From: a virus
Lineage: Duplodnaviria; Caudoviricetes
IMG/VR virus record: IMGVR_UViG_3300021960_000068
Span: 1 to 63,990 of that record
Length of the DNA stretch: 63,990 nt
Strand: one strand, 5' to 3'
Shown: piece after piece, positions 1 to 63,990 of the stretch
How the letters are laid out: every line of letters starts with the position of its first letter
Numbering within the stretch: position 1 is the first letter of the stretch
Translations under genes and position numbers: made by a program
The notes under the pieces: model-generated
What the model was told of the DNA's origin: nothing
The model's input: only the letters and a program-made list of their open reading frames with translations
Databases searched by the model: none

Positions 1-303
1 CTTCATCTTTAGTTTTAATCTGCATCTTTAACAAATGTACCGTTAACCATTTTACCCGTGCGCTTTGCAATGACATCATACGCAGACTTAATACAGTCTT
101 CAATAAACATATCTTCAAACTTAGCGATGCTTGTAAGCACAACAATCATATCACCTATAGCATCTTGTATTTCTGCTTTGTCGTTTTTAAGTAACGCCTC
201 TGCAAGCTCACCTGATTCTTCCATAAGCTTTAGATACTGAGTTCTAGCATCACCTTTATCGTATATGCCTTTGTCAGTAGCCCAACTACGTATGTCATCA
301 AAC
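1..303. repeat. Terminal direct repeat / circular overlap, copy 1
   Basis: Matches 63688-63990 except at positions 5, 42, 66, 72 and 177. Confidence 0.95.
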
Positions 304-773
304 ACATTACCCGGTGTTTCATCTAACGCTGGTTCAGCGATGAAAGCCTCGTAATAAGCTTTGTTATATATATAACTACGATCTTCGTTATACATAGACG
401 TTTTAGCATTAGCCATTATCCATGGTATCGTTTGCTCGTTAATCTCGAACTGGCCGTGATACGTTCGCCATTTTAAACCTACGCTATCCATTAAATGTCC
501 TTTGAGTTTGTTTAAAGGTACTGGAAATGTTGAGGTTTGTTCTGTTGCGTTTATCTTCATTTTATTAAATAAATTTTTATACAATTTCCTGTCTGTCTTA
601 TAGCCATAAGACTTTTGAAGTTCTATTTCGCGGTCTGATATATAATCTATATCGTCTGACTGCTCAAGAACTTCATACTCATTCTCCTTATATCCTTGTA
701 TAAGGGTTACGCGGGTATTAAGATCACGTGTTACGCCTATCTTTTTACCCGGTATGTGATACAAATAATACAT
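15..773 (-). CDS. MazG-like NTP pyrophosphohydrolase (C-terminal) fused to a GIY-YIG-like N-terminal region
   Basis: C-terminal KLMEESGELAEA...DAIGDMIVVL (ExxE/D motif of all-alpha NTP-PPases); N-terminal YYLYHIPGKKIGVT...R...E. Confidence 0.8.
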   Translation of the reverse strand: MYYLYHIPGKKIGVTRDLNTRVTLIQGYKENEYEVLEQSDDIDYISDREIELQKSYGYKTDRKLYKNLFNKMKINATEQTSTFPVPLNKLKGHLMDSVGLKWRTYHGQFEINEQTIPWIMANAKTSMYNEDRSYIYNKAYYEAFIAEPALDETPGNVFDDIRSWATDKGIYDKGDARTQYLKLMEESGELAEALLKNDKAEIQDAIGDMIVVLTSIAKFEDMFIEDCIKSAYDVIAKRTGKMVNGTFVKDAD

Positions 774-1427
774 CTAATTTAATTTATCGTTATACAAATG
801 TAAGTTGTGTGCGTGATGGTAATACCAGCCGGTTTGAATAGACAATCTGTCTGCGACCATCTCTTGCAATGATGCAAACTGATACTGATCATTACAGAAA
901 CCGTACCATAGATCATTAGATCGCATATAGACAGACATACAAAGCTTATCATCAATGATACTAAACTGAACTGCATATGTACAGGGTGTGTCGTGTCTGT
1001 AATCGTATATTTCTTTACCATCATATATACTTATAGCAGCTTGCCTAGTGCTTTTATTCTTCCTAAGTATGTCTACTACTTTACCTAACTGGTTTTCTCT
1101 GTTCCATTGCCAACCATAATTAGAGTTGACATTGCCGTTAGCATCTGCCATACGTTTCCATATCTCAGGTATCTTACCATATAGCTCACCTAACTTACTT
1201 ATATTTCTGTTACCAGATAAATACCAAGCCCACTCGGCCGCAGCATATTTCTGATTCCATTTTCTATATCCTGCTTTTATCTTCTTATCAGAAGGGTTGT
1301 GAATATAAAACCCAACATTAAACAAAGCTTTAGTGTTATCAAAGTCTACACCTTTATCTTTTATCTTGATGTAGAAATAATCAAAAGCTTCGCTTGCTGT
1401 TTTGAAATTACTCTTTGTGCTTATCAT
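774..1427 (-). CDS. Thymidylate synthase-fold enzyme, most like dCMP hydroxymethylase (T4 gp42 type)
   Basis: IPEIW...NSNYGW, catalytic PCT, and MRSNDLWYGFCND with Asp at the ThyA Asn177 position. Confidence 0.8.
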   Translation of the reverse strand: MISTKSNFKTASEAFDYFYIKIKDKGVDFDNTKALFNVGFYIHNPSDKKIKAGYRKWNQKYAAAEWAWYLSGNRNISKLGELYGKIPEIWKRMADANGNVNSNYGWQWNRENQLGKVVDILRKNKSTRQAAISIYDGKEIYDYRHDTPCTYAVQFSIIDDKLCMSVYMRSNDLWYGFCNDQYQFASLQEMVADRLSIQTGWYYHHAHNLHLYNDKLN

Positions 1428-1668
1428 AATAATATTTATAAAACTTATAAATGTTCTCCCATATCATATCTTTAATGTATATACTAGGGGATCTGTTTAT
1501 TTTACCGTTTAACGTTATATCTATATACCATTCAGCTGGACCTTTAGCAAAGGGTGATATGTATATCTTGTTTCGTATACACCATAGCCTAGCCTCGTAT
1601 TCTTCTTCGGTAGGGCTGTAGCTACCCATATCCCACTCTTTGTTTTTCTTATGCCAAGCCGCTGCCAT
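1408..1668 (-). CDS. Hypothetical protein
   Basis: 86-aa ORF packed between primase and the TS-fold gene. Confidence 0.7.
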   Translation of the reverse strand: MAAAWHKKNKEWDMGSYSPTEEEYEARLWCIRNKIYISPFAKGPAEWYIDITLNGKINRSPSIYIKDMIWENIYKFYKYYYDKHKE

Positions 1669-3381
1669 TTATTCCCATGGCATTTTTTCACCATCAGCAA
1701 TTGCGTGCTGTACGTGAGGTGCAAACCTACCCGAGGCTGGTTGCCATTTGAAATGAGCTTCAGCACCGTTTTCACCTAAGTTTTGAAACTTTACTTTAAG
1801 TATCTTTGCTTTAACGGTTTTCTCTTCATAGTCTCTGTGGACTAATATACCGTGATAACTAGCATCGTACCATTCGCCTCCACCTTTAATGTTATACATA
1901 GTCGGCTCTTCAATCTTACCGTCTTTGTCTTTATACATCTTAGTTGGGTGCGCTACAATAAACACTAGCACATCATACTTTTTAGCAAACATTTCTATCT
2001 TAGTTAGATACTCCATGGTGTACCTGTTGACGTCTTCTGTTTTACAATCAACGTCTCGTACTTTATTAAACGGATCTATAACAAGGCATTTAATACCTTT
2101 GCGCTTAACAAGCTCAGCACCTTTACGTAGCACTGACTCAAGCGTGTAACGTTCCATATCAATATGAAAAAAGTTATCGTTACAATGTTCAGCTACTTGT
2201 CTCCACTTGTCTGTACCGATATCCTTTTTAGAAGGCATATCTCCCCAGACTTTACGCATTAGCTTATGAGCATGTAAATATGTCGGCGCATTTTCTGGAC
2301 TAGCGAATGCTGTTTTCCAACCATAATTAGCGTTGTACCCAACAACCATTTGATCGACAAAGTCACTCTTGCCGGAACTAGGGATGCCAGTGACAGTAAT
2401 AAATTGACCAGTGTAAGTCGAAAAGATATCATCAAAATTTGGTAAGCCAACTTGATATCCTGGTTTAAAGCCATTCGTAACAAAGTCGGTAACCTCATTT
2501 TCAATATCCCTGAACGTCGTAACATTCTCAAGCGGTACTGGTCTTGCTCTTGAAATACGCTCTGCCAGTTTTTCTTTTCCATACTTAATTAAATATTCAT
2601 TAGCGTCTTTACACTCTTCAAAGTCTGCTAAGAAACAAACTTCAGCACCTAGCCTTCTAACTAGTTCTTGTTGTAACGCTTGACCAGCGTCATCAGAGTC
2701 AACAGCTAGTATTACTTTTTCTTTATCTTCAAAGTAATCAATACAATTATCTAGGTAATCTAGGTTGTTTGTATTAAGCGTTGCTCCGTTTGGAACTGAT
2801 ATAGCGTTTTTAATACCAGCTTCATACAAAGCTAGCACGTCCATTTCACCTTCAGTTATTACACAGTGATCATAACCAACAATGCTGTTGATATTGTAAA
2901 ATACTTTTTCAGCTCCTTTGTAAAGCTTAAAGTTTTTACGACCGTCTCTGTATTTTATATTGATGAGTTGATCACCCATTATATAATTAAACTGAATTGT
3001 ATTCTCGGTTTTACCGGTCTGTGGCATCCACTCAGGACCTTGCCCGACTTTTAAATCGTCAAGAGTCCTTTGTGATATACCTCGTGATTCAAACCATTCA
3101 GTTACTTTGTTTTCAACAGGTAAGTACTTAGTTACTTCAGGTCTAACGTAGACTTTTTCACTAGCACCTTTACGTTGATACGTATGTAACTGAAAAGTTG
3201 TATTACAATTATGACAAGTACCGAGACCACGTTCCCAATCATAGCTAGCACATTCGGCTTTCTGGTTTTTGGGTTGTCTATCATGAGAACACAACGGGCA
3301 TACGCCCTGTGATTTGCCCTCTTTAAGACCGTAATGATTGAACTCGTCAATCAAAAATCCATTGATCTCTGTTGTCTGCAT
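1669..3381 (-). CDS. DNA primase-helicase (Zn finger + TOPRIM + SF4/Twinkle-like helicase)
   Basis: CPLC...CHNC, ITEGEMD, DSDDAG, KDANE, Walker A GIPSSGKS, Walker B LVIDP, AHP. Confidence 0.95.
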   Translation of the reverse strand: MQTTEINGFLIDEFNHYGLKEGKSQGVCPLCSHDRQPKNQKAECASYDWERGLGTCHNCNTTFQLHTYQRKGASEKVYVRPEVTKYLPVENKVTEWFESRGISQRTLDDLKVGQGPEWMPQTGKTENTIQFNYIMGDQLINIKYRDGRKNFKLYKGAEKVFYNINSIVGYDHCVITEGEMDVLALYEAGIKNAISVPNGATLNTNNLDYLDNCIDYFEDKEKVILAVDSDDAGQALQQELVRRLGAEVCFLADFEECKDANEYLIKYGKEKLAERISRARPVPLENVTTFRDIENEVTDFVTNGFKPGYQVGLPNFDDIFSTYTGQFITVTGIPSSGKSDFVDQMVVGYNANYGWKTAFASPENAPTYLHAHKLMRKVWGDMPSKKDIGTDKWRQVAEHCNDNFFHIDMERYTLESVLRKGAELVKRKGIKCLVIDPFNKVRDVDCKTEDVNRYTMEYLTKIEMFAKKYDVLVFIVAHPTKMYKDKDGKIEEPTMYNIKGGGEWYDASYHGILVHRDYEEKTVKAKILKVKFQNLGENGAEAHFKWQPASGRFAPHVQHAIADGEKMPWE

Positions 3382-3385
3382 TTAA

Positions 3386-3457
3386 TTAATCTTCTATTAG
3401 TGTTACATTACCATCATTATCTGTATTGATACTAATGTAATCGTTTTCATCTATCAT
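3386..3457 (-). CDS. Acidic 23-aa micro-ORF (MIDENDYISINTDNDGNVTLIED)
   Basis: ATGA-coupled to the upstream micro-ORF; fills the gap before primase. Confidence 0.4.
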   Translation of the reverse strand: MIDENDYISINTDNDGNVTLIED

Positions 3458-3540
3458 TGGTCTCTGCATTCTGGACATATATCGCAAAAGTCATATTCCT
3501 CCTGCGACATTTTCTCGTTACACATTTCGCACAGTGGCAT
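3454..3540 (-). CDS. 28-aa Cys-rich zinc-ribbon micro-protein
   Basis: MPLCEMCNEKMSQEEYDFCDICPECRDQ; TAATG overlap with the SSB stop codon. Confidence 0.6.
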   Translation of the reverse strand: MPLCEMCNEKMSQEEYDFCDICPECRDQ

Positions 3541-3848
3541 TAGAACGGTAAGTCTTCTTCAACAGCCGCCGGCTGTGGTGCTTGCTTTGGTTGATCATCG
3601 CGTGGCGCTGCGGCTACGTTATTACCATTAGTCCATACTACCTGTACATTACCAAGGTAAGTCTTCTTTTCTTGAGCTTCTCGCTCTTCTTTTGTTTGCG
3701 CGACAACGATAGGACCTTGATTACCAAACTGATCTGATTCGTCATTAATAGTTATTGTTATCGGTAAGTATTTACCTTTCTTACCTGGAATAATTTTATC
3801 TTTAGGTATTTCAGATAGGTTAATACTTGCTTTAATTATACTTGCCAT
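3540..3848 (-). CDS. Single-stranded DNA-binding protein-like
   Basis: Acidic C-terminal EEDLPF tail, YLGNVQVVW, replication context. Confidence 0.7.
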   Translation of the reverse strand: MASIIKASINLSEIPKDKIIPGKKGKYLPITITINDESDQFGNQGPIVVAQTKEEREAQEKKTYLGNVQVVWTNGNNVAAAPRDDQPKQAPQPAAVEEDLPF

Positions 3849-4027
3849 TATGCGTAGTTATTGATTTGGTTAAACATGCGCTGCAACTGATCTTTAGTAG
3901 CGTTGCTATTGCGTCGTAGATTATCTACTGCTTTAACATGGTTTTGATTAGCATAAAAATTGTTTACACTAGTTTCAACTCCTGTTACTGTACAAACTTT
4001 AGTTTGATTTTTTCTAGCTCGTGCCAT
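3848..4027 (-). CDS. Hypothetical protein (likely start MARARK)
   Basis: ORF coupled to the SSB start. Confidence 0.6.
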   Translation of the reverse strand: MARARKNQTKVCTVTGVETSVNNFYANQNHVKAVDNLRRNSNATKDQLQRMFNQINNYA

Positions 4028-4037
4028 AATAATTGGT

Positions 4038-4766
4038 TTAAAGGGTTTCGTTAATAAAAAATTGTGAAGGATCAAAACCTTCTTGTCTATAAAATAATTG
4101 GTATTGTTCAACTGCTTTCTTTACTTTATCAGCTCCACGCTGTAAAAACTCAGGCGAGCAATCGAATATACCTATTTGATGTGTTGTTTTATCTATTGCA
4201 ATAAACAACATCTCGTAACCAAACAACTGTTGGTATATGTAAGCCTGACTGTCGTAGTTATATTTAGATGCTGACCATCTAAACTTATTAAGATCTGCTG
4301 TTGTCTTCAAATCAATGATAAGTTTCTCATCGTGATTTAATATATCAGCTTTACCTTTCCACAACTCATTTTCTAGCTCACCAATACCAGGTACTTCGTA
4401 GTCGCAATTACCTCTGATAAGACCTTCACAAACATCGTTTGATAAAATCTTATCTGTCATCAGCTCGATCATATCGACTTCAGACTGAAGCAAGCACAAT
4501 TCACCACCTGATATCTCTTTGTATGCTTTAGTATTCCTGTTAGACGATTCTACAACCTTAAAGTTTTTAAGTTTTTCAGGTTCTAGTATCGCCGTGTGGA
4601 AATACCCACCAATTAAAAAGGCAGGTATTTGCTTTGACGGTTTACCTAAAGCTAAAGGATCTTTTAAAAGTGTAGATATATCAGAGTTACTAAGGTACTG
4701 CTTACCGAAGTCACCATAGTAATGCTCATCAATCTTAAGCTTTTCAATAATCTCATTCTTGCTCAT
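4038..4766 (-). CDS. PD-(D/E)XK exonuclease (RecE/DUF3799-like)
   Basis: LSNS, GGYFH, KGKADIL...IIDLKTT, YDSQAYIY; adjacent to ERF; probable start MSKNE at 4766. Confidence 0.85.
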   Translation of the reverse strand: MSKNEIIEKLKIDEHYYGDFGKQYLSNSDISTLLKDPLALGKPSKQIPAFLIGGYFHTAILEPEKLKNFKVVESSNRNTKAYKEISGGELCLLQSEVDMIELMTDKILSNDVCEGLIRGNCDYEVPGIGELENELWKGKADILNHDEKLIIDLKTTADLNKFRWSASKYNYDSQAYIYQQLFGYEMLFIAIDKTTHQIGIFDCSPEFLQRGADKVKKAVEQYQLFYRQEGFDPSQFFINETL

Positions 4767-5307
4767 ACTTTTTAAGTTGCGCTTTAGCTGGTATAGATAC
4801 TTTGTACTTTGTGTTGATAGCATTCATTGTGCCACCAGCTTTTATGTACTCCACTGCTTTCTTAAAAGCATCAGTATTTATATCCAACGTTGGTTTAGAT
4901 TTAGCCTCGGCTTTTCCGTGGTCATTGGACGCATCTGAGTCTTGCGTATCATCTATTAGGAATAAATTTCCTAATGCGTATTTCTTCCCATAACTTGAAG
5001 CAGAACCAAACTGCTGCGGTACTTGCATGCCTTTCTGAGCTAGGTCTACACCTACAACTGCTTTAGCAGATATTGATGCTTCACCATCAGAGATAGTTGC
5101 AGTCGACTCAATCATAGGTACGCTATCAAATAACGTTAGCACCTCTTCGTTTATCGTGACTGATACTCCTAACTCTAGTAGAAAGGGTTTTGTTGCTTCA
5201 AGAATGTCTTCGGCTGATCGGAAGTAGTATTTGCCGAATGAATTAAACCTACTTTTCTTCGATTTAAATTTTGTCTGGATAATAGCCAGCTTTTCATTTA
5301 GTGTCAT
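4753..5307 (-). CDS. ERF-family ssDNA annealing protein
   Basis: NSFGKYYFRSAEDIL and GSASSYGKKYALGNLFLIDD. Confidence 0.9.
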   Translation of the reverse strand: MTLNEKLAIIQTKFKSKKSRFNSFGKYYFRSAEDILEATKPFLLELGVSVTINEEVLTLFDSVPMIESTATISDGEASISAKAVVGVDLAQKGMQVPQQFGSASSYGKKYALGNLFLIDDTQDSDASNDHGKAEAKSKPTLDINTDAFKKAVEYIKAGGTMNAINTKYKVSIPAKAQLKKYEQE

Positions 5308-5331
5308 AGGTATATTGGTATTTACTTATTA

Positions 5332-5361
5332 ATATAATTACACATAAAAATACAGTTTTAC
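5332..5361 (-). promoter_or_regulatory. Putative class II (middle/late) promoter GTAAA-N15-GTAATTATAT
   Basis: Same spacing and boxes as 15642-15671 and 23784-23813; upstream of ERF. Confidence 0.55.
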
Positions 5362-5370
5362 AATTATAAC

Positions 5371-6129
5371 TTACAGATAGTCAATCACTTGCGAGTGATC
5401 AACGTTGTCAATTAATTTCTGTACGGCTTGCTTTTTTAGCTCACTTACACGCACATAATTGCTTGTACCTTCTATGTTTAGTTTAGCCGCGATATCTTTA
5501 GCTTGATGCTTATCGCAGTCGAGTCCGTAGCTTAATCTTAGCACCTCGTACTCTTTTTCGTTTAGGTGCTTTTGAAGTAAGCCTTTGAGATAAATATTCA
5601 GTAGAGCTATATTGTATGGCTCTGATTTATCCGCGATTTGATGTATCATCATTTCGCCTTCGTCATTAGCCGGTTGCGCATCTATAGATAAAAATATAGA
5701 ATTAAAAAACATTGCAACCATTTTATGATCTTTAGGGTTTTTACGTATTTCGTTCATCTTATGCTCAGGTATACGTATATCGCCCCTGTGCATATCAATA
5801 CGCCTACGTATAGCACCTTTAATACGTTTACTAAAAAACGATTTTAAGGTTTTTTCTAAGTCATCAGAATCATCTAGCTTTTCCCAAAGAAGTTTATCAA
5901 CTGATTTAATTAAAGCTTCATTGCCGATTTGTATAAGATCGTTTATACTAAGTACGCCTGATGCTTGTTGTGTAGTTGAAAACTTACGCGCTAGATTTTC
6001 TACAAGCGGCATAAACTTAACTATAAGCTCATTACGTGTGTAATCTTTAAAATCCCAATTACCTTCAGGCATAGAAGCTTTTAAGTCTTCTTTGTACCTT
6101 ATATAGTTCTGTACGTTATACTTTTTCAT
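5371..6129 (-). CDS. Sigma-70-family RNA polymerase sigma factor
   Basis: Region 2 (PLVENLARKF...DLIQIGNEALIKSVDK, IRIP) and region 4 (LNEKEYEVLRLSYGL...DIAAKL). Confidence 0.9.
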   Translation of the reverse strand: MKKYNVQNYIRYKEDLKASMPEGNWDFKDYTRNELIVKFMPLVENLARKFSTTQQASGVLSINDLIQIGNEALIKSVDKLLWEKLDDSDDLEKTLKSFFSKRIKGAIRRRIDMHRGDIRIPEHKMNEIRKNPKDHKMVAMFFNSIFLSIDAQPANDEGEMMIHQIADKSEPYNIALLNIYLKGLLQKHLNEKEYEVLRLSYGLDCDKHQAKDIAAKLNIEGTSNYVRVSELKKQAVQKLIDNVDHSQVIDYL

Positions 6130-6751
6130 CTTCTTTTAGTTGCTGATTTAATAATTCTTTTTCTTTTTTAAGCTCATTACCTATATTACGATATATAGTT
6201 CTTGCTGAGCAATTAAAATACTTAGCAAGCTTGTCTATAGTGATAACATCTTGCATTTCGTTTAGAATTAGCATAGCATCGTATATATCATCTTGTGTAA
6301 CAGTTTTAGTTCTACCCATAATACTACCAACAATGTGTAGCTTTTCGGATGGTGTTAGCTGACAAGTATCTTTAAAAATAATCTTACGCATTTTATTACG
6401 TGGAGGTTCTTCTAAATCATACATACTTACATCATAGATAATATTCTTTAATAGCTGTTCTGAAACAGTAAATGTTACAAAGCCGTTTTTCTTATTGCAA
6501 ATATTTCTAGCTACATATTCAAACTCATCTTGATCCATAGCAGGATTAAGATACCATATAACTAGCAGATGCCATTTTAAAGAACGATACGTTGTAATCT
6601 TAGCTTTAGTTCTAAATAGATCGTAGCACTGGTGTGTACCATTATAGTACACAGTGCCCCAATCATGCACCTCATCAGGATAATCACTGATAGGTTCTCG
6701 TCGGTATATGATACGGTTGCTGTCTAAAAATTTGGTATTTCGGTATGACAT
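6116..6751 (-). CDS. HTH DNA-binding protein, possible replication initiator
   Basis: C-terminal HTH TIDKLAKYFNCSARTIYRNI; start codon lies inside an inverted repeat also found at 15583-15627. Confidence 0.6.
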   Translation of the reverse strand: MSYRNTKFLDSNRIIYRREPISDYPDEVHDWGTVYYNGTHQCYDLFRTKAKITTYRSLKWHLLVIWYLNPAMDQDEFEYVARNICNKKNGFVTFTVSEQLLKNIIYDVSMYDLEEPPRNKMRKIIFKDTCQLTPSEKLHIVGSIMGRTKTVTQDDIYDAMLILNEMQDVITIDKLAKYFNCSARTIYRNIGNELKKEKELLNQQLKEDEKV

Positions 6752-6788
6752 TAGCCTATTACTTATTACTATTAGGGGCTGTTGTCAC
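6745..6788. promoter_or_regulatory. Inverted-repeat operator-like site, copy 1
   Basis: TGACATTAG-(AT-rich)-AGGGGCTGTTGTCAC. Confidence 0.65.
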
Positions 6789-6880
6789 AGTCCCGTGTGG
6801 TTTTAACGTACATATAATAATATGCTCGTTTATAAAATCATCTTCTTCTCTAAGCCTCATAAATAATTCTTTAGTTTTAC

Positions 6881-7072
6881 TCATTTTAAAAATGTTATTA
6901 GTTTGAGTCGTTTGTTATATTTATGAAATAAATTAACTTTATTTTCATTTATTTTTAACACTAATGCGTCATTAAGTATTTGATACTTTAGATGCCAAAT
7001 GCTATTTTCCAGGTACTTTACGTGGCGCTTTTTTCTTTTGAAAAGCTTTAACTTTTGTTGCAATTTTTCCAT
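6881..7072 (-). CDS. Hypothetical basic protein
   Basis: ORF within the operon. Confidence 0.55.
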   Translation of the reverse strand: MEKLQQKLKLFKRKKRHVKYLENSIWHLKYQILNDALVLKINENKVNLFHKYNKRLKLITFLK

Positions 7073-7074
7073 AA

Positions 7075-7554
7075 TTAACTGATATAATGTGGTCGTATAA
7101 TTTTCTGCTCATTTTTGTTTTTTACTGTGTGTTTTTCGTTTTCATAATAATTCCAATATGCTGTAACGCTATCGTTATTAACTTTATACTCGTCAGGCAT
7201 ACACTGCGGTGGTTCTGTAAATGTTTCAGAAGTAATACCGTCAGGACAAAAGCTTAATGCGTATCTGCATTTATCTATAGTCATATGGATTTTACCATAT
7301 CTTTTAGTATACTCTTGCCCTAACGCTATCATGTGCTCGTACAACCAAAAATAATTTGGCCTGCTTTCCCTTACCCATATAGTAGACGGGTGATTTAAGT
7401 GTGCTTGTCTGTAAGGCACATCATTGGGATCACCATACACGTGATGTGCGGTGCAAAGCATTTGAGCTGATTCCAATATCATCTTTACTTTGTGCTTGTC
7501 ATAAAAATAACTAGCAGCTCTGTAAGGATCGTGATCGAGATAAAATATATTCAT
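7075..7554 (-). CDS. Pyrimidine-dimer DNA glycosylase (DenV/endonuclease V-like)
   Basis: MNIFYLD...DKHKVKMILESAQML...HLNHPSTIW...PQCMPDEY. Confidence 0.85.
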   Translation of the reverse strand: MNIFYLDHDPYRAASYFYDKHKVKMILESAQMLCTAHHVYGDPNDVPYRQAHLNHPSTIWVRESRPNYFWLYEHMIALGQEYTKRYGKIHMTIDKCRYALSFCPDGITSETFTEPPQCMPDEYKVNNDSVTAYWNYYENEKHTVKNKNEQKIIRPHYIS

Positions 7555-7629
7555 TCGTAGTGCTTATCTAATAACATATGAGCAACTTCTTCGCTAATCA
7601 TATTGTCATTATAAAGTTTCCATATTAAT

Positions 7630-8463
7630 TTACTCATAATTTCTAATTGTTTTGTAAAGAGGGTGTCTGTAGCTACCGGCTTTAGTACGTTCGAAGTACG
7701 TAAATGTAGCTATTTTACCGATATAGTCGTGAATATTTTCTAGTATATAACGACGATCAGAGTAGTTGTAACCCTTACCGATTGGACAACCAAACTCATT
7801 ACCATCATCATCTACCATCAAGAACTTACCAATAAGACCTGTAAACTTACCTTTACCAGCTTCATAGCCAATAATAGTAGCTTCGGTGTCACTGAAGTCT
7901 TTGAATTTTTGTAGGTTGTAGCTACGTTTTTGCTCATACGGACCGTTAAGTCTTAGTATAGAGCCTTCGTAACCTTGTTTTAAAAAGCCGTCGTAGTGTA
8001 CGTTAGCAGCCTCTTCATACTTGTTAACCTGTATAGTTTCAACAGATATAACTGAATCTGACCATAAGTTTTTACTTGACAATAGCCAGTTAAGTCTGTC
8101 TTCGTAACTAGGACCTTCAGCTATCATATCGTATACATGGTATTGTATTAGTCTATGTGCATTTAGACGATCCTCGTCAGTCGGTTTTTGTTTTCTGACC
8201 AATGATATGATTTGTTCGAAATCGTCTCTTAGATCGTGATTATACAACTCACCATCAAGAACAGCATTAGGTTGCTGATCAAAGAACTTTTCAAGATCTA
8301 TCTTAATATGTTGTAAGTTGTGGAACTCTTTACCGGTACGTGAGTACGCACCATCTTTAGTAAATATACAGCGCACGCCATCGAGCTTAGGTTGTATAAA
8401 AACCTTCTCTGAGAAATCAATTCTGTTCTCATTTACTTTATGCGCTAGCATAGGTTTTATCAT
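7630..8463 (-). CDS. ATP-dependent DNA ligase
   Basis: QPKLDGVR (KxDG), LDGELY, EGSILR, KFK motifs. Confidence 0.95.
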   Translation of the reverse strand: MIKPMLAHKVNENRIDFSEKVFIQPKLDGVRCIFTKDGAYSRTGKEFHNLQHIKIDLEKFFDQQPNAVLDGELYNHDLRDDFEQIISLVRKQKPTDEDRLNAHRLIQYHVYDMIAEGPSYEDRLNWLLSSKNLWSDSVISVETIQVNKYEEAANVHYDGFLKQGYEGSILRLNGPYEQKRSYNLQKFKDFSDTEATIIGYEAGKGKFTGLIGKFLMVDDDGNEFGCPIGKGYNYSDRRYILENIHDYIGKIATFTYFERTKAGSYRHPLYKTIRNYE

Positions 8464-8705
8464 AATTTTCCGTATTTAGTTTGTAATCTTTCTATTTTTC
8501 TTTTAATTATAGCTGCTTTCTCATATTCCTCTTTGTCTTCATACGTTGACAATAGGGTCATAAGTCGCGCTAGTTCTCCTATCATTATCTCTTCATCTGT
8601 TGCGGGTGGAAACTGAGTAATCTCAAGGTCACCTGAATCAAATAAAGTTTTAATAATTTTATCAGCAATTTTATCTGCTAGATAATCTAGTTCTTTTTCT
8701 GTCAT
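8460..8705 (-). CDS. Hypothetical protein with UVR-like C-terminal motif
   Basis: EEYEKAAIIKRKI. Confidence 0.6.
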   Translation of the reverse strand: MTEKELDYLADKIADKIIKTLFDSGDLEITQFPPATDEEIMIGELARLMTLLSTYEDKEEYEKAAIIKRKIERLQTKYGKL

Positions 8706-9148
8706 ACTAATTCTTCTTTATTGTATTTTTTAAGTACCGCGTCTGGTTTACCTACAAATATAACTTTTTTAGAAAACGTGTGGTATATAGATATATAGGT
8801 TTGTTCACCTTCTTTAGGAAACAAAGTGTACACGTAGTCCGCCCAGCCATAATCATCATCAATAGGTGATAAGTATAAGCCACCAGGTCGATCTTTAAAT
8901 TCTTTTATAAACTGAGCCGCAAAACAACCTGGGCCATTTGCGTATCTATTAAGCTGTGGAGTTCTGCCTAAACCGTTTCCTATGCTAATACCTTCTAGCC
9001 ATTTGGCATATTCTACTGCCATATATTCAGGATAACCATCATATTGCTGATAAATATTCACAAGCGCAAGCTCTGGTTTTTCATGTGCTTTGTCATACGC
9101 CAAGCCTTCTTGACGTGGTATAATTCGTGTTAGTGATCTTGTGCCCAT
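8702..9148 (-). CDS. Conserved phage hypothetical protein (MGTRS...YDGYP type)
   Basis: Likely start MGTRSL at 9148; YQQYDGYPE motif. Confidence 0.65.
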   Translation of the reverse strand: MGTRSLTRIIPRQEGLAYDKAHEKPELALVNIYQQYDGYPEYMAVEYAKWLEGISIGNGLGRTPQLNRYANGPGCFAAQFIKEFKDRPGGLYLSPIDDDYGWADYVYTLFPKEGEQTYISIYHTFSKKVIFVGKPDAVLKKYNKEELV

Positions 9149-9297
9149 ATTATTTAAATTTACTTGCCACGTGGCGTATTTCTTCTTTTTCATACTGTTC
9201 AAGCCCAGGTGTTTGCTGAGCATACATACGAAGTACGTAGTGAACAAACGTGCAGTCGCTTTCTGTTAGTTTAATTGTCTTCATAATCTTGTTCCCA

Positions 9298-9525
9298 TTA
9301 AATTTTAGCTTTATTAATTGTTGTTATTAATGTTTCTACAGATTTTTTATCAGTAAAGCGTATCGTTGAGGTTTCAAAAACTTCAACCACCCATTTATTA
9401 TCTACAACCTCATCGCTTGCTTGAGTAATTAACCCAAAACCTCTTGCCAAATCATACGTGTAATAATAAAAATTATCACCGAATTCTTTTGTAAATCCTA
9501 AATCTACTAAGTCTTGTTCTTTCAT
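9298..9525 (-). CDS. Hypothetical protein
   Basis: ORF coupled to neighbours. Confidence 0.6.
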   Translation of the reverse strand: MKEQDLVDLGFTKEFGDNFYYYTYDLARGFGLITQASDEVVDNKWVVEVFETSTIRFTDKKSVETLITTINKAKI

Positions 9526-9731
9526 AGTCCTGATTTTTTAAGGAAGTAGTTGTATACTTCTGGTATATGTTTCTTGTAGTAAGGCTGGCTATCTTTAACC
9601 CACTGTTTAAGCTCTGCTTTATTAGTAAAAGGTAGCCTGTTTATGTGATTAGCCATATTAAACATAGGTTCTATATCATCAATAAAATCACCGACTGTCC
9701 AGCCTTCCCATATATGTTTGTCTCTATTCAT
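9522..9731 (-). CDS. Hypothetical protein
   Basis: HIWEGWTV...QPYYKK; coupled ORF. Confidence 0.65.
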   Translation of the reverse strand: MNRDKHIWEGWTVGDFIDDIEPMFNMANHINRLPFTNKAELKQWVKDSQPYYKKHIPEVYNYFLKKSGL

Positions 9732-9877
9732 TATTCCCAGTATTTGTTTACTAGATCTTCAGACCAAAGCGCTTTACTTAAATCTTTTATTGTTTCCATA
9801 AACTCATCAAATACAACTTCGTCTGTACCTAAATCTATACTGTACGTTTTCTCGTAATGTTTAATTATTATTTTCAT
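9731..9877 (-). CDS. Hypothetical 48-aa protein
   Basis: MKIIIKHYEKTYSIDLG...KYWE fills the gap; TAATG overlap. Confidence 0.5.
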   Translation of the reverse strand: MKIIIKHYEKTYSIDLGTDEVVFDEFMETIKDLSKALWSEDLVNKYWE

Positions 9878-9878
9878 A

Positions 9879-10484
9879 TTAGTGAAATATTAGTCCTATT
9901 TTTTTGTTTTTGCTAAACCACTTTGTTGCCATCAAATCAATACTAGAAGCATCCACATAACCGTTAGATAGCAGATCGCTATTAGTAGAAAAGATTTTTG
10001 TGTGTCTATGTTTTCTTTCATTTATCATATGTTTTTGTTTGCCAGAATCACTGAATATAATATCGTAATTACTTGGTAATGAGGTTTTTAAAATTAAATC
10101 TACCATATTGGTATAACTGTAAAACCTTACGTTTGGGTTTTGCTTTGCAATGGTAATCCACTTTTTTAGATACGCGCCGGAATAATAATCACCGCTATCA
10201 TGGACACGTACGTAATCAGGTTTTTTACGTTTTATTTCAGCGTTCATTGCATCTACAAATCTGTCTGTTTTAGTTAGCTCGTAGCGCTTTTCGAAAGCAG
10301 GTTTTACATTGCTCCAGATATATGCGCCTTTCTTAGCGTAACAAAACTTTATACAGTCTTTAGCCATTGGGCATGTTAGTTTACCACTGGCTGATTTGTA
10401 TGCAGGTATACCGAAGTTAAACACCTTAAGCCCTAATTCTTTACTGGTCTTTTTTAATTTACTATTTTGAGTCAGAAGATTCAT
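9879..10484 (-). CDS. Gene product 88 (GP88) family, radical-SAM-like
   Basis: NSKLKK, CPMAKDCIKFCYA, RVHDSGD, FYSYT. Confidence 0.8.
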   Translation of the reverse strand: MNLLTQNSKLKKTSKELGLKVFNFGIPAYKSASGKLTCPMAKDCIKFCYAKKGAYIWSNVKPAFEKRYELTKTDRFVDAMNAEIKRKKPDYVRVHDSGDYYSGAYLKKWITIAKQNPNVRFYSYTNMVDLILKTSLPSNYDIIFSDSGKQKHMINERKHRHTKIFSTNSDLLSNGYVDASSIDLMATKWFSKNKKIGLIFH

Positions 10485-10490
10485 AGTACT

Positions 10491-10703
10491 CTATCTATTG
10501 TTTCTAAAGTGCTCATTTGATAGTATATTTTCAATTTTATCTTCCATACTTACTATATCTTTTGCAAGCTCAAGTATAGTATCTAGACCTCTTTGCTCTG
10601 AATAGCTAAGGTTCACGTCTATATCGCAGTCAAATAGTGTATCTACTACGTCCTGCATATCGTTTGAGGTATTTTCATACCTGCAATAACTCATGTTTGG
10701 CAT
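10491..10703 (-). CDS. Hypothetical protein (MSYCRYENT type)
   Basis: ORF directly downstream of a repeat copy. Confidence 0.7.
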   Translation of the reverse strand: MPNMSYCRYENTSNDMQDVVDTLFDCDIDVNLSYSEQRGLDTILELAKDIVSMEDKIENILSNEHFRNNR

Positions 10704-10716
10704 ATTTATTTTTATT

Positions 10717-10749
10717 TATTATCCGTTAGTGTTCGTGTTTTGTTTTTAA
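10717..10749 (-). promoter_or_regulatory. Early promoter-like repeat, copy 7 (degenerate)
   Basis: TTAAAAACAAAACACGA-N8-GGATAATA. Confidence 0.6.
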
Positions 10750-10752
10750 TAG

Positions 10753-10825
10753 TTGTCTCACTAGGAATCGAACCTAGACTCTTCTGAACCAAAATCAGAC
10801 GTGTTACCAATTACACCATGAGACA
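10753..10825 (-). tRNA. tRNA-Gln(UUG)
   Basis: Acceptor TGTCTCA/TGAGACA, D arm GGTGTAATTGGTAACAC, anticodon arm TCTGA-TTTTGGT-TCAGA, T arm CTAGG-TTCGATT-CCTAG; CCA not encoded. Confidence 0.95.
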
Positions 10826-10832
10826 GGTGGTT

Positions 10833-11099
10833 TTAATCTAATAAAGTCATGTATGCTGAAGGATTAGCTGATCTAAACCAGTCAATACCTTTACGCATTT
10901 CATTTATTAGTTTTTGAGATGCAAAATTAGTACGCTCAAGTATCATATTGCAACCCATAATAAAGTCATACATACTAAGCTCATTAGCATTTAACTCTGC
11001 TGGTTCGCCTGTAAATATGTTTTCTACTGTACCACCTTTTGGGTACACATCGCCATTAAACCATTTCGGTAGCGGCTTCATCTGTGTTTTCGTACTCAT
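10833..11099 (-). CDS. Hypothetical protein
   Basis: ORF ending AYMTLLD. Confidence 0.7.
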   Translation of the reverse strand: MSTKTQMKPLPKWFNGDVYPKGGTVENIFTGEPAELNANELSMYDFIMGCNMILERTNFASQKLINEMRKGIDWFRSANPSAYMTLLD

Positions 11100-11520
11100 A
11101 TCCTTGTTCTATTAGTTTGTTTTCTATTTCTTCTTTTATATCGTTTACCATACTACCGTAAGACTCTTCAACGGCTTCCATAAATGGGTGCCAATCTAAG
11201 TCATCAACATACATACTTTGACCCTCCTGTATTGCTTCAGCGATTTCATCCGCTAAATCATTTTCATAATAGTGTATGTCTTCACTTACGCACACGCTAT
11301 CAGGGTTATGAGTGGCAATATAAACTGTATATCCATCTGCAGTTGTTTCTTCGTAGCAATAAAAATCAAAGTGTTTATTACTCCATTGATCTGAAACTTC
11401 GCAGTCGTAATGCTTTTCTAGTAAATTCCAAGCTTTAGTTTCGTCCATATCGTGGTACTCTAAGTACCCTTTAGCTTCTAACTTATCAGTTATTAGCTTG
11501 TCTGTTAGTATTTTTTCCAT
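11056..11520 (-). CDS. Acidic hypothetical protein
   Basis: 154-aa D/E-rich ORF. Confidence 0.7.
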   Translation of the reverse strand: MEKILTDKLITDKLEAKGYLEYHDMDETKAWNLLEKHYDCEVSDQWSNKHFDFYCYEETTADGYTVYIATHNPDSVCVSEDIHYYENDLADEIAEAIQEGQSMYVDDLDWHPFMEAVEESYGSMVNDIKEEIENKLIEQGYEYENTDEAATEMV

Positions 11521-11858
11521 TTGTTTTTGCTATAATAGTTTTTAAGAATATAATTAAATATAAAGTTTATGCGATTATTTTCGCCGTATATCATGATACG
11601 CTTTTTACTTGTCCAAGCCCTAAGCTCACCATCTTTACTAATCACCTTGTAAGGCACTTCGTAAGTTGGGTTTATTTGATATCTTGTGTAACAGTTTCTA
11701 TCAATTCTTACATAACCCGTTTGATAAGAGGCTATTGTCACACGTTTACCTCTTACATAAAAAGGTATAGCAAACTCTCTAGTTCCATTAACCTGCTGTC
11801 GCGGCGTTGTAATCTCTTCGACTTCCAAGTATTTCATCAACGTAGTCGTGTTTTCCAT
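11505..11858 (-). CDS. Hypothetical protein
   Basis: 117-aa ORF in the early arm. Confidence 0.7.
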   Translation of the reverse strand: MENTTTLMKYLEVEEITTPRQQVNGTREFAIPFYVRGKRVTIASYQTGYVRIDRNCYTRYQINPTYEVPYKVISKDGELRAWTSKKRIMIYGENNRINFIFNYILKNYYSKNKWKKY

Positions 11859-12084
11859 AATCTAATTCTATTAGTTTTAATATATAATTCCAAGTTTCAA
11901 GCTCGCGCTTTGCAGCGTCAAGACATATTTCTAACTCGCGCATAGTTACTACACCAGTATTCTTACGCTCAATGTCATACTCTAGTCTTCTAACTTCGAG
12001 TTGCATTGCGTGTATTTTAGCAAACGCTTTGTCGTGTGCTTTTAGTTTAATCGTTTCCTTCATAGTCATCAAAAATTTCATCAC
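11788..12084 (-). CDS. Hypothetical coiled-coil protein
   Basis: ORF; start uncertain. Confidence 0.6.
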   Translation of the reverse strand: MMKFLMTMKETIKLKAHDKAFAKIHAMQLEVRRLEYDIERKNTGVVTMRELEICLDAAKRELETWNYILKLIELDYGKHDYVDEILGSRRDYNAATAG

Positions 12085-12301
12085 CCCAAATAATAGATAA
12101 AGCTGTTTGATTTACATAATCTGTATCAGAAAACAAATGAACTCGTCTTAGCTCGCCAACGGTTAAGTCTTGTACGAAGTAAGTATTTTCAAGTCTAGCA
12201 ATAACTTGCCTGACACTTGAGCTGTATTTACCTTCGTTTTCTTTAAGCTTAGCTCGCACGCGAGGCTTTAGCTTATCGTAAAGTGTCGGTATTTTAGTCA
12301 T
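12047..12301 (-). CDS. Hypothetical protein
   Basis: ORF directly after tRNA-like element A. Confidence 0.65.
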   Translation of the reverse strand: MTKIPTLYDKLKPRVRAKLKENEGKYSSSVRQVIARLENTYFVQDLTVGELRRVHLFSDTDYVNQTALSIIWGDEIFDDYEGND

Positions 12302-12316
12302 AATTTATAATTTTAG

Positions 12317-12384
12317 TGGACGTGGCAGGAATCGAACCTGCGTTTAGGTAATGCACAAAGCAGAACCCCTAACCCTTCACGCCC
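12317..12384 (-). ncRNA. D-armless tRNA-like RNA A, resembling a tmRNA tRNA-like domain, with G3:U70
   Basis: GGGCGTG/CACGTCC acceptor, T arm GCAGG-TTCGATT-CCTGC, helix TTAGG/CCTAA, no D stem. Confidence 0.75.
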
Positions 12385-12387
12385 ATT

Positions 12388-12463
12388 TGTGCAGTCATTT
12401 CCTAAGCGCGGTGCACCACTGTCGTTAAACCGGTGCGCGTCTTTGTTATTTATTCGCTGCACA
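12388..12463 (-). ncRNA. Structured element upstream of tRNA-like RNA A
   Basis: TGTGCAG/CTGCACA outer stem with inner GCACC/GGTGC stem; GC-rich in an AT-rich region. Confidence 0.5.
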
Positions 12464-12465
12464 TT

Positions 12466-12660
12466 CTACTTACGCCGCCAAGACCTGTGCACTGCTGCAC
12501 TGGTTTCTTGACTGACGATTTGTATTGTATTACCGGTTTTATGCTCAATAATTGGTACATAACTGTACGTTTGGGTTGTTGAGCACGACACACAAGTTTT
12601 GTAGCCCATATCTAATCGCAACTGTGGTATTTTTACACCGGGTTTACATCTACAATACAT
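12466..12660 (-). CDS. Small zinc-finger-like protein
   Basis: CRC...RL...TCVSC (DksA/TraR-like C4 pattern). Confidence 0.65.
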   Translation of the reverse strand: MYCRCKPGVKIPQLRLDMGYKTCVSCSTTQTYSYVPIIEHKTGNTIQIVSQETSAAVHRSWRRK

Positions 12661-12676
12661 ATTTATTATTTTATAT

Positions 12677-12709
12677 TATTATCCAACAGGTGTCGTATTT
12701 TGTTTGTAA
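12677..12709 (-). promoter_or_regulatory. Early promoter-like repeat, copy 6
   Basis: TTACAAACAAAATACGA-N8-GGATAATA. Confidence 0.75.
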
Positions 12710-12903
12710 TCAGGTAATAATTCTACAGCTAGTTTTTCAACAGCTTTTTCAATAATGTGATTACAAGCGTTGTAATATTCATCACCTGATAGTTTATCTA
12801 CGATAGTTCCATCAACTGACCAGCTAATAGAATCCATCATAACTTCTTTTAAGTTATCCGCTACAGCTTCTGCAATCGAATCTAGTTCTTTCGTTTTACT
12901 CAT
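12679..12903 (-). CDS. Hypothetical protein
   Basis: ORF whose 3' end runs through the repeat. Confidence 0.6.
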   Translation of the reverse strand: MSKTKELDSIAEAVADNLKEVMMDSISWSVDGTIVDKLSGDEYYNACNHIIEKAVEKLAVELLPDYKQNTTPVG

Positions 12904-13053
12904 TTTCTATTATTTAGTTGGTTTATTTGCTCCATTTTGTAAGCTTCATATTCTTCTCTAGGTATCCATTTATCTATTTCAGAAAAATATACCATTCCGT
13001 CTTCATATCTAAATATAATTCCGTTAAAGTTTCCTGGTTCTAAAAATTCCATA

Positions 13054-13245
13054 TTAAAAGTAGTTTATTGTGTTATCAGAGTGGGACATCCACTCAATAT
13101 TGTTTAATTTATAGCCTTCGCTTGTTATAAACTCTTCAAAATCTTCAGTTTGCCAATGCGCAAGCGTAGTTTTATCAAAGTGGTCAGCGAGGTTGTATTG
13201 GTCTACTGAGCCATTTGCGAAGTCAAGTATAGTTATATAGTACAT
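13054..13245 (-). CDS. Hypothetical protein
   Basis: 63-aa ORF. Confidence 0.65.
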   Translation of the reverse strand: MYYITILDFANGSVDQYNLADHFDKTTLAHWQTEDFEEFITSEGYKLNNIEWMSHSDNTINYF

Positions 13246-13490
13246 TTCTTGATTTGTTTTAGTTGTTCGACTGAGTATTGTTTGCTAGTTTCACGCCACA
13301 TAGCATGGTGAGTGAACTTTCTAACTTTTGGGAAGCTAGATTTCTGACTGTGTACAATACGAGTGTATTCGTTGTCAGTTAGTCCACTGCACCTGCCTTC
13401 GTGGGCGAACTTGCGTCTATGCTCCGCAGCTCGCTGTTTTCTCATACGCGTAGAGTATTCGCATAGCTCTTTCATAGTTGTTACGCCCAT
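13233..13490 (-). CDS. Hypothetical basic protein
   Basis: ORF; start uncertain. Confidence 0.6.
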   Translation of the reverse strand: MGVTTMKELCEYSTRMRKQRAAEHRRKFAHEGRCSGLTDNEYTRIVHSQKSSFPKVRKFTHHAMWRETSKQYSVEQLKQIKKCTI

Positions 13491-13684
13491 GGGTTATCTG
13501 ATTTAGGTACATAGGTTAGACCTTTGTAGTTGAACCATTCAGAGATACCTTCTTGGATATTACCGTCGCCTGTTAGCCTTTGTTTGAAGCCAAATGATGG
13601 AGGTAGATTACCTACGTTGTAAGGTTTGTAAATTTCGCCGTTAAGCTTGATTGTCTTGTTTGACAAGAATTTGATTGATTGCAT
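13481..13684 (-). CDS. Hypothetical protein
   Basis: ORF directly downstream of a repeat copy. Confidence 0.65.
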   Translation of the reverse strand: MQSIKFLSNKTIKLNGEIYKPYNVGNLPPSFGFKQRLTGDGNIQEGISEWFNYKGLTYVPKSDNPWA

Positions 13685-13703
13685 AGTTTGTATTTGTTTA
13701 TTA

Positions 13704-13736
13704 TATTATCCAGTAAGCGTCGTATTTTATTTGTAA
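13704..13736 (-). promoter_or_regulatory. Early promoter-like repeat, copy 5
   Basis: TTACAAATAAAATACGA-N8-GGATAATA. Confidence 0.75.
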
Positions 13737-13870
13737 TACTCTGCTTGCCATTGTGGAATACCTGAGTTATAACGCTCATACCATTCGCGCTCAACTGTTT
13801 CGATTTGCGCTCGGGTTAGTTTTGCAACGGTTAGTCGAGTTCTTTTTCGTGTAGTTTTGCTTCTAGCCAT
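13727..13870 (-). CDS. Hypothetical 47-aa protein
   Basis: MARSKTTRKRTRLTVAKLTRAQIETVEREWYERYNSGIPQWQAEYYK; below the ORF-track cutoff. Confidence 0.55.
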   Translation of the reverse strand: MARSKTTRKRTRLTVAKLTRAQIETVEREWYERYNSGIPQWQAEYYK

Positions 13871-14070
13871 TCGTATTCTTCTTTGTTAATTTTATCTTCT
13901 ATTTTTACAATTAAGTCGTTAAATAAGTCTTGAGTAGTTTCACCGTCTTCTAAGTCACATTCGTGAGTTACAAAGCTTAGTACTCTTTGAGCTACGTGAG
14001 CCCAACCATTTAAGTCGTATAGGTCAGCGAAGTAGTCTATTGTTTCTTCGTTCCAAGTAAATTCTTTCAT
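13831..14070 (-). CDS. Acidic hypothetical protein
   Basis: 79-aa ORF. Confidence 0.65.
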   Translation of the reverse strand: MKEFTWNEETIDYFADLYDLNGWAHVAQRVLSFVTHECDLEDGETTQDLFNDLIVKIEDKINKEEYEWLEAKLHEKELD

Positions 14071-14249
14071 TTATTTTTATTTAAGTTAATTAACAACTGT
14101 CTTTCTCGCATAGCTTTAAAAGTATCACTTATCAGTTCACTTCTCTGTTCGCTTGTAAGACCAGCGATGTAGTTAGTATTGTAGCGTTCGTTTGCTAGTT
14201 TGTGTAAGTGGTCGTAGTAGTTTATACGTTTCATATTAGTTGTTTATTA

Positions 14250-14282
14250 TATTATCCAAAGAGTGTTGTATTTTATCTGTAG
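14250..14282 (-). promoter_or_regulatory. Early promoter-like repeat, copy 4
   Basis: CTACAGATAAAATACAA-N8-GGATAATA. Confidence 0.7.
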
Positions 14283-14419
14283 ATACCAAAATCTGCATCG
14301 AGCTGACCGGTGATTAAACCAAATATAAGGAAACCAATTCCAGATATTGCCATTGTAGTTAAACCAATTACGGTTGCATAAGTTATAGCTATGATAGCTT
14401 TGTGTGTAAACTTTCTCAT
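14273..14419 (-). CDS. 48-aa single-pass membrane peptide
   Basis: MRKFTHKAIIAITYATVIGLTTMAISGIGFLIFGLITGQLDADFGIYR. Confidence 0.6.
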   Translation of the reverse strand: MRKFTHKAIIAITYATVIGLTTMAISGIGFLIFGLITGQLDADFGIYR

Positions 14420-14564
14420 TTGTTAGTTGATTTATAGTAGTTAATTCTTTCTTGTACTTGCTCGCGAGTAATCTCACCGTCAAGTTGCATGAGTATATAT
14501 CCACTCATATCGATTTGTTTGCCGTTTTGGCAAGTTAGTATAAATTGCATAGTTAATTATTTAG

Positions 14565-14643
14565 AAGTCGCTGTGAGAATCGAACTCACACAAGTGATAG
14601 AGTTGGTATTCGTCCATCGTTGTCACTTGTAACCGTTGCGACT
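14565..14643 (-). ncRNA. D-armless tRNA-like RNA B
   Basis: AGTCGC/GCGACT acceptor, AACGGTT linker, ACAAGTGA/TCACTTGT helix, T arm GTGAG-TTCGATT-CTCAC. Confidence 0.7.
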
Positions 14644-14736
14644 AGTTTTTACCGCTTGCTCGTTTTATTTTATGTCGCTAAGGCGATAGCTCAACTACGA
14701 CATTAGTTATACTGAATTTAAGCAGTTTGTTTCAAG

Positions 14737-14967
14737 TTATAGTACTTCAGTATTTTGAAGTGCTTTTGGAACAGAAGTTGATGAAGTATACGAGTTGTAC
14801 TTTAACCAACATGACAAGTGGTCAAGATTTTCAGACATTAGCTCATAAGCTTTATCGTGATTGTATTTGAATGTTTTACCATTTTTGAATGTAACTTCAA
14901 TGATAGTATTTTGACCGATTAAAGATTTACGAATGACGAATCTTTTAGAAGTAATTGAATTTTGCAT
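14737..14967 (-). CDS. Hypothetical early protein
   Basis: KRFVIRKSLIG...YNHD...YTS; downstream of a repeat copy. Confidence 0.7.
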   Translation of the reverse strand: MQNSITSKRFVIRKSLIGQNTIIEVTFKNGKTFKYNHDKAYELMSENLDHLSCWLKYNSYTSSTSVPKALQNTEVL

Positions 14968-15011
14968 AGTTATGAATTTAAGTATTTATATTTGTTATTT
15001 AGTATTTATAT

Positions 15012-15044
15012 TATTATCCAGTTGCTGTCGTATTTTGTTTGTAA
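15012..15044 (-). promoter_or_regulatory. Early promoter-like repeat, copy 3
   Basis: TTACAAACAAAATACGA-N8-GGATAATA. Confidence 0.75.
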
Positions 15045-15140
15045 AGAGTGTAGTTTTATTTAGTACTAGTTTTTGTTTAGTGGTTATTACACTACGCTTC
15101 TTTGTGTATAACTAATTAGTTTGTTAGTTAGTTACATTTA

Positions 15141-15173
15141 TATTATCCAAAATAGTTCGTATTTTGTCTGTAA
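15141..15173 (-). promoter_or_regulatory. Early promoter-like repeat, copy 2
   Basis: TTACAGACAAAATACGA-N8-GGATAATA. Confidence 0.75.
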
Positions 15174-15346
15174 TTATAGTTTGCTTATTAATTCGTCGAG
15201 CGTAATTTGCAAGCTAGTTTTAGTAACGTTGCCGTTTATATATTGGTTTAGTTCGTCGATTGCAGTTAGTATTTCGATTTTAGTATTAGAATTAATTTGC
15301 ATAGTAATTATTTTTAGTTATTTAGTAGCTTAATTGCTTACGTATA

Positions 15347-15379
15347 TATTATCCAAACGTACTCGTATTTTGTCTGTAA
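15347..15379 (-). promoter_or_regulatory. Early promoter-like repeat, copy 1
   Basis: TTACAGACAAAATACGA-N8-GGATAATA. Confidence 0.75.
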
Positions 15380-15582
15380 AAATAAAATTAGTTAGTTAGC
15401 TTCCGTCGGAAAAAGTCAAAACATTCTACGTAACTGGCTGATTTTCTGGTATATATATGTTAAAAAAGTCAAAAAGTTGGGGGGCCCGGTGAATTTAAAA
15501 CCGTTTTTGTAAATCGTTGATAATCAATAACATAGGGGGTAGCACTATACCCCAATATTTGTAACGTGATTTTTTCAATAGG

Positions 15583-15627
15583 GTGACATTAGGGTTATAA
15601 GTATATATAGTAAGGGGCTATTGTCAC
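15583..15627. promoter_or_regulatory. Inverted-repeat operator-like site, copy 2
   Basis: GTGACATTAG-(AT-rich)-AGGGGCTATTGTCAC. Confidence 0.65.
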
Positions 15628-15641
15628 TATATAACTAGTTT

Positions 15642-15671
15642 GTAAACTATCACTTTTATCTGTGAGTATAT
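15642..15671 (+). promoter_or_regulatory. Putative class II promoter GTAAA-N15-GTGAGTATAT
   Basis: Upstream of the first tail fibre gene; boxes identical to 23784-23813. Confidence 0.65.
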
Positions 15672-15695
15672 AACCTATAAAAGAATTTAAGAAAT

Positions 15696-18600
15696 ATGGC
15701 TATAATATATTCATACCCAGATATTGGCGACGTACAAGGCAATGACATCATAGTTATTACTGATGCTGATACAGGTAATGCAACCAAATCAGCGACAATA
15801 GACACATTGTCAGCCTATATTGCAGCTCAAGCTGGTGCAGGTACTGTGCAAAGCTTCAGTGTGGACTCTTCGTCTATACCAGGTATTACAACTGTAGTCA
15901 CAAACGCTACAACTGACCCATTGCTGACGGTGAGTATAACAGGAACACCTGGTCCTAACAAGTATTTAGACGGTACTGGCAACTGGACAACCCCTGCTGG
16001 TAGCGGAGGAGGTGCTTTAACGCTCACCACTGATGGAACTTCAGGAGCAGCCACGCTAGTTGGTACTGCACTTAACATACCTATCTACTCTACTAGTGGC
16101 GGTTCTGGAACTGTTGAAAGTATTACAGCGGTAGCTCCACTTACTGGAGGTACTATAACCACAACAGGTAGCATCGGAATAAATCAAGCTTCAGTATCTG
16201 CAAATGGTTACTTATCTTCTACAGACTGGAACACGTTTAACACAAAACAAAGTACTTCTGAAAAAGGGCAAGCTGATGGTTATGCTCCATTAGATAGTAA
16301 CAACAAGGTTCCAGCTGTTCACCTGCCAGATAGTTTGGTTGGAGCTGTGGTATATCAAGGCACGTGGAACGCTTCGAATAATATACCTGCGCTTCCAACA
16401 CCCGCTTTATCAAACAAAGGTCATTATTATATAGTAAGCGCTTCGGGTGTTTACTTAGGTATAACATACGCTATAGGTGATTGGGCTATATCAAACGGAA
16501 CTGATTGGCAAAAAGTAGATAACACGCAAGATGTTAACTCTGTATTCGGGCGTCAAGGTAATGTTGTGGCAAATCAAAGTGATTACGCTACGTTTTACGC
16601 AGATATAAATGACGCATATTCAGACGCAAAAGTAGATCTTAACTTAAATGTTGCTAGCGCGAACGCAACACAAGTACTTTCTTGGAGTGGAACTGATTAC
16701 GTTTGGGTAAACCAACAATCAGGTGGTGGCGGTGGTGATGTTATTTCTGTTAATGGACAACAAGGTGTTGTAAGTCTTGATACAGATGACATACCAGAAG
16801 GCGCTACTAATTTGTACAATGTACAATCTGATTGGACAGCTACTACAGGAGCAGCGGTTATACTTAATAAACCAACGCTTTCAACAGTAGCTACAACAGG
16901 TGAGTATAGTGATTTATTAAATACCCCTAATTTAGCTGCGGTAGCTACATCAGGTAGTTATAATGATCTCACAGATAAACCTACAATACCAGGTGGAACC
17001 AATATAGGTTCTACACCTTCAGCTTCAAATGTAGTCATAACATCGTCAACAGGCAGCGATGGTACTGTCGCAGCAGCCACTCAATCACTAGCAGGTGTAA
17101 TGACCGCAGCTGATAAGCTTAAGCTAGATGGCATAGCTAATAACGCTACAAACTACGGTGATTCAAATGTAAATCTTCTTTTAGATCAAGCTAATGCTCC
17201 TAATAATTATGTATTATCTTGGAATGGGCAAGCTTACACTTGGATAAATCAATCAGGCGGGTTAAACTCGTTTAACGTTCAGTCTGACACAGGCGGCGAT
17301 ATAACTGTTAATCAAGCTAACACATCGTTTAAAATTTCTGGCGGAACTGAGCTGCTCACGACTAGAACTAATAGCAGCATAGATATTTCTTTGCAAACAA
17401 CTGGTGTTGCTGCTGGTAGTTACACAAATACAAACATAACTGTAGATTCTAAAGGTAGAATAACCTCTGCTAGTAATGGATCTGGTAGTAGTGGTATAGA
17501 TGGTTCTGGAACAGCAACACAAATGGCTATATTTGATTCTACATCAACAATAACCTCTACACAAGCTGTAGCTGTAAATAATTCTAGCCAAGTAATAATG
17601 GATGTGTTGCGCAGTAGCAATTCCTATGCAGATGACACAGCTGCTTTAGCTGGTGGCGTTCCATACGGTGGACTATATAGAACTGACAGCACCGTTAAAA
17701 TAAACCTACTTGGAAGTAGCCCTAGTGATGATCCATACACACCTGTTAGTGGGTCAAGTTGGCTTACTTTAAATTATGAATATATAAGTGGTTCTAACCA
17801 AGTTATAAATTTATATGATTTTAATTGGAATACGGTTCAACCAGTAGATGGTAATAGTAATCCTATATCATTTGCACCAGTACCACTCGCTGATCCAGGT
17901 CGTAGTGTTTCTTACGGATCTTGGAAAGTAAGTGATAACTATGAAAAAATATGGTTTGCCGATAGTTTTCAAGGATCTATTATTAGCAATGATTATGGTC
18001 AAACATGGAGTAATTTTACAGGGCCAACAGTTGGTGATGGCGCTGGCCAAATTTATAGTTACAATTCTTCAATGTCTAAAGATGGAAAAGTTTTTTGTTA
18101 TCCCTCTACACCTCAAGGCCAAACAACGCCATTAACAATTGTTAAAAGTGATGATTTTGGACAAACATTTTCCAATATTAATCTAGGTGGAAATACTACT
18201 TTTGATCGGATCTCGTCATCATCCGTTTCTTCAGGAGGTAAGTATATAGCAATTATAGTTAGAATAACTTCTAGCTCTGCACTAACACTATGGATTAGTA
18301 ATGACTATGGTGCTAATTTTACACAATCAACAGGATCATTGCCACTTGGAACCTTCTCAGGCGATCGAGTAGTTGTTTCAGGTACAGGTAAATATATTTA
18401 CGTTATTATTAATTCTTCATCAGATGTTTATAGATCTATTGACTATGGGGTTTCTTTTAGTCTTTCTTCAACGAATTCAAACGGATCAGGATTGGCTTCT
18501 AATATAACTGATATAGACATTAGTGCCGATGGTCAGTCTTTAATATACGTAGATAATACCCAAGCGCGATATTTTTATAATGAATCTTTTGGAGTTGGCG

Positions 18601-18776
18601 CTTTTATATCAGCATCAACCACAACACGAAGGATTAGTATTAGTAATTCAGGAGAGTTTGCTTACGCCGTTCAAAGCAGCAGCTCTTTAGGCACACAGTG
18701 GAAAGATTTTTGGAATACTCAATCTGTAAATAACAACGTGCCTGCATTCCCCTCACAAATAAAATTAATAAATTAA
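15696..18776 (+). CDS. Tail fibre / receptor-binding protein with C-terminal Asp-box beta-propeller
   Basis: G/S/T-rich; VATSGSYNDL repeats, AGSYTNTNITVDSKGRIT, four SxDxGxxW/F boxes. Confidence 0.85.
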   Translation: MAIIYSYPDIGDVQGNDIIVITDADTGNATKSATIDTLSAYIAAQAGAGTVQSFSVDSSSIPGITTVVTNATTDPLLTVSITGTPGPNKYLDGTGNWTTPAGSGGGALTLTTDGTSGAATLVGTALNIPIYSTSGGSGTVESITAVAPLTGGTITTTGSIGINQASVSANGYLSSTDWNTFNTKQSTSEKGQADGYAPLDSNNKVPAVHLPDSLVGAVVYQGTWNASNNIPALPTPALSNKGHYYIVSASGVYLGITYAIGDWAISNGTDWQKVDNTQDVNSVFGRQGNVVANQSDYATFYADINDAYSDAKVDLNLNVASANATQVLSWSGTDYVWVNQQSGGGGGDVISVNGQQGVVSLDTDDIPEGATNLYNVQSDWTATTGAAVILNKPTLSTVATTGEYSDLLNTPNLAAVATSGSYNDLTDKPTIPGGTNIGSTPSASNVVITSSTGSDGTVAAATQSLAGVMTAADKLKLDGIANNATNYGDSNVNLLLDQANAPNNYVLSWNGQAYTWINQSGGLNSFNVQSDTGGDITVNQANTSFKISGGTELLTTRTNSSIDISLQTTGVAAGSYTNTNITVDSKGRITSASNGSGSSGIDGSGTATQMAIFDSTSTITSTQAVAVNNSSQVIMDVLRSSNSYADDTAALAGGVPYGGLYRTDSTVKINLLGSSPSDDPYTPVSGSSWLTLNYEYISGSNQVINLYDFNWNTVQPVDGNSNPISFAPVPLADPGRSVSYGSWKVSDNYEKIWFADSFQGSIISNDYGQTWSNFTGPTVGDGAGQIYSYNSSMSKDGKVFCYPSTPQGQTTPLTIVKSDDFGQTFSNINLGGNTTFDRISSSSVSSGGKYIAIIVRITSSSALTLWISNDYGANFTQSTGSLPLGTFSGDRVVVSGTGKYIYVIINSSSDVYRSIDYGVSFSLSSTNSNGSGLASNITDIDISADGQSLIYVDNTQARYFYNESFGVGAFISASTTTRRISISNSGEFAYAVQSSSSLGTQWKDFWNTQSVNNNVPAFPSQIKLIN

Positions 18777-18779
18777 AAA

Positions 18780-21700
18780 ATGGCAATAATTTATAGTTAT
18801 CCAATAACTACTCCACAAGACTCGGATCTATTTATAATATCTAGAACACCAGACGATCCAGACGAAATATCAAACTTTAGCGTCGGTGTAGGTACTATTG
18901 CGGAGTATATTATAGACAAGCTTATAGATCCTAATGCTTCTGATTTTCAAATACCTGTGTTTAACCAAGGTGGGATTAGAATAACCGGATCTATAATGAG
19001 TCAAGATAGCTCACCTTCAAATGGTGTAGCTGGTACTAAAATAACTATAGCTGGTAACACAACTACTACAGGTGATGTACAGATAGATACATTAACAAAT
19101 AACTATATACCTGTTAACAACAATCAAGGCGTATTACGCGACTCTGGTTTTTATCAAGTTCAAGCACCTGTTACTGCAGATAGAGCTATTGGTTTAAACA
19201 CAACTAAACTTGATAGTTTTTATGGAGAGTATCCAGATTTAAGAGTTGCATCTAGATCTTTAAATAATCCAGGTGTGTTAGATTTATTCAGACCAGACGG
19301 AGATGTTCAAGCTGGCGACAGAGTTGGTATTTTGCAGTATAGTCTTGATGATGATACTCAATACGCTGTAGCTCAAATAGAAGTAAAAACAATTGGTGAT
19401 TCTGGAAGTGGCAACACAGGAGGTGGTAAGCTTTGCTTTAAAACATCTAAAAATTTTCCCGGTGCTCAAGTAATAGATAGACTTTGTATAGACGATACTG
19501 AAGCAGATTTTCGAGTACCTATAAATGTAACAAGCACAAGCCAATCAAGCTTCGCAGGTCAAGTGACGATACCACTAACGCCTATACAAAATACAGACGC
19601 TGCTTCTAAAGGTTATGTAGATAGTCAATTAGATAAAGATCTTCAAATAGAAGGTGATACAGGTACTGGTTCTATAAATTTAGACACACAAGTATTTGAT
19701 GTAGCTGGTGGTACATATATAGATACCGCTGCTGGAGGCCAAACAATAACTGTAGATATTTCTGCTGTTGATGGAAATCCAGGTATTAACGAAAGATATT
19801 TAACTAAAAACAATACATGGGCTGAAGTAGCTACGATACCTGGAACTTACAGGTTTAATGTAAACGCTGACACGGGTACTGCACAGACAGTAAATACAAC
19901 TGAAACCTTATTACTTGCTGGTGGAACTTATATGAATACATCCGTAGGTATTGGACCTGAAGTTACTTTTAATCACGATGACACTACTCTTACAACTACA
20001 AGTTCTTCTTTGTCCCCGGGAGTTGGTGGTAGTTTTAGCGTTATAGATTCTGTTACTACAAATTTACAAGGTCACGTAACAGATATAAATACGTTAACCG
20101 TTACGTTACCACAAGACACTGATAACTACGTAGACAGTGGTACTTATAGTAATAGTACTGGAACACTATCGCTTACAAGAACAGGTGGTTTAGCAGATGT
20201 TGATGTTTCCGGTTTCTTAGAAGAAGCCCCAAGTGATGGCTCGCAATATGCCCGTCAAAACGGTGGTTGGTCTGTTGTTTCTGGAGGTGGTGGCAGCGGA
20301 ACAGTTACTAGCGTTGCGGCAACTCACGCTGGAGACGCTTTTACAGCTACTATAGGTAATGTATCTACAGTAAATCCTTCAGTTGATATTACATTAAACG
20401 GCTCGTCTTCACAATATATAGATGGCGCTGGTAACTTAACAACGTTCCCTACCATACCAACAGTACCTGCTAATATAGTAGAAACAATAATTACCACAGA
20501 TGGTACATTTATAGATTTAACCCCTGACGTGGCGACAGACGGAGCTGTAACAATAACGGCTGATCTTTCCGCAACGGGGACAGCTGATAATACTACGTTT
20601 TTAAGAGGAGACAATACTTGGGCAGTACCTTCTGGCGGCGGTGGTGGAGTTGGCGGTTCTGGAACAATCAATACTATACCGATTTGGAGTACAACTACTG
20701 ATTTAGCAGATTCTCAAATAACACAAGATAATACAGGTACAGATCCTATATTTGATTTTAACAGCATTACAGGTACTAATCAATATACACCACCCACAAA
20801 CACAGTGTTGTACAAGTTAAAATCAGGTGATGCAAATAAATTTTCTATAACACAAGATGGTGGTGGCGGTGTTGTATTGCCTTCAGGCGATATATTAAAC
20901 AACGGCCCATCATTTAATATGGGTGGTAATGCTTTTGCTAATGGTGAAAACGCTTTATCAGTTGGTTCTGCAACTACTGCTTTTGGAAACGGTTCGTTTG
21001 CCGCTAACTTTTTAACACTAGCATCAGGTGGTGGCGCCTCAGCGTTTGGTTTGTTAACCGAAGCAACGGCTTTAGCATCTGCGGCGTTTGGTAATAAATC
21101 ACAATCTACAGGTAACTATAGTATTGCAGCTGGTCAAGATTCAATTGCATCAGGACAATCATCGGTAGCTATCGGTGAAAAAGGTGACGCTCAAGGTAAA
21201 AATACTTTTGTTTCTGGTTTTGGAGGTACAGCTACGGCAAATAACGCTGTAAAGTTTGGATATGAAGGTTCTGCTAGCGGAAACAACTCAGCTAAATTTG
21301 GTTTTGAATCTATAGCTTCTGGTAGCAATTCATTTGCATCCGGCTGGCAAACGGTTGCCTCTGGTATATATTCTTTTACAGCAGGTGATGGCAATATAGC
21401 TTCTGGAGAAAGAACGGCTGTTTTTGGTATAGATAATAACGTGTCAGGTAAAGGAAGTTTTGCTATTGGCGCTAGAAACACAGTGCCTTCTGAAAATTGT
21501 TTCGTAGGAGGTACAGACAATACGTTGGTTGGTGCCAGCAGTGGTGTGAATGGGGCTCAAACTTCTTTTGTTTTTGGAAATCTAAATACAGCAGAAGGAC
21601 GATATAGCACTGTCTTAGGAACTAATAATAATACAGGCGAATCAACCGGCCAAAATCCTAGTGACTATATTACTCTAATAGGGCACACTAACCTTCTCTT

Positions 21701-22481
21701 GAGCAGCAATAGGTCCACGATGCTTGGCTTTTCTAACCAAAACTACAGTGCGTCAAATGGATATATTGTTGGAGAAGCCAACCTGAACGTATTTGGTAGT
21801 AACAATTATATTTTTGGGCGTGTTAATGATATAGATAGCTGTAGCAACTCTGTAACAATTGGGACAGGAAATGAAACGGTAGGGACTGGAAACATACCTA
21901 GTATCACTTTAGTTGGTGTTGGGTTAAAGTTTGATTCAAGCGGGCCGAATACCGGCTATGGAAGAGCTACGTATGTTGGTTATTATAACGACGATCAAGA
22001 TCAATTTTCTCAGTTTCAAATAGGTAATGGAACTCCCGAAACTAGGAAAAATGCTTTAAGTATAAATAAAGAAAGTGAGATTAAAATATCTGAGTATGGA
22101 TCTGGCGCAGTAACTGGAACTGCAACTTACAATTTAGCTGTTGCAGCTGATGGTAAAATAATTGAAACAGCGATAGGTAGTAATACAAACTACTCTGTTC
22201 AAGTATTAACAGCTAACGCAACTGGTCAAAAAAATTATTTATACGTTCTACAAGGATCATCTGCTATAGAGCTTACGTTACCTTCAAGCCCATCATCTGG
22301 TGATAGTATTAAAGTATCTAATTTAACAACAGTAACAACTTGTACTATAAATCCAGGCTCTGAAAGAATAATGTCTATACCTCAAATTATGACGTTAGAT
22401 AATAATAAAGCTGCATTCGAATTAATATACGTAGGACCAGCATACGGTTGGGTTATAGTCGGTGCAACAGGTGAAATATAA
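18780..22481 (+). CDS. Tail fibre with YadA-head-like beta-roll repeats
   Basis: N-terminal MAIIYSYP shared with the preceding gene; ~14-aa ASGxxSxAxG repeats; DAASKGYVD. Confidence 0.85.
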   Translation: MAIIYSYPITTPQDSDLFIISRTPDDPDEISNFSVGVGTIAEYIIDKLIDPNASDFQIPVFNQGGIRITGSIMSQDSSPSNGVAGTKITIAGNTTTTGDVQIDTLTNNYIPVNNNQGVLRDSGFYQVQAPVTADRAIGLNTTKLDSFYGEYPDLRVASRSLNNPGVLDLFRPDGDVQAGDRVGILQYSLDDDTQYAVAQIEVKTIGDSGSGNTGGGKLCFKTSKNFPGAQVIDRLCIDDTEADFRVPINVTSTSQSSFAGQVTIPLTPIQNTDAASKGYVDSQLDKDLQIEGDTGTGSINLDTQVFDVAGGTYIDTAAGGQTITVDISAVDGNPGINERYLTKNNTWAEVATIPGTYRFNVNADTGTAQTVNTTETLLLAGGTYMNTSVGIGPEVTFNHDDTTLTTTSSSLSPGVGGSFSVIDSVTTNLQGHVTDINTLTVTLPQDTDNYVDSGTYSNSTGTLSLTRTGGLADVDVSGFLEEAPSDGSQYARQNGGWSVVSGGGGSGTVTSVAATHAGDAFTATIGNVSTVNPSVDITLNGSSSQYIDGAGNLTTFPTIPTVPANIVETIITTDGTFIDLTPDVATDGAVTITADLSATGTADNTTFLRGDNTWAVPSGGGGGVGGSGTINTIPIWSTTTDLADSQITQDNTGTDPIFDFNSITGTNQYTPPTNTVLYKLKSGDANKFSITQDGGGGVVLPSGDILNNGPSFNMGGNAFANGENALSVGSATTAFGNGSFAANFLTLASGGGASAFGLLTEATALASAAFGNKSQSTGNYSIAAGQDSIASGQSSVAIGEKGDAQGKNTFVSGFGGTATANNAVKFGYEGSASGNNSAKFGFESIASGSNSFASGWQTVASGIYSFTAGDGNIASGERTAVFGIDNNVSGKGSFAIGARNTVPSENCFVGGTDNTLVGASSGVNGAQTSFVFGNLNTAEGRYSTVLGTNNNTGESTGQNPSDYITLIGHTNLLLSSNRSTMLGFSNQNYSASNGYIVGEANLNVFGSNNYIFGRVNDIDSCSNSVTIGTGNETVGTGNIPSITLVGVGLKFDSSGPNTGYGRATYVGYYNDDQDQFSQFQIGNGTPETRKNALSINKESEIKISEYGSGAVTGTATYNLAVAADGKIIETAIGSNTNYSVQVLTANATGQKNYLYVLQGSSAIELTLPSSPSSGDSIKVSNLTTVTTCTINPGSERIMSIPQIMTLDNNKAAFELIYVGPAYGWVIVGATGEI

Positions 22482-22504
22482 AATAAATATTTAAATAAAT
22501 ATAA

Positions 22505-23080
22505 ATGAGTAAATATACAGATTTTTTTCCATTAGCCGGAGGCGGTGGCGGTGGGGGTTTAACACCTAAGTTTCAAGATTTTACTACAAGTGGAACTTTC
22601 ACGCCAACATCTAATTTAATATCAGCTGGAGGTTTTATACAAGTTTTAATAGTTGGAGGTGGTTGTGCTGCGGGTAACGGTAACGCTGGCCAAGGAGGTG
22701 AAGCTCAAATAATACCTATGTATTTAACAAATACCAGTGGAGTGACTGTAACGGTAGGAGCTGGCGGTGGTACTTCTGGCGGAAGTGCTAGTGAATTCGA
22801 CGGAGCAACAGCAGGTGGTATTGATATTTCTTCACAAGGAGGTAGTAATTTTGAAGGAAATATTAATTCTGTTTCACCTAGCTGGGGTTCACCTGATACC
22901 GGTAGCACGAGTGGGCCTCCTGTGGCTACTGCTGGTAATGGTATATTTGGGTATGGAGCTGGAGCAGCTTGGGGTAATCCTCCTGGCGCGGGCGTTAGAA
23001 TTCCAAAAGCAAATACTGGCCAAGGAGCTTATGGCGGGACTGCCGCTAGTGGATTTGTTAGAGTAATGTGGTACGAATAA
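22505..23080 (+). CDS. Glycine-rich tail-associated protein
   Basis: FTTSGTFTP, VGGG, ANTGQG, SGFVRV motifs. Confidence 0.75.
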   Translation: MSKYTDFFPLAGGGGGGGLTPKFQDFTTSGTFTPTSNLISAGGFIQVLIVGGGCAAGNGNAGQGGEAQIIPMYLTNTSGVTVTVGAGGGTSGGSASEFDGATAGGIDISSQGGSNFEGNINSVSPSWGSPDTGSTSGPPVATAGNGIFGYGAGAAWGNPPGAGVRIPKANTGQGAYGGTAASGFVRVMWYE

Positions 23081-23090
23081 AATACAAAAA

Positions 23091-23456
23091 ATGGAAAATT
23101 TAATAGCAATAATAAAAAATAATAAAGTTGAAAAAGTAATTGTAGCTTCAGATGACTTTGCAGAAACTTTAGAAGAAACCACAATAAATGTAACTGGTCA
23201 AGACGTAGGTGTTGGTTTCGTATATAAAGATGAAAAATTTTATAACCCTTTTGATTTACTAGAGGGTGAGGAAGCTATTTTATATAAATCAGAACAAGAA
23301 AGAAAATGGCGTGATAGAGAATTAAAAGACTCTGATTGGATAGTTCCACTAACAGATCACCCGCAACACGAAGAATATTTAACATACAGACAAGAATTAA
23401 GAGATTACCCACAACAGGCTGACTTCCCTAACGGGGATAGACCTATAAAACCTTAA
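23091..23456 (+). CDS. Tail fibre assembly chaperone
   Basis: WRDRELKDSDW...YRQELRDYPQQ..FP...P. Confidence 0.8.
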   Translation: MENLIAIIKNNKVEKVIVASDDFAETLEETTINVTGQDVGVGFVYKDEKFYNPFDLLEGEEAILYKSEQERKWRDRELKDSDWIVPLTDHPQHEEYLTYRQELRDYPQQADFPNGDRPIKP

Positions 23457-23462
23457 ACAATT

Positions 23463-23783
23463 ATGGCAACTTGGACAATTTTATCAATGGAATATGAAAA
23501 CAACGCTAGCGAAGATAAGCTGGTAGTAATATCCGCAGCGCAGGGGCAAGACGGTGTTGGTTATGCTAGAAAAGTATTTACTAATACTTTATCTGGCGTT
23601 GTAGGACCTGCCCCACTTACACCTTATGATCAACTAACCGAATCTCAAGTTATAGGTTTAGTTCAAACTGACTTAGGTTCAACTGTAGTAACAGATGCAG
23701 AAACTTATGTAGATGCGCAAGCTACTATTAAAAAAGAACAGATAGAAGATTTACCTACTAATGCAGGGCTTCCTTGGTCATAA
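23463..23783 (+). CDS. Tail-associated hypothetical protein
   Basis: PYDQLTESQVIG...GLPW. Confidence 0.7.
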   Translation: MATWTILSMEYENNASEDKLVVISAAQGQDGVGYARKVFTNTLSGVVGPAPLTPYDQLTESQVIGLVQTDLGSTVVTDAETYVDAQATIKKEQIEDLPTNAGLPWS

Positions 23784-23813
23784 GTAAAAATCACTAAAAC
23801 CAAGTGAGTATAT
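23784..23813 (+). promoter_or_regulatory. Putative class II promoter GTAAA-N15-GTGAGTATAT
   Basis: Upstream of the operon containing groEL. Confidence 0.65.
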
Positions 23814-23869
23814 AGAATATACCCGGCCAGGGAAATGGCAAACCAAATAGTAATTTAAAACCAAAACCA

Positions 23870-24160
23870 ATGACACTATTTTACCAGACTCAATCGTGGA
23901 GTAGTCAACCACAAATAAGTGAAGAAACCATCAACCTTTGGAAGCATGTATCTGAAAAGAAACACTGGCGTATAGTCCAGCTACCAAACGGTTTCTACCA
24001 AACAGAATACCTAGATCTAAAAAAAGAAGATTCTTGGATCGACGTAACGAGACGCGAAACCCTCGAAGGAGCTGAGCAAGCAATAGACGCATCAATATCG
24101 CACTATGAAAAAAAGCTTGGTTACTTACGCGGACCACAAGTCGTTAAAACCTTTGAATAA
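23870..24160 (+). CDS. Hypothetical protein
   Basis: 96-aa ORF with A-rich leader. Confidence 0.75.
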   Translation: MTLFYQTQSWSSQPQISEETINLWKHVSEKKHWRIVQLPNGFYQTEYLDLKKEDSWIDVTRRETLEGAEQAIDASISHYEKKLGYLRGPQVVKTFE

Positions 24161-24192
24161 AATTATACAATACAATTAAATTAAATTAAATT

Positions 24193-25749
24193 ATGACTGA
24201 CAAAATTGTCAAAAATCTTAACTTTGGCCAAGAGGCTAAAGATAAGGTGTTTAAAGGTATAGATAAATTAACAAAGGCTGTTAGCTCCACACTTGGGGCT
24301 AGCGGCCAATGTGTAATACTAGAAGATGATCAGGGCAAACCTGTCATTACAAAAGATGGTGTAACCGTAGCAAACGCTATTACACTATTAGACCCAGTAG
24401 AAAATATGGGTGCTACGCTTCTAAAGGAAGCTGCTAGAAAAACTGTTCAAGAAGCTGGCGATGGAACAACAACGGCTACAGTACTAGCGCACTCAATTTT
24501 AACTGAAGCGTATAAAAATATCGATAAAGATAATATACGTAATATTAAAAACGGTATAACAAGTGCTGTTGATAAAGTAATTAATTACTTAGAAAAAAAG
24601 GTTATTGCAGTAGAAGGTAGTATGCTAGATGATGTAGCTACTATTAGTTGTAACAACGATGCTGAGCTTGGCAAAATAATCGGTGATGCTTTTAAAGCTG
24701 CTGGTGAAAACGGTGTTGTTATAATGGAACCTACAACAGAAGACAAAACAGAGTTTGAACTTGTCGATGGTGTGCAATACGAAAAAGGTTTAACAAACTC
24801 TCACTTTATAACAAGCAAAGAAAAACGTATAGCAGAGCTTGATAACCCACTTGTGTTACTAATTGAGTCACCTATAGAATCTGTACGCAAGATTCAATCG
24901 GTACTTGAATACGTAATTAAAAACAAAAAGCCTTTACTTATTATTGGTGATTTAGAAACCGAGGTGTTAGCTACGCTAGCAATGAATAAGGTTAAAGGTA
25001 ATATAAAAGTAAATGTAGTAAACGCACCTACATACGGTATAAATAAAAAAGACACAATGTCTGATTTAGCTATGCTAACCGGTGCTACTGTTATCAATGA
25101 AGATCTTGGTGATGACTTAGACGTTATAAACCCAGACTTCCTAGGATCATGTTTTAAGAGCACAACTAGTGATACAGATACAATACTTCAAGTAGATACT
25201 TCTACTGACGAGATAAAGCGTTTAATTGATTCAGTTAAAAAACTAATATCTAAAGCTAAAGCTCCCGGTGAAATTATAAGACTTGAAAAAAGATTAGCTA
25301 GACTATCAGCGAAAGTTGCAGTTGTAAAAATAGGGGCTAACTCAGAGATAGAGTTAAAAGAAAAATCAGATAGAGTCGAAGATGCTATCTGTGCTACTAA
25401 AGCCGCGGTAAAAGAAGGTATAGTATCTGGAGGTGGTATAGCTCTTCGCGATGCATCTAATAAAACCAAAGGTAAAACCGTTGGTGAAAAGATATTGCTA
25501 GAAGCTATTAAAGCTCCATTTAAAACTATACTAAATAACGCTGGACTAGAAGAGGTTGGTACGCCCGAAGAAGGTATGGGTGTTAATGTAGTTACAGGTG
25601 AAACTGTTCACATGGTTGATACGGGGATTATAGATCCTTTACTTGTAACTAAAAGTGCACTCAAACACGCGGCTTCAGTGGCTACCACTATATTATCTAC
25701 AGATTGTGTAATCAATAATTTAAGAGTTGGAGATGAAAGCAGTAGGTAG
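24193..25749 (+). CDS. groEL: Chaperonin GroEL (phage type)
   Basis: ITKDGVTVA, AGDGTTTATVLA, DRVEDA, GIIDP; no GGM tail. Confidence 0.97.
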   Translation: MTDKIVKNLNFGQEAKDKVFKGIDKLTKAVSSTLGASGQCVILEDDQGKPVITKDGVTVANAITLLDPVENMGATLLKEAARKTVQEAGDGTTTATVLAHSILTEAYKNIDKDNIRNIKNGITSAVDKVINYLEKKVIAVEGSMLDDVATISCNNDAELGKIIGDAFKAAGENGVVIMEPTTEDKTEFELVDGVQYEKGLTNSHFITSKEKRIAELDNPLVLLIESPIESVRKIQSVLEYVIKNKKPLLIIGDLETEVLATLAMNKVKGNIKVNVVNAPTYGINKKDTMSDLAMLTGATVINEDLGDDLDVINPDFLGSCFKSTTSDTDTILQVDTSTDEIKRLIDSVKKLISKAKAPGEIIRLEKRLARLSAKVAVVKIGANSEIELKEKSDRVEDAICATKAAVKEGIVSGGGIALRDASNKTKGKTVGEKILLEAIKAPFKTILNNAGLEEVGTPEEGMGVNVVTGETVHMVDTGIIDPLLVTKSALKHAASVATTILSTDCVINNLRVGDESSR

Positions 25750-25996
25750 AAATATAGTAATAAAAAAGAAAAAAGAAGACACCGTCAAAAAAACTGACGG
25801 TGGTCTTATGTTAACTGGTAAACAAAGAGTTGATATTCGTTATAAAGAAGCGACTATACTTCATTGTGGTGACGACGTTAAAGGTGTAGAAGAAGGTCAA
25901 ACAATATTCTACGATAAAAACGCTGGCCACAGACTTGAAGTAGACAAAGAGGTTTTTTATGTTATACGAGATGTAGACGTTGTAGTTGTGCTATGA
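25733..25996 (+). CDS. groES: Co-chaperonin GroES-like
   Basis: KTDGGLML mobile loop, GDDVKGVEEG; follows groEL. Confidence 0.85.
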   Translation: MKAVGRNIVIKKKKEDTVKKTDGGLMLTGKQRVDIRYKEATILHCGDDVKGVEEGQTIFYDKNAGHRLEVDKEVFYVIRDVDVVVVL

Positions 25997-26436
25997 GAAT
26001 AGATGCTAGTGACATTAGGGATTTAAATCTTCTTAAACACTATCGTATAATACGTAAGTGGGCTTGTAAAAATAATGATTTAAACGATGCAGAGCTAGAG
26101 CTTTTAATATATTTAGACTGCATGGATATGTTTACTAGAAAAGATTTTGAAGACGGTACATATTCTTTTAGTTGGGATAATCGTAGATGGAATAAGCTTT
26201 TACAAAACGATTGGATTACGCTTTGGCGAAGAAACAATAGGACTACACAAAAGTATAATATATATAAAGTTTCTTTTAAAGGCAAACAACTAATATCAAG
26301 AGTATATAAAATAATGCTTGGTGAAGAGGATATACCTACTAGCACTAGGCGCAACAGTATAATGAAAGGCAAAAGCTATAGCGATAAAGTTTATTCATTT
26401 GCTATTAACAATGTTAATAAAGATAAAGAAAGATAA
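25993..26436 (+). CDS. Winged-helix (MarR-like) protein
   Basis: LNDAELELLIYL...YKVSFKGKQL. Confidence 0.6.
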   Translation: MRIDASDIRDLNLLKHYRIIRKWACKNNDLNDAELELLIYLDCMDMFTRKDFEDGTYSFSWDNRRWNKLLQNDWITLWRRNNRTTQKYNIYKVSFKGKQLISRVYKIMLGEEDIPTSTRRNSIMKGKSYSDKVYSFAINNVNKDKER

Positions 26437-26438
26437 TT

Positions 26439-26954
26439 ATGGACTATAAAAATCCTTTAAAAATGATCGACCCATTAACTGGTATGGAGATGACAATGCA
26501 ACCACCAGTACCAGCTAATCAGATGGGTGTTGCTAAGCCTGTGTTTAGCCCTCAAGCGCAGGGTATGGCGCAAACTATTTATGGCACGCCCGAGCAACGG
26601 CAAATGTCCATGGGACAGCAAGCGCCCGTGTTTATGAAAGATATTCCAGAAGGTAATAAAGGCGCGGGGCTTAGATCTTTAGACGATAGTGTTGTAGAGC
26701 AAATGGGTTATGACTCAGCTACTAAAATGGTTTCACCGTTAAACGACAATCACCCTGGTCGTAATAGCGTGGGTGCTAAAATGGTAGGTAAAGAAATACC
26801 TAAAAAAATGTCAAAAAAACTAACTGAAAAGCCTAGAGTACCAGTAGTAGAAAATTCAATGCAAGCTTTTGGCGTTACTAAAGATGGTAAAAAAGTAAAT
26901 TTAGGGAAAATAACAAGCACTGAAATTCCTGAAACAGATTTTAAACAAAGATAA
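26439..26954 (+). CDS. Met/Pro-rich hypothetical protein
   Basis: Low-complexity ORF in the late operon. Confidence 0.6.
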   Translation: MDYKNPLKMIDPLTGMEMTMQPPVPANQMGVAKPVFSPQAQGMAQTIYGTPEQRQMSMGQQAPVFMKDIPEGNKGAGLRSLDDSVVEQMGYDSATKMVSPLNDNHPGRNSVGAKMVGKEIPKKMSKKLTEKPRVPVVENSMQAFGVTKDGKKVNLGKITSTEIPETDFKQR

Positions 26955-26956
26955 TT

Positions 26957-27166
26957 ATGGATCACAATATAGGAAAATTACTTGGAAAACCTACACTAGA
27001 AGGACAAGTAGGAGAATCACACGTTTGGGACGGGCCATTAGATACTACTGGTTTTCCAATGGGTAAAGGAAGTAGCTCTGGTATTACAGGTATGCAGGTT
27101 AAAAAATATCCTTGCAAATCGTATAGCTTACAAGGGCCAATAACCCAACGGGCTAAAGGATTTTAA
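26957..27166 (+). CDS. Hypothetical protein
   Basis: 69-aa ORF. Confidence 0.6.
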   Translation: MDHNIGKLLGKPTLEGQVGESHVWDGPLDTTGFPMGKGSSSGITGMQVKKYPCKSYSLQGPITQRAKGF

Positions 27167-27167
27167 G

Positions 27168-27323
27168 ATGAGTCTTAACGATTTAAAATTATACGCTATT
27201 AATACAACTACACTTGGTGTAACTACATTTGCACAAATAGAAATGAGTTTAAAAGTATTACTTTTGATAGTAACCATTGGTTACACGTTGTCTAAATGGA
27301 TTCAGCTTAAAAAGAAAAAATAA
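27168..27323 (+). CDS. Putative holin / small membrane protein (51 aa)
   Basis: Hydrophobic SLKVLLLIVTIGYTL followed by KKKK; TAATG overlap with the endolysin. Confidence 0.65.
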   Translation: MSLNDLKLYAINTTTLGVTTFAQIEMSLKVLLLIVTIGYTLSKWIQLKKKK

Positions 27324-27685
27324 TGTTTAAGTATTTTACTTACGAAGAGTTCGATTCGCCTGACGTACAAGGTAGCGGGCAGATGATGAGTAAAAAACTT
27401 ATAAGCATATTAGATAGCATAAGAGAAGAGCTAGGCACACCTTTACGTATAACATCTGGTTATCGAACACCTTCACATAACGAAGCTGTAGGTGGAACAA
27501 GTAAGTCATCTCATTTAAAAGGACTTGCTGTAGATATAGCTTGCAGCAAAAGTAAAGAACGTTTTTCTTTAATTAGAGAATTATTAGAACACGGTGTAGA
27601 CCGTATAGGTATTGGTGATACTTTTATTCACGCTGATATAGACGATGATAAATCACCTAATGTAATTTGGACATATGGCAACTGA
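27323..27685 (+). CDS. Endolysin, peptidase M15A family
   Basis: ITSGYR, SHLKGLAVDI, FIHAD zinc-binding motifs. Confidence 0.92.
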   Translation: MFKYFTYEEFDSPDVQGSGQMMSKKLISILDSIREELGTPLRITSGYRTPSHNEAVGGTSKSSHLKGLAVDIACSKSKERFSLIRELLEHGVDRIGIGDTFIHADIDDDKSPNVIWTYGN

Positions 27686-27935
27686 TAAGAAAACACTTAA
27701 GTGTAACAAACCTCGGCGTACGCCAGATCATAAAACTAAATCACATATTGTAAAAGCTTGCAGTGGTGGTTTAGAAAAAATTATAAGATTTGGTCAGCAA
27801 GGTGTTAGCACAGCTGGTAAAAAAACAGATGCTAAGTCTAAAGCACGTAGAGCTAGTTTTAAAGCTCGTCACGCTAAAAACATTAAAAAAGGAAAAATGT
27901 CTGCCGCGTACTGGGCTGACAAAGTTAAATGGTAA
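27675..27935 (+). CDS. Small basic protein (IRFGQQG...FKARH...AYWA type)
   Basis: Motif pattern recalled from widespread viral basic proteins. Confidence 0.7.
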   Translation: MATDKKTLKCNKPRRTPDHKTKSHIVKACSGGLEKIIRFGQQGVSTAGKKTDAKSKARRASFKARHAKNIKKGKMSAAYWADKVKW

Positions 27936-28090
27936 TGAAATCAAAAGGACTAGGAGACGACATAGCAAAGTTTACTAAAGCTACAGGTATTAAAACTGTA
28001 GTTGATAAACTTTCAGAGGGATTAAATATTCCTTGCGGTTGTTCTGCTAGACAAGCCTGGTTTAACGATAAAGTACCTTACAACAAATAA
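27935..28090 (+). CDS. Hypothetical 51-aa protein (GLGD...CGC type)
   Basis: MKSKGLGDDIAKFTKATGIK...PCGCSARQAWFN; TAATG coupling. Confidence 0.7.
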   Translation: MKSKGLGDDIAKFTKATGIKTVVDKLSEGLNIPCGCSARQAWFNDKVPYNK

Positions 28091-28091
28091 T

Positions 28092-28400
28092 ATGGCTTTT
28101 AAATTAACACCACCATTTTCAATAGACAATACTCCTATATACAGTGTAGATATGGAGGACGGTGTGTTAGGAAAAGCTAATAATAACGGTACGATTATTA
28201 TAAATAAAAACGTTTCACCTAATAAAATGCAAGAGGTTATTGATCATGAAATGATACATATAGACCAAATGCGTAGAGGTGATCTTGATTACGATAATGA
28301 AAACGTATATTGGAAAGGTAGGATAATACCTCGCTCGAGTATTAAAGAAGGAGCTAAAAACTTACCATGGGAAAAAGAAGCTTATAACAAAACAAAATAA
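28092..28400 (+). CDS. Zincin-like metallopeptidase
   Basis: HEMIH plus downstream PWEKEAY. Confidence 0.75.
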   Translation: MAFKLTPPFSIDNTPIYSVDMEDGVLGKANNNGTIIINKNVSPNKMQEVIDHEMIHIDQMRRGDLDYDNENVYWKGRIIPRSSIKEGAKNLPWEKEAYNKTK

Positions 28401-28405
28401 AAAAA

Positions 28406-29017
28406 ATGTCAGATTTAAAAAAAGCGCAAGAGCTTAGGGCTAGAAGAGAAATGGTTCGGCAAAAACAACAAGATTCTATAGAAAAAAGAGATATGAAAGC
28501 AAACGCTACTCGTGCTGAAAATATAGCACGGAGAAAAAGAGCGGCGGAAAAAGTAGGTAAAACATTTTCTTACAAAGATACAGTAACACCAAATGTTGTG
28601 GGCGGTCCGTTAAACTATGGATCACCAATGAAAAAATCATCGTGTATTAAAATGTACGATAGCAAAGGAAAACCTGCTGGTCTTATGGCTGAAGGATCTA
28701 TGGCTTATATGGAATCTATAGGTCAAGAAAAAAGTAACTTAATGCAAGATATGCCTGTTGATGACAAAGCATCAGCTATGGAAATGTCTCCATATAAAAT
28801 GGATCACGGTTCTCCTGCTAAAGAAACTGATACAAATAAAAAACCAACTACTATGGATTTTAATATTGGATCTGGACTTGTAGATAAAAAAGGTAGCCGC
28901 AGAAAAGAGTTTGAAAAAGCTTTTGCAACTGCAAGAAAAGCTGGTGTAAAAGAATTTACTTATAATGTTGGAGAAGAGCCTAAAAAGAAATACACTACAA
29001 AGCTTAAAGGCGAATAA
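28406..29017 (+). CDS. Basic/Met-rich hypothetical protein
   Basis: SPxK repeats; FEKAFATARKAGVKEF..KYTT motif. Confidence 0.65.
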   Translation: MSDLKKAQELRARREMVRQKQQDSIEKRDMKANATRAENIARRKRAAEKVGKTFSYKDTVTPNVVGGPLNYGSPMKKSSCIKMYDSKGKPAGLMAEGSMAYMESIGQEKSNLMQDMPVDDKASAMEMSPYKMDHGSPAKETDTNKKPTTMDFNIGSGLVDKKGSRRKEFEKAFATARKAGVKEFTYNVGEEPKKKYTTKLKGE

Positions 29018-29025
29018 TAAAATAA

Positions 29026-29424
29026 ATGAAAAAAATTCTTCAATTTATAACTGGAGGTCTCATTAAAGACATAGGTCAAGTAATAGATGATCTAGTAACT
29101 ACTGATGAAGAAAGACTTGCAGCTAAACAAAAAGTTGAAGAGTTGCTAGAGCAAGCTGATAAAGATGCTCAAGACCAGGTAACAGCAAGATGGGAGTCGG
29201 ATATGAAGTCCGATTCCTTCTTGTCTAAAAATATAAGACCAATGGTTCTTATATACCTTACCTTTATATTTTCTGTATTAGCATTTTTTGATGGTAACAT
29301 AGGAGAGTTTTCAATAGCAGAGGATTATATACCTATATTTCAGTCGCTATTAATAACTGTGTATGGCGCTTATTTCGTGGGTCGTACGTGGGAAAAAGGT
29401 AAAAAAATAAGTAATAATAAGTAA
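29026..29424 (+). CDS. Holin (GTA-type 3TM family)
   Basis: RWESDM..SFLSKNIRP, hydrophobic segments, YFVGRTWEK. Confidence 0.85.
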   Translation: MKKILQFITGGLIKDIGQVIDDLVTTDEERLAAKQKVEELLEQADKDAQDQVTARWESDMKSDSFLSKNIRPMVLIYLTFIFSVLAFFDGNIGEFSIAEDYIPIFQSLLITVYGAYFVGRTWEKGKKISNNK

Positions 29425-29449
29425 AGTTAAATAACTTAAATTAAATTAA

Positions 29450-29719
29450 ATGTCAAATTCAATTACAGCTGAAGAGCTTAAAACTATTAAAGAACAACAA
29501 TCACAACTAAGTACTGTTGTAAATCAGATCGGCCAATTAGAAGCAAATAAACACTCGCTGCTTCATAAGATCGCCGGAATTAATGAAGGTATTGAAGATA
29601 CTAAAAAACAACTAGAAGAAACATACGGAGCTATTAATATTAATTTAGAAGATGGTACGTACACTGAAATTGAAAAAGAAGATGAAGGTGAACTAGCTGT
29701 AGTTAAGTCAGAAGACTAA
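29450..29719 (+). CDS. Coiled-coil hypothetical protein
   Basis: YGAININLEDG. Confidence 0.7.
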   Translation: MSNSITAEELKTIKEQQSQLSTVVNQIGQLEANKHSLLHKIAGINEGIEDTKKQLEETYGAININLEDGTYTEIEKEDEGELAVVKSED

Positions 29720-29946
29720 TGAGTACTGTTATAAGAAAAATCAGTATTGGTTCTGATTACAAAAACGACGCGATGCATTATGCTGTTGGCCAGCAAGTAT
29801 ATGGCGGGCACGAGATATCGCATATTTTGTTTGAAGATAAAGATGCTTCTTATAACATATTTATAAAGAAAAACAACGAGGTATTGCCATGGAAGAAGTT
29901 TAATTCTAACATGGCAGTATCTGTTGAATATGATTTAGAATATTAA
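29719..29946 (+). CDS. Hypothetical protein
   Basis: IRKISIGSDYKNDAMHY. Confidence 0.75.
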   Translation: MSTVIRKISIGSDYKNDAMHYAVGQQVYGGHEISHILFEDKDASYNIFIKKNNEVLPWKKFNSNMAVSVEYDLEY

Positions 29947-30551
29947 TGAGAAGTGTTTTTGATTTTATAGTCACGCCTGTTGAAAGTAGGTATGACAATG
30001 AAGTTGATATAAATGGTAATAAACTTATAGTTAATTCTAGTATAGAAAACTTTAAGTTAATAAGTAGAAAAGCTATAGTTATTTCTACACCATCAGCTTA
30101 TTCAACACCAATAGAAGAAGGTGACGAGGTTATAATACATCACAACGTATTTAGAAGATATTATAACCAAAAAGGTAAAGAGGTTGATAGTAGCAAAACG
30201 CTAAACGATAATCAATACCTATGCCAATTAGATCAAATATATCTTTACAAAAATATATACCAGTGGAAACCTTTGGGTGAACATTGCTTTATAATGCCAA
30301 TAAAAAATACAGACGACTGGTCACAAGAACCAGAAGTAAAAAATAAAGGTATAGTAAAGATAGGTAATAAAACCTTAAAAACTTTAGGTATAAACGAAGG
30401 TGATCTTGTTGGGTTTAAATCTAATAGAGAGTTTGAGTTTGTTATTAACAAACAAAGACTATACTGTATGCAATCAAATGATATTTTAGTTAAGTATGAG
30501 TTCAAAGGAAACGAGGAAGAATATAATCCAAGCTGGGCAAAGAGCAGTTGA
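29946..30551 (+). CDS. GroES-like beta-barrel protein (possibly two domains)
   Basis: IEEGDEVIIHHN and INEGDLVGF...LYCM patterns. Confidence 0.55.
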   Translation: MRSVFDFIVTPVESRYDNEVDINGNKLIVNSSIENFKLISRKAIVISTPSAYSTPIEEGDEVIIHHNVFRRYYNQKGKEVDSSKTLNDNQYLCQLDQIYLYKNIYQWKPLGEHCFIMPIKNTDDWSQEPEVKNKGIVKIGNKTLKTLGINEGDLVGFKSNREFEFVINKQRLYCMQSNDILVKYEFKGNEEEYNPSWAKSS

Positions 30552-30768
30552 GGAGTTAATAAAGGTAGCTAAAGAACCTATAGTTGATTCAGATGATGAT
30601 ATATCTGCTGATAGACTTAAGAACGCGGCTGCTACAAAAAAGCTAGCTATATTCGATGCTTTTGAGATACTCGCTAGAATAGAAGAAGAAAAATCAATGC
30701 TTGACGGTGATGCTAAAGAAACTAAAGAAAAAAGTTTCAAAGGTTTTGCGGAAGGTAGATCAAGATAA
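30496..30768 (+). CDS. Probable terminase small subunit
   Basis: Helical 90-aa ORF directly upstream of TerL. Confidence 0.55.
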   Translation: MSSKETRKNIIQAGQRAVEELIKVAKEPIVDSDDDISADRLKNAAATKKLAIFDAFEILARIEEEKSMLDGDAKETKEKSFKGFAEGRSR

Positions 30769-32993
30769 TGTACGAGCAGTCTTTAGTTAAAACAATAAAA
30801 GACCACATAAAACCTAAAGTTTTAAAAAGAAACAATAGGTATAAAAAGTGGAGGTATGGTTACGACGTTGAACATGACGTTGTTGTTATTAGTAAAGACG
30901 GAACCATAGGTGAAATCATTGAGATACAAAATCTCAAGATAGCATTGCCTAAAAAACCTGAAAATGTTTTTAGTAATTCTAAAAAAACAGAAGAACAGGT
31001 GTGGGTTAAAGCAGAATATCCAAAAGCTTTATCGAAAATAAAAAGTGTTTTTGATTGGCAGCGATATCCTAATAGTTTTAAAGAAGAATGGTACGATTAC
31101 ATAGATGAAGAATTTAAAAGACGTGAACAAGGTTATTGGTTCTATAATAGAGGTTTGGCTACTTACATTACTGGTTCTCACTATATGTTCTTGCAGTGGA
31201 GTAAGATTGACGTTGGGGCAGCAGACTATAGGGAATCAAACAGATTATTCTTTATATTCTGGGAAGCTTGCAAAGCAGACCAGAGATGCTATGGTATGTG
31301 CTACCTCAAAAACCGACGATCTGGTTTCTCATTTATGGCTTCAGCAGACACGGTTAACCAGGCAACAATCAGCTCAGACTCGAGATTCGGTATATTATCA
31401 AAATCAGGGGCTGATGCTAAAAAAATGTTTACCGACAAGGTAGTACCAATATCAATTAACTATCCTTTCTTTTTCCGTCCTATACAAGACGGTATGGATA
31501 GACCTAAAACAGAGCTAGCTTATAGAGTACCAGCATCAAAACTAACACGTAGAAAGCTAGATGAAGGTATTGCGTCAGAAGAAATAGAAGGTCTTGACAC
31601 AACTATTGACTGGAAAAACACAGGTGATAACAGCTATGATGGTGAAAAACTAAAGCTGCTTGTACATGATGAATCTGGTAAGTGGGAAAGACCTGATAAC
31701 ATACTAAACAACTGGAGAGTTACAAAAACCACAATGCGATTAGGTAGCAAGATTGTTGGTAAATGTATGATGGGATCAACATCAAACGCTATAGAAAAAG
31801 GTGGTGGAAACTTTAAAAAATTGTACTATGCTTCAGACGTTACGCAAAGAAACCGCAATGGGCAGACTAGCTCAGGACTATATAGTTTGTTCATACCTAT
31901 GGAATGGAACTACGAGGGATTCATTGATGCTTATGGCATACCTGTATTCGACAAACCAAAAGACGCCGTTAGAGATCCGCACGGAGACCTCATCACAACA
32001 GGTGTTATCGAACACTGGGAAAATGAAGTAGATGGCCTTAAAAATGACCAGGATAGCTTAAACGAATACTACCGCCAGTTTCCGCGTACAGAGAAACACG
32101 CGTTCAGAGATGAAGCTAAGTTATCTTTATTTAATCTAACTAAAATATACGAGCAGATAGATTACAACGAAGACATGAGAAATAAAACCTTAGTAACGCA
32201 AGGTAATTTCCAATGGACTGGAGGAGTAAAAGATACAACAGTTAATTTTATACCAGAAAACAATGGTAGGTTTTTAGTATCTTGGATTCCACCTGCAATA
32301 TTACAAAATCGTGTAATAATAAAGAATGGAGTTAAACATCCAGGTAACGAGCACGTAGGTGCTTTTGGATGTGACTCATATGATATATCAGGTACAGTAG
32401 ATAAGCGAGGTTCTAAAGGATCTTTGCACGGGCTTACAAAGTTTAGCATGGAAGAAGCTCCTTTTAATATGTTCTTTTTAGAATATATATCAAGACCTCC
32501 GACAGCTGAAATATTCTTTGAAGATGTGCTTATGGCTTTACATTTTTATGGCATGCCTATACTAGCAGAGAATAACAAGCCAAGGCTATTGTATTATTTA
32601 AAAAGAAGAGGTTATAGAAACTTCTCTATAAATAGACCTGACAAAACATTTAACAAGCTTTCAGTTGCAGAAAGAGAAATAGGTGGTATACCTAACTCTA
32701 GCGAGGATATTAAACAAGCGCATGCTGCTGCTATAGAATCTTATATAGAAGATCACGTAGGTTTAAAAGAAACTGAGTATGGTCAAATGTATTTTCAACG
32801 TACGCTCGAAGACTGGGCTAAGTTTAACATAAACAATAGAACAAAGTTCGATGCAACAATAAGTTCTGGTCTAGCTATAATGGCTTGCAACAAAAACAAA
32901 TACTCACCAGTGGCTGAAATAAAAAAAGAGCCAGTTAGTATTAATTTTACAAAATACGATAACACAGGTTATTCTTCAAAAATAATAAAATAA
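30768..32993 (+). CDS. Terminase large subunit
   Basis: KNRRSGFS (Walker A variant), LLVHDESGKW, GSTSN, nuclease GCDSYD; precedes portal. Confidence 0.9.
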   Translation: MYEQSLVKTIKDHIKPKVLKRNNRYKKWRYGYDVEHDVVVISKDGTIGEIIEIQNLKIALPKKPENVFSNSKKTEEQVWVKAEYPKALSKIKSVFDWQRYPNSFKEEWYDYIDEEFKRREQGYWFYNRGLATYITGSHYMFLQWSKIDVGAADYRESNRLFFIFWEACKADQRCYGMCYLKNRRSGFSFMASADTVNQATISSDSRFGILSKSGADAKKMFTDKVVPISINYPFFFRPIQDGMDRPKTELAYRVPASKLTRRKLDEGIASEEIEGLDTTIDWKNTGDNSYDGEKLKLLVHDESGKWERPDNILNNWRVTKTTMRLGSKIVGKCMMGSTSNAIEKGGGNFKKLYYASDVTQRNRNGQTSSGLYSLFIPMEWNYEGFIDAYGIPVFDKPKDAVRDPHGDLITTGVIEHWENEVDGLKNDQDSLNEYYRQFPRTEKHAFRDEAKLSLFNLTKIYEQIDYNEDMRNKTLVTQGNFQWTGGVKDTTVNFIPENNGRFLVSWIPPAILQNRVIIKNGVKHPGNEHVGAFGCDSYDISGTVDKRGSKGSLHGLTKFSMEEAPFNMFFLEYISRPPTAEIFFEDVLMALHFYGMPILAENNKPRLLYYLKRRGYRNFSINRPDKTFNKLSVAEREIGGIPNSSEDIKQAHAAAIESYIEDHVGLKETEYGQMYFQRTLEDWAKFNINNRTKFDATISSGLAIMACNKNKYSPVAEIKKEPVSINFTKYDNTGYSSKIIK

Positions 32994-35417
32994 ATGGTTT
33001 ATACTAATGTTAATAGTTCTTTTCCAAGTCAGGTAGTACCAGACGCAGAGAAAAATACTTATGATTACGGCTTAGCCGTAGGTAGAGCTATTGAGAACGA
33101 ATGGTTTAGAGGTGACAAAGGTTTAGGTGCTGGTGGTCGTTTTGGTAATAGTTGGCAAGACTTTCACAGACTTAGACTATACGCCAGGGGCGAGCAGTCA
33201 GTTGCTAAATACAAAGATGAATTATCTATTAATGGTGATTTATCTTATTTAAATTTAGACTGGAAACCAGTAGCTGTATTATCTAAGTTTGTAGATATTG
33301 TAGTAAATGGCATGACTGATAAAGGTTATAAAATAAAGTCATTTGCTTCAGATCCTTACGCTGTAAAAGAAAGAACAGCTCACGCTACTGGACTAGCTCA
33401 AGATGCTTTTGCACAACAATTAATAGAACAAGCAAAACAAAATTTAGGCATTGACGTTAAAAGAACCAACGTACCGCAAAACCAATTGCCAAAAAGTAAA
33501 GAAGAATTAGAGCTTCATATGCAGTTATCATATAAGCAAGCTATAGAAATAGCTGAAGAAGAGCTTATTGAAAATGTTTTTGATTATAATAAATATGAAG
33601 AAATTAAAAAAAGAATAGCATATGATTTAGTTGTTTTAGGTATTGGTGCTACAAAAACTAATTTTAATTTAGCTAATGGTATTACTGTTGATTATGTAGA
33701 CCCTGCTAATTTAGTTTATTCATATACAGAAGATCCTAATTTTGAAGATATTTATTATGTAGGCGAAATGAAATCAATGAGCCTACAAGAGGTTAAAAAG
33801 CTTTTCCCTTACTTAACAGATTCTGATTTAGAAGAAATACAAAAATACCCTGGCAATTCTAATTACACGCGTAATTACTATGGCCAAGATGATCAATACA
33901 ACCAGGTTCAGGTTTTATTTTTTGAATATAAAACCTATAATAACCAAGTATTTAAAATAAAAGAAACAGATCAAGGTCTTGAAAAAGCTTTAGAAAAAGA
34001 CGATTCTTTTAATCCACCTGAAAATGCTGAAAACTATAACAAGGTACATCGAGCAATAGAGGTTTTATACAGCGGAGCTAAAATACTTGGCTACGAAAAA
34101 ATGTTAAAGTGGGAGTTAGCTGAGAATATGACACGTCCTTATAGTGATCAAACTAAAGTTCAAATGAACTATAGCATTACAGCTCCAAGAATATATAAAG
34201 GTCGTATAGATAGTTTAGTAAGTAGATGTATTAGTTTTGCTGATATGATACAGCTTACACATTTAAAAATACAACAAGTACTAGCGCGTATGGTACCTGA
34301 TGGTGTATTTGTAGATGTAGATGGTTTAGCAGAAGTAGATCTTGGTAATGGCACAAACTATAATCCGCAAGAAGCCTTAAACATGTATTTCCAAACTGGT
34401 AGTATTGTAGGTAGAAGTTTAACACAAGATGGTGATCCTAACAGAGGTAAAGTACCTATTCAGGAGTTACAAACGTCTTCTGGTATGGCTAAAATCCAGG
34501 CGCTCACACAAACGTATCAATACTATTTACAAATGATACGTGATGTAACCGGGCTTAACGAAGCTAGAGACGGTAGTCAACCAGCTAAAGATTCGTTAGT
34601 AGGTTTACAAAAACTAGCCGCGGCAGCTTCTAATACAGCTACAAAACATATATTACAATCGTTAATGTATTTAACAGTGCGTAACGCTGAAAATATAAGT
34701 TTAAAAGCGGCTGATATGATAAGCTTCCCGCTTTTAAAAAGCTCGTTGATGAACAGTATAAGCACGTTTAATGTTGATACATTAGAACAAATAGAAAAAC
34801 TAAATATGCATGAATTTGGTATATTCTTAGAGCTTGAACCAGAAGAAGAAGATAAGCAAAATCTAGAAAGGAATATACAAATAGCTTTACAAAACGGTGG
34901 TATTGATCTTGAAGATGTTATAGATATTAGAGAAATATCTAATATTAAACTTGCAAATCAGATGCTTAAAATAAAACGTAAGCAAAAGCAGGAGCGTGAT
35001 CAGCAGATTACTCAAGCAAATATACAAGCTCAAGCTCAAGCAAACGCTCAAACAGCTGAACAAGCAGCTTTAGCAGAAATGCAAAAGCAACAAGCTTTAG
35101 CACAAACAGAGTTGCAAATAGAGCAAGGAAAATCTCAGTTTAAAATTCAGCAAATGCAAACTGAAGCTGAAATTAAAAAGCAATTAATGGCGGAGAAGTT
35201 TAACTACGACATGCAATTAGCTAAATTAGATGTTGATGCTCAAAAACAAAAAGAAAAAGAAATAGAAGATCGTAAAGACGAGCGTGCTAGAATTATAGGC
35301 ACGCAACAATCAGAGATGATTTCGCAACGTCAAAACGATGAACTACCTAAAAACTTTGAGTCATCTGGATTTGACTCACTAGGAGGATTTGGACTTGAAC
35401 AGTTTGAACCTCGTTGA
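32994..35417 (+). CDS. Portal protein
   Basis: 807 aa after TerL; KFVDIVVNG, TGLNEARDG, Q-rich C-terminal coiled coil. Confidence 0.85.
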   Translation: MVYTNVNSSFPSQVVPDAEKNTYDYGLAVGRAIENEWFRGDKGLGAGGRFGNSWQDFHRLRLYARGEQSVAKYKDELSINGDLSYLNLDWKPVAVLSKFVDIVVNGMTDKGYKIKSFASDPYAVKERTAHATGLAQDAFAQQLIEQAKQNLGIDVKRTNVPQNQLPKSKEELELHMQLSYKQAIEIAEEELIENVFDYNKYEEIKKRIAYDLVVLGIGATKTNFNLANGITVDYVDPANLVYSYTEDPNFEDIYYVGEMKSMSLQEVKKLFPYLTDSDLEEIQKYPGNSNYTRNYYGQDDQYNQVQVLFFEYKTYNNQVFKIKETDQGLEKALEKDDSFNPPENAENYNKVHRAIEVLYSGAKILGYEKMLKWELAENMTRPYSDQTKVQMNYSITAPRIYKGRIDSLVSRCISFADMIQLTHLKIQQVLARMVPDGVFVDVDGLAEVDLGNGTNYNPQEALNMYFQTGSIVGRSLTQDGDPNRGKVPIQELQTSSGMAKIQALTQTYQYYLQMIRDVTGLNEARDGSQPAKDSLVGLQKLAAAASNTATKHILQSLMYLTVRNAENISLKAADMISFPLLKSSLMNSISTFNVDTLEQIEKLNMHEFGIFLELEPEEEDKQNLERNIQIALQNGGIDLEDVIDIREISNIKLANQMLKIKRKQKQERDQQITQANIQAQAQANAQTAEQAALAEMQKQQALAQTELQIEQGKSQFKIQQMQTEAEIKKQLMAEKFNYDMQLAKLDVDAQKQKEKEIEDRKDERARIIGTQQSEMISQRQNDELPKNFESSGFDSLGGFGLEQFEPR

Positions 35418-35450
35418 AAATAAAATCCTTTAATTTTATATTATTATATT

Positions 35451-36653
35451 ATGTCAGAAGAAGTAAAACAAGAAGGAGAATTTAAAATAAAGACTCCTAC
35501 TAAACCTAAAAACTTAGGTGAAAAAAACGAAGTAACTAAAATTGAAATACCTAAAGAAGGTATTGAATATCAAGCAGAAGTAATTCCTGAGGTTACTAAA
35601 GTAGAAATAAAAAACGAAGATGCCGTTCAAACACAAGAGACAGATGATAGCAATGCTACTATCGAAGAATCCAAAAACGAAGCAAGTAGCGAAGAAGTGG
35701 CTCAGGAAGTACGGGCCACCGAGGAAGAGCCGGTAATACAAGAAATAACAGAAGAAGAAGTACAAGAGCAAACTGAAACTTTGCAAGAGCAAGTTAACGA
35801 AGCCGTACAACAATCTGTTGAACAAAATATTAATCTACCTGAAAACATTGAAAAAGTTGTAAACTTTATGAATGAAACAGGTGGTACATTAGAAGATTAT
35901 GTTAGGCTAAACGCTGACTATTCTAATGTTGACAATAACACGCTTTTAAGAGAATATTATCTTCAAAGCAAACCTCATCTAGACGCAGAAGATGTATCGC
36001 TTCTTTTAGAAGACTTTACATGGGATGAAGATATAGATGATGAAAAAGATATTCGCAAGAAAAAAATTGCGTATAAAGAAGAAGTTGCAAAAGCCAAAGG
36101 TTTTTTAGAAAGCTTAAAGGATAAATATTACGACGAGATCAAGTTGAGACCGGGCGTAACTCAAGAGCAGCAAAAAGCAGTTGACTTTTTCAATCGATAC
36201 AATGAAGAACAACAAGCAATAACAAGCAACAGGAATTCTTTTATTGATCGTACTAAAAATTTATTTAATGATAATTTCAAAGGTTTTGATTTTAAAGTTG
36301 GTGAAACTAAATTTAGATACGGTGTTAAAAATCCTAAAAACGTGGCTGAATCGCAATCCAATATTGACAACTTCGTTAAGACGTTCTTAAACGATAAAGG
36401 GGAAATTGGAGATATGCAAGGATATCACAAAGCTTTGTTCGCTGCGCGAAACGCTGATACTATAGCTCAACATTTTTATGAGCAAGGAAAAGCTGACGCT
36501 GTTAAAGATGTTATGGCTAAATCGAAAAACATTTCGACTGAGCCTCGTCAAACAGCTGCTGGTGAAGTATTTGTTAATGGAATTAAAGTTAAAGCAATGA
36601 GCGGTGTTGATTCTTCAAAATTGAAAATCAAAAAAGTAACAATAAAAAAATAA
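35451..36653 (+). CDS. Capsid scaffolding protein
   Basis: E-rich N-terminus; lies between portal and capsid. Confidence 0.7.
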   Translation: MSEEVKQEGEFKIKTPTKPKNLGEKNEVTKIEIPKEGIEYQAEVIPEVTKVEIKNEDAVQTQETDDSNATIEESKNEASSEEVAQEVRATEEEPVIQEITEEEVQEQTETLQEQVNEAVQQSVEQNINLPENIEKVVNFMNETGGTLEDYVRLNADYSNVDNNTLLREYYLQSKPHLDAEDVSLLLEDFTWDEDIDDEKDIRKKKIAYKEEVAKAKGFLESLKDKYYDEIKLRPGVTQEQQKAVDFFNRYNEEQQAITSNRNSFIDRTKNLFNDNFKGFDFKVGETKFRYGVKNPKNVAESQSNIDNFVKTFLNDKGEIGDMQGYHKALFAARNADTIAQHFYEQGKADAVKDVMAKSKNISTEPRQTAAGEVFVNGIKVKAMSGVDSSKLKIKKVTIKK

Positions 36654-36665
36654 AAATAAATAATT

Positions 36666-38129
36666 ATGGCTTTAAGTCCTTTATTTGGGAGTATAGTCCC
36701 AAGTCAACAACAACAATTGCTAGCCACCAACTTCCTTTCTTTTAATGGAGGAACTGGTACTGGCGATTCTGATACATTCGCACAACAGTATCTACCTGAA
36801 ATTTATGAAGCAGAAGTAGAGCGCTACGGAAATCGTACGCTTTCTGGATTCTTACGTATGGTAGGAGCTGAAATGCCTATGACTTCTGACCAAGTTATCT
36901 GGTCTGAACAAAACCGTTTACACATCTCTTATGATGGTTGTACCAACGATCAAACAAATACAATTACTATTCCTGTAGCAGCTGACGTTAAAAACGTCGT
37001 GTCTCCACAGGCTACAATTGTAGCACTTGACGGCGCTGGTAACGAGCTTAAGGCTGTTGTAACTGCTTCTAACCTTACTACTGGTGCGCTTACTGTAGCT
37101 CCTTATGATGCTACTACTACAGCTGCACTTGCTACTACTGGAATTAAAATATTCGTATTTGGTTCTGAGTATGCAAAAGGTTCTTCTACACCTAACAACA
37201 CTTCAGCTACTGCAGCTGATGGCTATGTAAGTGTAGATCCTGCTTTCACACAATTTTCTAACTCACCAGTTATTATCCGTAATAAATACGTGGTATCTGG
37301 TTCTGACACAGCTCAGATTGGTTGGGTAGAAGTTGCTACTGAAGACGGAACTGGAGGTTACCTGTGGTATCTAAAGGCTGAGTCTGAAACTCGTTTACGT
37401 TTCGAAGATTATCTTGAAATGAGCGTAGTTGAAGGTGAGAAAGCTGACACTGCTTTAGGTGCTGGTTCTGCAGCAGCTGCTGGTTACAAAGGTACAGAAG
37501 GTTTATTTGCTGCTATTCAAACTCGTGGTAACGTAGAAGCTGGCTTCAACGCCGCTGCAAGCGCATTAGGAGAATTTGATAATATCCTACGTAACTTAGA
37601 TACTCAAGGTGCCATTGAAGAAAACATGCTTTTCTTGAATCGTGAAACGTCTCTAGGATTTGATGATATGCTAGCTGGTATTTCTAGTGGTGCTAACGGT
37701 GGTACTGCTTATGGATTGTTTGAAAACTCTGAAGATATGGCATTAAACCTAGGGTTTAGTGGTTTCCGCAGAGGTTCTTACGACTTCTATAAGACTGACT
37801 GGAAATATCTAAACGATGCTTCTACTCGTGGTGCTATTAGCGATGGATTGATTCCACCAGATTATGGCGTAAGCGCTATTGATGGGGTATTAATTCCAGC
37901 AGGTACATCAACAGTTTACGATCAAGTTCTTGGTAGTAACATCCGTCGTCCATTCTTACACGTACGATACAGAGCGTCACAAACTGACGATCGCCGTATG
38001 AAGACTTGGTTGACTGGTTCTGTTGGAGGTGCTTTCACATCTGATCTAGACGCTATGGAGGTTAACTTCCTATCTGAAAGATGTTTATGTGTACAAGGTG
38101 CAAACAACTTTGTATTATTTACTAAGTAG
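36666..38129 (+). CDS. Major capsid protein
   Basis: Position, 487 aa, strongly biased codon use, followed by a strong terminator. Confidence 0.85.
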   Translation: MALSPLFGSIVPSQQQQLLATNFLSFNGGTGTGDSDTFAQQYLPEIYEAEVERYGNRTLSGFLRMVGAEMPMTSDQVIWSEQNRLHISYDGCTNDQTNTITIPVAADVKNVVSPQATIVALDGAGNELKAVVTASNLTTGALTVAPYDATTTAALATTGIKIFVFGSEYAKGSSTPNNTSATAADGYVSVDPAFTQFSNSPVIIRNKYVVSGSDTAQIGWVEVATEDGTGGYLWYLKAESETRLRFEDYLEMSVVEGEKADTALGAGSAAAAGYKGTEGLFAAIQTRGNVEAGFNAAASALGEFDNILRNLDTQGAIEENMLFLNRETSLGFDDMLAGISSGANGGTAYGLFENSEDMALNLGFSGFRRGSYDFYKTDWKYLNDASTRGAISDGLIPPDYGVSAIDGVLIPAGTSTVYDQVLGSNIRRPFLHVRYRASQTDDRRMKTWLTGSVGGAFTSDLDAMEVNFLSERCLCVQGANNFVLFTK

Positions 38130-38138
38130 ATTACTTTA

Positions 38139-38176
38139 AAGGTACGGGCGCTTCGGCGCCCTATGCCTTTATTTTA
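38139..38176 (+). terminator. Rho-independent terminator
   Basis: GGGCGC-TTCG-GCGCCC with extended stem and T-rich tail. Confidence 0.85.
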
Positions 38177-38197
38177 TTAATTTTATTATATTATATT

Positions 38198-38968
38198 ATG
38201 TCAAAAACAAAAGAAGCCCCAACTGTAGAAAAAGGTTGGGAAATTAAAGATAGAACGTATCTAATAGTAGGAAGATACAAACCATTAACACTTAGAATAC
38301 CATCTAAACATAGCGCTAGAAAACCTATGTTGTGGTATGATAGTGAAAAAAATACACAAAGAGAACTTAGGTATGCTACAAATATGAATTCACCATTTGT
38401 AGACGAGCAAAAAGGCGAAGTAACATTAGGCACTATACTATTTAAAGACGGTGCTTTGTTTGTTCCAAAAGAAAAACAAGCCTTACAAAAACTGTTATCT
38501 TTGTATCACCCAATGAATGGAAAACGTTATAAAGAGTTTGATTCTGTTGTTGAAGCAACCGACGAACTTGATATGATGGAACTTCAGATAGACGCATTAA
38601 ATGCTGCTAGAGGTATGGATGTAGAACAGATAGAAGCTATATTAAGAGTTGAGTTTGGAAGTAAAGTAAATGATATGTCATCTAAAGAATTAAAAAGAGA
38701 TGTGCTTATATTTGCTAGACAAAACCCAGTTTTATTTATAGAACTAGCTAAAGACGAAAATGTTCAACTAAGAAACTTTGCTATTAAAGCCGCTGAAGCT
38801 AAAATAATTAAGTTGTCAGATGATCAACGATCTTTCTCTTGGGCATCAAACGGTAAAAAACTTATGACAGTACCATTTGATGAAAATCCTTACTCTGCTA
38901 TGGCAGCTTTCTTTAAGACAGATGAAGGCGTAGAAGTTTTCAAATCTATCGAGAAAAAGTTAAAATAA
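38198..38968 (+). CDS. Virion/head-associated protein
   Basis: 256-aa ORF after the capsid gene. Confidence 0.65.
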   Translation: MSKTKEAPTVEKGWEIKDRTYLIVGRYKPLTLRIPSKHSARKPMLWYDSEKNTQRELRYATNMNSPFVDEQKGEVTLGTILFKDGALFVPKEKQALQKLLSLYHPMNGKRYKEFDSVVEATDELDMMELQIDALNAARGMDVEQIEAILRVEFGSKVNDMSSKELKRDVLIFARQNPVLFIELAKDENVQLRNFAIKAAEAKIIKLSDDQRSFSWASNGKKLMTVPFDENPYSAMAAFFKTDEGVEVFKSIEKKLK

Positions 38969-38980
38969 CATGTAACAATA

Positions 38981-39010
38981 GTATAGGGCCCGTTCACTCG
39001 GGCCTAATAC
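38981..39010 (+). terminator. GC hairpin (terminator or processing site)
   Basis: GGCCCG-TTCACT-CGGGCC, no U tract. Confidence 0.4.
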
Positions 39011-39035
39011 GCCCAACAAAAATAAATAATTAAAA

Positions 39036-39725
39036 ATGGCTATAAACGTAAATCAGGTATACAAAGCCGTACTCGTGGTATTGCAACAAGAAAAAAGAGG
39101 TGTACTTACACCTACTGAGTTTAATAAAATTGCTACACAAGCACAGCAAGAAATATTCACAGAGTACTTTGACGAGCTTAATCAACTGTTAAGACAACCT
39201 CAGACTAGTCTAGCGTATGCTGATAGATATGCGTTATTAGACGAAAAAATATCTTTGTTTAAAACATTCGCGACTGTAAGTATTAATGCTAATAAAGTAT
39301 CTGTACCCGCGCAAGTTCAAGAACTAGGCACTGTTGTATACAATAATAGAGAAGTTCAAAGAATACAAAAATACGAAGTATACACAACAAACATATCACC
39401 GCTTACAAAACCTACAGCATTTTATCCGGTATACACATACGAGGACGGCGAAATAGAATTATATCCTAACCCATTAACTGGTAGTGTTACTTTAAACTTT
39501 TTAAAGTTTCCAGCTGACGTTAAATGGGGCTTTACTATCGATACAGAGCTTGGTAATTATATCTACAACGAACAAGCTTCAACTCAATTTGAAATACATA
39601 AATCAGACCAACCTCTTTTAATAGATAAAATATTAGGTTATGCAGGTGTAATGAGTAGAGATCAATTAGCTTTACAATTAGCAGCTAGCAAAGAGCAACA
39701 AATAGACGTAGACGGACAAAAATAA
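39036..39725 (+). CDS. Tail ring/adaptor protein A1
   Basis: MAINVNQVY...TPTEFNKIATQAQ; paralogue of 40325-41089. Confidence 0.7.
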   Translation: MAINVNQVYKAVLVVLQQEKRGVLTPTEFNKIATQAQQEIFTEYFDELNQLLRQPQTSLAYADRYALLDEKISLFKTFATVSINANKVSVPAQVQELGTVVYNNREVQRIQKYEVYTTNISPLTKPTAFYPVYTYEDGEIELYPNPLTGSVTLNFLKFPADVKWGFTIDTELGNYIYNEQASTQFEIHKSDQPLLIDKILGYAGVMSRDQLALQLAASKEQQIDVDGQK

Positions 39726-39731
39726 TAAATC

Positions 39732-40313
39732 ATGGCAACAACTATATCAAACGCTTTTATATCGCTTAATGATATTATAAACAACTTTTTAATATCATAC
39801 ACAGGACCTGGTAAATTAATACCAGACGCTGTAAGAACTGAGGTTATATTCCATGCTCGTAGATGCTTACAGGAGTTTGCTTATGAAACTTTAAAAAGTC
39901 AATTTACTGAAGGTCCTACAACTGTAACATCCGGAACTGCTGTTGATTTGCCGGCTGATTTTGTAGCTGTTATATCAGCTAGCATCGTAATTGGTGGTAC
40001 AACATTTCCTCTTGAAGATACTTCTTCACCTTCTCCAGGCACTGGTCAATATTATATAAACTATATAAATAAAACAATCACGTATGGTGATTCAGGTGAT
40101 GCAACTTTAACATATCTTTCTAACGCTCTTACTACAGATGAGTCAGCTGCTATACCTAAATTAGCAGAAGAAGCTTTATACTCTTGTATGATATATTCAA
40201 TACTTGCTAATAGAGAGAATACAAGACCAGACGTTTTACAAAGATTACTTATAGAAAAAACCGACAAGCTAGACAAAGCTAAATCAAGACTAGTCTTTAC
40301 TAACTTCGACTAA
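39732..40313 (+). CDS. Tail ring/adaptor protein B1
   Basis: ISLNDIINNF...LQEFAYETLK...IPKLAEEA; paralogue of 41093-42307. Confidence 0.7.
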   Translation: MATTISNAFISLNDIINNFLISYTGPGKLIPDAVRTEVIFHARRCLQEFAYETLKSQFTEGPTTVTSGTAVDLPADFVAVISASIVIGGTTFPLEDTSSPSPGTGQYYINYINKTITYGDSGDATLTYLSNALTTDESAAIPKLAEEALYSCMIYSILANRENTRPDVLQRLLIEKTDKLDKAKSRLVFTNFD

Positions 40314-40324
40314 AATAAAATAGC

Positions 40325-41089
40325 ATGGCGATTAACGTAAACAACGTGTATCAAACTGTGTTGCTTATATTAAACAAAGAGCAGCGTGGTTATATGACGC
40401 CTGATGAGTTTAATAAAACAGCTACACAAGTACAATTAGATATATTCGAGCAATATTTCGATGATTTAAATCAACAACTAAGAGTACCACAAGCTGATTA
40501 TGATTACACTGACAGGCAGGTAAATTTAGATGATCAAATATCTACGTTTAAATGTTTAGGTAATTGCGGTCCACAAGCTGGTTATTTTGAATTACCTTCT
40601 CAAGATAACTTTACTAATAATACTATAGTTTACAATGACAACCCACAATCAGGTCAATTTGCTTTTTATAGAATAGGAACTCTAACTTGGGAAGATAATA
40701 CTTTGACATACCCAATTGAAATAGAAAGGTTGCAACGAAAAGATTTTTATGAAATACAAAAATCTGAATACACACTGCCAAGCGAAGATTTTCCTGTGTA
40801 TCTATATGAAAATAAACAAATTAGAGTTTTACCAAATGCTATTATAGATGACGTTAAAGCTACATTTATAAGAAAACCTTTAAATGTTATTTGGGCTTAT
40901 TCGACTGGACCTCAAGGTCAGTATATTCAAGACGTAGCCAACTCGCAGGACTTTGAGTTAGAATCTAATGAGCAAGTTAATGTTATACTTAGAATCCTTC
41001 AATACTCTGGTATTATAATTAGAGATCCACAAATAGTTCAAGCTGCTGCTTCTGAAATACAGCAAAATGAAGTAAATAAAAAAAGCTAA
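40325..41089 (+). CDS. Tail ring/adaptor protein A2
   Basis: MAINVNNVY...TPDEFNKTATQVQ. Confidence 0.7.
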   Translation: MAINVNNVYQTVLLILNKEQRGYMTPDEFNKTATQVQLDIFEQYFDDLNQQLRVPQADYDYTDRQVNLDDQISTFKCLGNCGPQAGYFELPSQDNFTNNTIVYNDNPQSGQFAFYRIGTLTWEDNTLTYPIEIERLQRKDFYEIQKSEYTLPSEDFPVYLYENKQIRVLPNAIIDDVKATFIRKPLNVIWAYSTGPQGQYIQDVANSQDFELESNEQVNVILRILQYSGIIIRDPQIVQAAASEIQQNEVNKKS

Positions 41090-41092
41090 TAT

Positions 41093-42307
41093 ATGTCACT
41101 ACTAACAGAAAACAATAGGCAATATTACGAAGGCGCGCAAGGGTTTCAGGGTAATGGATCTAACAAAAGCTTTACTACAACCTTCGATACAGATTTAGTA
41201 TTTGGAGCGTCGAGTAATACTAATGTAAACTACGCTTTAAATAATTTTAAAATATACACTAGTACTAATGCTCAGCCATCTACTTGGAGCGAAGTTACTT
41301 CTGGTTACACAGTTGTTGGAAATACAATTACTTTTGACACAGCTCCAGCTGATCTGCTGTATATAGTAGTTCAACTTAAAAAACTAGACGGTGGTAACTA
41401 TGCTAGTACGCCGCAAGAAAAAGCTTACGGTAACACTGTAGAAAAAAACTATGGATCATATAGCTACATATCTTTAGATGATGTTGTAAATAACTTTTTA
41501 GTAGCTTATGTAGGTGATGGTAAACTTATACCAAGTGTAAAAAGAACTGACGTAGTATTTCACGTTAAGCGTGGACTTCAAGAGTTTAGCTATGATACTT
41601 TAAAAAGCGTAAACAAACTAGAGGTTACTGTGCCTCACAACTTAAGCATACCAATACCTCAAGATTATGTTAACTATGTTAATCTGTATTGGATAGATAA
41701 CTCAGGCGTTAAACACGTTATAATGCCAGGGGATATGCTTACTACAAAACCAACAGATGTATTTTTAGATGATAATAAAGGAGTTCCTATTCAAGATGAT
41801 TTTGGTAACAGCGTTGAAACAACTTCTATAACAAACGATCGCTGGAAAAACAACTTCTTTAAAAACGCAAACAATCAAGACTTACTTAACGATACTATAT
41901 TAGGCTGGGAATATTACTACGGCTATCCAGAGTTTGGTTACGGCCAGCTGTTTGGGTTAGACCCGCAGTTTGCTAATGCTAATGGTTACTTCAATATAGA
42001 TGAAAGATACAATAAGTTTTCTTTTTCTGCTAATCTAGTAGATAGAATAGTTGTATTAGAATACATCTCCGATGGACTTGCAACTAACGAAGATACTAAG
42101 ATACCTAAGATGGCAGAAGAAGCTATCTACGCTCATGTATCGCATGCTATATTAGCTTCTAGGATAAACCAAAACGAATATGTAATTCAACGTTTAAAGA
42201 AAGAGCGTAGTGCTAAACTTAGAAACGCTAAAATACGTTTGTCAAATATCAAGCTTAACGAGATAGTACAGGTTATGCGGGGTAAATCTAAATGGATTAA
42301 ACACTAA
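41093..42307 (+). CDS. Tail ring/adaptor protein B2
   Basis: ISLDDVVNNF...LQEFSYDTLK...IPKMAEEA. Confidence 0.7.
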   Translation: MSLLTENNRQYYEGAQGFQGNGSNKSFTTTFDTDLVFGASSNTNVNYALNNFKIYTSTNAQPSTWSEVTSGYTVVGNTITFDTAPADLLYIVVQLKKLDGGNYASTPQEKAYGNTVEKNYGSYSYISLDDVVNNFLVAYVGDGKLIPSVKRTDVVFHVKRGLQEFSYDTLKSVNKLEVTVPHNLSIPIPQDYVNYVNLYWIDNSGVKHVIMPGDMLTTKPTDVFLDDNKGVPIQDDFGNSVETTSITNDRWKNNFFKNANNQDLLNDTILGWEYYYGYPEFGYGQLFGLDPQFANANGYFNIDERYNKFSFSANLVDRIVVLEYISDGLATNEDTKIPKMAEEAIYAHVSHAILASRINQNEYVIQRLKKERSAKLRNAKIRLSNIKLNEIVQVMRGKSKWIKH

Positions 42308-42313
42308 AATTAA

Positions 42314-45300
42314 ATGGCTGAAGTAAAAAACGCGTTCATTAAATCAAAAATGAACAAAGACCTTGATGCTAGACTTATACCACAAGGTGAATATCGCGAC
42401 GCTGTAAACATACAGGTTAGTAAGTCAGAGGGCGACGACGTTGGGGCTTTAGAAAATGTACTTGGCAACGTTAGTAGAGCTGATTTTGAAGCAGATTCAG
42501 GTGTTTCCAATTTAACTTGCATAGGTTATTTTGTAAATGAATTTGATAGTAATGTATATTTGTTTTTTACAGATTACACAGATGCATATTCTACACCTAT
42601 ACCAACATATGATCCTAATGCAAATAATTTTATATATCAATGTAGTTTAGCTTCTAATCCAAATCCAACAACTCCAGCTACAATAAAAAAATTAGTTGAA
42701 GGTTCTTTTCTTAATTTTTCAACTAATCGACCTATAATAGGCGTTAATGTTTTAGAAAATTTTTTATTTTTTACTGATAATAGAAACCAACCTAGAAAAA
42801 TAAATATTAGTCTTGCTAACCCTAATAATGTTTCTAATCCAACTTATTACAATATAGAAGAAAACATATCTGTAGCTAAATACTATCCTTATAAACCTAT
42901 AGACGTTATAAAAGAAACATCTACGCTTGGTGAATATGAGACTACGATGTATGATGCTTTTAGCGAATTTATACCTTTAAACGAAGGAACACCAGGAGGA
43001 GCACCAACACCTCCAAACGTAAACAATCCGTATTATGAATCTAACTTCCCTGGTGATCCACAGTTTTTAGAAGATAAGTTTGTAAGATTTAGTTATAGGT
43101 TTAAATTTTCAGATGGTGAATATTCTTTAATATCTCCATTTACTCAAATTTGTTTTATACCTAAGCAAGATGGTTATTTTTTACAAGGTGACGAGAAACA
43201 AACTTTTGGAAGTACTATTGTTAAATTTATGGAAAATAAAGTTAATAAAATAGACTTGCAAATACCATTGCCTTCTGCTGGTGATCAATTATTAAATAAT
43301 TTCCATATATCTGAAATAGATATTATATATAAAGAATCAGATGGTTTAGCGTTGCAGGTGGTAGAAACAATACCTATTGACGCTAGTTTTGCGAATAGTG
43401 TAGGGTCAAATACTGTATTTGAGTATTCTTATTTGTCGCAAAAACCTTATAAAACTTTACCATCAAGTGAAATAACAAGAGTTTATGATAAAGTCCCTGT
43501 AAGGGCATTAGGTCAGGAAATTATATCTAACAGAGTCGTTTATAGTAATTTTCAAGATAAACATACACCACCTAGTTTTATAAAATATCAAGTCGGTGCT
43601 AATGAAAAATATATACCAACAAACGCTAATTCTTCAAAAACAAGTATAGAATATCCTAATCATTCGCTAAAACAAAACAGAAACTATCAAGTTGGTTTTG
43701 TGCTTGCTGACAGATATGGTAGACAATCTACCGTTATACTTTCTAACGATCAAGACCCTACGTCTGCGGGTGGTTTTGGAGCTGATACTGTTTATTTGCC
43801 TTATAGACCTGTAAATGATTCAATAGATTTTCTTGGTGATTCGTTAAAAATATCTGTTAATGCGGTTATACAGAGTAATAAAAACGATATTAATACTCCA
43901 AATCAACCTGGTCTATACAACGGTGATTCTACCAGTACTGATTATAATCCTTTAGGTTGGGAAACCTATAAGATAGTTGTTAAGCAATTAGAACAAGAAT
44001 ATTATAATGTATATACCGCTGGTGCTATGAAGGGTTTGCCTGAAGATAACACCTCAGATTTAAACACTTCTTTTATTACTTTAGTAAACGATAATATTAA
44101 TAAAGTTCCAAGAGATTTGACTGAGGTTGGTCCTCAGGATAAAACATTTAGAAGTAGCGTTAGACTTTTTGGTAGAGTAGAAAACAATACTGCAAACTTT
44201 AGCAATATAGGCAACGAGCAATATTTACCAAATAATACAAAACTTTCGTTTACAACTAATGCGATAGAAGATTTGTTTGATTTATTTACAATAGATACAA
44301 GTACACATGCTATAACATCTGATCAAAATCCGTATCACGCTTTTTACAAAGCTGAATCTAATCCTTTTGTAGCTGAATTTATAACAACGCAGACAACTGC
44401 GGATCAATTTGGAGTTATCGCGGAATCAAATCAACCTTATCTTATAATAGAAAACTTAGCTATACTTGAAACAGCGCCTACTATATCTAGGCTTGATTTA
44501 TTTTACGAAACAAGCACGGTTGGAGATATAGATACGTTAAATCAAAACGCTGGGCCTACTAGCGGCGGGGGTGTTCGAAATGTAAATACAGCTTTTCAAT
44601 ATACTCATTTTGAAGATTATGCTACTGGAACAGATGTAACAAACACGTTTTGGTTTATTGATTTTGGTGACAACAAAATAGATCCAGCCTCAGCTGTTTT
44701 AACATCTGTAACAGATAATTCAGGGTCTGGAACAAATAGATACCTTGAATGGACTTTAGTTTCTTTGCCTGATAGTGAGTACAAGTTGCAGACAAACGCA
44801 TATTTTTATTACTCCGCATCACCAGATAATGCAGGTCTTCAAGAATCATATAACTTTACTTTTGAAGTAACAACAAATCAAGGTATAAGTACTGTTACTG
44901 GTGTTAGTGGGTTGTTACAAAACTCTGATCCATCAATAGATAATTCTAACGCAACAACTATACAAGCGTTAGTCGGGCAACAATCTGTTTTACCAAATTT
45001 AACTGGTAAAAATGGATCAAATGACCAAAACTCAAATACTACAACATATACACAAAACCTAACGTTTAGTATAGTTAGCTCAACAGGTAATGGCGTATAC
45101 TCTGTTGTTAACAATAATGAAGTTCAAAACAGTAATACTCAAGCAGCTGGAACAGGTAGTTTTACAGTTAGAGTTACTGATAATGGAAACCCGACGGCCA
45201 AAACTGTAGATAAAACTTTTGATATTGTTTTTGATAAACCAAATACAAATTTACTTTCTTACAAAGCTTTCCCTACATTAAGCGGTGCGATAAATGGTAC

Positions 45301-46408
45301 GCTTACCGATAGTCGAGGAGCTGCTATATACTTTACAGCTAATTTTGATAATCTAACAGACAATATACCAAACAATTTTGGAAATATAAATTATAATTCT
45401 AATGGTTACAATACTAGTTTTTATTTAAAAGGATTAGTACAAAATTTATCTACACCAATAAACAACAGATCTGTTTGTGATCCTAACCAAGTAGGCTTTA
45501 TGGGTGCACCTGGTAGTCAAAATTCTGGTTTTGCAAATGAAAGACAAACAACAGGTGGTCTTACAACTGGCGCTTTTTACGTATATTTTAATCCTATGAT
45601 TTCTAAATCTATGAGCGGTATGTTTAACCCTGAAGAGATTAATTTTAGATACCAAATAGCTTATAGAGTAGATTCTAACGATACTTGGTCTACAGCTGTT
45701 GATATAAATGGTAACGCTGCAGACTATTCAGGAACATGGAAATATGATGGTCAGGGCACAGAAGGTTTAGATAATCAATACTATGTTGGTTCTAACTGGC
45801 TTTCTAGCGGTAGTCCTCAGGTAGTAGTTGCTAAAATTGAAAATAACTCTGCACCAAGGTATGCTGGTTTAGTTTATGCGTTTGATACTCCGGGCGAATA
45901 TAGAATTTTGCACTCAAATATGGCTTCTACTTTTGGAAAGCTAACACCTCAAGGAGATAATCAAAACGGCTTCAGTTGTACCGCATTTCCTTATTACAGT
46001 ACTGAAATGGAGCATGTATTTGAAACAGGTGATTTTTATTATCCAGGTAGTTCTGCTGGTGGCATTGATGATGCTATAGCTGCAGGTAGCGGAGATTCTA
46101 ACAATGTGTTTAGATATAGAATAAGCCAGGGAAGTTGTTCATCATTGCCAAGCTTAAATATTTATGCTAGAGAACCTGTAGCGAAATATGTAACACAATT
46201 GTACACGGATCAAGCTTTAAGCACTAAACTTCAATCTATATCGGGAGGAACTTCTTATGTAATTAGAAGAATGGAAAACTTAAGCTCAACTGCTAGCGCT
46301 TATTTAAATCCTGAATATACTAAAAATGGTACGTACCAAATATCTTTTCAAAACACTACAGGGCTCGTGAGCACAGGGCTAGACAGCCCAAAACCTTGTT
46401 ATTATTAA
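42314..46408 (+). CDS. Tail stabilisation/nozzle protein (N-terminal part) with Ig-like extensions
   Basis: MNKDLDARL..GEYRDAVNI, FTDNRNQPRKIN, FSYRFK, SLKQNRNYQVG. Confidence 0.75.
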   Translation: MAEVKNAFIKSKMNKDLDARLIPQGEYRDAVNIQVSKSEGDDVGALENVLGNVSRADFEADSGVSNLTCIGYFVNEFDSNVYLFFTDYTDAYSTPIPTYDPNANNFIYQCSLASNPNPTTPATIKKLVEGSFLNFSTNRPIIGVNVLENFLFFTDNRNQPRKINISLANPNNVSNPTYYNIEENISVAKYYPYKPIDVIKETSTLGEYETTMYDAFSEFIPLNEGTPGGAPTPPNVNNPYYESNFPGDPQFLEDKFVRFSYRFKFSDGEYSLISPFTQICFIPKQDGYFLQGDEKQTFGSTIVKFMENKVNKIDLQIPLPSAGDQLLNNFHISEIDIIYKESDGLALQVVETIPIDASFANSVGSNTVFEYSYLSQKPYKTLPSSEITRVYDKVPVRALGQEIISNRVVYSNFQDKHTPPSFIKYQVGANEKYIPTNANSSKTSIEYPNHSLKQNRNYQVGFVLADRYGRQSTVILSNDQDPTSAGGFGADTVYLPYRPVNDSIDFLGDSLKISVNAVIQSNKNDINTPNQPGLYNGDSTSTDYNPLGWETYKIVVKQLEQEYYNVYTAGAMKGLPEDNTSDLNTSFITLVNDNINKVPRDLTEVGPQDKTFRSSVRLFGRVENNTANFSNIGNEQYLPNNTKLSFTTNAIEDLFDLFTIDTSTHAITSDQNPYHAFYKAESNPFVAEFITTQTTADQFGVIAESNQPYLIIENLAILETAPTISRLDLFYETSTVGDIDTLNQNAGPTSGGGVRNVNTAFQYTHFEDYATGTDVTNTFWFIDFGDNKIDPASAVLTSVTDNSGSGTNRYLEWTLVSLPDSEYKLQTNAYFYYSASPDNAGLQESYNFTFEVTTNQGISTVTGVSGLLQNSDPSIDNSNATTIQALVGQQSVLPNLTGKNGSNDQNSNTTTYTQNLTFSIVSSTGNGVYSVVNNNEVQNSNTQAAGTGSFTVRVTDNGNPTAKTVDKTFDIVFDKPNTNLLSYKAFPTLSGAINGTLTDSRGAAIYFTANFDNLTDNIPNNFGNINYNSNGYNTSFYLKGLVQNLSTPINNRSVCDPNQVGFMGAPGSQNSGFANERQTTGGLTTGAFYVYFNPMISKSMSGMFNPEEINFRYQIAYRVDSNDTWSTAVDINGNAADYSGTWKYDGQGTEGLDNQYYVGSNWLSSGSPQVVVAKIENNSAPRYAGLVYAFDTPGEYRILHSNMASTFGKLTPQGDNQNGFSCTAFPYYSTEMEHVFETGDFYYPGSSAGGIDDAIAAGSGDSNNVFRYRISQGSCSSLPSLNIYAREPVAKYVTQLYTDQALSTKLQSISGGTSYVIRRMENLSSTASAYLNPEYTKNGTYQISFQNTTGLVSTGLDSPKPCYY

Positions 46409-46410
46409 TT

Positions 46411-47844
46411 ATGGGAGCGGTAATAGAAGTAAAATATTTTAACTCTTTTTTACTAAGGAAGACAGTTGAAGCTGGAGCAACGGGTACAACACCTCCTATT
46501 TGGATGGGTAGCACAGGTATCCCGTCTGGTGATGGATCTTTTCCTGAAACCCCAATAGTTAATACAGATCAATCTAAAAGCTGGGTTGTAGAAGAAGCTC
46601 GTATACGTGGTGGTTATAACAATACAAATGTTGATTATGGCGTAAGAGCATATTTAGTAGATGAAGAACCAAATGGAAGTGTAAGAAGTAATGCGCTTAT
46701 ATATTCAGGTATATTTAATTCTAGAACTGGTATTAATGATACAAACGTTTTCAATGTTGCTGAGGATATAACTAAAGCCGCGGATCCAGCAAACGGTAGT
46801 ATACAAAAATTATATGCTGAAGATACAAACCTTATTATATTTCAAGAAAATAAAGTTAGTAGAGCGCTTATAGATAAAGATGCTATATATTCTGCTGAAG
46901 GCGGTGGAACTGTTACGTCTGCTAATTTAGTTATAGGTCAAATTGTTCCTTACGCTGGTAATTTTGGTATTAGTAGAAACCCAGAAAGCTTTGCTGTATA
47001 TGGCTATAGAAAATATTTTGTAGATAAAAACAGAAATGCTATACTACGCTTATCACAAGATGGTATTACTGAAATATCTAATTATGGTGTATATGATTAT
47101 TTTAGAGACGAACTTTCTAATTTAAACGTTGGTGATAAAGCTATAGGTGCTTGGGATGTATACACAAAACAATATGTAGTTAGTTTACAAGGTTCTAACA
47201 TAACACCGACAATATCAGGAGCGCAAGGTCAGTTTTCAGACACATATCAAACTTTAGCGTTTGATGAATCTGTACTTGGTTGGACTAGTAGATTTACTTA
47301 TAAACCAGAGCAAGTATTTAGTCTTAAGGCTAAGTTTTATAGTATAAATGATGGCGCTTTGTATGAACACAACTATCAAGAGTTTGGTAGCGATGATAAT
47401 AGGTCTAAGTTTTATGGCATATACTCTGATTCTAGGATTACATTTATATTTAACCCAAAAGTTAGCGCGTCTAAGGTATTTAAAACAGTAAACTACGAAG
47501 GCTCATCAGGTTGGGAAGTTTTTGAATTTAATGCAGCTAGAAGTTTTGATCAAAATGATACAGCTAATTTGGTTTATAGTTACGATGAAGGAAGTTATAT
47601 GCAAAACGGTATACAATATTACGCTGGGTTTTATAAAAAAGAAGGTAAGTATTTAGCTAACCTTATAAATAACAGTCCAGCTACATCTCAAGAAGTTGTA
47701 TACGGTGCAAGTGTTTCAGGTGTAAAAGGCTACTATGCAACTGTGACTATAAGAACAGATGATAGTACACAGGTGGCAGGAGCAGGTGGTAAGACTCGTG
47801 AGTTGTTTGCGGTATCTTCTGAATATGTAGAATCAAGTTATTAA
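46411..47844 (+). CDS. Tail stabilisation/nozzle protein (C-terminal part)
   Basis: GSIQKL, FGISRNPESF, RLSQDGITEIS, KKEGKY. Confidence 0.75.
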   Translation: MGAVIEVKYFNSFLLRKTVEAGATGTTPPIWMGSTGIPSGDGSFPETPIVNTDQSKSWVVEEARIRGGYNNTNVDYGVRAYLVDEEPNGSVRSNALIYSGIFNSRTGINDTNVFNVAEDITKAADPANGSIQKLYAEDTNLIIFQENKVSRALIDKDAIYSAEGGGTVTSANLVIGQIVPYAGNFGISRNPESFAVYGYRKYFVDKNRNAILRLSQDGITEISNYGVYDYFRDELSNLNVGDKAIGAWDVYTKQYVVSLQGSNITPTISGAQGQFSDTYQTLAFDESVLGWTSRFTYKPEQVFSLKAKFYSINDGALYEHNYQEFGSDDNRSKFYGIYSDSRITFIFNPKVSASKVFKTVNYEGSSGWEVFEFNAARSFDQNDTANLVYSYDEGSYMQNGIQYYAGFYKKEGKYLANLINNSPATSQEVVYGASVSGVKGYYATVTIRTDDSTQVAGAGGKTRELFAVSSEYVESSY

Positions 47845-47849
47845 ATTAT

Positions 47850-48260
47850 ATGGAATTAAATATACGTCGTCTTCAAGATGACGATTGGGAAACACTATGT
47901 TCTTGGTGGGATGCGTGGCCTGAATGGGTTAATCCACCTAAAGACTTTTTACCTGACAACGGTACTGGTGGGCTTATGGTTTACAAACATAATACACTTA
48001 TTGTTGCAGGATTTATATATTATACTAATTCTAAAGGAGCTTTACTGGAGTGGATAGTATCTAATCCAGAGTATAGAGAAGCTGACAGAAAACAAGCGTT
48101 AGAGCTTCTTATAAAAGGAGCTGAAAACGTTTGTAAAGCTAATGGTATTAAATATATGTTTAGTATAGGTAGATCAAAGCCTTTGATAGAAACACATCGT
48201 AAACTAGATTGGACAATAGATGAAAGTCCTTCTTATGAAATAACTAAAAAAATAAATTAA
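47850..48260 (+). CDS. GNAT-fold acetyltransferase-like protein
   Basis: EWIVSNPEYR...LELLIK; typical position before ejection proteins. Confidence 0.65.
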   Translation: MELNIRRLQDDDWETLCSWWDAWPEWVNPPKDFLPDNGTGGLMVYKHNTLIVAGFIYYTNSKGALLEWIVSNPEYREADRKQALELLIKGAENVCKANGIKYMFSIGRSKPLIETHRKLDWTIDESPSYEITKKIN

Positions 48261-48261
48261 T

Positions 48262-48978
48262 ATGTCAGTAGTATCTGGAGCAATCGCCGCTGGTAAAGCT
48301 AAAAAAGCTGCACGAGCGGCAGGGAGAGAGCAGAAGAAAAACGAGGCTGAGCTAGAAAGTATAAAAAAATCTAGACAGGCTATTATAAATCCTTATGCTA
48401 GCACTAAAGATTTAAGTGATTTATCTAAAGATTTGAGTGGCCAGTTTTCTAATCCATACAACAACTTAGGAGTTGCAACTGCAGCTGCTGAAATACAAAT
48501 GGAACAGTCTGACATTGCTTTAGCAAATACTTTAGATACTATTAGAGCTACAGGTGCTTCTGCTGGTGGCGCTACTGCTCTTGCGCAAGCCGCTCTGCAA
48601 AGTAAAAAGGGTATTGCTGCTAGTATAGAACAACAAGAAGCACAAAACGAAAAACTTAAAGCTCAAGGAGAGCAAGCGTTGCAACAACAAAAAGTATCTG
48701 AACAGCAAAGGCTACAGTCTATTGCTATATCAGAAGGGCAAAGAGTTCAGTCAGCTGAAGCTGCTGGTAAACAGTTTGAATACCAAGCTCAAGAAGCTAG
48801 AACAAATGCAGATCTTGACAGAGCTTCAGGTATGATACAACAAGCTTCTGCTAATAAAGCTTCTGCTAACCAAGCAAGAGCTTCTGCTATATCTGGTATT
48901 GGAACTGGTATAGCTGGAGCTGTAGGAGCGGTTGCTGGCGGCGGCGGGTTTGCTCAAGGTGGAATATTCGGAGGATAA
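48262..48978 (+). CDS. Internal virion / ejection protein
   Basis: A/Q-rich coiled coil with Gly-rich hydrophobic ends. Confidence 0.7.
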   Translation: MSVVSGAIAAGKAKKAARAAGREQKKNEAELESIKKSRQAIINPYASTKDLSDLSKDLSGQFSNPYNNLGVATAAAEIQMEQSDIALANTLDTIRATGASAGGATALAQAALQSKKGIAASIEQQEAQNEKLKAQGEQALQQQKVSEQQRLQSIAISEGQRVQSAEAAGKQFEYQAQEARTNADLDRASGMIQQASANKASANQARASAISGIGTGIAGAVGAVAGGGGFAQGGIFGG

Positions 48979-48994
48979 TAATAAAAATATAAAT

Positions 48995-50584
48995 ATGAGT
49001 TATAGAAATCCACAAATAATCGTTGATCGCTCAGCAGAGATATATGCTCAAGGCGCTGCTAAAACAGGTGCGCTATTTGCTCAAGGCGTTGCAGGTTATT
49101 TTGAAAATAAAAATAAAACAGCAGCGGCTAAAAAAAAGAAAGACGACGCTTATAGACTTGGGTTAAATGGTATTGCTTTGAAAGCTGATGAAAGACTAGC
49201 TGATGCTACAAGCGAAATACAAGGTAGTACTTTATATGGAGATATTCAAGATCAAGCAAGAGCTAAGTTAGACGGTAGTGAGGGGCAGATAGGTATTATA
49301 GAAAAACAAGCTCAACTACGTTTAAATCCTGATTTAAGCAAAGAGCTATCAAAACAATACAGAAAAGATATAGCTGATTATCAAAAATGGGAAACTAATA
49401 TAGTTGACAAAGTAAGTAGTACAATGGCTGACTTAGAACCTATAAAAGATTTAACAGCTACAACTATCGGTGTTCCTGGTAAACAAGATTTTATAGGTGA
49501 AGGCAATGAAAAGTTTTCAAACTTTGCTGTTGCATACGCTTTAGATGGTAAGCAAGTGCCTGGAGTTGAATCAACAAGAGGTGTTGAAGGAGATTTAATT
49601 AAGTTTAATATAAATATAGATCCTAAAAACGAAACTATAAAAAAGTTTATAGAAAGTGGAGCTTTAAATGTTGAAGATTTAAAAGCTACAGAAGATGGTA
49701 AATATCAATTAAACTGGGAAAGAAATTTAAACAATTGGGACGGTGGTTTAATAGCTGACGTTCCAGATTCTATGGATATACAAAGCGCTTTAGAAGAAGG
49801 TGGTTTAATAAAAGACGGTGTTATAACTCAAGAGTTTACAACTGGTATTGACTATGATATAAAACCAATTAAAAATACTGGTTACCAACGTGTAACTGAA
49901 AAAATATTTTTTGATCCTAAACTAATTACAGAAAATCCTACTGTTCAAGCTGAGTTTAAAAAACATGCCGCTGGTTTTCTTGCTCCAGGTTCTTCACTAG
50001 ACGAGCAGATGTTAGGTTTAAGAAATAATTTTAATTACTCAGGAAGTAGACAAGATTGGCAGGATATGACGCCTGAAAAACAAGAAGAATATATTATAAC
50101 TGAATTAGAGGAGCAAGCTGTAGAACAAGCCATGCAAGGAGGCAAAGATTTTAAAGTTCAATTTGACCAAAAATCTGGTAAATATTTTACATACGGTAAA
50201 ACAACAGAGCGTAAAATATCTGATAGCAAAACAACTGATAGCAAATCTAGTAAAGCAGATATTAGTTACATTGAAAAAATAAAAATACCTATACAGTCCG
50301 GTCCACCTTTAGAATCAGGCCAAAGACCTATTGATTTAGACGAGTTAGAAAATGAGTTGAATACAGAAGGCTTTAGAGTTACTAAATCAGAAGAGGTTGG
50401 CCCAAGAGGTGTTAATAAAATTACTATAACTAAATCTATAGGTGGAGCTGATAACCAAGCTGTTATTACAGAGGAAATGACTCCTCAAGATATTAAACGT
50501 CAACTTGAATTAGTTGAAACTGGTAGCATGCCAGTTAAAACAGAAGAAGAAGATTTTAGTCTTTATAAAATACAAAACCAATAA
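48995..50584 (+). CDS. Probable ejection protein
   Basis: Start MSYRNP; lies between the ejection protein and the giant protein. Confidence 0.6.
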   Translation: MSYRNPQIIVDRSAEIYAQGAAKTGALFAQGVAGYFENKNKTAAAKKKKDDAYRLGLNGIALKADERLADATSEIQGSTLYGDIQDQARAKLDGSEGQIGIIEKQAQLRLNPDLSKELSKQYRKDIADYQKWETNIVDKVSSTMADLEPIKDLTATTIGVPGKQDFIGEGNEKFSNFAVAYALDGKQVPGVESTRGVEGDLIKFNINIDPKNETIKKFIESGALNVEDLKATEDGKYQLNWERNLNNWDGGLIADVPDSMDIQSALEEGGLIKDGVITQEFTTGIDYDIKPIKNTGYQRVTEKIFFDPKLITENPTVQAEFKKHAAGFLAPGSSLDEQMLGLRNNFNYSGSRQDWQDMTPEKQEEYIITELEEQAVEQAMQGGKDFKVQFDQKSGKYFTYGKTTERKISDSKTTDSKSSKADISYIEKIKIPIQSGPPLESGQRPIDLDELENELNTEGFRVTKSEEVGPRGVNKITITKSIGGADNQAVITEEMTPQDIKRQLELVETGSMPVKTEEEDFSLYKIQNQ

Positions 50585-50593
50585 AATATAATT

Positions 50594-53500
50594 ATGGCTA
50601 AATACAAGATTGGTACGGATCTATATGATTTACCTGAAGAAAAAGTAGAATCTTTTTTGTCTAAATATCCTGATGCTGTAGAAGTTACAGAAGAAATACA
50701 AACTGACCCTACGGAGGGAAAGACAAACGGTGCTGTGGAAACGGATGCGGCTGTAGCACCAGTAACAACTCCAAGCAGAGCATCCATGATTGTAGATGCT
50801 CAACCAGAGAGTACGGTATCAGACTCGGCAGATACTTCTGGGGAATTACAAGCAAATGATCAAGGTTATTTTAGACAAGAAAGAAAAAAAGGTAGATCAG
50901 CAGATTCTATTAGAAGAGATACATACGAAGAAGGTTCTTTAGCTGCTATAGAATTTGATAAAAAATCTGATGAAAGAAAACAGCAAGCTACGTTAGCAAC
51001 TAAAGAAATACAAACAGCGCAAGAAAATATACCTCAAAAAGATATACAATCGCAGCAAGCAAACATATATTTTGATTTACCAAGTATAGCCCCTAGAAAT
51101 AAAATAGATTATGTCTATCAAGGTGTTTATGGTGGCCAATCTAGAAAGCCTATGTTTGAATCTGATGAAGATTATACTACTTATTTAAAGGATAAGCTAG
51201 GTGATAAGTATGATCAATATTTAGAGTTTAATAAAACAGGTTCTATAACGCCTAATGGTACTCAAGAAAATGAAGACGAATTAAGATCATTACAAGTAGA
51301 TGCTAGAAATCAAATATCTGCTAAAATAAGTAATGACATGTTATATAATGTTCCTGAAGATGTGCAGCGGTACATGACATCAAGTCCTGTTTTTGCCAGT
51401 GGTAATACTCTGGAAGAACAAAAATTTGCTATAGATGAATTAGGAAACAACATAGGTCAGATGAGAGTCAACTATGCTGAAGGAGTTAAAGCTTATAACG
51501 AAAACGCTGTTCCGTTAATAGATCAAATAAAATCTATAGATAACACTATAAAAGATTTAGGTGGAACTAATAAAGGTTTACAATTTTATGAAGCTGGTCA
51601 AGTAGGGGGTTTAGACTCTCCTAAACGTATACAGCAGTATAATGATTTAATAGAACAAAGAAATTCTTTATTAAACCAATATAATGAAGGAGGTTTCAAT
51701 GTTTTATACGATGGTTTAATATCTCAAGAAAGAGTAATAAATCAAGAAGCTAAAAATTATATTAACCTAGTTAATACTAGCAGAAATAAAATAGTAGATT
51801 CTGAATTATTAAAAGAAGCTATATCAAAAGATTACTCCGCGACAGCTAGAGTTGGTAGAGCTTTTGATGAGTTTTTTTTACAGAGCGGTAGAAATGTTTT
51901 AGATCTTAGCGCTGAAATAGGTTTACAAGCTTATAAATTCTCTTTAATGCCTCAATACAGGCCAGCTATAGATGATGTTATAAGCGTTGTTCAGCAGAAC
52001 AATAAAAATTATAACTTAGAAATGGATGCTAAAAGAAAGCAACTTCCAACAGCTCCAACGTTAGACGATATAGGTGAAAATAATATAGGATTTTTTGATT
52101 GGTTTTCTGTAGCCATGCAAGATAACTCTCCGACTATAGCTACGACTTTTATACCAGGTGGTTTAGCAGTTAAAGGTGCTGCTGGTGTTAAAGCAGCTGT
52201 TAAAACTGGAAGCTACGCTGCTAAAAAAGCCGCATTACAAAACCAAAAAAAGCTTTGGTTGGCTGGTAAAAGAACATTACAAACAGCTTTCTTTGTTGCT
52301 GAAACAGGTGGTCAATATGGTAGGCTGCAAACAGAAGAAGGTGATAGAGAAAAACAAATATCTTTATTACAATCTCAACTAAACGAAACTGAAAGTTTAG
52401 AAGATAGAACAAAAATTTATAATAAAATTGAAGAATTAAAATCTGTAGAAGATTATTCTTTATTTCAAAAAGCCTTTACTTCTTTTGGATATGGAACTAC
52501 AGCTACACTAGCCGAAACTTTTGGTACTTTAAAGCTTATACAAGGCGGTAAAGCTTTAGCTAAAAACATAGGTACTCAAGCCGCTAAAAAAGAATTTTAT
52601 TCTAAGCCATCTACATTTGCTGCTGGCATCATAAGCAAAGCAGTTCCTGGTCTAAGCCCTTTGGTTAAAGGTGTTGCTGTAGAAGAAATGGAAGAAACAC
52701 TTACGCAAGTAAGTCACAACATGTTTGACATGTTTGTTTTAGGTGAAGACAAAAATTTAATAGATGGTTTAGATAAAGATTTTTTTGCTAATGTAGCTGT
52801 TACTAGCTTTGGTATTATGTCTCCTAAGACTACCGGCAATGTTGTTAACATTATTAAAAATGAATTTAGAACTAAACAAGAAGTAGTAGATAATCAAAAC
52901 TTAGCTGTAGAATTAATTGAATTAAACGAGGCTATACCTGCTAGTGCAGAAGACGCTAAAGTTATAAGAGAAAGAAAAAGAAACATATTAGAAGAGCTCG
53001 CTTTAAACGACGCTGTCAGTCTTCACAAACTTAGGTACATGACACCTGTTCAAATAGAAGAGGTTGCTGATTTAAATAGACAAAAACGTAAGTTAAAAGA
53101 GCAAATGTTTTCTCTTGGTAGAACAGGTGAAAGATCTAAAGTTCAAGAGCAAAAGCAAGCTGAAATAAACAAAGAGCTTTATGCTATAGAAAGAAAACAA
53201 CAAGAGATTTTAAATTCAAAAGAAAGAGCTAATAGACAAAAAGCTAAACAAGTTTCTGAGGAATTAGGAGATAGCTTTGCTAATGCAGACGCTGCTTACT
53301 GGTATGGTTTTAATGATTTTTATAATGAAATTGCTATGGCCCAAATGGGTGATGGTGATTTTATAAGCGCTACTGCAGAAGTAAATAATGAATTAGGTAT
53401 ACCTGTTTTAGATTATAAAAATTTAGACGAAGAGTTAAAAAAATATAATGAAACTGATAGAGCTGCTATCAAACTTGGTTTACTAGGCGAAATAAATACT

Positions 53501-56500
53501 GAAACAGGTGAGGTAATACAGCCTCCTGTATATGCCATGCAGATTGGTAAAGATATTATAATAAATCAACCTCTTATAGATCAACAAATAGGTTTAGCGC
53601 CTACAAGCGGCGGTGCTAAATACGCTGCTCTGGCTCCTCTTGAAGAACTTTTTCACCTTAATAACAAGGGTAAGAAAATGAAATTCGATGGTGATGCTAA
53701 GCTTGCCGTTGATGAAGCTATTAAAGTATTAGAAAATAAACTAGAGCTAGGCGAAATATCTCAAGAAAACTTTAACGACTTAACTGAAAGGTTTAAACTT
53801 TATAAAGATGGTGAGACATTTGACGTGGAAGAACTCATAGCGCAGATGAACAACGCTGTTGCATTAGGCGATATAAAACTTAGCGATATAGCTAGTACAC
53901 CATCTTTAAAATCTTTTTTAAACGGAGCTATACGTAATGTATTTGGAGATCAAAGCTGGATGCTTAATCTTAAAACATCAGATGATGTGTTTAATTTTAT
54001 TAAAAACTTTCAAGCTGATATTCAAGGAGAGGTAAGTCTTCAACTACCAGACGAAGATGATTCTACTATTAAACAATCTAAAATATACCAAGAAGTAGAA
54101 ACATTTAAAGATGATTTAGTAAATGAACAAACTAAAGATGCTACTGCTTTTTTAATTGCTGATAAACTAGAAAACGAAGTTGATCGTAGATTAAAATTAG
54201 ATGTTGATCCAGAGACCAAAGAAGATATAGTTAGAAACTTTTTGTTCGATGATAAAAGAGGTTTGCTTGGGTTATTACAAAAATACGATCCAGCTAGAAA
54301 CGAAAGTATAATGGGTTACTTAAATTCAACTACGCCTGGCGGTAAATTACTAGACGCTAGACTTATTGAGTTTTATCAAAATGATCCTAGATACAATCAA
54401 ATAATTCAGTCAACTACAGATGAAGCTGTTCAACGTAAAGCCGAAAGAGTAACTTCAGAAGACACCACAGAGACAACTGCTGAAGATGTTACAGATAAAC
54501 CTTTAGCCAAAAAACCTACTGAAACTGTAGTATATAGTGACGAAGTTTTAAGTAGCGTAGGCGCGGCTAACGCTGAAGCGCTAGAAAATAGAATTACAAA
54601 AGAAATACAAAAAGCGTTTAAAGGTCAAGATATCTCTAGGTTTAAAGAGCTAAAAGATATACCAAAAAACATAACACAGTTATACGCTGATATGTTTGGA
54701 CTTTCAACTGTAGACGGTATCGTTGATTTTAAAAGAAACTTTCCTAAGCTAGACGAAGGAGCTGTTAGAAAAATACGTACGTTTTTAAATAGAAATGCTG
54801 AAGATGATTTTCGTAGGTTTCCAAAAACAAAAGGTGACGATAAGAAAGCTACTGGTGTAAAGCAAACTAAGCTAGGTAAAGTTATGTATGATGCTAATGA
54901 TAATTTTATTGGCACATTAAAACAATACAAAGACATACTTCAAGGTAAAAATATAACTCTTCCAGCTTACAATGGTGAGATGATTGAGTTTAATAGGTTA
55001 GATAAAGACGGTAACAAGTTACCATTATATAGAGACTCACAACACTATAAAGCAGCGTTAAAGTTTCATATACAAAATCGTATAGCTGAAGATGTTATGC
55101 CTGATAAAGCTAAGAGATTAAGCGCTGGACTTAAGTTTAGTAAAAAAGCATTGATAGATGTTACTCAGGCTAGAGATATTAACGCGGTAGCAAAATTACT
55201 AGGTATATCTAAAATTACTGTAAATGATAACAATAGAGTTGAAAAACAAAAGCAAATGGAAGAAGCTATAGTAGCTGCTAAAATTCCTAGTTGGATGTTT
55301 GAGGGTTCTAAGTTTGGTAATTTTGCTAGAAGAAAAGTTAACGGTGTTAGAGTAGATTTACCCGCTAGAGGTGGTTTATATTACGGCGGTAAAGATCCAG
55401 CGTATCAAAGAGCTTTAGGTTTAGCAAAACAAAACGATGCTGATTACAATATAAAACCCCCTAAAAGAGTTAATATTAAAAAAGCTTTTACTAAAGAGGG
55501 ACAACAACAAGGTAAAGATAATTTAAAAGCTTTAGAGTTTTTTGGTAATAAATTAGCTGATGCTGTAGCTAAAAATCAAATGCCACTAGAAATAGCTTCA
55601 TTATTTATTTCTTCTGGTTATCAAGCTACAAATGGTATTATAAAAATAGCCGCACCATTTAAATACTTTTCTAAAGTTTTTAAATACGGAACTACACCAA
55701 AACATAGTAAAGGTGAAAAGTTTAGAGAAGAACACAATCCTCCTGCTTCAGTAATTGGAGCCACATTAATATATGGTATAGCAACTAATAATATGAGTAC
55801 TGTAATGCCTAATATTAAAAACAACTATTATCAAACTAAACTTTCTAAAGCTGATGATCAAAAACTAGATGACGCTAAGTTAGATGCTACGTTACCTGTT
55901 GGAACAACTATAGCAGATAACCCTGCTATTAGATTTATTGAAGCTGGTATTGATCTTAATAGTATTGTTAATTACGAAACAGGTCAGACTATAGCAGAAG
56001 AGCTAGGTGTTGCTTTAAAATCTAGTGATGTAAATGTAGATACTGTATTTGAACAGAATAAAATACTAAAAGAAGTATTAAGTGGAGATATAACAGCTAA
56101 AACAGGGCAGGATAGATTAAATGAATTTGCTAAATTAAAATCTATACCTAAAGCTGGTGTTGGTAATAATAACGAAAATAATACTATTAAGTTTAGCAAG
56201 CAAGTACCTAATCAAGAAATACTTGATAACTTAGGTAATGCAGATCAGGCTATGGCTAATGCTAGAAACCCTGAAGCGCCTGTTAAAAAAATACGTGTAT
56301 TTGATTTTGATGATACATTAGCTAAATCAAATAGTCAAGTTCTTTACGAACTTTCCGATGGCACAACAGGTAAATTAAACGCTACTCAATTTGCGGAAAG
56401 ATCTAGCGAACTACAAGAGCAAGGAGCTGAGTTTGATTTTTCAGAGTTTAGTAAGGTTATTGATGGCAAAAAAGGGCCTGTGTTTAAAGCTATAGAAAAC

Positions 56501-58828
56501 ATAGTTAAAGCTAGAGGTGCTGAAGACGTGTTTATACTTACAGCTAGACCTGCTAACGCTGCTGGTCCTATAAAAGAATTTATGGACGCGCTTGGTGTTA
56601 ACTTACCTATAGAAAATATTGTAGGTTTAGGCGATGGTAAGGCGGAAGCTAAAGCACGTTGGATGACGGGTAAAGCTGCTGAAGGTTACAACGACTTTTT
56701 CTTTGTAGATGATGCGTATAAAAATGTTAAAGCAGTTCAAGATGCGTTAGATGTGTTTGATGTTAAATCTAAAACACAACAAGCTAAAATTAAGTTTAGT
56801 AAAGCATCTGATCTTGATAAAGGTTTTAATAACATACTAGAAAACAAAACCGGTATAGCATCTGAAAAAGAATACGGTAGAGTAAAAGCTGAAGTAGCTG
56901 GAGCTGGTAAAGGTAGATTAAATTTCTTTATACCACCGTCAGCTGAAGACTTTACAGGTTTATTATACGCTACGCTTGGTAAAGGCAAACTAGGTGATCA
57001 ACAAATGGCGTGGTATAAGACTCATTTGTTAAACCCATATGCTAGAGCTATGAATGAATTATCATCTGCTCGTATAGCTATGATGAATGATTATAAGTCA
57101 TTAAAGAAACAATTAGAAATAGTACCTAAAGACTTACGTAAGAAAGTTCCAGGCGAACCGTTTACGCGTGAGCAAGCTGTACGTGTGTACATATGGAATA
57201 AACAAGGTATGGATATACCTGGAATAAGTAAAAAAGATCAAGCTGATCTTAGTAAGTATGTAATTGACAACGCTGAGCTACAGGTATTTGCTGATAGACT
57301 TATCGCTATACAAAAAGGTGATCAGTACGCTGGGCCTAAAGAAGGTTGGCCAGCTGGTACAATAACCACTGACATGCTTGAAGGTCTTAACACTACAAAA
57401 CGAACTAAGTACTTAGAGCAATGGCAGCAAAATGCAGATGTTATATTTTCTGAAAAGAACCTAAACAAACTTGAAGCTGCTTATGGTAAACCATATCGTA
57501 AAGCTTTAGAGAATATGCTACAACGTATGAAGTCTGGTCGTAATAGAAACTTCCAAGGCGATACGTTAACAGGTAGAGTTACTGATTGGCTTACAGGTAG
57601 TATTGGTACAATAATGTTCTTCAACACAAGATCAGCAATACTTCAAACTATATCTAGTATTAACTTTGTTAACTTCACTGATAACAATATACTAGCTGCG
57701 GGTAAAGCTTTTGCAAATCAAAAACAATACTGGTCTGACTTTATGACGCTTATGAACTCTGACTTCTTAAAAGAACGTCGTGGTGGTTTACGCATCAACG
57801 TTAACGAAGCTGATATTGCAGACATGGCAAAAAGAGGTGGAGCTAGAGGTGTTATAAATAAACTACTTGAGTTTGGTTTTACACCTACACAGATAGCAGA
57901 TAGCTTTGCTATCGCCTCTGGTGGCGCTACGTTTTATCGTAATAGAATAAAGTCTTTGAAAAAACAAGGTATGACAGATGCTGAGGCTGAAGCTCAAGCG
58001 TTTGTAGATTTTAGAGAGACAGCAGAAGAGTCACAACAGTCGTCAAGACCTGATAGAATATCAATGCAACAAGCCGGTCAATTAGGACGTCTTGTATTGG
58101 CTTTTGCTAACACGCCAGCTCAGTATGCTAGACTTATAAAGAAAGCTGCTAGCGATCTTAAGAATGGCAGAGGTGATGCTAAGACTAATATAAGTAAGAT
58201 TATATACTACGGTGTTGCGCAAAACTTATTGTTTAATGCTTTACAACAAGCTTTGTTTGCGTTTGCTTTTGATGATGATGAAGAAGATACAGACGAGCAG
58301 CAAAAGAAATATGTTAGCATAGCTAACGGTATGATGGACTCACTTCTAAGAGGTATGGGGTTAGGCGGCGCTGTAGTTTCAGTAGGTAAAAATGCTATTA
58401 TACGTATTATAAACGAGATGGAAAAGAAACAACCTAAGCTTGAGAAAGTAGGTTATGAACTTACTAAACTATCTCCACCTATATCTGCTAAGCTATCACG
58501 TGTAAACCAAGCCGCGAGGTCTTACCAATGGGATAAAAAAGAAATGATGGAAAAAGGCTGGAGCTTAGATAACCCAGCTTACTTAGCAGGTGCTAATGTT
58601 ATAGCAGCACTTACCAACATACCGCTTGATAGAGCTGTAAAGAAAACTAATAACGTAGTACAAGCTACATCACAAGATTTAGAAACTTGGGAACGCTTAG
58701 CGTTACTAGGTGGTTGGCAAGACTGGGAAATCGGTATTGACGAGGAAAAACCTAGTAACAAACCGCAACCTAGAAAAACAAAACCAAGATCTAGAAAAAC
58801 TAAAAAACGTAAAACCACAACAAGATAA
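50594..58828 (+). CDS. Giant multidomain (polyvalent) internal virion protein, 2744 aa
   Basis: HAD motifs VFDFDDTL/ILTARP/FVDD, EEHNPP motif, degenerate zincin LEELFH, sigma-r2-like segment, C-terminal ETAEESQQSSRP helical region. Confidence 0.75.
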   Translation: MAKYKIGTDLYDLPEEKVESFLSKYPDAVEVTEEIQTDPTEGKTNGAVETDAAVAPVTTPSRASMIVDAQPESTVSDSADTSGELQANDQGYFRQERKKGRSADSIRRDTYEEGSLAAIEFDKKSDERKQQATLATKEIQTAQENIPQKDIQSQQANIYFDLPSIAPRNKIDYVYQGVYGGQSRKPMFESDEDYTTYLKDKLGDKYDQYLEFNKTGSITPNGTQENEDELRSLQVDARNQISAKISNDMLYNVPEDVQRYMTSSPVFASGNTLEEQKFAIDELGNNIGQMRVNYAEGVKAYNENAVPLIDQIKSIDNTIKDLGGTNKGLQFYEAGQVGGLDSPKRIQQYNDLIEQRNSLLNQYNEGGFNVLYDGLISQERVINQEAKNYINLVNTSRNKIVDSELLKEAISKDYSATARVGRAFDEFFLQSGRNVLDLSAEIGLQAYKFSLMPQYRPAIDDVISVVQQNNKNYNLEMDAKRKQLPTAPTLDDIGENNIGFFDWFSVAMQDNSPTIATTFIPGGLAVKGAAGVKAAVKTGSYAAKKAALQNQKKLWLAGKRTLQTAFFVAETGGQYGRLQTEEGDREKQISLLQSQLNETESLEDRTKIYNKIEELKSVEDYSLFQKAFTSFGYGTTATLAETFGTLKLIQGGKALAKNIGTQAAKKEFYSKPSTFAAGIISKAVPGLSPLVKGVAVEEMEETLTQVSHNMFDMFVLGEDKNLIDGLDKDFFANVAVTSFGIMSPKTTGNVVNIIKNEFRTKQEVVDNQNLAVELIELNEAIPASAEDAKVIRERKRNILEELALNDAVSLHKLRYMTPVQIEEVADLNRQKRKLKEQMFSLGRTGERSKVQEQKQAEINKELYAIERKQQEILNSKERANRQKAKQVSEELGDSFANADAAYWYGFNDFYNEIAMAQMGDGDFISATAEVNNELGIPVLDYKNLDEELKKYNETDRAAIKLGLLGEINTETGEVIQPPVYAMQIGKDIIINQPLIDQQIGLAPTSGGAKYAALAPLEELFHLNNKGKKMKFDGDAKLAVDEAIKVLENKLELGEISQENFNDLTERFKLYKDGETFDVEELIAQMNNAVALGDIKLSDIASTPSLKSFLNGAIRNVFGDQSWMLNLKTSDDVFNFIKNFQADIQGEVSLQLPDEDDSTIKQSKIYQEVETFKDDLVNEQTKDATAFLIADKLENEVDRRLKLDVDPETKEDIVRNFLFDDKRGLLGLLQKYDPARNESIMGYLNSTTPGGKLLDARLIEFYQNDPRYNQIIQSTTDEAVQRKAERVTSEDTTETTAEDVTDKPLAKKPTETVVYSDEVLSSVGAANAEALENRITKEIQKAFKGQDISRFKELKDIPKNITQLYADMFGLSTVDGIVDFKRNFPKLDEGAVRKIRTFLNRNAEDDFRRFPKTKGDDKKATGVKQTKLGKVMYDANDNFIGTLKQYKDILQGKNITLPAYNGEMIEFNRLDKDGNKLPLYRDSQHYKAALKFHIQNRIAEDVMPDKAKRLSAGLKFSKKALIDVTQARDINAVAKLLGISKITVNDNNRVEKQKQMEEAIVAAKIPSWMFEGSKFGNFARRKVNGVRVDLPARGGLYYGGKDPAYQRALGLAKQNDADYNIKPPKRVNIKKAFTKEGQQQGKDNLKALEFFGNKLADAVAKNQMPLEIASLFISSGYQATNGIIKIAAPFKYFSKVFKYGTTPKHSKGEKFREEHNPPASVIGATLIYGIATNNMSTVMPNIKNNYYQTKLSKADDQKLDDAKLDATLPVGTTIADNPAIRFIEAGIDLNSIVNYETGQTIAEELGVALKSSDVNVDTVFEQNKILKEVLSGDITAKTGQDRLNEFAKLKSIPKAGVGNNNENNTIKFSKQVPNQEILDNLGNADQAMANARNPEAPVKKIRVFDFDDTLAKSNSQVLYELSDGTTGKLNATQFAERSSELQEQGAEFDFSEFSKVIDGKKGPVFKAIENIVKARGAEDVFILTARPANAAGPIKEFMDALGVNLPIENIVGLGDGKAEAKARWMTGKAAEGYNDFFFVDDAYKNVKAVQDALDVFDVKSKTQQAKIKFSKASDLDKGFNNILENKTGIASEKEYGRVKAEVAGAGKGRLNFFIPPSAEDFTGLLYATLGKGKLGDQQMAWYKTHLLNPYARAMNELSSARIAMMNDYKSLKKQLEIVPKDLRKKVPGEPFTREQAVRVYIWNKQGMDIPGISKKDQADLSKYVIDNAELQVFADRLIAIQKGDQYAGPKEGWPAGTITTDMLEGLNTTKRTKYLEQWQQNADVIFSEKNLNKLEAAYGKPYRKALENMLQRMKSGRNRNFQGDTLTGRVTDWLTGSIGTIMFFNTRSAILQTISSINFVNFTDNNILAAGKAFANQKQYWSDFMTLMNSDFLKERRGGLRINVNEADIADMAKRGGARGVINKLLEFGFTPTQIADSFAIASGGATFYRNRIKSLKKQGMTDAEAEAQAFVDFRETAEESQQSSRPDRISMQQAGQLGRLVLAFANTPAQYARLIKKAASDLKNGRGDAKTNISKIIYYGVAQNLLFNALQQALFAFAFDDDEEDTDEQQKKYVSIANGMMDSLLRGMGLGGAVVSVGKNAIIRIINEMEKKQPKLEKVGYELTKLSPPISAKLSRVNQAARSYQWDKKEMMEKGWSLDNPAYLAGANVIAALTNIPLDRAVKKTNNVVQATSQDLETWERLALLGGWQDWEIGIDEEKPSNKPQPRKTKPRSRKTKKRKTTTR

Positions 58829-58830
58829 TT

Positions 58831-58974
58831 ATGGGAAAGATTAGTCCAGCGTGTAAAGCTGCAGCAAAAAAGAAGTTTGAAGTATGGCCATCGGCATATG
58901 CCTCAGGTTGGGGTGTGCGTTGTACTAAAGCTGGTGGACCTGGTAAAATGGGGAAAAGTAAAAATAAAAAGTAA
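58831..58974 (+). CDS. Small basic protein (WPSAYASG motif), 47 aa
   Basis: MGKISPACKAAAKKKFEVWPSAYASGWGVRC... Confidence 0.7.
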   Translation: MGKISPACKAAAKKKFEVWPSAYASGWGVRCTKAGGPGKMGKSKNKK

Positions 58975-59249
58975 TGTATACACAAAATTCTCCGTTCCCT
59001 AAAAAATCTAAAGTAAAAGGTGGAGGCACTAAGAAAGTTTGTCTGCCTGCTTCTAAGGTAAGATCAATGAGTAAGGCTGAAAAAGATAAAGTAATTAGAG
59101 CTAAAAGATCTGCAGCTGCTAAAGGAGATTATAAACGCTCTAGTAAATCAAACGTAAAAGGCGCTCGTAAGAAAGGAGCTACACTACGTGATTGGTTTGA
59201 AAAAGAAAATTGGATTAACGTTGCAACAGGAGAACCATGCGGAAAATAA
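58974..59249 (+). CDS. Small basic protein (VCLP...LRDWF..ENW)
   Basis: K-rich 91-aa ORF, TAATG coupled. Confidence 0.7.
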   Translation: MYTQNSPFPKKSKVKGGGTKKVCLPASKVRSMSKAEKDKVIRAKRSAAAKGDYKRSSKSNVKGARKKGATLRDWFEKENWINVATGEPCGK

Positions 59250-59357
59250 TAGATAAGTTACAAGCGGCTTGGAATAGTTTACTATACAAGCTTATGTTTA
59301 AGAAATATAGATAAGGAACAAAAATAAACTGGGCGTACCATACCCAACAGTTCCTAA

Positions 59358-59394
59358 TAAAGAAAGGGCCCTCAAACGAGAGCCCTTTTTTTTT
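59358..59394. terminator. Bidirectional terminator at the convergence of the two arms
   Basis: AAAGGGC-CCTCAAACGAGA-GCCCTTTTTTTTT. Confidence 0.8.
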
Positions 59395-61159
59395 ATCCGT
59401 CACAAGCGGCGCAGTCAGGATCCATAGCTTGTTGAGCAATGTCACCGCGTAGTACTGATTCAGTACGCATATAATATAAGGTCTTGATACCTTTCTTCCA
59501 AGCATCCATGTGAACCTGGTTAATCCACTTAGGTGTAGCCTCTGAAGGAAACGCTAGGTTTAAACTAACTGATTGATCAATATACTGTTGGCGTATACCA
59601 GCTTGATTAACAAGCTCTAGTTGATTAATCTCTTTGAAAGTTTTAAACACGTTTTTAACTTTGTCAAAGCCTGTAGTTTCTAAATCATCTTGCTCAGATA
59701 ATACTACTAGCTTTTTATTAACATAACCGTAGTCATCTAACGGTAGGTCTTGTATGCTACCACCATCAGCCATTATCTTATCCCAAATTTCTTTAGTGTT
59801 TAATCCAGCTTTTCTTAATACTTTTTCGAGCTCTCTGTTCTTCCTAATGAACGTACCCTTCGCGCTTTGTTCAGTGAAAACATTAGCGGCCCAAGGCTCA
59901 ATACCAGGACTAACATTACCGGCAAGCTTACTATTAGACACAGTAGGAGCAATAGCCCTAAGATGAGTGTTACGAAACCCAGTGCCAACGCACCACAAAG
60001 GTTCACCATAAAGTTCAGCGAGATCTCTACTCGCTCGCTCAGATTCGATTTTAATCTGGCTAAATATTCTTCTAGTTTCATATTGTGCTGTTAATCCCTC
60101 GAAGGGTATTCCATTTTTTTGTAGGTACGTGTGCCAGCCCAGTACTCCAAGGCCAAGCGCTCTACCTTTTTCCGCTGATCTAACTGAATTTGCAAAGCCA
60201 ACTTTGCCTTTCGCTTTTTGTATAAACTCTTCAAGTACTCCGTCCAAGAACCAAATAGCATCGTATATAAGGTTTGTATTCTTCCACTCTTCATATCTTG
60301 ATATATTTAAACTTGATAAGCAGCAAACAAAGCTATGGCTTTCATCTGTGTGTAATGTAATCTCACTACAGATATTTGTCATGTGTACTTTTAAAGCATT
60401 GTCTTTGTATGCTTTTGGATTTGCTTTGTTAGTATTTCCTTTAAACAAGATATACGGTTCTCCAGTTGCTTTTCGTTTTCTAATAAGTTTACTCCATCGA
60501 GCTCTAGCGTCCGCATCTCCCTGTTCAAGACGTCGCATAAACTTATCACCAACAACTGCGCATTGATGTAGGTTAAGCGACTGTCTGTTAACATCTCCTT
60601 TAGGTTCTCTGATCTCAAGCCACTCTTCAAAATCATCGTGCTCAATGTTAATATTAACTGAGGCAGCTCCTCGTCTAACCGATCCTTGATTTGTAGCAAG
60701 TATTGTTGAGTCATATATTTTGCAGAAAGGTACGACTCCGTCTGATGTTCCATTGCCTGTAATTTTAGCGCCAGCGGGTCTGATTTGATTTATACCAATG
60801 CCAACTCCACCGCCATGCTTAGCGAGCAACATCATCTCTAAGTTCTTACCTCCTATATCATGTATACTATCTGCTACATCAATACCAAAGCAAGAAATAG
60901 GTAACCCACGATCAGTACCTGTGTTACTAAGTACAGGGCTAGCAAGGTTAAGCCAACCTTTCCAGATATAATTAAAAAACGTTTCACTTAGCTCTGGTCT
61001 GTCAAGTCTACGCGCAACTGTCTTGCATACTCGCTCGTATGCATCTCTTGGGGTTTCGTCGTAGAGTAAATATCCCCCGGATATAGTTTTCTTGTATACG
61101 TCTGTGTCTCCCCACTCTGGGTAGTCAACTCCTTTTTTCCATTCATTATTCCACATCAT
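59393..61159 (-). CDS. nrdA: Ribonucleotide reductase class Ia alpha subunit (no ATP cone)
   Basis: PISCF, GGGVG, RRGA, TNICSEI, APT, KTLYY, C-terminal CAAC. Confidence 0.95.
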   Translation of the reverse strand: MMWNNEWKKGVDYPEWGDTDVYKKTISGGYLLYDETPRDAYERVCKTVARRLDRPELSETFFNYIWKGWLNLASPVLSNTGTDRGLPISCFGIDVADSIHDIGGKNLEMMLLAKHGGGVGIGINQIRPAGAKITGNGTSDGVVPFCKIYDSTILATNQGSVRRGAASVNINIEHDDFEEWLEIREPKGDVNRQSLNLHQCAVVGDKFMRRLEQGDADARARWSKLIRKRKATGEPYILFKGNTNKANPKAYKDNALKVHMTNICSEITLHTDESHSFVCCLSSLNISRYEEWKNTNLIYDAIWFLDGVLEEFIQKAKGKVGFANSVRSAEKGRALGLGVLGWHTYLQKNGIPFEGLTAQYETRRIFSQIKIESERASRDLAELYGEPLWCVGTGFRNTHLRAIAPTVSNSKLAGNVSPGIEPWAANVFTEQSAKGTFIRKNRELEKVLRKAGLNTKEIWDKIMADGGSIQDLPLDDYGYVNKKLVVLSEQDDLETTGFDKVKNVFKTFKEINQLELVNQAGIRQQYIDQSVSLNLAFPSEATPKWINQVHMDAWKKGIKTLYYMRTESVLRGDIAQQAMDPDCAACDG

Positions 61160-61431
61160 TTAAAGAATAGCAATGCGTATGCTATCATCACGTTTAAATT
61201 AACTAATACTAAGTTCCATTGCTTTGCAACCCAAACTTGTGGTGTACAAAACAAACCTGCTAGAAAGTATATTACTACACCAGGTGTTTCGGGTAATAAA
61301 TGGGGAGCAGTTATAAAAAAACCAGTCCCCATATAACCAAGCCTATTTGCTAGCCTCTCCGTAGGAGAAAGCTTCCTCTTCTTCACTAGGCTTTTCAGCC
61401 ACTTTCTTTTTAAGCTCTGCGATTGCATCAT
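61156..61431 (-). CDS. Small multi-pass membrane protein
   Basis: About three hydrophobic segments; start uncertain. Confidence 0.6.
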   Translation of the reverse strand: MMQSQSLKRKWLKSLVKKRKLSPTERLANRLGYMGTGFFITAPHLLPETPGVVIYFLAGLFCTPQVWVAKQWNLVLVNLNVMIAYALLFFK

Positions 61432-61582
61432 CGTAACCTTCTAATTGTTTTAATATTTCTTGTTGACCAAATATCATGGTCTTTATATTCTCTAATTCAT
61501 TTATAATTTGCTGCAGTACGTTTGTTGTAGCAGCCATACGTTTTTCTAACGCATCAGTTCTACTCTGTTTCTGACCTTTCAT
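61343..61582 (-). CDS. Coiled-coil hypothetical protein
   Basis: 79-aa ORF between the RNR genes. Confidence 0.6.
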   Translation of the reverse strand: MKGQKQSRTDALEKRMAATTNVLQQIINELENIKTMIFGQQEILKQLEGYDDAIAELKKKVAEKPSEEEEAFSYGEASK

Positions 61583-61617
61583 ATAATTGTTCTATTAATT
61601 CTTGCTCATTAATTAGT

Positions 61618-62586
61618 TTACCAAATGTCTTCGAAGTCCTCACCTTCGTTAGCTTTCGAATAATCCGTTGGCCGAACCGCGAAAAAATCAGTATGAGTGA
61701 GCCCCCCGGTAAGATGATAGAACCAATCAAGATTATCCGCTGCAGCCTTGTCATACGTGAAGTACGAATCAAGGTCAGTGTAACCAAGCTCAACCAGTTT
61801 TTCATTTGTTCTTTTCTTTATAAAGTGTTTTAAATCATTTGACTTGATACCTTCAATGTCACCCATCTCAAACATCTTATCTATATACTTAGTCTCAAGA
61901 TCAACCATAGTCTCTGCTGCTTTAATAATATCTTTTTTACAAAGATCTTTTAGTTGATTATTCTCTGCGCACATATCACGATATAGTTTACAACCCATTT
62001 TACTGTGTAGACTTTCATCACGCACAGACCATTTCATCTGTTGGCCTATTCCTTTAAGCATGTTACGCAGCTGAAAAGAATATAGAACAGCGAAAGCAGA
62101 ATACAAACTAACCCCTTCAGCGAAGGCGGAAAAAACAGCAAGGCTACGAGCAATGCCACGTGGGTCATCACCGTTGTAACCAACCAGGTTATCAAATCTA
62201 TTTGCTGTTGCTTCTTCGTGGAGAAACGCTTCGAAGTTTTCAAGCCCAAGTGTTTCATTTAAATAACTATATGCGACAGCGTGAATTGTTTCTTGCGAAC
62301 CAAACATCATTGCCATTTGTTGTATCTCGTGTTTAGGAAACCAACCAACTACTTTCTGCGTCCAATAATCAGACACAGCACATTCAGTCTGAGCAAAGCC
62401 TAGTAGGATATTTCCCACTAGGTTTTTTTCTTTGTCTGTTAGTTTCTCTTTCCAGTCTTTAACATCGCCTTGCATTGGTATCTCGGTGTGTAACCAAAAA
62501 GCCTGTGCTTGCTTAAGCCAACCTTCAGTATAGTACTCTGGGTACTCAAACGGTTTATACGCTATGCGCTCGTCAAACAGTCCCAT
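61618..62586 (-). CDS. nrdB: Ribonucleotide reductase class Ia beta subunit
   Basis: ETIHAVAY, EGVSLYSAF, RDESLH, TDFF...DY. Confidence 0.95.
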   Translation of the reverse strand: MGLFDERIAYKPFEYPEYYTEGWLKQAQAFWLHTEIPMQGDVKDWKEKLTDKEKNLVGNILLGFAQTECAVSDYWTQKVVGWFPKHEIQQMAMMFGSQETIHAVAYSYLNETLGLENFEAFLHEEATANRFDNLVGYNGDDPRGIARSLAVFSAFAEGVSLYSAFAVLYSFQLRNMLKGIGQQMKWSVRDESLHSKMGCKLYRDMCAENNQLKDLCKKDIIKAAETMVDLETKYIDKMFEMGDIEGIKSNDLKHFIKKRTNEKLVELGYTDLDSYFTYDKAAADNLDWFYHLTGGLTHTDFFAVRPTDYSKANEGEDFEDIW

Positions 62587-62750
62587 TACTTATAAGTTTC
62601 AAAAGCAACGTCAATAAAAGGCAAATAAAAAACGTAAGCAGTTTGTGTTGGTTCTTCATAAGTTCTCATTCCAAATAATATACCTGGGTAAAACCCAAAT
62701 GATAACGTCCAGTTCTTTCTAACGTCCTTGCCCTCTGTATTTTTTGACAT
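62586..62750 (-). CDS. Hypothetical protein
   Basis: WTLSFGFYPGILFG...YLPFID. Confidence 0.6.
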   Translation of the reverse strand: MSKNTEGKDVRKNWTLSFGFYPGILFGMRTYEEPTQTAYVFYLPFIDVAFETYK

Positions 62751-62853
62751 AATTTTTAGATTTTTTATTATTACTGTTTCTAGTTTTAGCGTGTACACCT
62801 GGTCTACTTACTTTAGGAGATTCAAGATGTATTGATAAATTTATTTTAGCCAT
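62719..62853 (-). CDS. 44-aa basic peptide ending KKYRGQGR
   Basis: MAKINLSIHLESPKVSRPGVHAKTRNSNNKKSKNYVKKYRGQGR; below the ORF-track cutoff. Confidence 0.7.
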   Translation of the reverse strand: MAKINLSIHLESPKVSRPGVHAKTRNSNNKKSKNYVKKYRGQGR

Positions 62854-63019
62854 ATACTTTTATATTATACTTATCGTGTTCATGTACAATGTCTTTATAT
62901 TTGACATATCCTTTCTGATCCCAAGACCACTTAACAAAATTATCGATCTGACGCTCGGCATACTTCTGCCTAGCTACTTGTTTCGCAAGTTTAGGATTAG
63001 GCGTATTGTCTCGTCGCAT
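62846..63019 (-). CDS. Hypothetical 57-aa protein
   Basis: Open frame filling the gap: ...ARQKYAERQIDNFVKWSW... Confidence 0.5.
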   Translation of the reverse strand: MRRDNTPNPKLAKQVARQKYAERQIDNFVKWSWDQKGYVKYKDIVHEHDKYNIKVYG

Positions 63020-63450
63020 TCCTTTTGATTTTGTGGTTTATATAATGTAACTCCAGGTAGATGATCTACTACGTATCTTTTAAACATCTTCCAGCGTATT
63101 GGAAATGATTCATTAGCTCTACCTTTGGTTTCAATAATAAAACCTTGGCCAATAAAATCAGGTGTGTACTTTATGTTCAGTATCTTTTTGCTACCTCTAT
63201 TTTTGTAATCACCCTTACCATTACCGCATCGTTCATAAGACTCATTAGGAAAATCAAACCCAGAGAATATCTCGTATGTTTGTCCTTCGTATACAGCTTG
63301 TATATTAGCTTTCTTTAAAGCCATATACATATACCGCTCAAGGCCAGAAGCAAAGTTGATACCATCATATGATATCTTCCTTGCTTGTACTGGTCCTTTC
63401 TTTTTACTACGTTTTTTAAACTTCTTCCTTATCATAGTGTAGCCCGTCAT
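62974..63450 (-). CDS. T7 endonuclease I-like PD-(D/E)XK nuclease / resolvase
   Basis: FASGLE, YTPDF, IETKG. Confidence 0.85.
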   Translation of the reverse strand: MTGYTMIRKKFKKRSKKKGPVQARKISYDGINFASGLERYMYMALKKANIQAVYEGQTYEIFSGFDFPNESYERCGNGKGDYKNRGSKKILNIKYTPDFIGQGFIIETKGRANESFPIRWKMFKRYVVDHLPGVTLYKPQNQKECDETIRLILNLRNK

Positions 63451-63712
63451 TACCGTTCTGACCGATGATGTTCATACGTTTCAGCATAGCCTCTTCGATC
63501 TCATCACCTAAACAGTATCGTGCTGCTTCAATATAAAGCAACGCATCCATTAGTTCTTCTTGCACATCGACTAAAAACCTATCTAAGTCCTTGACTTCGT
63601 TTTTAATCTCACCCATCATTGTAGCACCGTACTTTTCTTGACCAACAAGACTACGCTGATCCATCTTAGCTAGTACCCTACGTACAACTTCGTCTTTAGT
63701 TTTAATCTGCAT
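63416..63712 (-). CDS. All-alpha NTP-pyrophosphatase-like protein
   Basis: RSLVGQEKYG...QEELMDALLY; likely start MQIKTK. Confidence 0.6.
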   Translation of the reverse strand: MQIKTKDEVVRRVLAKMDQRSLVGQEKYGATMMGEIKNEVKDLDRFLVDVQEELMDALLYIEAARYCLGDEIEEAMLKRMNIIGQNGNDGLHYDKEEV

Positions 63713-63990
63713 CTTTAACAAATGTACCATTAACCATTTTACCCGTGCGCTTAGCAATCACATCATACGCAGACTTAATACAGTCTTCAATAAACATATC
63801 TTCAAACTTAGCGATGCTTGTAAGCACAACAATCATATCACCTATAGCATCTTGTATTTCTGCCTTGTCGTTTTTAAGTAACGCCTCTGCAAGCTCACCT
63901 GATTCTTCCATAAGCTTTAGATACTGAGTTCTAGCATCACCTTTATCGTATATGCCTTTGTCAGTAGCCCAACTACGTATGTCATCAAAC
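63688..63990. repeat. Terminal direct repeat / circular overlap, copy 2
   Basis: Matches 1-303. Confidence 0.95.

Follow-up and report, generated by a model that had tools for sequence, protein, structure and literature searches.

Published work on the thymidylate synthase (TS) superfamily has tied the substrate and the product of these enzymes to particular active-site residues, given here in the numbering of E. coli ThyA. As described in PMC13326640, the N177D change directs the enzyme to dCMP, L143D or L143E leads to a hydroxymethyl product, and D169N leads to 5-hydroxy-dCMP. Work cited in PMC8670742 is reported there to have found that Asp177 by itself makes TS a dCMP methylase. The signature of the hydroxymethylases, as set out in PMC6400193, is an Asp three residues ahead of the catalytic Cys together with an S-x-Y motif, and the D145N, Y96F and S94N mutants of the T4 enzyme are given as inactive; in the same account, the ThyA tail seals the active site for hydride transfer. 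A further pair, Ser167 and Arg126', is described as marking deoxyribose use, and MilA carries Ala and Lys there, whose exchange flips its preference to dCMP (PMC5175136). At the level of whole contigs, the MetaGPA study (eLife 2021, PMC8670742) found that positions 177 and 147 discriminate best for cytosine-modified contigs, on which TS also co-occurs with PRA-PH/MazG-type domains.

The window considered here, which is the whole stretch of 63,990 nucleotides that was analysed, carries a gene of this superfamily directly beside a gene with a MazG domain. Source databases label the family "thymidylate synthase", a name that is very probably wrong for it. The comparisons described below support the reading of the gene as a T4 gp42-like dCMP hydroxymethylase; this had been proposed, in place of thymidylate synthase, in a first-pass annotation, and every published sequence test points the same way, with a score far below the cut-offs of the ThyA equivalogs. 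The family spans at least 582 IMG/VR stretches and at least 8000 candidates at E <= 1e-5, and near-identical DNA is present in 14 seawater, estuary or virome runs from 13 studies, each run containing at least half of the sampled words. Contigs from 4 metatranscriptomic libraries cover parts of positions 1-6000, including pieces of the TS gene; such contigs cannot show transcription, and DNA carry-over may account for them. Megablast of window positions 1-12000 against phage records returned no match, and literature searches of main texts found no paper on the present phage clade.

Gene order across the circular junction

The genome is complete (63.7 kb, rated 100%), and its circular junction is genuine, since window positions 1-303 repeat 63688-63990 with 5 mismatches in 303. 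The clustering of genes across this junction, as claimed in the first-pass annotation, is confirmed in part. Read on the minus strand, the order is RNR alpha, RNR beta, the DUF1064 gene, the 98-aa ORF, the MazG-domain gene, the TS homologue, the 86-aa ORF and the primase-helicase (Table 1). The TS homologue occupies exactly 774-1427 and is 217 aa long, with a translation that includes KIPEIWKRMADANGNVNSNYGWQW, DTPCTY and YMRSNDLWYGFCNDQY, and its stop codon directly abuts the start codon of the MazG-domain gene, leaving zero spacer. On its other side, the 86-aa ORF overlaps the start of the TS homologue by 20 nt, and the 98-aa ORF overlaps the end of the MazG-domain gene by 11 nt across the junction.

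Table 1. Features around the TS homologue, in window coordinates
Feature	Position	Strand	Basis
TS-fold enzyme, predicted deoxycytidylate 5-hydroxymethyltransferase of the T4 gp42 type, minimal and tail-less	774..1427	-	PF00303 and signature residues
252-aa fusion: T5orf172/GIY-YIG-superfamily-like N-domain, middle part, C-terminal MazG domain	15..773	-	PF03819, PF01503, phrog_1992
Conserved 98-aa helical protein without family match	63416..63712	-	Homologues at related loci
86-aa ORF between primase-helicase and TS homologue	1408..1668	-	ORF list
Ribonucleotide reductase small subunit	61618..62586	-	phrog_86, E 1.3e-69
Ribonucleotide reductase large subunit	59393..61159	-	phrog_84, E 9.3e-152
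DUF1064 / Holliday-junction-resolvase-like protein	62974..63450	-	PF06356, 29.2 bits (cut-off 24.7); phrog_190, E 2e-12

Among the neighbours named in the first-pass annotation, the MazG-like gene and the RNR subunits were borne out, and two others were not. The gene called endonuclease I-like passes the Pfam cut-off for DUF1064 but fails that for Phage_endo_I (16.9 against 29.1), and PHROGs labels its product a Holliday junction resolvase. By sequence this protein looks like a junction resolvase rather than a host-DNA nuclease, and its gene is probably a neighbour outside the modification pathway. The 98-aa ORF, which had been taken for a second all-alpha NTP-PPase, has a homologue at 63 of 80 related loci, with R20, G24, Y28-G29 and Q51-E52-E53..D56 invariant, and it matched an NTP-PPase family in no sequence or profile search. 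It had no match in Pfam (E <= 5) or NCBIfam and no usable match in the ESM Atlas; the best PDB profile hit, to dCTP pyrophosphatase 1, covers 36 residues at E 1.4, and hhalign against the MazG profile gave a probability of 0.3. The suggested echo of the full T4 logic of cytosine exclusion and host-DNA degradation is not confirmed. The 86-aa ORF has a homologue at 32 of 80 related loci, and Pfam, PHROGs and NCBIfam gave no family match for it.

Active-site residues of the TS homologue

The fold and all of the signature residues can be read directly from the protein. PF00303 matches residues 54-216 (E 8.2e-26; 91.2 bits, with the cut-off at 24.3), and the AF2 model has a pLDDT of 96.5. Its top Foldseek matches, at probability 1.00, are MilA (TMq 0.89), the T4 dCMP hydroxymethylase (TMq 0.76-0.78) and ThyA. 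When the T4 gp42 and E. coli ThyA sequences were taken from their records and aligned with the TS homologue, Cys149 fell on the catalytic Cys (T4 C148, ThyA C146) and Asp180 on T4 Asp179 and ThyA Asn177, the very contrast between Asp in gp42 and Asn in ThyA on which the first-pass annotation had relied. Asp146 corresponds to T4 D145 and lies three residues ahead of the catalytic Cys (D146-x-x-C149), and the water-binding S-x-Y motif is S102-N-Y104 (T4 S94, Y96). Expressed in ThyA numbering, the TS homologue carries D143, C146, T147, M165, S167, D169 and D177. T4 gp42 is identical at all seven of these positions; ThyA has L, C, H, Q, S, D and N, and XP12 has N, C, P, L, S, D and D.

These residues are also strongly conserved. 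In 60 aligned homologues, Y104, C149, R169, S170, D172, D180, H210 and Y212 are invariant, arguing that the signature is not due to chance. The close family members have D-x-x-C in 192 of 193 cases, the one miss being a fragment, and S-x-Y in all 193. Among 113 full-length representatives of clusters at 50% identity, Asp143 is found in 107, and Cys146, Asp169 and Asp177 in 112, the exception being misaligned.

An ordinary thymidylate synthase, or another uracil-specific enzyme such as a dUMP hydroxymethylase, would agree with the family name and with the absence of any other TS or ThyX gene from the genome. Such an enzyme is nonetheless hardly to be expected here, as position 177 is Asp where both ThyA and SPO1 gp29 have Asn. 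The protein likewise departs from canonical ThyA at position 143, where the residue is not hydrophobic, and in Thr147; moreover, it scores far under the cut-offs of all the NCBIfam thymidylate synthase equivalogs (best 70.8 bits against 327). It also has no tail that could seal the active site: only 5 residues follow Tyr212 (ThyA Tyr209), compared with 55 in ThyA, 61 in XP12, 28 in T4 gp42 and 12 in RB69 gp48.

The same features bear on the possibility that the enzyme is a dCMP C5-methyltransferase, in the manner of XP12 or of ThyA N177D, and that the phage DNA contains 5-methylcytosine. The DNA of Xanthomonas phage XP12 does carry 5-methylcytosine, and its TS homologue, presumably its dCMP methyltransferase, shares Asp177 with the protein described here. 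If Asp177 alone suffices for dCMP methylation, as work cited in PMC8670742 is said to indicate, the residue would be compatible with such an activity. However, the XP12 protein has a ThyA-like tail of 61 residues along with Asn143, Pro147 and Leu165, whereas the present protein has the water-activating Asp146 and the S-x-Y motif and lacks a tail to close the site for hydride transfer. A FastTree phylogeny, a comparison proposed in the first-pass annotation, placed ThyA and XP12 outside a 124-row clade (support 99) that contains the TS homologue, T4 gp42, RB69 gp48 and SPO1 gp29; rows P0165 (misaligned) and P0147 (fragment-like) were left out. T4 gp42 sits on a long branch in this tree, and its placement beside the group of the TS homologue is weakly supported (81-92). 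We regard a methyltransferase as highly unlikely.

The tree and the short tail also raise the question of a flavin-dependent 5-hydroxy-dCMP synthase like RB69 gp48, DLP3 gp80 and HY126, whose product would be 5-hydroxycytosine. RB69 gp48 lies inside the same 124-row superclade and is similarly short-tailed, and the TS homologue resembles the riboflavin-dependent dCMP monooxygenase 9iqc (TMq 0.86, TMt 0.80), which has a short tail as well. The D169N change of these enzymes is nevertheless absent. Asp172 of the TS homologue, which corresponds to position 169 of ThyA and to T4 D171, is the folate-type residue; it is conserved in 60 of 60 homologues, and Asp occupies the column in 193 of 193 close relatives, whereas RB69 gp48 has Asn. 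Nor were glycosyltransferase or sugar-nucleotide genes found in the family annotation of the genome. The D169N rule for 5-hydroxy-dCMP synthases rests on a limited tested set, and we regard a synthase of this kind as quite unlikely.

The enzyme might, lastly, hydroxymethylate the ribonucleotide CMP, as MilA and BcmA do, because MilA is the best solved match both by sequence (E 3e-18) and by fold (TMq 0.89), ahead of T4 gp42. Yet the pair that sets the sugar preference according to PMC5175136 is of the deoxyribose type, with Ser170 (ThyA-167) and Arg128 (ThyA-126) where MilA has Ala176 and Lys133, and the gene has RNR as a neighbour within a phage replication module; ribonucleotide specificity is thus extremely improbable. 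In the predicted homodimer, whose active sites would be shared between the subunits as in the T4 type, Arg128 contacts Ser170 of the partner copy. This dimer scored 0.89, compared with 0.42 for the best of 3 controls (pLDDT 94; runs agreeing in at least 98% of contacts), above a mark that 20 of 30 solved pairs but just 1 of 23 single chains attained; the pass may stem from the likeness of the model to solved TS dimers.

Proposed route from nucleotide to phage DNA

The product of the adjoining gene has an N-domain at about residues 1-70 and a MazG domain at about 152-252. The latter passes the cut-offs for PF03819 (27.1 bits against 22) and PF01503 (23.9 bits against 21.3), and the protein matches phrog_1992 (E 6.8e-32) and, by profile against PDB, 1vmg (E 2.5e-08). 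VIA-align comparisons gave Z 9.4-8.2 with MazG, PRA-PH, the S-2L MazG-like protein and mouse RS21-C6 of the dCTPase family. E185, E186, E189, D204 and D208, which we take to be the metal-binding acidic residues of MazG, are invariant in 38 homologues, and a homologue is present at 75 of 80 related loci in IMG/VR, also where the backbone of the genome is a different one. The N-domain resembles T5orf172/GIY-YIG proteins in a Pfam scan of homologues, where PF10544 was matched in 15 of 24 (best E 9e-06); hhalign against T4 SegA and a SegE-like protein and a PDB profile search were all empty for GIY-YIG, and in two fold searches the hits were taken up by the MazG domain. The substrate of the MazG domain is most likely dCTP, which makes the protein a candidate dCTP pyrophosphatase supplying dCMP; this assignment draws on the gene linkage and on one cyanophage MazG that favours dGTP and dCTP (PMC6850273).

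Because all of the hallmarks of gp42 are found together with the coupled MazG gene, the phage DNA probably carries a modified cytosine. The favoured model of the pathway starts from a minimal, tail-less, homodimeric member of the TS superfamily, in which Asp180 would read dCMP and Cys149 would attack C6. The one-carbon unit of 5,10-methylene-tetrahydrofolate would then be added at C5, and the exocyclic methylene intermediate would be quenched not by hydride transfer but by water, which Asp146 would activate and Ser102 and Tyr104 would hold in place. The product would be 5-hydroxymethyl-dCMP. The translationally coupled MazG protein would convert dCTP to dCMP and pyrophosphate, both feeding the enzyme and lowering the dCTP pool, with the phage RNR supplying deoxynucleotides upstream. 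Host kinases and the host replisome would make and incorporate 5hm-dCTP, and the resulting DNA, fully or partly substituted with 5-hydroxymethylcytosine, would be protected from restriction. From the catalytic product through the MazG substrate to phosphorylation, incorporation and protection, these steps are what we infer from sequence, and we give the reading as a whole a probability of about 0.7.

The role assigned to the host follows from the gene content, which lacks a recognisable NMP kinase or DNA polymerase. In the complete 63.7-kb genome, no DNA polymerase, NMP kinase, deaminase or glycosyltransferase was recognised, and six-frame searches found no member of the thymidylate-kinase family, PolA or PolB. 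A scan for Walker A motifs gave one clear instance, that of the primase-helicase. Its only other hit, a weak AAEKVGKT (residue 46 of ORF 28406-29017), was rejected as a sign of a hidden kinase, and that ORF matches no Pfam or NCBIfam family. The first-pass annotation had likewise recognised no dNMP kinase, glycosyltransferase or DNA polymerase, and its proposal of host phosphorylation and incorporation, or else partial substitution, fits the content of a genome rated 100% complete. E. coli is described as replicating 5hmdC plasmids when the T4 dCMP hydroxymethylase and a nucleotide kinase are expressed together (PMC13326640), which shows that the nucleotide is usable by host polymerases. Against the preferred reading, no gene recognised in the phage genome explains how 5hm-dCMP would become the triphosphate.

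Alternatively, 5hm-dCMP is made but little or none of it reaches the DNA, with partial substitution, manipulation of nucleotide pools or use as a precursor for an unrecognised further modification. The missing P-loop kinase, Tmk family, PolA and PolB favour such an outcome, as does the account in PMC13326640 that TS homologues expressed in vivo apart from their cognate kinase yielded no more than traces of modified base. Unknown tailoring enzymes are possible, since roughly every second ORF of the early region lacks a family assignment. In another phage backbone, related TS-MazG pairs adjoin genes for a PLP-dependent enzyme and for uncharacterised products about 300 aa long. On the other hand, the pair is kept in hundreds of contigs with its catalytic residues intact, and removal of dCTP by MazG would favour high substitution. 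We judge low incorporation to be unlikely.

The frequency of short palindromes also bears on this question. None of the 12 C-containing 4-bp palindromes had an observed/expected ratio (O/E) below 0.5 in any of 5 genomes with the gene pair. The corresponding numbers in 7 terminase relatives that lack a TS gene are 2, 6, 3, 0, 2, 2 and 2, and 4 of these relatives have eliminated GATC, CCGG, CGCG or GGCC outright. Strong avoidance of C-containing palindromes is therefore seen in 6 of 7 relatives without the pair and in 0 of 5 genomes with it (Fisher two-sided p 0.015, a value that ignores shared ancestry), which speaks against low incorporation; the genomes with the pair form one clade and thus represent a single evolutionary contrast. 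Palindromes made of A and T only likewise have milder mean z values with the pair (-0.3 to -1.2) than without it (-1.2 to -3.8), so the relaxation is only suggestive as a trace of cytosine modification and may reflect the hosts instead. In favour of low incorporation, and against the preferred reading, some C-containing sites remain under-represented: CATG (75 against an expectation of 135, z -6.1), GTAC (z -3.5) and GGTACC (1 against 11). CATG has similarly mild O/E values of 0.76-0.82 in two relatives without a TS gene, arguing that values of 0.55-0.8 may be background, and the CATG depletion was set aside as counter-evidence to modification.

A more far-reaching version of the preferred reading, that of 5-hydroxymethylcytosine in the DNA, is possible though doubtful. 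It holds that common marine podophages of Flavobacteriia have most or all of their cytosine replaced before replication by the 217-aa hydroxymethylase and the T5orf172/GIY-YIG-like-MazG fusion as the sole dedicated phage proteins, with the host doing the rest and the lost avoidance of C-palindromes as the trace.

Comparison with known systems

Base modification itself is a textbook phage strategy, encountered here in a common ocean lineage. If 5hmC is carried, a considerable part of the DNA of marine flavobacterial phages would resist many restriction enzymes, would be prone to uneven treatment in enzyme-based library preparation and nanopore base-calling, and would be a target of type IV restriction. 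The stripped-down gene set further raises the question of whether host kinases and polymerases are enough for base replacement.

The more distant systems each share part of the signature. The TS homologue of XP12 has Asp177 but differs in its ThyA-like length and tail and in having DHFR and dCMP deaminase genes as neighbours. MilA from Streptomyces rimofaciens (PDB 5b6d, 5jnh) shares Asp at the 143 and 177 positions; it is about 100 residues longer and prefers ribose through its Ala/Lys pair, in contrast to the Ser/Arg deoxy type of the phage protein. RB69 gp48, DLP3 gp80 and HY126 (PDB 9iqc) share the TS fold and the short tail, as well as Asp177 and an acidic position 143; as 5-hydroxy-dCMP synthases they have Asn169 and use flavin and O2, whereas the phage protein retains Asp169.

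Among cultured phages, the nearest relative is BF486P2_00032 of a Bacteroides phage, annotated as a deoxycytidylate 5-hydroxymethyltransferase, with 45.5% identity across 89% of the TS homologue. It has the same signature and falls in the same 28-row short-tail clade (support 99), but BF486P2 differs in also encoding a second TS paralogue with Asp177, as well as a nearby dUTPase; a literature search of main texts gave 0 occurrences of the phage name, and thus no analysis of its DNA. The MetaGPA contigs (PMC8670742) resemble the present phage in linking a TS gene with Asp177 and a residue other than His at 147 to a MazG/PRA-PH pyrophosphohydrolase. Unlike those systems, the present genome yielded no dCMP deaminase or carbamoyltransferase.

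The fullest comparison is with T4 itself. T4 has the gp1 dNMP kinase, a gp56-type dCTPase, a glucosyltransferase and its own polymerase, for which the present genome has no recognisable counterparts. The two hydroxymethylases have only 27% identity, T4 gp42 being the longer (246 against 217 aa) with more residues in its tail. Even so, gp42 (PDB 1b49/1b5d, 6a9a) has the same fold, the seven identical key residues, the NSNYGW and MRSND..GF.ND motifs and no ThyA-type tail, and the MazG-domain fusion stands where T4 uses gp56.

Diagnostic residues of the thymidylate synthase homologue

The 217-aa thymidylate synthase (TS) homologue carries the motifs KIPEIW...NSNYGW, DTPCT and YMRSNDLWYGFCND, and it matches PF00303 (E 8.2e-26) as well as four PHROGs that bear the name thymidylate synthase. 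Against the NCBIfam equivalogs for thymidylate synthase its top score was 70.8 bits (cut-off 327), and the best solved relatives by sequence were the CMP hydroxymethylase MilA (E 3e-18), one ThyA (E 8.7e-18) and T4 dCMP hydroxymethylase (E 1.8e-16). Reference proteins for alignment were T4 gp42, E. coli ThyA, RB69 gp48, the XP12 TS homologue, SPO1 gp29 and two paralogues from Bacteroides phage BF486P2, all taken from their own records. The alignment sets Asp180 of the TS homologue on T4 Asp179 and ThyA Asn177, which upholds the claim of the first-pass annotation that this "thymidylate synthase" has Asp at the Asn177 position. The TS homologue further carries, in ThyA numbering, R126 and the triplet S-N-Y at 92-94.

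Residues at diagnostic positions (E. coli ThyA numbering)
Protein	143	146	147	165	167	169	177
Window protein	D	C	T	M	S	D	D
T4 gp42	D	C	T	M	S	D	D
E. coli ThyA	L	C	H	Q	S	D	N
XP12 homologue	N	C	P	L	S	D	D
RB69 gp48	E	C	T	M	S	N	D
SPO1 gp29	D	C	N	N	S	D	N

PMC13326640 states that N177D selects dCMP, that L143D/E accompanies a hydroxymethyl instead of a methyl product, and that D169N marks flavin-dependent 5-hydroxy-dCMP synthases. The hydroxymethylase signature in PMC6400193 is Asp at Cys-3, relative to the catalytic Cys, together with S/T-x-Y; there the T4 mutants D145N, Y96F and S94N are inactive, and the ThyA tail seals the site for hydride transfer, a tail that T4 deoxycytidylate 5-hydroxymethyltransferase (dCH) lacks. 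Use of deoxyribose is marked, in PMC5175136, by Ser167 and Arg126', which are Ala and Lys in MilA. PMC8670742 names positions 177 and 147 as the best separators of cytosine-modified from unmodified contigs, and there TS co-occurs with PRA-PH/MazG-type domains in the modified ones.

Among close relatives of the TS homologue, D-x-x-C is present in 192/193 and S-x-Y in 193/193. Asp143 is found in 107 of 113 full-length sequences that represent 50%-identity clusters, and Cys146, Asp169 and Asp177 each in 112, the remaining row being misaligned. A phylogeny with ThyA and gp42, which the first-pass annotation had proposed as a check, was built with FastTree (126 rows, two rows dropped); ThyA and XP12 fall outside a 124-row clade (support 99), and the TS homologue lies with BF486P2_00032 in a 28-row short-tail clade (support 99). 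T4 gp42, RB69 gp48 and SPO1 gp29 form long branches whose exact placement is unsure. Both TS-fold paralogues of BF486P2, a cultured gut phage, have D-x-x-C and Asp at 177; a dUTPase gene lies in the 2 kb that separate them. This phage would offer a ready experimental system for the enzyme clade; the literature search found no paper on the window phage's own clade.

The AF2 model of the TS homologue (pLDDT 96.5) gave TMq values of 0.89 to MilA, 0.86 to 9iqc, about 0.79 to ThyA and 0.76-0.78 to T4 dCH, and the modelled fold by itself cannot tell the candidate enzymes apart. A homodimer was predicted with a score of 0.89 (best control 0.42; pLDDT 94; contact agreement of at least 98% between runs); the mark for a pass was attained by 20/30 solved pairs and 1/23 single chains. 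In the predicted dimer Arg128 of one subunit would contact Ser170 of the other. This pass may stem from resemblance to solved TS dimers. Overall, the TS homologue is probably a dCMP hydroxymethylase.

Gene neighbourhood and genome

Features of the window and of related loci
Feature	Coordinates	Strand	Remarks
MazG gene	15-773	-	252 aa
MazG protein, N-terminal domain	549-773	-	
TS homologue	774-1427	-	
DenV-like glycosylase	7075-7554	-	T4 DenV-like pyrimidine-dimer DNA glycosylase; PF03013 E 1.2e-04; phrog_624 E 5e-54
ATP-dependent DNA ligase	7630-8463		adjoins DenV-like glycosylase gene
Phage-encoded GroEL, GroES and second GroES-like protein (201 aa)	24193-25996, 29946-30551	+	GroEL: phrog_5725, E 5e-134
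2744-aa structural-module protein	50594-58828	+	
DUF1064 gene	62974-63450	-	
98-aa ORF	63416-63712	-	
BF486P2 TS-fold paralogues	L001:5156-5917, L001:7989-8669		
PLP-enzyme clusters	L016:383-3690, L065:2666-6020, L072:154-1068		different phage backbone

The MazG gene starts immediately past the TS homologue stop codon; the start of the TS homologue has a 20-nt overlap with an 86-aa ORF, and the 98-aa ORF overlaps the MazG gene end by 11 nt across the circular junction. The MazG domain occupies the C-terminal 100 residues. A MazG-like enzyme beside the TS homologue, as had been claimed, is borne out by PF03819 and PF01503, both above cut-offs, and by a PDB profile match (E 2.5e-08); VIA-align matches (Z 9.4-8.2) include the S-2L MazG-like enzyme and the mouse RS21-C6 (dCTPase family) protein. 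Two other early readings fared less well: family searches gave the 98-aa ORF, taken for a second all-alpha NTP-PPase, no family assignment, and the supposed endonuclease I-like gene is DUF1064, for which the PHROGs name is Holliday junction resolvase.

The MazG protein is a fusion with an extra N-terminal domain. The N-terminal ~70 residues match T5orf172 (PF10544; best E 9e-06) and MUG113 in 15/24 homologues, the window's own T5orf172 match being below threshold; we take both to be GIY-YIG-clan families. Y2, Y5, I7, K11, G13, R21, Q26-G27-Y28, S46, E49 and Q53 are invariant, and the predicted secondary structure opens strand-strand-helix-strand-helix.

Among 80 IMG/VR loci retained from at least 582 confirmed relatives, homologues were found of MazG (75/80), the primase-helicase (69/80), the 98-aa ORF and DUF1064 (63/80 each). 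In a second genome backbone, the protein paired with TS consists of a 97-aa MazG domain and nothing more. In a phage backbone other than the window's (three relatives' loci, L016, L065 and L072), the genes immediately upstream of the pair encode a PLP-dependent enzyme (PF00291; phrog_7093 'threonine dehydratase'), two ~300-aa proteins without known function (one phrog_13881) and a 186-aa unknown. These genes form a candidate cluster for modifying the hydroxymethyl base further.

Bases 1-303 repeat 63688-63990 with 5 mismatches/303, which makes the window a single genome of ~63,687 bp closed into a circle (35.6% G+C; record completeness rating 100%). Relatives of its large terminase occur in 87 phage records (68 Flavobacterium, 15 Cellulophaga, 2 Tenacibaculum, 1 Maribacter, 1 uncultured). 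PHROG and Pfam scans, which covered 67 and 43 ORFs, respectively, revealed a podophage-like structural module on the plus strand and an early/replication module on the minus strand that holds the primase-helicase, Erf, exonuclease, sigma-like factor, ligase, DenV-like glycosylase and both RNR subunits. Six-frame searches of the whole genome found a single PF00303 gene and no PolA, PolB, thymidylate-kinase family, ThyX or dCMP deaminase. The primase-helicase has the sole clear Walker A motif, and the PHROG/Pfam scans picked up neither a glycosyltransferase nor any further tailoring enzyme, many small early ORFs matching no family. Residues 1889-2066 of the 2744-aa protein are weakly polynucleotide-kinase/phosphatase-like (phrog_415, E 1.4e-05) and contain DFDDT, presumably a motif of the HAD phosphatase type.

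Palindrome avoidance and public runs

Palindrome counts were compared with a maximal-order Markov model in five complete genomes carrying the TS-MazG pair (the window plus four IMG/VR contigs, TS identity 68-73%) and in seven terminase relatives (MW202828.1, Flavobacterium phage elemoE, Maribacter phage Panino, Cellulophaga phages phi13:2, phi38:1 and Calle_2, and Tenacibaculum phage Gundel_1), in 7/7 of which a TS-family gene is absent. With the pair, 0/12 C-containing 4-bp palindromes fell below O/E 0.5 in each genome (minimum 0.55-0.80); without it, 2, 6, 3, 0, 2, 2 and 2 did, and GATC, CCGG, CGCG or GGCC was eliminated outright in 4/7. The genomes with the pair form one clade, so this difference (Fisher two-sided p 0.015) is a single evolutionary contrast. 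In the window GATC, CCGG, GGCC and CGCG, several of them eliminated in the relatives, stand at expectation; CATG is still depleted (75 observed vs 135 expected, z -6.1), as are AATT (z -4.4), GGTACC (1 vs 11 expected, z -4.0) and GTAC (z -3.5) on the 63,687-bp circle. The relaxed avoidance fits protection by cytosine modification, a fit to which we attach little weight: hosts differ between the two sets, and A/T-only palindromes are likewise less avoided with the pair (Mann-Whitney p 0.007).

Thirteen studies contributed 14 DNA-type runs in which at least half of the window's sampled words were found; 6 metatranscriptomic runs contain the stretch too. All of these runs are stored as contigs, from which neither modification nor transcription is readable. 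Four metatranscriptomic libraries have contigs stacked at 3200-3400 (primase-helicase 5' end) and 5000-5400 (Erf gene), where word depth reaches ~2900, vs 0-6 at the TS region; this is only a hint because contigs cannot rank expression.

A proposed route to 5-hydroxymethylcytosine

The route that we consider most likely runs in four steps. RNR and host enzymes would supply dCTP, which MazG would convert to dCMP; the TS homologue, with methylene-THF and water, would then yield 5hm-dCMP, and host kinases and the host replisome would carry 5hmC into phage DNA. Fold, residues, gene linkage and gene content are read from the sequence, and from these we infer all of the chemistry. That the enzyme is a dCMP hydroxymethylase and that some 5hmC is incorporated into the DNA, taken together, we put at a probability of about 0.7.

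The TS homologue is a minimal form of an already known kind of enzyme. It is the same as T4 gp42 at all seven diagnostic positions and differs in its shorter tail, with 5 residues after Tyr209 vs 28 in T4, 12 in RB69, 55 in ThyA and 61 in XP12.

Follow-up and report, generated by a model that had tools for sequence, protein, structure and literature searches.

The genome analysed here, referred to as the window, is an entire IMG/VR virus record of 63,990 bp. It raises the question of what kind of RNA is encoded by a 68-nt sequence that has the acceptor stem and T arm of a tRNA without its D stem and anticodon arm, and what such an RNA would do for a phage. CheckV rates the record as 100% complete, and its G+C content is about 35%. 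The record represents the full 64-kb genome of a lytic phage that is kin of the Flavobacteriia podophages. Its terminase is closest to that of an uncultured podovirus (63%), followed by those of Flavobacterium (Elemovirus, 46%), Cellulophaga (37-38%) and Tenacibaculum (31%) phages, and because of these relatives we infer a Flavobacteriia host. Scans of 73 of the 78 listed ORFs against Pfam and of 14 ORFs against PHROGs gave matches that include a primase-helicase, an ERF recombinase, a ligase, a ribonucleotide reductase, GroEL/GroES, the terminase and the portal, and no match to an SmpB or integrase family. The window also encodes GroEL/GroES homologues together with a protein carrying a crAss-type muzzle C-terminal domain (24193-25993 and 46396-47841, both plus strand). 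DNA similarity searches returned no isolated phage, and at a loose E-value only T-arm matches to ordinary tRNAs.

The element is located within a minus-strand block of small early-type genes, is intergenic, and is followed 16 nt downstream by the next ATG (12301). It reads from 12384 to 12317, and the letters quoted in the preliminary description are the reverse complement of window positions 12314-12384. Its parts are as follows.

12317-12384, minus strand: TLD-only (tag-less) tmRNA-like RNA, where TLD is the tRNA-like domain; G1 is 12384 and the discriminator A73 is 12317; assigned from sequence, fold, RF00023, the family model R1, the family and covariation.
12378-12384, minus strand: acceptor 5' strand GGGCGUG, with G3 at 12382.
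12369-12377, minus strand: D-loop-like single strand AAGGGUUAG with GG and no D stem, placed by alignment A1.
12347-12368, minus strand: central hairpin of 22 nt at the place of tmRNA helix 2, from constrained folds of 53 distinct family members; its closing pairs covary.
12342-12346, minus strand: linker UAAAC, 5' of the T arm.
12325-12341, minus strand: T arm GCAGG-UUCGAUU-CCUGC.
12317-12324, minus strand: acceptor 3' strand CACGUCC (12324-12318) and discriminator A (12317), with U70 at 12320.
12314-12316, minus strand: 3' trailer CUA; CCA is not encoded.

The acceptor GGGCGTG/CACGTCC thus forms seven base pairs in which G3 is opposite U70, and neither the sequence nor the folds of the 68 nt contain a D stem or a 7-nt anticodon loop. 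The anatomy given in the preliminary description (7-bp acceptor, G3:U70, discriminator A, canonical T arm, no D stem and no anticodon loop) is confirmed on the minus strand. ARAGORN calls nothing at the element, its sole call in the window being a tRNA-Gln at 10752-10825 (minus strand), and Rfam at gathering thresholds likewise reports this tRNA-Gln and no family at the element. Under permissive filters, with 801 nt searched, the tmRNA model RF00023 scores 33.5 bits (E 1.2e-11), which is below its gathering score of 47 and is the best score at the element among the tRNA-clan families of Rfam; the comparison with ARAGORN and Rfam that had been suggested earlier therefore yields no tRNA and a tmRNA below the cut-off. 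RF00023 aligns only the two ends of the element (model positions 1-18 and 345-374), and 31 nt replace 326 model positions, which in bacterial tmRNA account for the pseudoknots, the resume codon and the tag. The insert consists of 22 nt plus the linker and contains no resume codon or pseudoknot. In the window and in 59 related loci ARAGORN finds no tag frame, a result that very short tags of 2 aa could escape; tags of this length are known among tmRNAs according to PMC11915505. The 71-nt stretch 12317-12387, comprising the element and three upstream bases, has a minimum free energy of -28.3 kcal/mol (z = -3.0), and 2 of 200 shuffles are as stable. Both the fold of the element and its likeness to tmRNA exceed chance.

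The element had first been regarded as a singular oddity, a view that does not hold, as it belongs to a large family and to a described kind. The exact 25-mer made up of the T arm and the acceptor 3' strand is found in 59 other viral contigs, and every one of these has, 43-124 nt upstream of the 25-mer, a matching 5' strand, which is GGGCGTG in 58 and GGACGTG in one (L054). Together with the window this gives 60 members with 53 distinct sequences of 68-149 nt. They have in common the D-loop-like consensus AAAUGGUUAG (with variants), one long helix, a linker (U)AAC and the T arm, and the constrained folds of the 53 distinct members show the central helix to be hypervariable in sequence and length. 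At the 59 related loci ARAGORN reports neither tRNA nor tmRNA nor tag at the element. A CTA follows the discriminator in 55 of the 60 members, at a position that lies outside the search pattern. The family model R1, run on the whole window, recovers the element at 65.1 bits (E 3.6e-12), the element itself being among the training sequences of R1. A 49-aa ORF at 12313-12462 overlaps the element; a hidden coding frame or tag was considered and rejected, because the lengths of family members differ by non-multiples of three and no reading frame is kept.

More divergent members were obtained by relaxing the search. A pattern limited to the D-loop and T-loop recovered 14 known loci and a new one (L061), 15 in all; in L061 the acceptor GGGTGCG/CGCATCC and the T stem GCTGG/CCAGC represent compensatory changes that leave G3:U70 and A73 intact. 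With acceptor positions 66-70 left free at least 118 matches were found, and those listed comprise 30 ARAGORN tRNAs, 21 tmRNAs, 27 matches lacking a 7-bp acceptor within 200 nt and 40 untyped elements (27 distinct). Among the 27 distinct untyped elements in the matches listed, pair 3:70 is G:U in 18, A:U in seven, U:A in one and G:C in one; on inspection by eye, several of the A:U and G:C cases have a D arm and resemble interrupted tRNAs. Also in this sample are additional TLD-only forms whose acceptor stems differ (L088, L124, L133, L140 and L106), of which L088 is 63 nt long and has a GGUUUCGAC motif and a GCAA-capped helix. Two kinds of untyped element recur, one of 118 nt (L075, L089, L100, L121 and others) that ends in a T arm and acceptor with G3:U70, and one of 150 nt (L064, L076, L137) that ends likewise with G3:C70 and a poor T stem.

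The gene directly upstream of the element lends itself to an independent view of the family. The features on this side are listed below.

12385-12465, minus strand: leader separating orf64 from the RNA; it folds into a hairpin at about 12388-12463 (z only -0.85), and a homologous leader is present in L059 and L127.
12466-12660, minus strand: orf64, a 64-aa Cys-rich protein directly upstream of the RNA, characterised by tblastn and alignment A2.
12665-12709, minus strand: promoter-like repeated motif TTACAAACAAAATACGA ... TTGGATAATA upstream of orf64, with further minus-strand copies.

In alignment A2 the cysteines C3, C5 and C23 of orf64 are invariant and C26 is nearly so, and the C-terminal half is near-invariant (YSYVPII.HKTGNTIQIVSQ...WRRK). 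By tblastn, relatives are found in the 59 RNA-family loci at 40-95% identity and in 439 viral contigs overall. No match to orf64 was found in PHROG or Pfam, nor in a Foldseek search of the PDB at E <= 0.001 with an AF2 model of mediocre quality (pLDDT 71). A TraR/DksA finger, to which an atlas lead pointed (zf-dskA_traR, 0.89), is not supported, the lead coming without a Pfam or fold match.

The best further copy of the promoter-like motif is at 15005-15044 (minus strand; 40 nt, 90% identity), and partial copies of 17-19 nt occur near 15174, 15379, 13737 and 8488, besides a weak copy at 10750; every copy is on the minus strand. The motif is repeated before early genes and is probably the early promoter of the phage. 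On this arrangement promoter, orf64 and RNA would form one transcription unit, from which the RNA would be released in the manner of a tRNA and receive its CCA afterwards. Of 17 ARAGORN tRNAs at these loci, 15 have ends that match the trailer of the RNA, the register having been checked by pairing in L105 only, and in three loci (L005, L032, L105) a tRNA lies 5-12 nt downstream of the element. Contigs of four RNA libraries were compared with positions 9000-16000 and cover parts of this region, including orf64, the leader at 12392-12459 and family variants of the element. In two RNA-library runs the contig depth across the region peaks at the leader, in contigs whose flanks are unlike the window. 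As these data are contigs only, lacking ends, strand or level, with DNA carry-over possible and uncovered parts uninformative, they are a weak hint of expression.

Conservation of the structure was assessed in alignment A1, which holds 39 members collected with RNA patterns, part of which fixed U70, and in which pairing was scored for a specified structure. Within it 90.1% of cells pair, compared with 33-51% when the partners are slid, and the covariation score is reached by 0 of 500 shuffles. The acceptor stem is 100% paired with four of seven pairs changed on both sides, and the T stem is 100% paired with three of five pairs so changed. In the closing helix of the central hairpin all five pairs are changed on both sides, and 71-74% of cells are paired in A1 and in the orf64-anchored sample described below. 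Of the two Gs of the D-loop, the first (G11 in the window sequence) never varies, and the second (G12) is conserved in at least 90%. Pair 3:70 is G:U in 37 of 39 members, A:U in two and G:C in none; A3:U70 occurs in L054 and L126.

Because part of the RNA patterns fixed U70, the test was repeated from the side of orf64, using the best 80 loci of the relatives in 439 viral contigs. R1 matches 56 of these 80, always downstream of orf64 and on the same strand. Among the 46 distinct matches, pair 3:70 is G:U in 45, a count that is not fully unbiased since R1 favours G:U by a few bits, and the adjacent pair 4:69 is CG in 33, GC in 10 and AU in three; three T-stem pairs covary in this sample also. 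The stems thus covary among homologues as the preliminary description had proposed to examine, and its counter-scenario of a decaying tRNA, with no covariation and G3:U70 lost, is contradicted. Judged from these alignments the G3:U70 alanine mark is under selection, and the RNA is probably charged with alanine.

The closest described counterpart is found in an actinobacteriophage. 'Mycobacterium phage DS6A (TLD only)' is listed among tmRNAs by Hudson, Lau and Williams (2014, PMC4131195). Like the element, the DS6A RNA is encoded by a phage and consists of one piece, here of about 80 nt. Its acceptor GGGGCCG/CGGCUCC contains G3:U70 and is followed by A73 and a CUA trailer; the GG D-loop lacks a stem, a hairpin takes the position of helix 2, the T arm is canonical and there is no tag frame. 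The DS6A RNA differs in its actinobacterial host, in a more canonical D-loop and junction (UGGUGGUCGAC), and in being a single sequence, whereas the marine family has well over 50 different sequences whose inserts are hypervariable. RF00023 gives the DS6A gene (28478-28560 of its record) 43.2 bits, which is also below the cut-off of 47, and at this same position R1, although derived from the marine family alone, reaches 46.9 bits (E 3.3e-8). Nucleotide similarity of the element to the phage collection, DS6A included, does not extend beyond the T arm.

Bacterial tmRNA as modelled by RF00023 shares with the element G3:U70, A73, the T arm, the stemless D-loop and a helix between D-loop and T arm. 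Two compact phage tmRNAs of 244 nt, on larger and unrelated viral contigs (L070 8144-8387 and L138 2648-2891, both minus strand), have the identical acceptor GGGCGUG/CACGUCC, A73 and a CTAA trailer, and differ in a canonical D-loop (GGUUUCGAC) and in tag frames (AKQNQFALAA, ANKNQFALAA). No terminase match links either to the window, both records being fragments. Phage tmRNAs, including two-piece forms in marine phages, are known from PMC9004378. TLD-only forms are also described from organelles in PMC11915505, namely plastid forms of about 65 bp and tag-less mitochondrial tmRNAs that co-occur with SmpB. Compared by description (PMC11915505, citing Jacob et al. 2004), the jakobid mitochondrial and plastid forms (RF02544) resemble the element in being TLD-only and believed to work together with SmpB although they lack a tag, and differ in being organellar and mostly permuted two-piece genes. 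Alanine tRNA has G3:U70, A73, the T arm and a tRNA-type 3' trailer in common with the element, which departs from it in having neither D stem nor anticodon arm and in not being called by ARAGORN. Mimicry of the host tmRNA was considered and is not supported. The tmRNAs of two MAGs (G001, labelled Bacteroidetes, and G003, whose tmRNA is Bacteroidota-like by eye) have acceptor stems unlike the element and GGUUUUGAC in the D-loop compared with its GGUUAG; a genome scan for the exact 3' half with the T loop of the element gave 96 loci, and among 80 titles none is labelled Flavobacteriia.

The features of a 'standard, no CDS' tmRNA that the element displays are the acceptor with G3:U70 and A73, the T arm, the stemless GG D-loop, a P2-like helix, the lack of a tag and the likeness to DS6A; it falls short of the RF00023 gathering score, as does DS6A, and has no tag-encoding mRNA-like domain and no tRNA cloverleaf. 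The element is a genuine and conserved gene whose product is a tag-less tmRNA-like RNA of alanine identity. The earlier proposal of a tmRNA TLD with alanine identity and no mRNA domain is supported by the covariation and by the DS6A likeness. This kind is already known from phage DS6A and from organelles and is not a new kind of system. The marine set is its first large family, and a search of the open-access literature text found no prior report of it. Nawrocki, Petrov and Williams (2025, PMC11915505) count nine 'Standard, no CDS' entries among 97,179 tmRNA sequences, with 79 phage sequences in all. Tag-less tmRNAs are thus rare in the curated database. The standard finders miss this family, ARAGORN being silent and Rfam below its cut-off, and a single widespread lineage of marine and estuarine phages, whose marker protein orf64 occurs in 439 viral contigs, commonly carries TLD-only forms.

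What the RNA does is less certain than what it is. It is proposed, with slightly better than even confidence, that the phage gene specifies a tag-less TLD-only tmRNA that acts on host trans-translation. The RNA would be transcribed early with orf64 from the shared promoter and excised like a tRNA, with an RNase P cut at 12384, 3' trimming after 12317 and addition of CCA. It would then be charged with alanine by the host AlaRS, be bound by host SmpB and EF-Tu, and compete with the host tmRNA at stalled ribosomes. Competition rather than tagging is envisaged because the RNA has no resume codon or tag frame. The outcome would be either titration of SmpB, which blocks tagging, or the donation of a single alanine, which amounts to rescue without a degradation tag. 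The element may sequester SmpB, for which similar molecules provide a precedent in print: a molecule like the DS6A RNA is described as a strong inhibitor of tmRNA whether or not it can be charged, an effect that may come from titration of SmpB (PMC4131195 and PMC11915505; Mao et al. 2009 as cited there). Binding of SmpB is not assured, because the two MAG tmRNAs have other acceptor stems and the GGUUUUGAC D-loop. Tag-less rescue by the element is possible. A role that needs charging, and with it entry into the ribosome, is favoured over pure SmpB titration because G3:U70 is kept while its neighbours covary and the published inhibition does not need chargeability. The family bears on what a tmRNA does without its message, and it offers natural variation in the acceptor, including the A3:U70 exceptions, in the modular hairpins and in the form of non-alanine siblings. 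Counted against the proposed action on trans-translation are the RF00023 score below gathering, the non-alanine siblings, A3:U70 in L054 and L126, the recurring insert modules, and a search of five related phage records that gave no convincing member. The preliminary description had also suggested a decoy for anticodon nucleases, which is unlikely because the element has no anticodon loop.

The non-alanine siblings begin in the window itself.

14565-14643, minus strand: second D-armless tRNA-like element, in an intergenic gap (R1 18.7 bits, E 0.047; no Rfam family).

It has a 6-bp acceptor AGUCGC/GCGACU with U3:A70, U73, a GG loop, a hairpin, the T arm GUGAG-UUCGAUU-CUCAC and a CUA trailer. 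Its homologues in L042 and L354 (family 2) have almost no insert (about 42 nt), and the one in L042 carries a compensatory change of G:C to A:U. A pattern scan with the T arm of family 2 gave one member among the 117 matches listed, the rest being almost all ordinary tRNAs. Other siblings take the place of the alanine type after orf64. At least seven of the 24 orf64 loci without an R1 match carry another D-armless tRNA-like element downstream, less than 600 nt of downstream sequence being available in nine of the 24. They are of the type UAACUAG/CUAGUUA in L429, L430, L433, L463 and L503, followed by a normal tRNA in L433 and L503, and of the type AGGGUAA/UUACCCU in L472, and that of L466 was read by eye. 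A tRNA top half with a variable hairpin is evidently a broader theme in this phage lineage. The likeness to tmRNA is specific to the alanine type, because Rfam recognises none of the siblings as tmRNA or tRNA.

Since sibling elements have non-alanine acceptors, scaffold and processing roles stay in play. In the first of these, considered rather unlikely, the top half would be a tRNA-like scaffold for a cargo hairpin that acts as a protein sponge, antisense RNA or anti-defence decoy; it would contribute RNase P and 3' processing and stability only, the alanine identity being secondary, for example in 3'-end protection or EF-Tu recruitment. The hypervariable, modular inserts are what would be expected of a cargo. 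The same module occurs in L034/L042 and in L080, where acceptor and T stems differ, and modules are nested inside longer helices (L053 compared with L049, L006 with L028); because they recur across different scaffolds the modules hint at a function in the hairpin. By eye, a 15-nt word of the L034/L042/L080 insert also recurs in the leader hairpin of the window, outside the RNA, and the RNA-library depth over the leader module at 12392-12459 points weakly the same way, as does the shared architecture of the non-alanine siblings. However, the invariant part is the scaffold. GGGCGUG is retained in 58 of 59 loci while flanking proteins drop to 25-50% identity, and 3:70 stays G:U where the Watson-Crick pairs around it covary. 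Moreover the family-2 relatives in L042 and L354 are nearly devoid of an insert, and that of the window measures only 22 nt.

A role in processing is judged improbable. Here the element would be tRNA-like punctuation, an RNase P and 3'-end site that splits the early transcript after orf64 or stabilises the orf64 mRNA, and the released RNA would have no role of its own. The intergenic place shortly before the next ATG is consistent with this, as are the promoter-like motif that directly follows the RNA element in several other loci and the several acceptor types that occupy the place after orf64. Punctuation needs pairing only, however, and leaves unexplained the invariant acceptor, G3:U70, A73, the GG D-loop and the tmRNA-like junction, as well as the likeness to the DS6A RNA.

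A more speculative proposal, held with comparably low confidence, is that orf64 and the alanine-type TLD RNA constitute a phage-specific two-gene module. The RNA would be an interchangeable tRNA top half whose hypervariable hairpin is under diversifying selection, and it would either present a moving target to host defences that read tmRNA-like RNAs or decoy them, and would not be a simple tmRNA competitor. Such defences might include systems with SmpB-like domains, which PMC11090510 proposes for CoCoNuTs. That the element is a pseudogene left by the decay of a tRNA-Ala or tmRNA, or the relic of an attachment site in a host tmRNA gene, is highly improbable: tmRNA genes are common integration sites and leave fragments in prophages according to PMC9004378, but both halves of the element are present and paired, they covary in a large family, the complete record has no integrase among the 73 ORFs scanned against Pfam, and the exact 3' half is in no Flavobacteriia-labelled record among the 80 titles.

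Some members of the family occur in unusual settings. The locus L264 has two TLD-only copies, 5388-5475 and 5545-5647, that are 69 nt apart, the first ending in an encoded CCA, and L473 has two R1 matches, 1554-1647 and 2038-2127, about 390 nt apart. Members are also present on short MAG contigs (L184, L209, L223 and L224, with the labels Bacteroidetes and Aliivibrio) that look like phage contigs binned into MAGs. In five whole related phage records, the uncultured MW202828 and the isolates Elemovirus elemoC, Cellulophaga phi13:2, Cellulophaga phi38:1 and Tenacibaculum Gundel_1, R1 found no convincing member, the weak matches being tRNAs or non-alanine oddities. The Gundel_1 record (NC_062747) contains at 73061-73129, on the plus strand, a 69-nt D-armless tRNA-like element with G3:C70 that is not called by ARAGORN and lies just upstream of a tRNA cluster.

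Follow-up and report, generated by a model that had tools for sequence, protein, structure and literature searches.

A predicted sigma-domain-2-like module within a giant, probably virion-borne protein of a marine flavobacterial podophage

Background

Phages are known to begin early transcription from host-type promoters, with an injected RNA polymerase, or through an injected enzyme that modifies the host polymerase, and the mode in which the first genes are transcribed shapes host dependence, sensitivity to host defences and host range. The virion RNA polymerases of N4-like and crAss-like phages are giant proteins, encoded beside tail genes and ejected into the host, which start transcription at phage-specific early promoters. 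The T4 factor gp55 has the sigma domain-2 fold only, binds the beta-prime clamp helices, which are the binding site of every sigma, and reads a -10-like element, TATAAATA.

Iyer et al. (2017, PMC5512222) describe polyvalent proteins, which are of great size, combine many domains and enter the host together with the DNA of a phage or conjugative element; zincin-like processing peptidases and a transcription 'jump-start' are among the themes of that work. The same work presents T4 Alt, which travels in the phage head, enters the cell along with the DNA and redirects the host polymerase to early phage promoters (PMC5512222). The word 'sigma' is absent from its main text, and no sigma-like module is among the domains noted in it; a literature search of main texts returned no report of a virion-delivered sigma.

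Here we report on a window of 63,990 nucleotides, the whole stretch of DNA analysed (IMG/VR record IMGVR_UViG_3300021960_000068), in which a giant ORF encodes a mosaic 'polyvalent' protein of a ~64-kb marine flavobacterial podophage. Within this protein lies a module, d1, for which a preliminary description of the DNA had suggested, by eye, a likeness to sigma region 2. That likeness is upheld by a predicted fold and a predicted docking, both well above background, but not by the sequence match, which does not go beyond chance. With a predicted sigma-like core-binding domain in a probable virion protein, the phage may therefore seize host RNA polymerase on entry.

Results and discussion

A mosaic giant protein in the structural module

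The giant ORF, the tail gene upstream of it and the recognisable parts of its product other than d1 and its flank are as follows.

50594..58828, + strand: giant ORF (P0001, 2744 aa), from the ORF and its translation; in the structural module, 3' of a crAss-muzzle-like gene
46396..47844, + strand: tail gene carrying a C-terminal crAss muzzle domain (Pfam PF25729 crAss_MUZ_C, E 5.9e-11)
53642..53656, + strand: EELFH at residues 1017-1021, a degenerate form of the zincin motif (HExxH in most relatives)
56258..56791, + strand: HAD-type phosphatase-like domain (DFDDT), residues 1889-2066 (phrog_415, E 1.4e-5)
56831..58693, + strand: conserved C-terminal region, ~residues 2080-2700, kept in nearly all relatives

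Homologues of the giant ORF (n=140) are all metagenomic proteins of 1.7-4 kb scale, and 294 viral contig stretches encode the giant protein. Neither megablast nor tblastn found a match among 50,697 phage records, and phmmer gave 0 matches among PDB sequences. Wide sharing among the homologues is confined to residues 1-~100 and ~1850-2700, with the middle swapped between relatives; one relative (L008) is 81% identical over 1513-2637 and has nothing in common from ~90 to 1512. Residues 1-1000 are common to only ~18 of 120 homologues, while the C-terminal region is covered in about 110-116 of the 120.

Several parts of the protein have a recognisable character. E1018 and H1021 of the zincin motif are invariant in a 14-sequence full-length alignment (A2), and relatives carrying the anchor motif (n=95) have HExxH in 75 cases and EE[LI]FH, the form seen here, in 19. 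The family matched by the HAD-type domain, phrog_415, is a polynucleotide kinase/phosphatase PHROG, and Zeta_toxin/AAA_33 kinase Pfam families are also found in some homologues of the giant ORF. For the C-terminal region, the nearest named ESM Atlas clusters are one with LPD39 in 28% of its members (0.95) and one with LPD38 in 88% (0.93), a likeness to 'large polyvalent protein-associated' domains that we take as a lead only; neither LPD domains nor a zincin gave a Pfam match in the giant ORF. Over ~1400 residues (1-1000 and 1450-1880) the ORF has no Pfam or PHROG assignment.

The tail gene with the muzzle domain marks a crAss-like order of tail and cargo genes, and in Flavobacterium phage Elemovirus a syntenic giant gene (3694 aa) is annotated 'structural protein'. 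Judged by synteny only, the giant protein most likely travels in the virion and leaves it along with the DNA.

Predicted fold of d1

54059..54418, + strand: sigma-factor domain-2-like module d1, residues 1156-1275 (predicted fold and predicted docking)

The peptide to which the preliminary description had drawn attention, LIADKLENEVDRRL...LDARLIEFY, is present at residues 1187-1261 (nt 54152-54376), within 54100-54400 as described. The fold of d1 has to be weighed against a plain helical bundle that makes no polymerase contact and whose likeness to sigma would be convergent or generic. Such a bundle might be used for packing, as a spacer or for binding the DNA end in a protein with a structural or ejection role. 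We consider such a bundle somewhat unlikely, for reasons given with the evidence below.

In an AlphaFold2 model of residues 1130-1450, pLDDT is ~77-88 over d1. When the model was compared with 48,161 PDB chains by VIA-align wide, sigma domain 2 occupied rows 1-12 and ~29 of 50 rows (23 titles name a sigma factor, and 6 more rows are chains of RNAP initiation complexes). The best row, 8x6g_H, has Z 6.8 and rmsd 3.2 Å over 90 aligned residues; row 2 is 7d7d chain F of the T4 late-transcription complex, which we take to be gp55 (Z 6.4, rmsd 3.0 Å, 92 aligned), and 8hkc_E has Z 6.3 and rmsd 4.2 Å over 99. As modelled, then, residues ~1160-1270 are closest to sigma-factor domain 2 among these chains. 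A second structural ranking, by pdb_via, places sigma chains in 30 of the top 31 rows (Z 4.2-6.7).

All Z values for d1 lie below 8, and the fold match is therefore moderate. VIA-align itself cautions that helical domains often obtain such values by arrangement alone, and the bundle reading draws on the fact that no value exceeds 6.8, a range reached by helical models through chance arrangement. Against it, sigma chains head both rankings, while unrelated helical chains in the second reach Z <=3.0 with a single exception of 4.4, and the model of the neighbouring helical domain, d2, serving as a control, yields no sigma-naming row among 50. Foldseek, which the preliminary description had proposed for residues ~1150-1350, is not significant, with nothing at E<0.5 for the two-domain model against PDB (~10 of 48 rows are chains of sigma-bearing complexes) and nothing at E<0.3 against BFVD (9 of 50 rows named sigma).

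Sequence evidence for d1

The bundle reading also draws on sequence comparison, where no profile method gives significant sigma similarity. No Sigma70 Pfam match at E<=10 was found in the whole ORF, two sub-pieces, 20 members of the d1 alignment A1 or 7 variants from related loci, and the A1 profile had 0 matches among PDB sequences. Profile-profile comparison was not significant: hhalign of the d1 family with sigma alignments (three flavobacterial ones and the phage's own sigma family) gave E 0.09-0.27 and a probability under 1%, and 15 of 40 column shuffles scored at least as well against sigma as the window's own d1 variant. With its filters switched off, a sigma-2 HMM found nothing significant in 196 giant proteins (3.7 bits at best); among 50 anchored proteins, its best match stood where expected in 6. 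Also on the side of the bundle, a search of 1.84 billion proteins with the d1 profile returned 317 relatives, and most of the 150 listed exceed 1000 residues.

Other variants give a different signal. For variants at the same position in related giant proteins, the shuffles that reached the score against the sigma region-2 alignment numbered 0 of 39 (vC), 0 of 40 (vE) and 1 of 40 (vF). The top named ESM Atlas clusters for d1 are viral and carry Sigma70_r2 on 19% and 21% of their members (0.93 and 0.92), and 17 of 30 Atlas matches have the same family set as these top viral clusters; the protein-language-model search agrees with a sigma likeness, as a lead only. The Atlas lead and the signal in the three variants are independent of both structure tools, which counts against a plain bundle, and the models suggest that sigma-2 folds can hide out of reach of sequence profiles.

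Conserved positions in d1, which is acidic (pI 4.7), are consistent with such a hidden relationship. R1222, G1223, Y1231, N1244 and R1256 are invariant in a 20-row alignment (A4), and stand at the conserved G-L, F-D and I-R positions of sigma region 2. Y1242, N1244 and R1256, invariant or nearly so in the same alignment, lie in the part that would face DNA in a sigma. The aromatic pair of sigma region 2.3 is not evident in the sequence.

Predicted docking on the beta-prime clamp helices

Co-folding of d1 with the beta-prime clamp helices, which had also been put forward as a check, passes, with a score of 0.72 against 0.24 for the best control (the others scored 0.01 and 0.00). That mark is one that 58 of 80 solved complexes attain, as do 2 of 110 mismatched pairs. 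In 3 of 3 runs d1 was placed on the clamp helices, with agreement between runs in at least 58% of contacts and a partner pLDDT of at least 81. The partner, a beta-prime fragment (residues 230-380) taken from a MAG labelled Flavobacteriaceae, is a stand-in and may not be that of the host.

The sigma and rpoC sequences used for comparison were taken from Flavobacteriaceae-labelled genomes reached by way of a GroEL query. Most of the genome contigs matched by that query were phage contigs that had been binned into MAGs under a variety of labels.

The predicted contacts lie on both clamp helices of beta-prime, at residues 58-86 of the fragment. In the phage protein they involve helices 1182-1190 and 1207-1220, including D1211, R1214 and N1215, which fall in the 'EDIVRN' stretch that had been aligned by eye to sigma region 2.1/2.2. 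Placement on the clamp helices in every run, with the controls at 0.24 or below, counts against a plain bundle; in favour of the bundle, resemblance to solved complexes can raise co-fold scores, and the docking result, which may reflect model memory of many solved sigma/beta-prime complexes, is not proof of binding. Taken with the fold, these predictions support a sigma-2-like module that probably docks on RNA polymerase.

Linker and domain d2

54419..54535, + strand: acidic Thr-rich linker, residues 1276-1314 (predicted disordered, pI 4.5)
54536..54943, + strand: basic helical domain d2, residues 1315-1450 (confident fold, pI 9.4)

The linker, at model residues 143-180, has pLDDT <50, and it is followed by d2, for which the AlphaFold2 model on alignment A3 has pLDDT 87.5 and pTM 0.76. 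An HMM of d2 has matches in 40 ORFs of 80 related loci, and d2 mostly adjoins d1. In VIA-align wide the best row for d2 has Z 3.3 and none names a sigma (MarR-type rows, Z 2.4-2.8); in Foldseek the best E is 1.9, with no sigma-4 or HTH; and hhalign against ECF sigmas gives E 0.025 over 14 columns. The candidate reading of d2 as a sigma-4 domain found no match in VIA-align wide or Foldseek. Since no sigma-4 or HTH match follows d1, the module is at most a sigma-2-only one and not a complete sigma, and d1, internal to one unbroken 2744-codon frame, is not a free, dissociable subunit. Proteolysis might release it; the zincin motif nearby is of the degenerate EELFH form. As a confident model without a known fold, d2 has a structure worth solving for itself.

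Early promoter-like repeats and the phage's own sigma

10717-10749, 12677-12709, 13704-13736 and 14250-14282, - strand: first four of seven early repeats (motif search)
15012-15044, 15141-15173 and 15347-15379, - strand: last three of the seven (motif search)
5371..6129, - strand: free-standing sigma-70-family gene (phrog_351, E 2.3e-20)

The preliminary description had proposed that an injected sigma-like domain directs the host polymerase to seven repeats of the form TTACARAYAAAATACGA-N8-GGATAATA. The repeats are real: 5 are exact and 7 are found with <=3 mismatches, against 0 in 100 shuffles. All seven face leftward, into a region of small early ORFs; five stand 13-44 nt upstream of the start of a - strand ORF and a sixth precedes an ORF of ~41 codons, while after the repeat at 15141 no ORF was seen. 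Contigs of four RNA-library runs match parts of 10500-15023 at 90-99% identity, giving no starts, strands or levels, and no contig of these runs covers 15024-15700.

Read leftward, the DNA has the phage's own sigma gene downstream of all seven repeats. Its product scores 21.3 bits with Pfam Sigma70_r2 and 17.1 bits with r4, each under the cut-off, and is above the cut-off in a genome scan when adjoining stretches are counted; hhalign against a flavobacterial primary sigma gives E 1.3e-4. It has 8000 scored relatives, of which the 120 listed are 84-97% identical.

The Bacteroidetes-type promoter consensus TTTG-N17-21-TAnnTTTG is not enriched in the DNA (4 found against 3.2 expected, all within ORFs), and the early repeats are unlike it. 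Among related records the repeat core (<=1 mismatch) occurs in 10 of 50, and in 6 of 9 of those at least 90% complete. Its presence does not track HMM-detected d1: two records (L007 and L018) have 7 repeat-core sites each, and their domain at the same position is ~20% identical or missed by the HMM. As a test of a link between promoter and domain, the comparison of records speaks neither for it nor against it.

Proposed mechanism

Based on these observations, we tentatively suggest, as the best overall explanation and with somewhat less than even confidence, that this phage ejects from its virion a polyvalent protein whose sigma-2 module captures the host polymerase, likely for the seven promoters. 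The giant protein would enter the host with the DNA, and its sigma-2-fold module would dock on the host's beta-prime clamp helices, so securing the core polymerase for the genome as it enters, ahead of all phage gene expression. Its most likely use would be to start transcription at the seven phage-specific early promoters, in the style of the sigma-2-only late factor of T4, perhaps with aid from d2 or some other region of the chain at the upstream block of the promoter. We infer that the protein is packaged and ejected, that it truly binds the polymerase and that it has a part in choosing promoters. That an injected sigma reads the seven promoters is plausible; counting against it, the middle of the giant protein is swapped even among close relatives, and a subunit that reads sequence is not obviously expected to vary so much among phages sharing a promoter core. 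The fuller proposal, in which an abundant clade of marine flavobacterial phages delivers a minimal sigma-like factor in an ejected giant protein and so, right at infection, loads host core RNAP on phage-specific early promoters, with d2 perhaps in place of sigma-4, seems to us doubtful.

The same fold and docking evidence would serve equally if d1 bound the clamp helices and did not initiate, acting as a sigma decoy (for host shut-off or re-routing) or as a polymerase tether, with another factor reading the repeats. As a tether, it would keep the host polymerase close to the ejected protein and to the DNA end that enters first, which could, for instance, help transcription-driven genome entry. 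The other effector-like parts of the protein, HAD/PNK-like and zincin-like, fit a host-takeover theme described in the polyvalent-protein survey (PMC5512222). A decoy or tether would also fit the strong variation of d1 across phages that keep the same promoter core and the lack of a sigma-4 match beside it. It would likewise fit a sequence in which the aromatic pair of region 2.3 is not evident. We nevertheless find this reading distinctly unlikely: it gives no account of the (near-)invariance of Y1242, N1244 and R1256 on the would-be DNA face, it leaves unanswered the need for specificity at time zero at repeats unlike the Bacteroidetes-type consensus, and the phage, in which no RNAP can be recognised, is in no position simply to shut down that of its host.

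The giant protein might instead hide a virion RNA polymerase, highly divergent and of crAss-like or N4-like type, with d1 as its promoter-recognition part. This would fit a gene placed where crAss-like phages keep their virion polymerase genes (by gene order and the muzzle match), the ~1400 residues that lack an assignment and the long, phage-specific early repeats, but it is highly improbable, for a D.D.D regex has 0 matches in the ORF, in agreement with the first reading of the DNA, which saw no catalytic RNAP motif, no RNAP Pfam family is found in the giant ORF or the genome, and residues 1-1000, present in only ~18 of 120 homologues, are unlike an essential catalytic core.

If capture of the host polymerase by an ejected sigma-2 module is the true reading, it would be a new answer to the question of early transcription in a phage group very common in sea water, and would extend the known effectors of polyvalent proteins by a domain that hijacks transcription.

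Comparison with known systems

The closest parallel is T4 gp55. Its -10-like element, TATAAATA, may be set beside GGATAATA, the downstream element of the early repeats described above. The two proteins have no detectable sequence relation and differ in their circumstances: gp55 is small and free, is produced in the course of infection and needs gp33 and the sliding clamp, whereas d1 is internal to a 2744-aa, probably virion-borne protein and would act at time zero.

Among bacterial factors, the ECF and group 3-4 sigmas are the natural reference, as the d1 model matches SigB, sigma-32, SigW, AlgU, SigC, CnrH, sigma-E and others (Z 5.4-6.8). Like them, the phage module has a predicted docking on the clamp helices and an acidic domain followed by a flexible linker and then a basic domain; unlike them, it has no Pfam match (Sigma70_r2, PF04542) and no sigma-4 match, and it is not a free subunit.

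As at the virion polymerase loci of N4-like and crAss-like phages, the giant gene stands beside tail genes, here with a crAss-type muzzle domain in the neighbouring gene. The locus differs from them in having no catalytic motif or polymerase family, and, if our reading is right, a polymerase-binding factor would be delivered instead. The giant protein resembles polyvalent proteins in joining unrelated domains in one chain, in its mosaic exchange and in its HAD/PNK-like domain; the HExxH of most relatives and the lead to LPD39/LPD38 may belong with these features. T4 Alt, which is an ADP-ribosyltransferase, acts catalytically on the alpha subunit, whereas a stoichiometric docking on beta-prime is proposed here. 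If the fuller proposal above is true, it would be a third mode of starting a phage transcription programme, beside the injected polymerases of N4, crAss and phiKZ and the host-sigma promoters of T7 and T4.

A sigma-like domain within the giant protein

The preliminary description had picked out, by eye, a segment resembling sigma-70 region 2 inside the giant protein encoded near the right end of the window; here we report that the eye found what profile methods miss. The segment is part of a domain (d1, residues ~1156-1275) with a predicted sigma-2 fold and a predicted seat on the beta-prime clamp helices, and it is housed in a giant polyvalent protein that is probably virion-delivered. It falls short of a complete sigma, as no sigma-4 was found and d1 is part of a longer chain instead of a free subunit. 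Full-text literature searches of main article text found no report of such a sigma-like module.

Genome organization and likely host

CheckV rates the whole 63,990-base record as complete. The features on which the argument draws are as follows.

1-15,400, leftward: replication and small-ORF genes
5371-6129 (-): free-standing sigma-family gene, within the leftward block
Rightward: tail, GroEL/GroES, lysis, terminase (from 30768) and portal (from 32994) genes
46396-47844 (+): last of the structural genes, its product ending in a crAss muzzle C-terminal domain
50594-58828 (+): 2744-codon giant ORF, following three small ORFs after the muzzle-domain gene
53642-53656: zincin-motif site of the giant protein, here EELFH (residues 1017-1021)
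56258-56791: HAD-type phosphatase-like domain of the giant protein (DFDDT; residues 1889-2066), with a polynucleotide kinase PHROG match

The closest cultured relatives of the portal, at 42% identity, belong to Elemovirus (Flavobacterium phages), followed by phages of Cellulophaga, Tenacibaculum and Maribacter, which makes a marine member of the Flavobacteriia the probable host. Elemovirus has a matching gene order ending in a gene of 3694 aa annotated as 'structural protein', which matches the giant ORF at just 26% identity, limited to residues 621-874.

The phage's own sigma gene has 8000 scored relatives (84-97% identity among the 120 listed), so the lineage is very common in public marine metagenomes. 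Adjoining it, an ORF at 6116-6751 (-) scores 24.5 bits for HTH_11, just under the cut-off of 25, and may act as a partner of this sigma or regulate it. GroEL-like and GroES-like chaperonins are encoded at 24193-25749 and 29946-30551 (+); when species genomes were searched with the GroEL, 40 loci came up in MAGs whose labels span many phyla (archaea, Vibrionaceae, Clostridium and others), an indication that mis-binning is frequent for contigs from this group of phages.

Predicted fold

Residues 1130-1450, modelled together with 19 homologues, are predicted to form two helical domains joined by a disordered acidic linker (mean pLDDT 72.6): model residues 27-142 (protein 1156-1271, pLDDT ~77-88) and 186-321 (protein 1315-1450). 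When this predicted model was searched against all 48,161 PDB cluster representatives, sigma domain 2 occupied rows 1-12, with every Z below 8, a range in which, as the tool warns, helical models often score, so that what counts is which chains make up the list, not how high they score. Matches include 8x6g_H (Z 6.8, rmsd 3.2 Å, 90 aligned), 7d7d_F (Z 6.4, 3.0 Å, 92 aligned) and 8hkc_E (Z 6.3, 4.2 Å, 99 aligned). A sigma factor is named in 23 of the 50 rows, and six more, chains of initiation complexes, we take to be sigma as well. Re-alignment of Foldseek's 298 best chains put sigma in 30 of the top 31 rows (Z 4.2-6.7); unrelated chains scored 3.0 or less, save one at 4.4.

The second domain (d2, residues 1315-1450) served as a control: folded alone from 25 sequences (pLDDT 87.5, pTM 0.76), it returned a best Z of 3.3 with sigma named in no row, and a best Foldseek E of 1.9. 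This domain (54536-54943) is basic (pI 9.4), accompanies d1 in many relatives and is a candidate new fold. In a language-model search the viral clusters nearest to d1 carry Sigma70_r2 on 19% and 21% of members (scores 0.93 and 0.92; 17 of 30 hits), which the low recognition value (2112) makes a lead only. Searching 1.84 billion representatives with a d1 profile yielded 317 relatives; of the 150 that were listed, most exceed 1000 residues, and no free-standing form was identified among these longer ones. On the model, we regard a sigma-2-like fold for d1 as likely.

Sequence likeness and diversity of the domain

The peptide quoted in the preliminary description lies at residues 1187-1261 (nt 54152-54376) of the giant ORF, from which the D.D.D motif is absent, in agreement with the remark that no polymerase catalytic motif is visible. 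For this protein, none of the sequence tests bore out the likeness to sigma region 2. No Sigma70 Pfam family matched at E≤10 the whole ORF, two sub-pieces or any of the 20 aligned members, and their profile had 0 matches among PDB sequences. For comparison, 30 sigma genes were drawn from five MAGs, of which four carry a Flavobacteriaceae label and the fifth a Bacteroidetes label; 6 of the genes are primary and 24 ECF-sized. The d1 family scored E 0.13 in hhalign with the primary and 0.27 with the ECF sigmas (probability <1%), and the positive control, in which the phage's own sigma was set beside the primary ones, reached 1.3e-4. Permissive hhalign recovered the by-eye register as its best local alignment, with IVRNFLFDDKRGLLGLLQKYDPARNESIMGYL opposite a 30-letter stretch, but column shuffles reached the observed score in 15 of 40 cases. 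By sequence, then, the domain is not a sigma-70 family member.

Related giant proteins carry at least six sequence types at the d1 position, all with a G-L...Y/F-x-P...Y/F-[ILV]-x...R pattern visible by eye. One HMM finds both the window's type A and vB, the common type; the two are homologous, at 19-25% identity, and Y1242, N1244 and R1256 are fixed between them. Types vC, vE, vF and vG are weakly related to the window's type (hhalign E 1.5e-3, 7.6e-3, 8.6e-4 and 1.9e-4). Against the sigma region-2 alignment, vC, vE and vF score above shuffles (reached in 0/39, 0/40 and 1/40), whereas vB (4/40), vG (13/40) and the window's type do not.

Predicted docking on beta-prime

Co-folding paired a 20-row d1 alignment with beta-prime residues 230-380, a stretch that contains the clamp helices. 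These residues came from three of the five MAGs (a Bacteroidetes one and two with the Flavobacteriaceae label) and serve as stand-ins for the beta-prime of the host. The pairing, a check suggested in the preliminary description, scored a median of 0.72 over three runs against 0.24 for the best control, a mark attained by 58 of 80 complexes of solved structure and by 2 of 110 pairs that were mismatched. Contact agreement between runs was at least 58% and partner pLDDT at least 81. The contacts involve both clamp helices (fragment residues 58-86) and, on the phage side, residues 1182-1190 and 1207-1220, the ETKEDIVRNFLFD helix. Because solved structures include a great many sigma/beta-prime complexes, such a score speaks for likeness and does not demonstrate that this copy binds; we lean only slightly towards true binding of host polymerase by d1.

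The seven early repeats

The seven promoter-like repeats of the preliminary description do exist: five are exact and seven lie within three mismatches (0 in 100 shuffles), all on the minus strand at 10717-15379. Five sit 13-44 nt upstream of a minus-strand ORF start and a sixth precedes an ORF of ~41 codons; no ORF was seen downstream of the repeat at 15141. A tRNA-Gln (UUG) gene, 10752-10825 (-), lies directly upstream of the repeat at 10717-10749.

A link from d1 to the repeats is one that we infer, and three points speak for it. The phage's own sigma gene is downstream of the repeats, so that sigma could not read them first. Family searches found no recognisable RNA polymerase in the phage genome; the search for a T7-type enzyme carries no weight, its control being silent. 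A promoter pattern of the Bacteroidetes-type consensus is not enriched (4 found, 3.2 expected). The repeat core occurs in 10 of 50 related records, among them loci L007 and L018, which have seven sites each with d1 undetected by HMM at this position, and L048, which has five with type vB. One promoter core thus accompanies very different versions of d1, which argues against the link or, at any rate, lends it no support. We consider it unlikely that d1, once injected, serves the seven repeats as an initiation factor.

Portions of the early region are spanned by contigs from four RNA-library runs, which are uninformative on transcript starts. At 12240-12587, contigs of one metatranscriptome run (X6) have a word depth of 42-380, versus <10 elsewhere, and loose ends running on into unlike sequence; this may be a conserved element common to other organisms too.

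The giant protein and known polyvalent proteins

Across 120 homologues the giant protein is a mosaic: its first ~100 residues and 1850-2700 are widely common, residues 1150-1450 are common to about 100 and residues 100-1000 to about 18. The middle is swapped even between close relatives, as in L008 (81% identity over 1513-2637, nothing alike over ~90-1512). Just upstream of d1, 75 of 95 relatives carry HExxH, and the window protein and 18 others have EE[LI]FH in its place; in this subgroup the peptidase, presumed to act in processing, may have no activity. Zeta_toxin/AAA_33 kinase families also occur in several homologues and, with the HAD-like domain, suggest a virion-delivered RNA or DNA end-healing activity.

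In an EEHxxPAS motif (55730-55744, residues 1713-1717), all of 14 full-length homologues keep E1713, H1714 and P1717; the surrounding region has no family assigned. The C-terminal tail (58694-58825, residues 2701-2744) is strongly basic (pI 10.7, KPRSRKTKKRK-type) and could bind nucleic acid. At L018:9809-18351 the giant gene lies in two frames (2014 and 844 codons, ~30-base overlap), which could reflect a frameshift, sequencing error or programmed shift.

For the C-terminal region, a lead points to LPD39 and LPD38, two of the 'polyvalent protein' domains. Themes set out for polyvalent proteins by Iyer et al. (PMC5512222) include zincin-like processing and a jump-start of transcription, and the word 'sigma' is absent from the main text of that article. 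Taken as a whole, the giant protein fits the polyvalent proteins as that article describes them.
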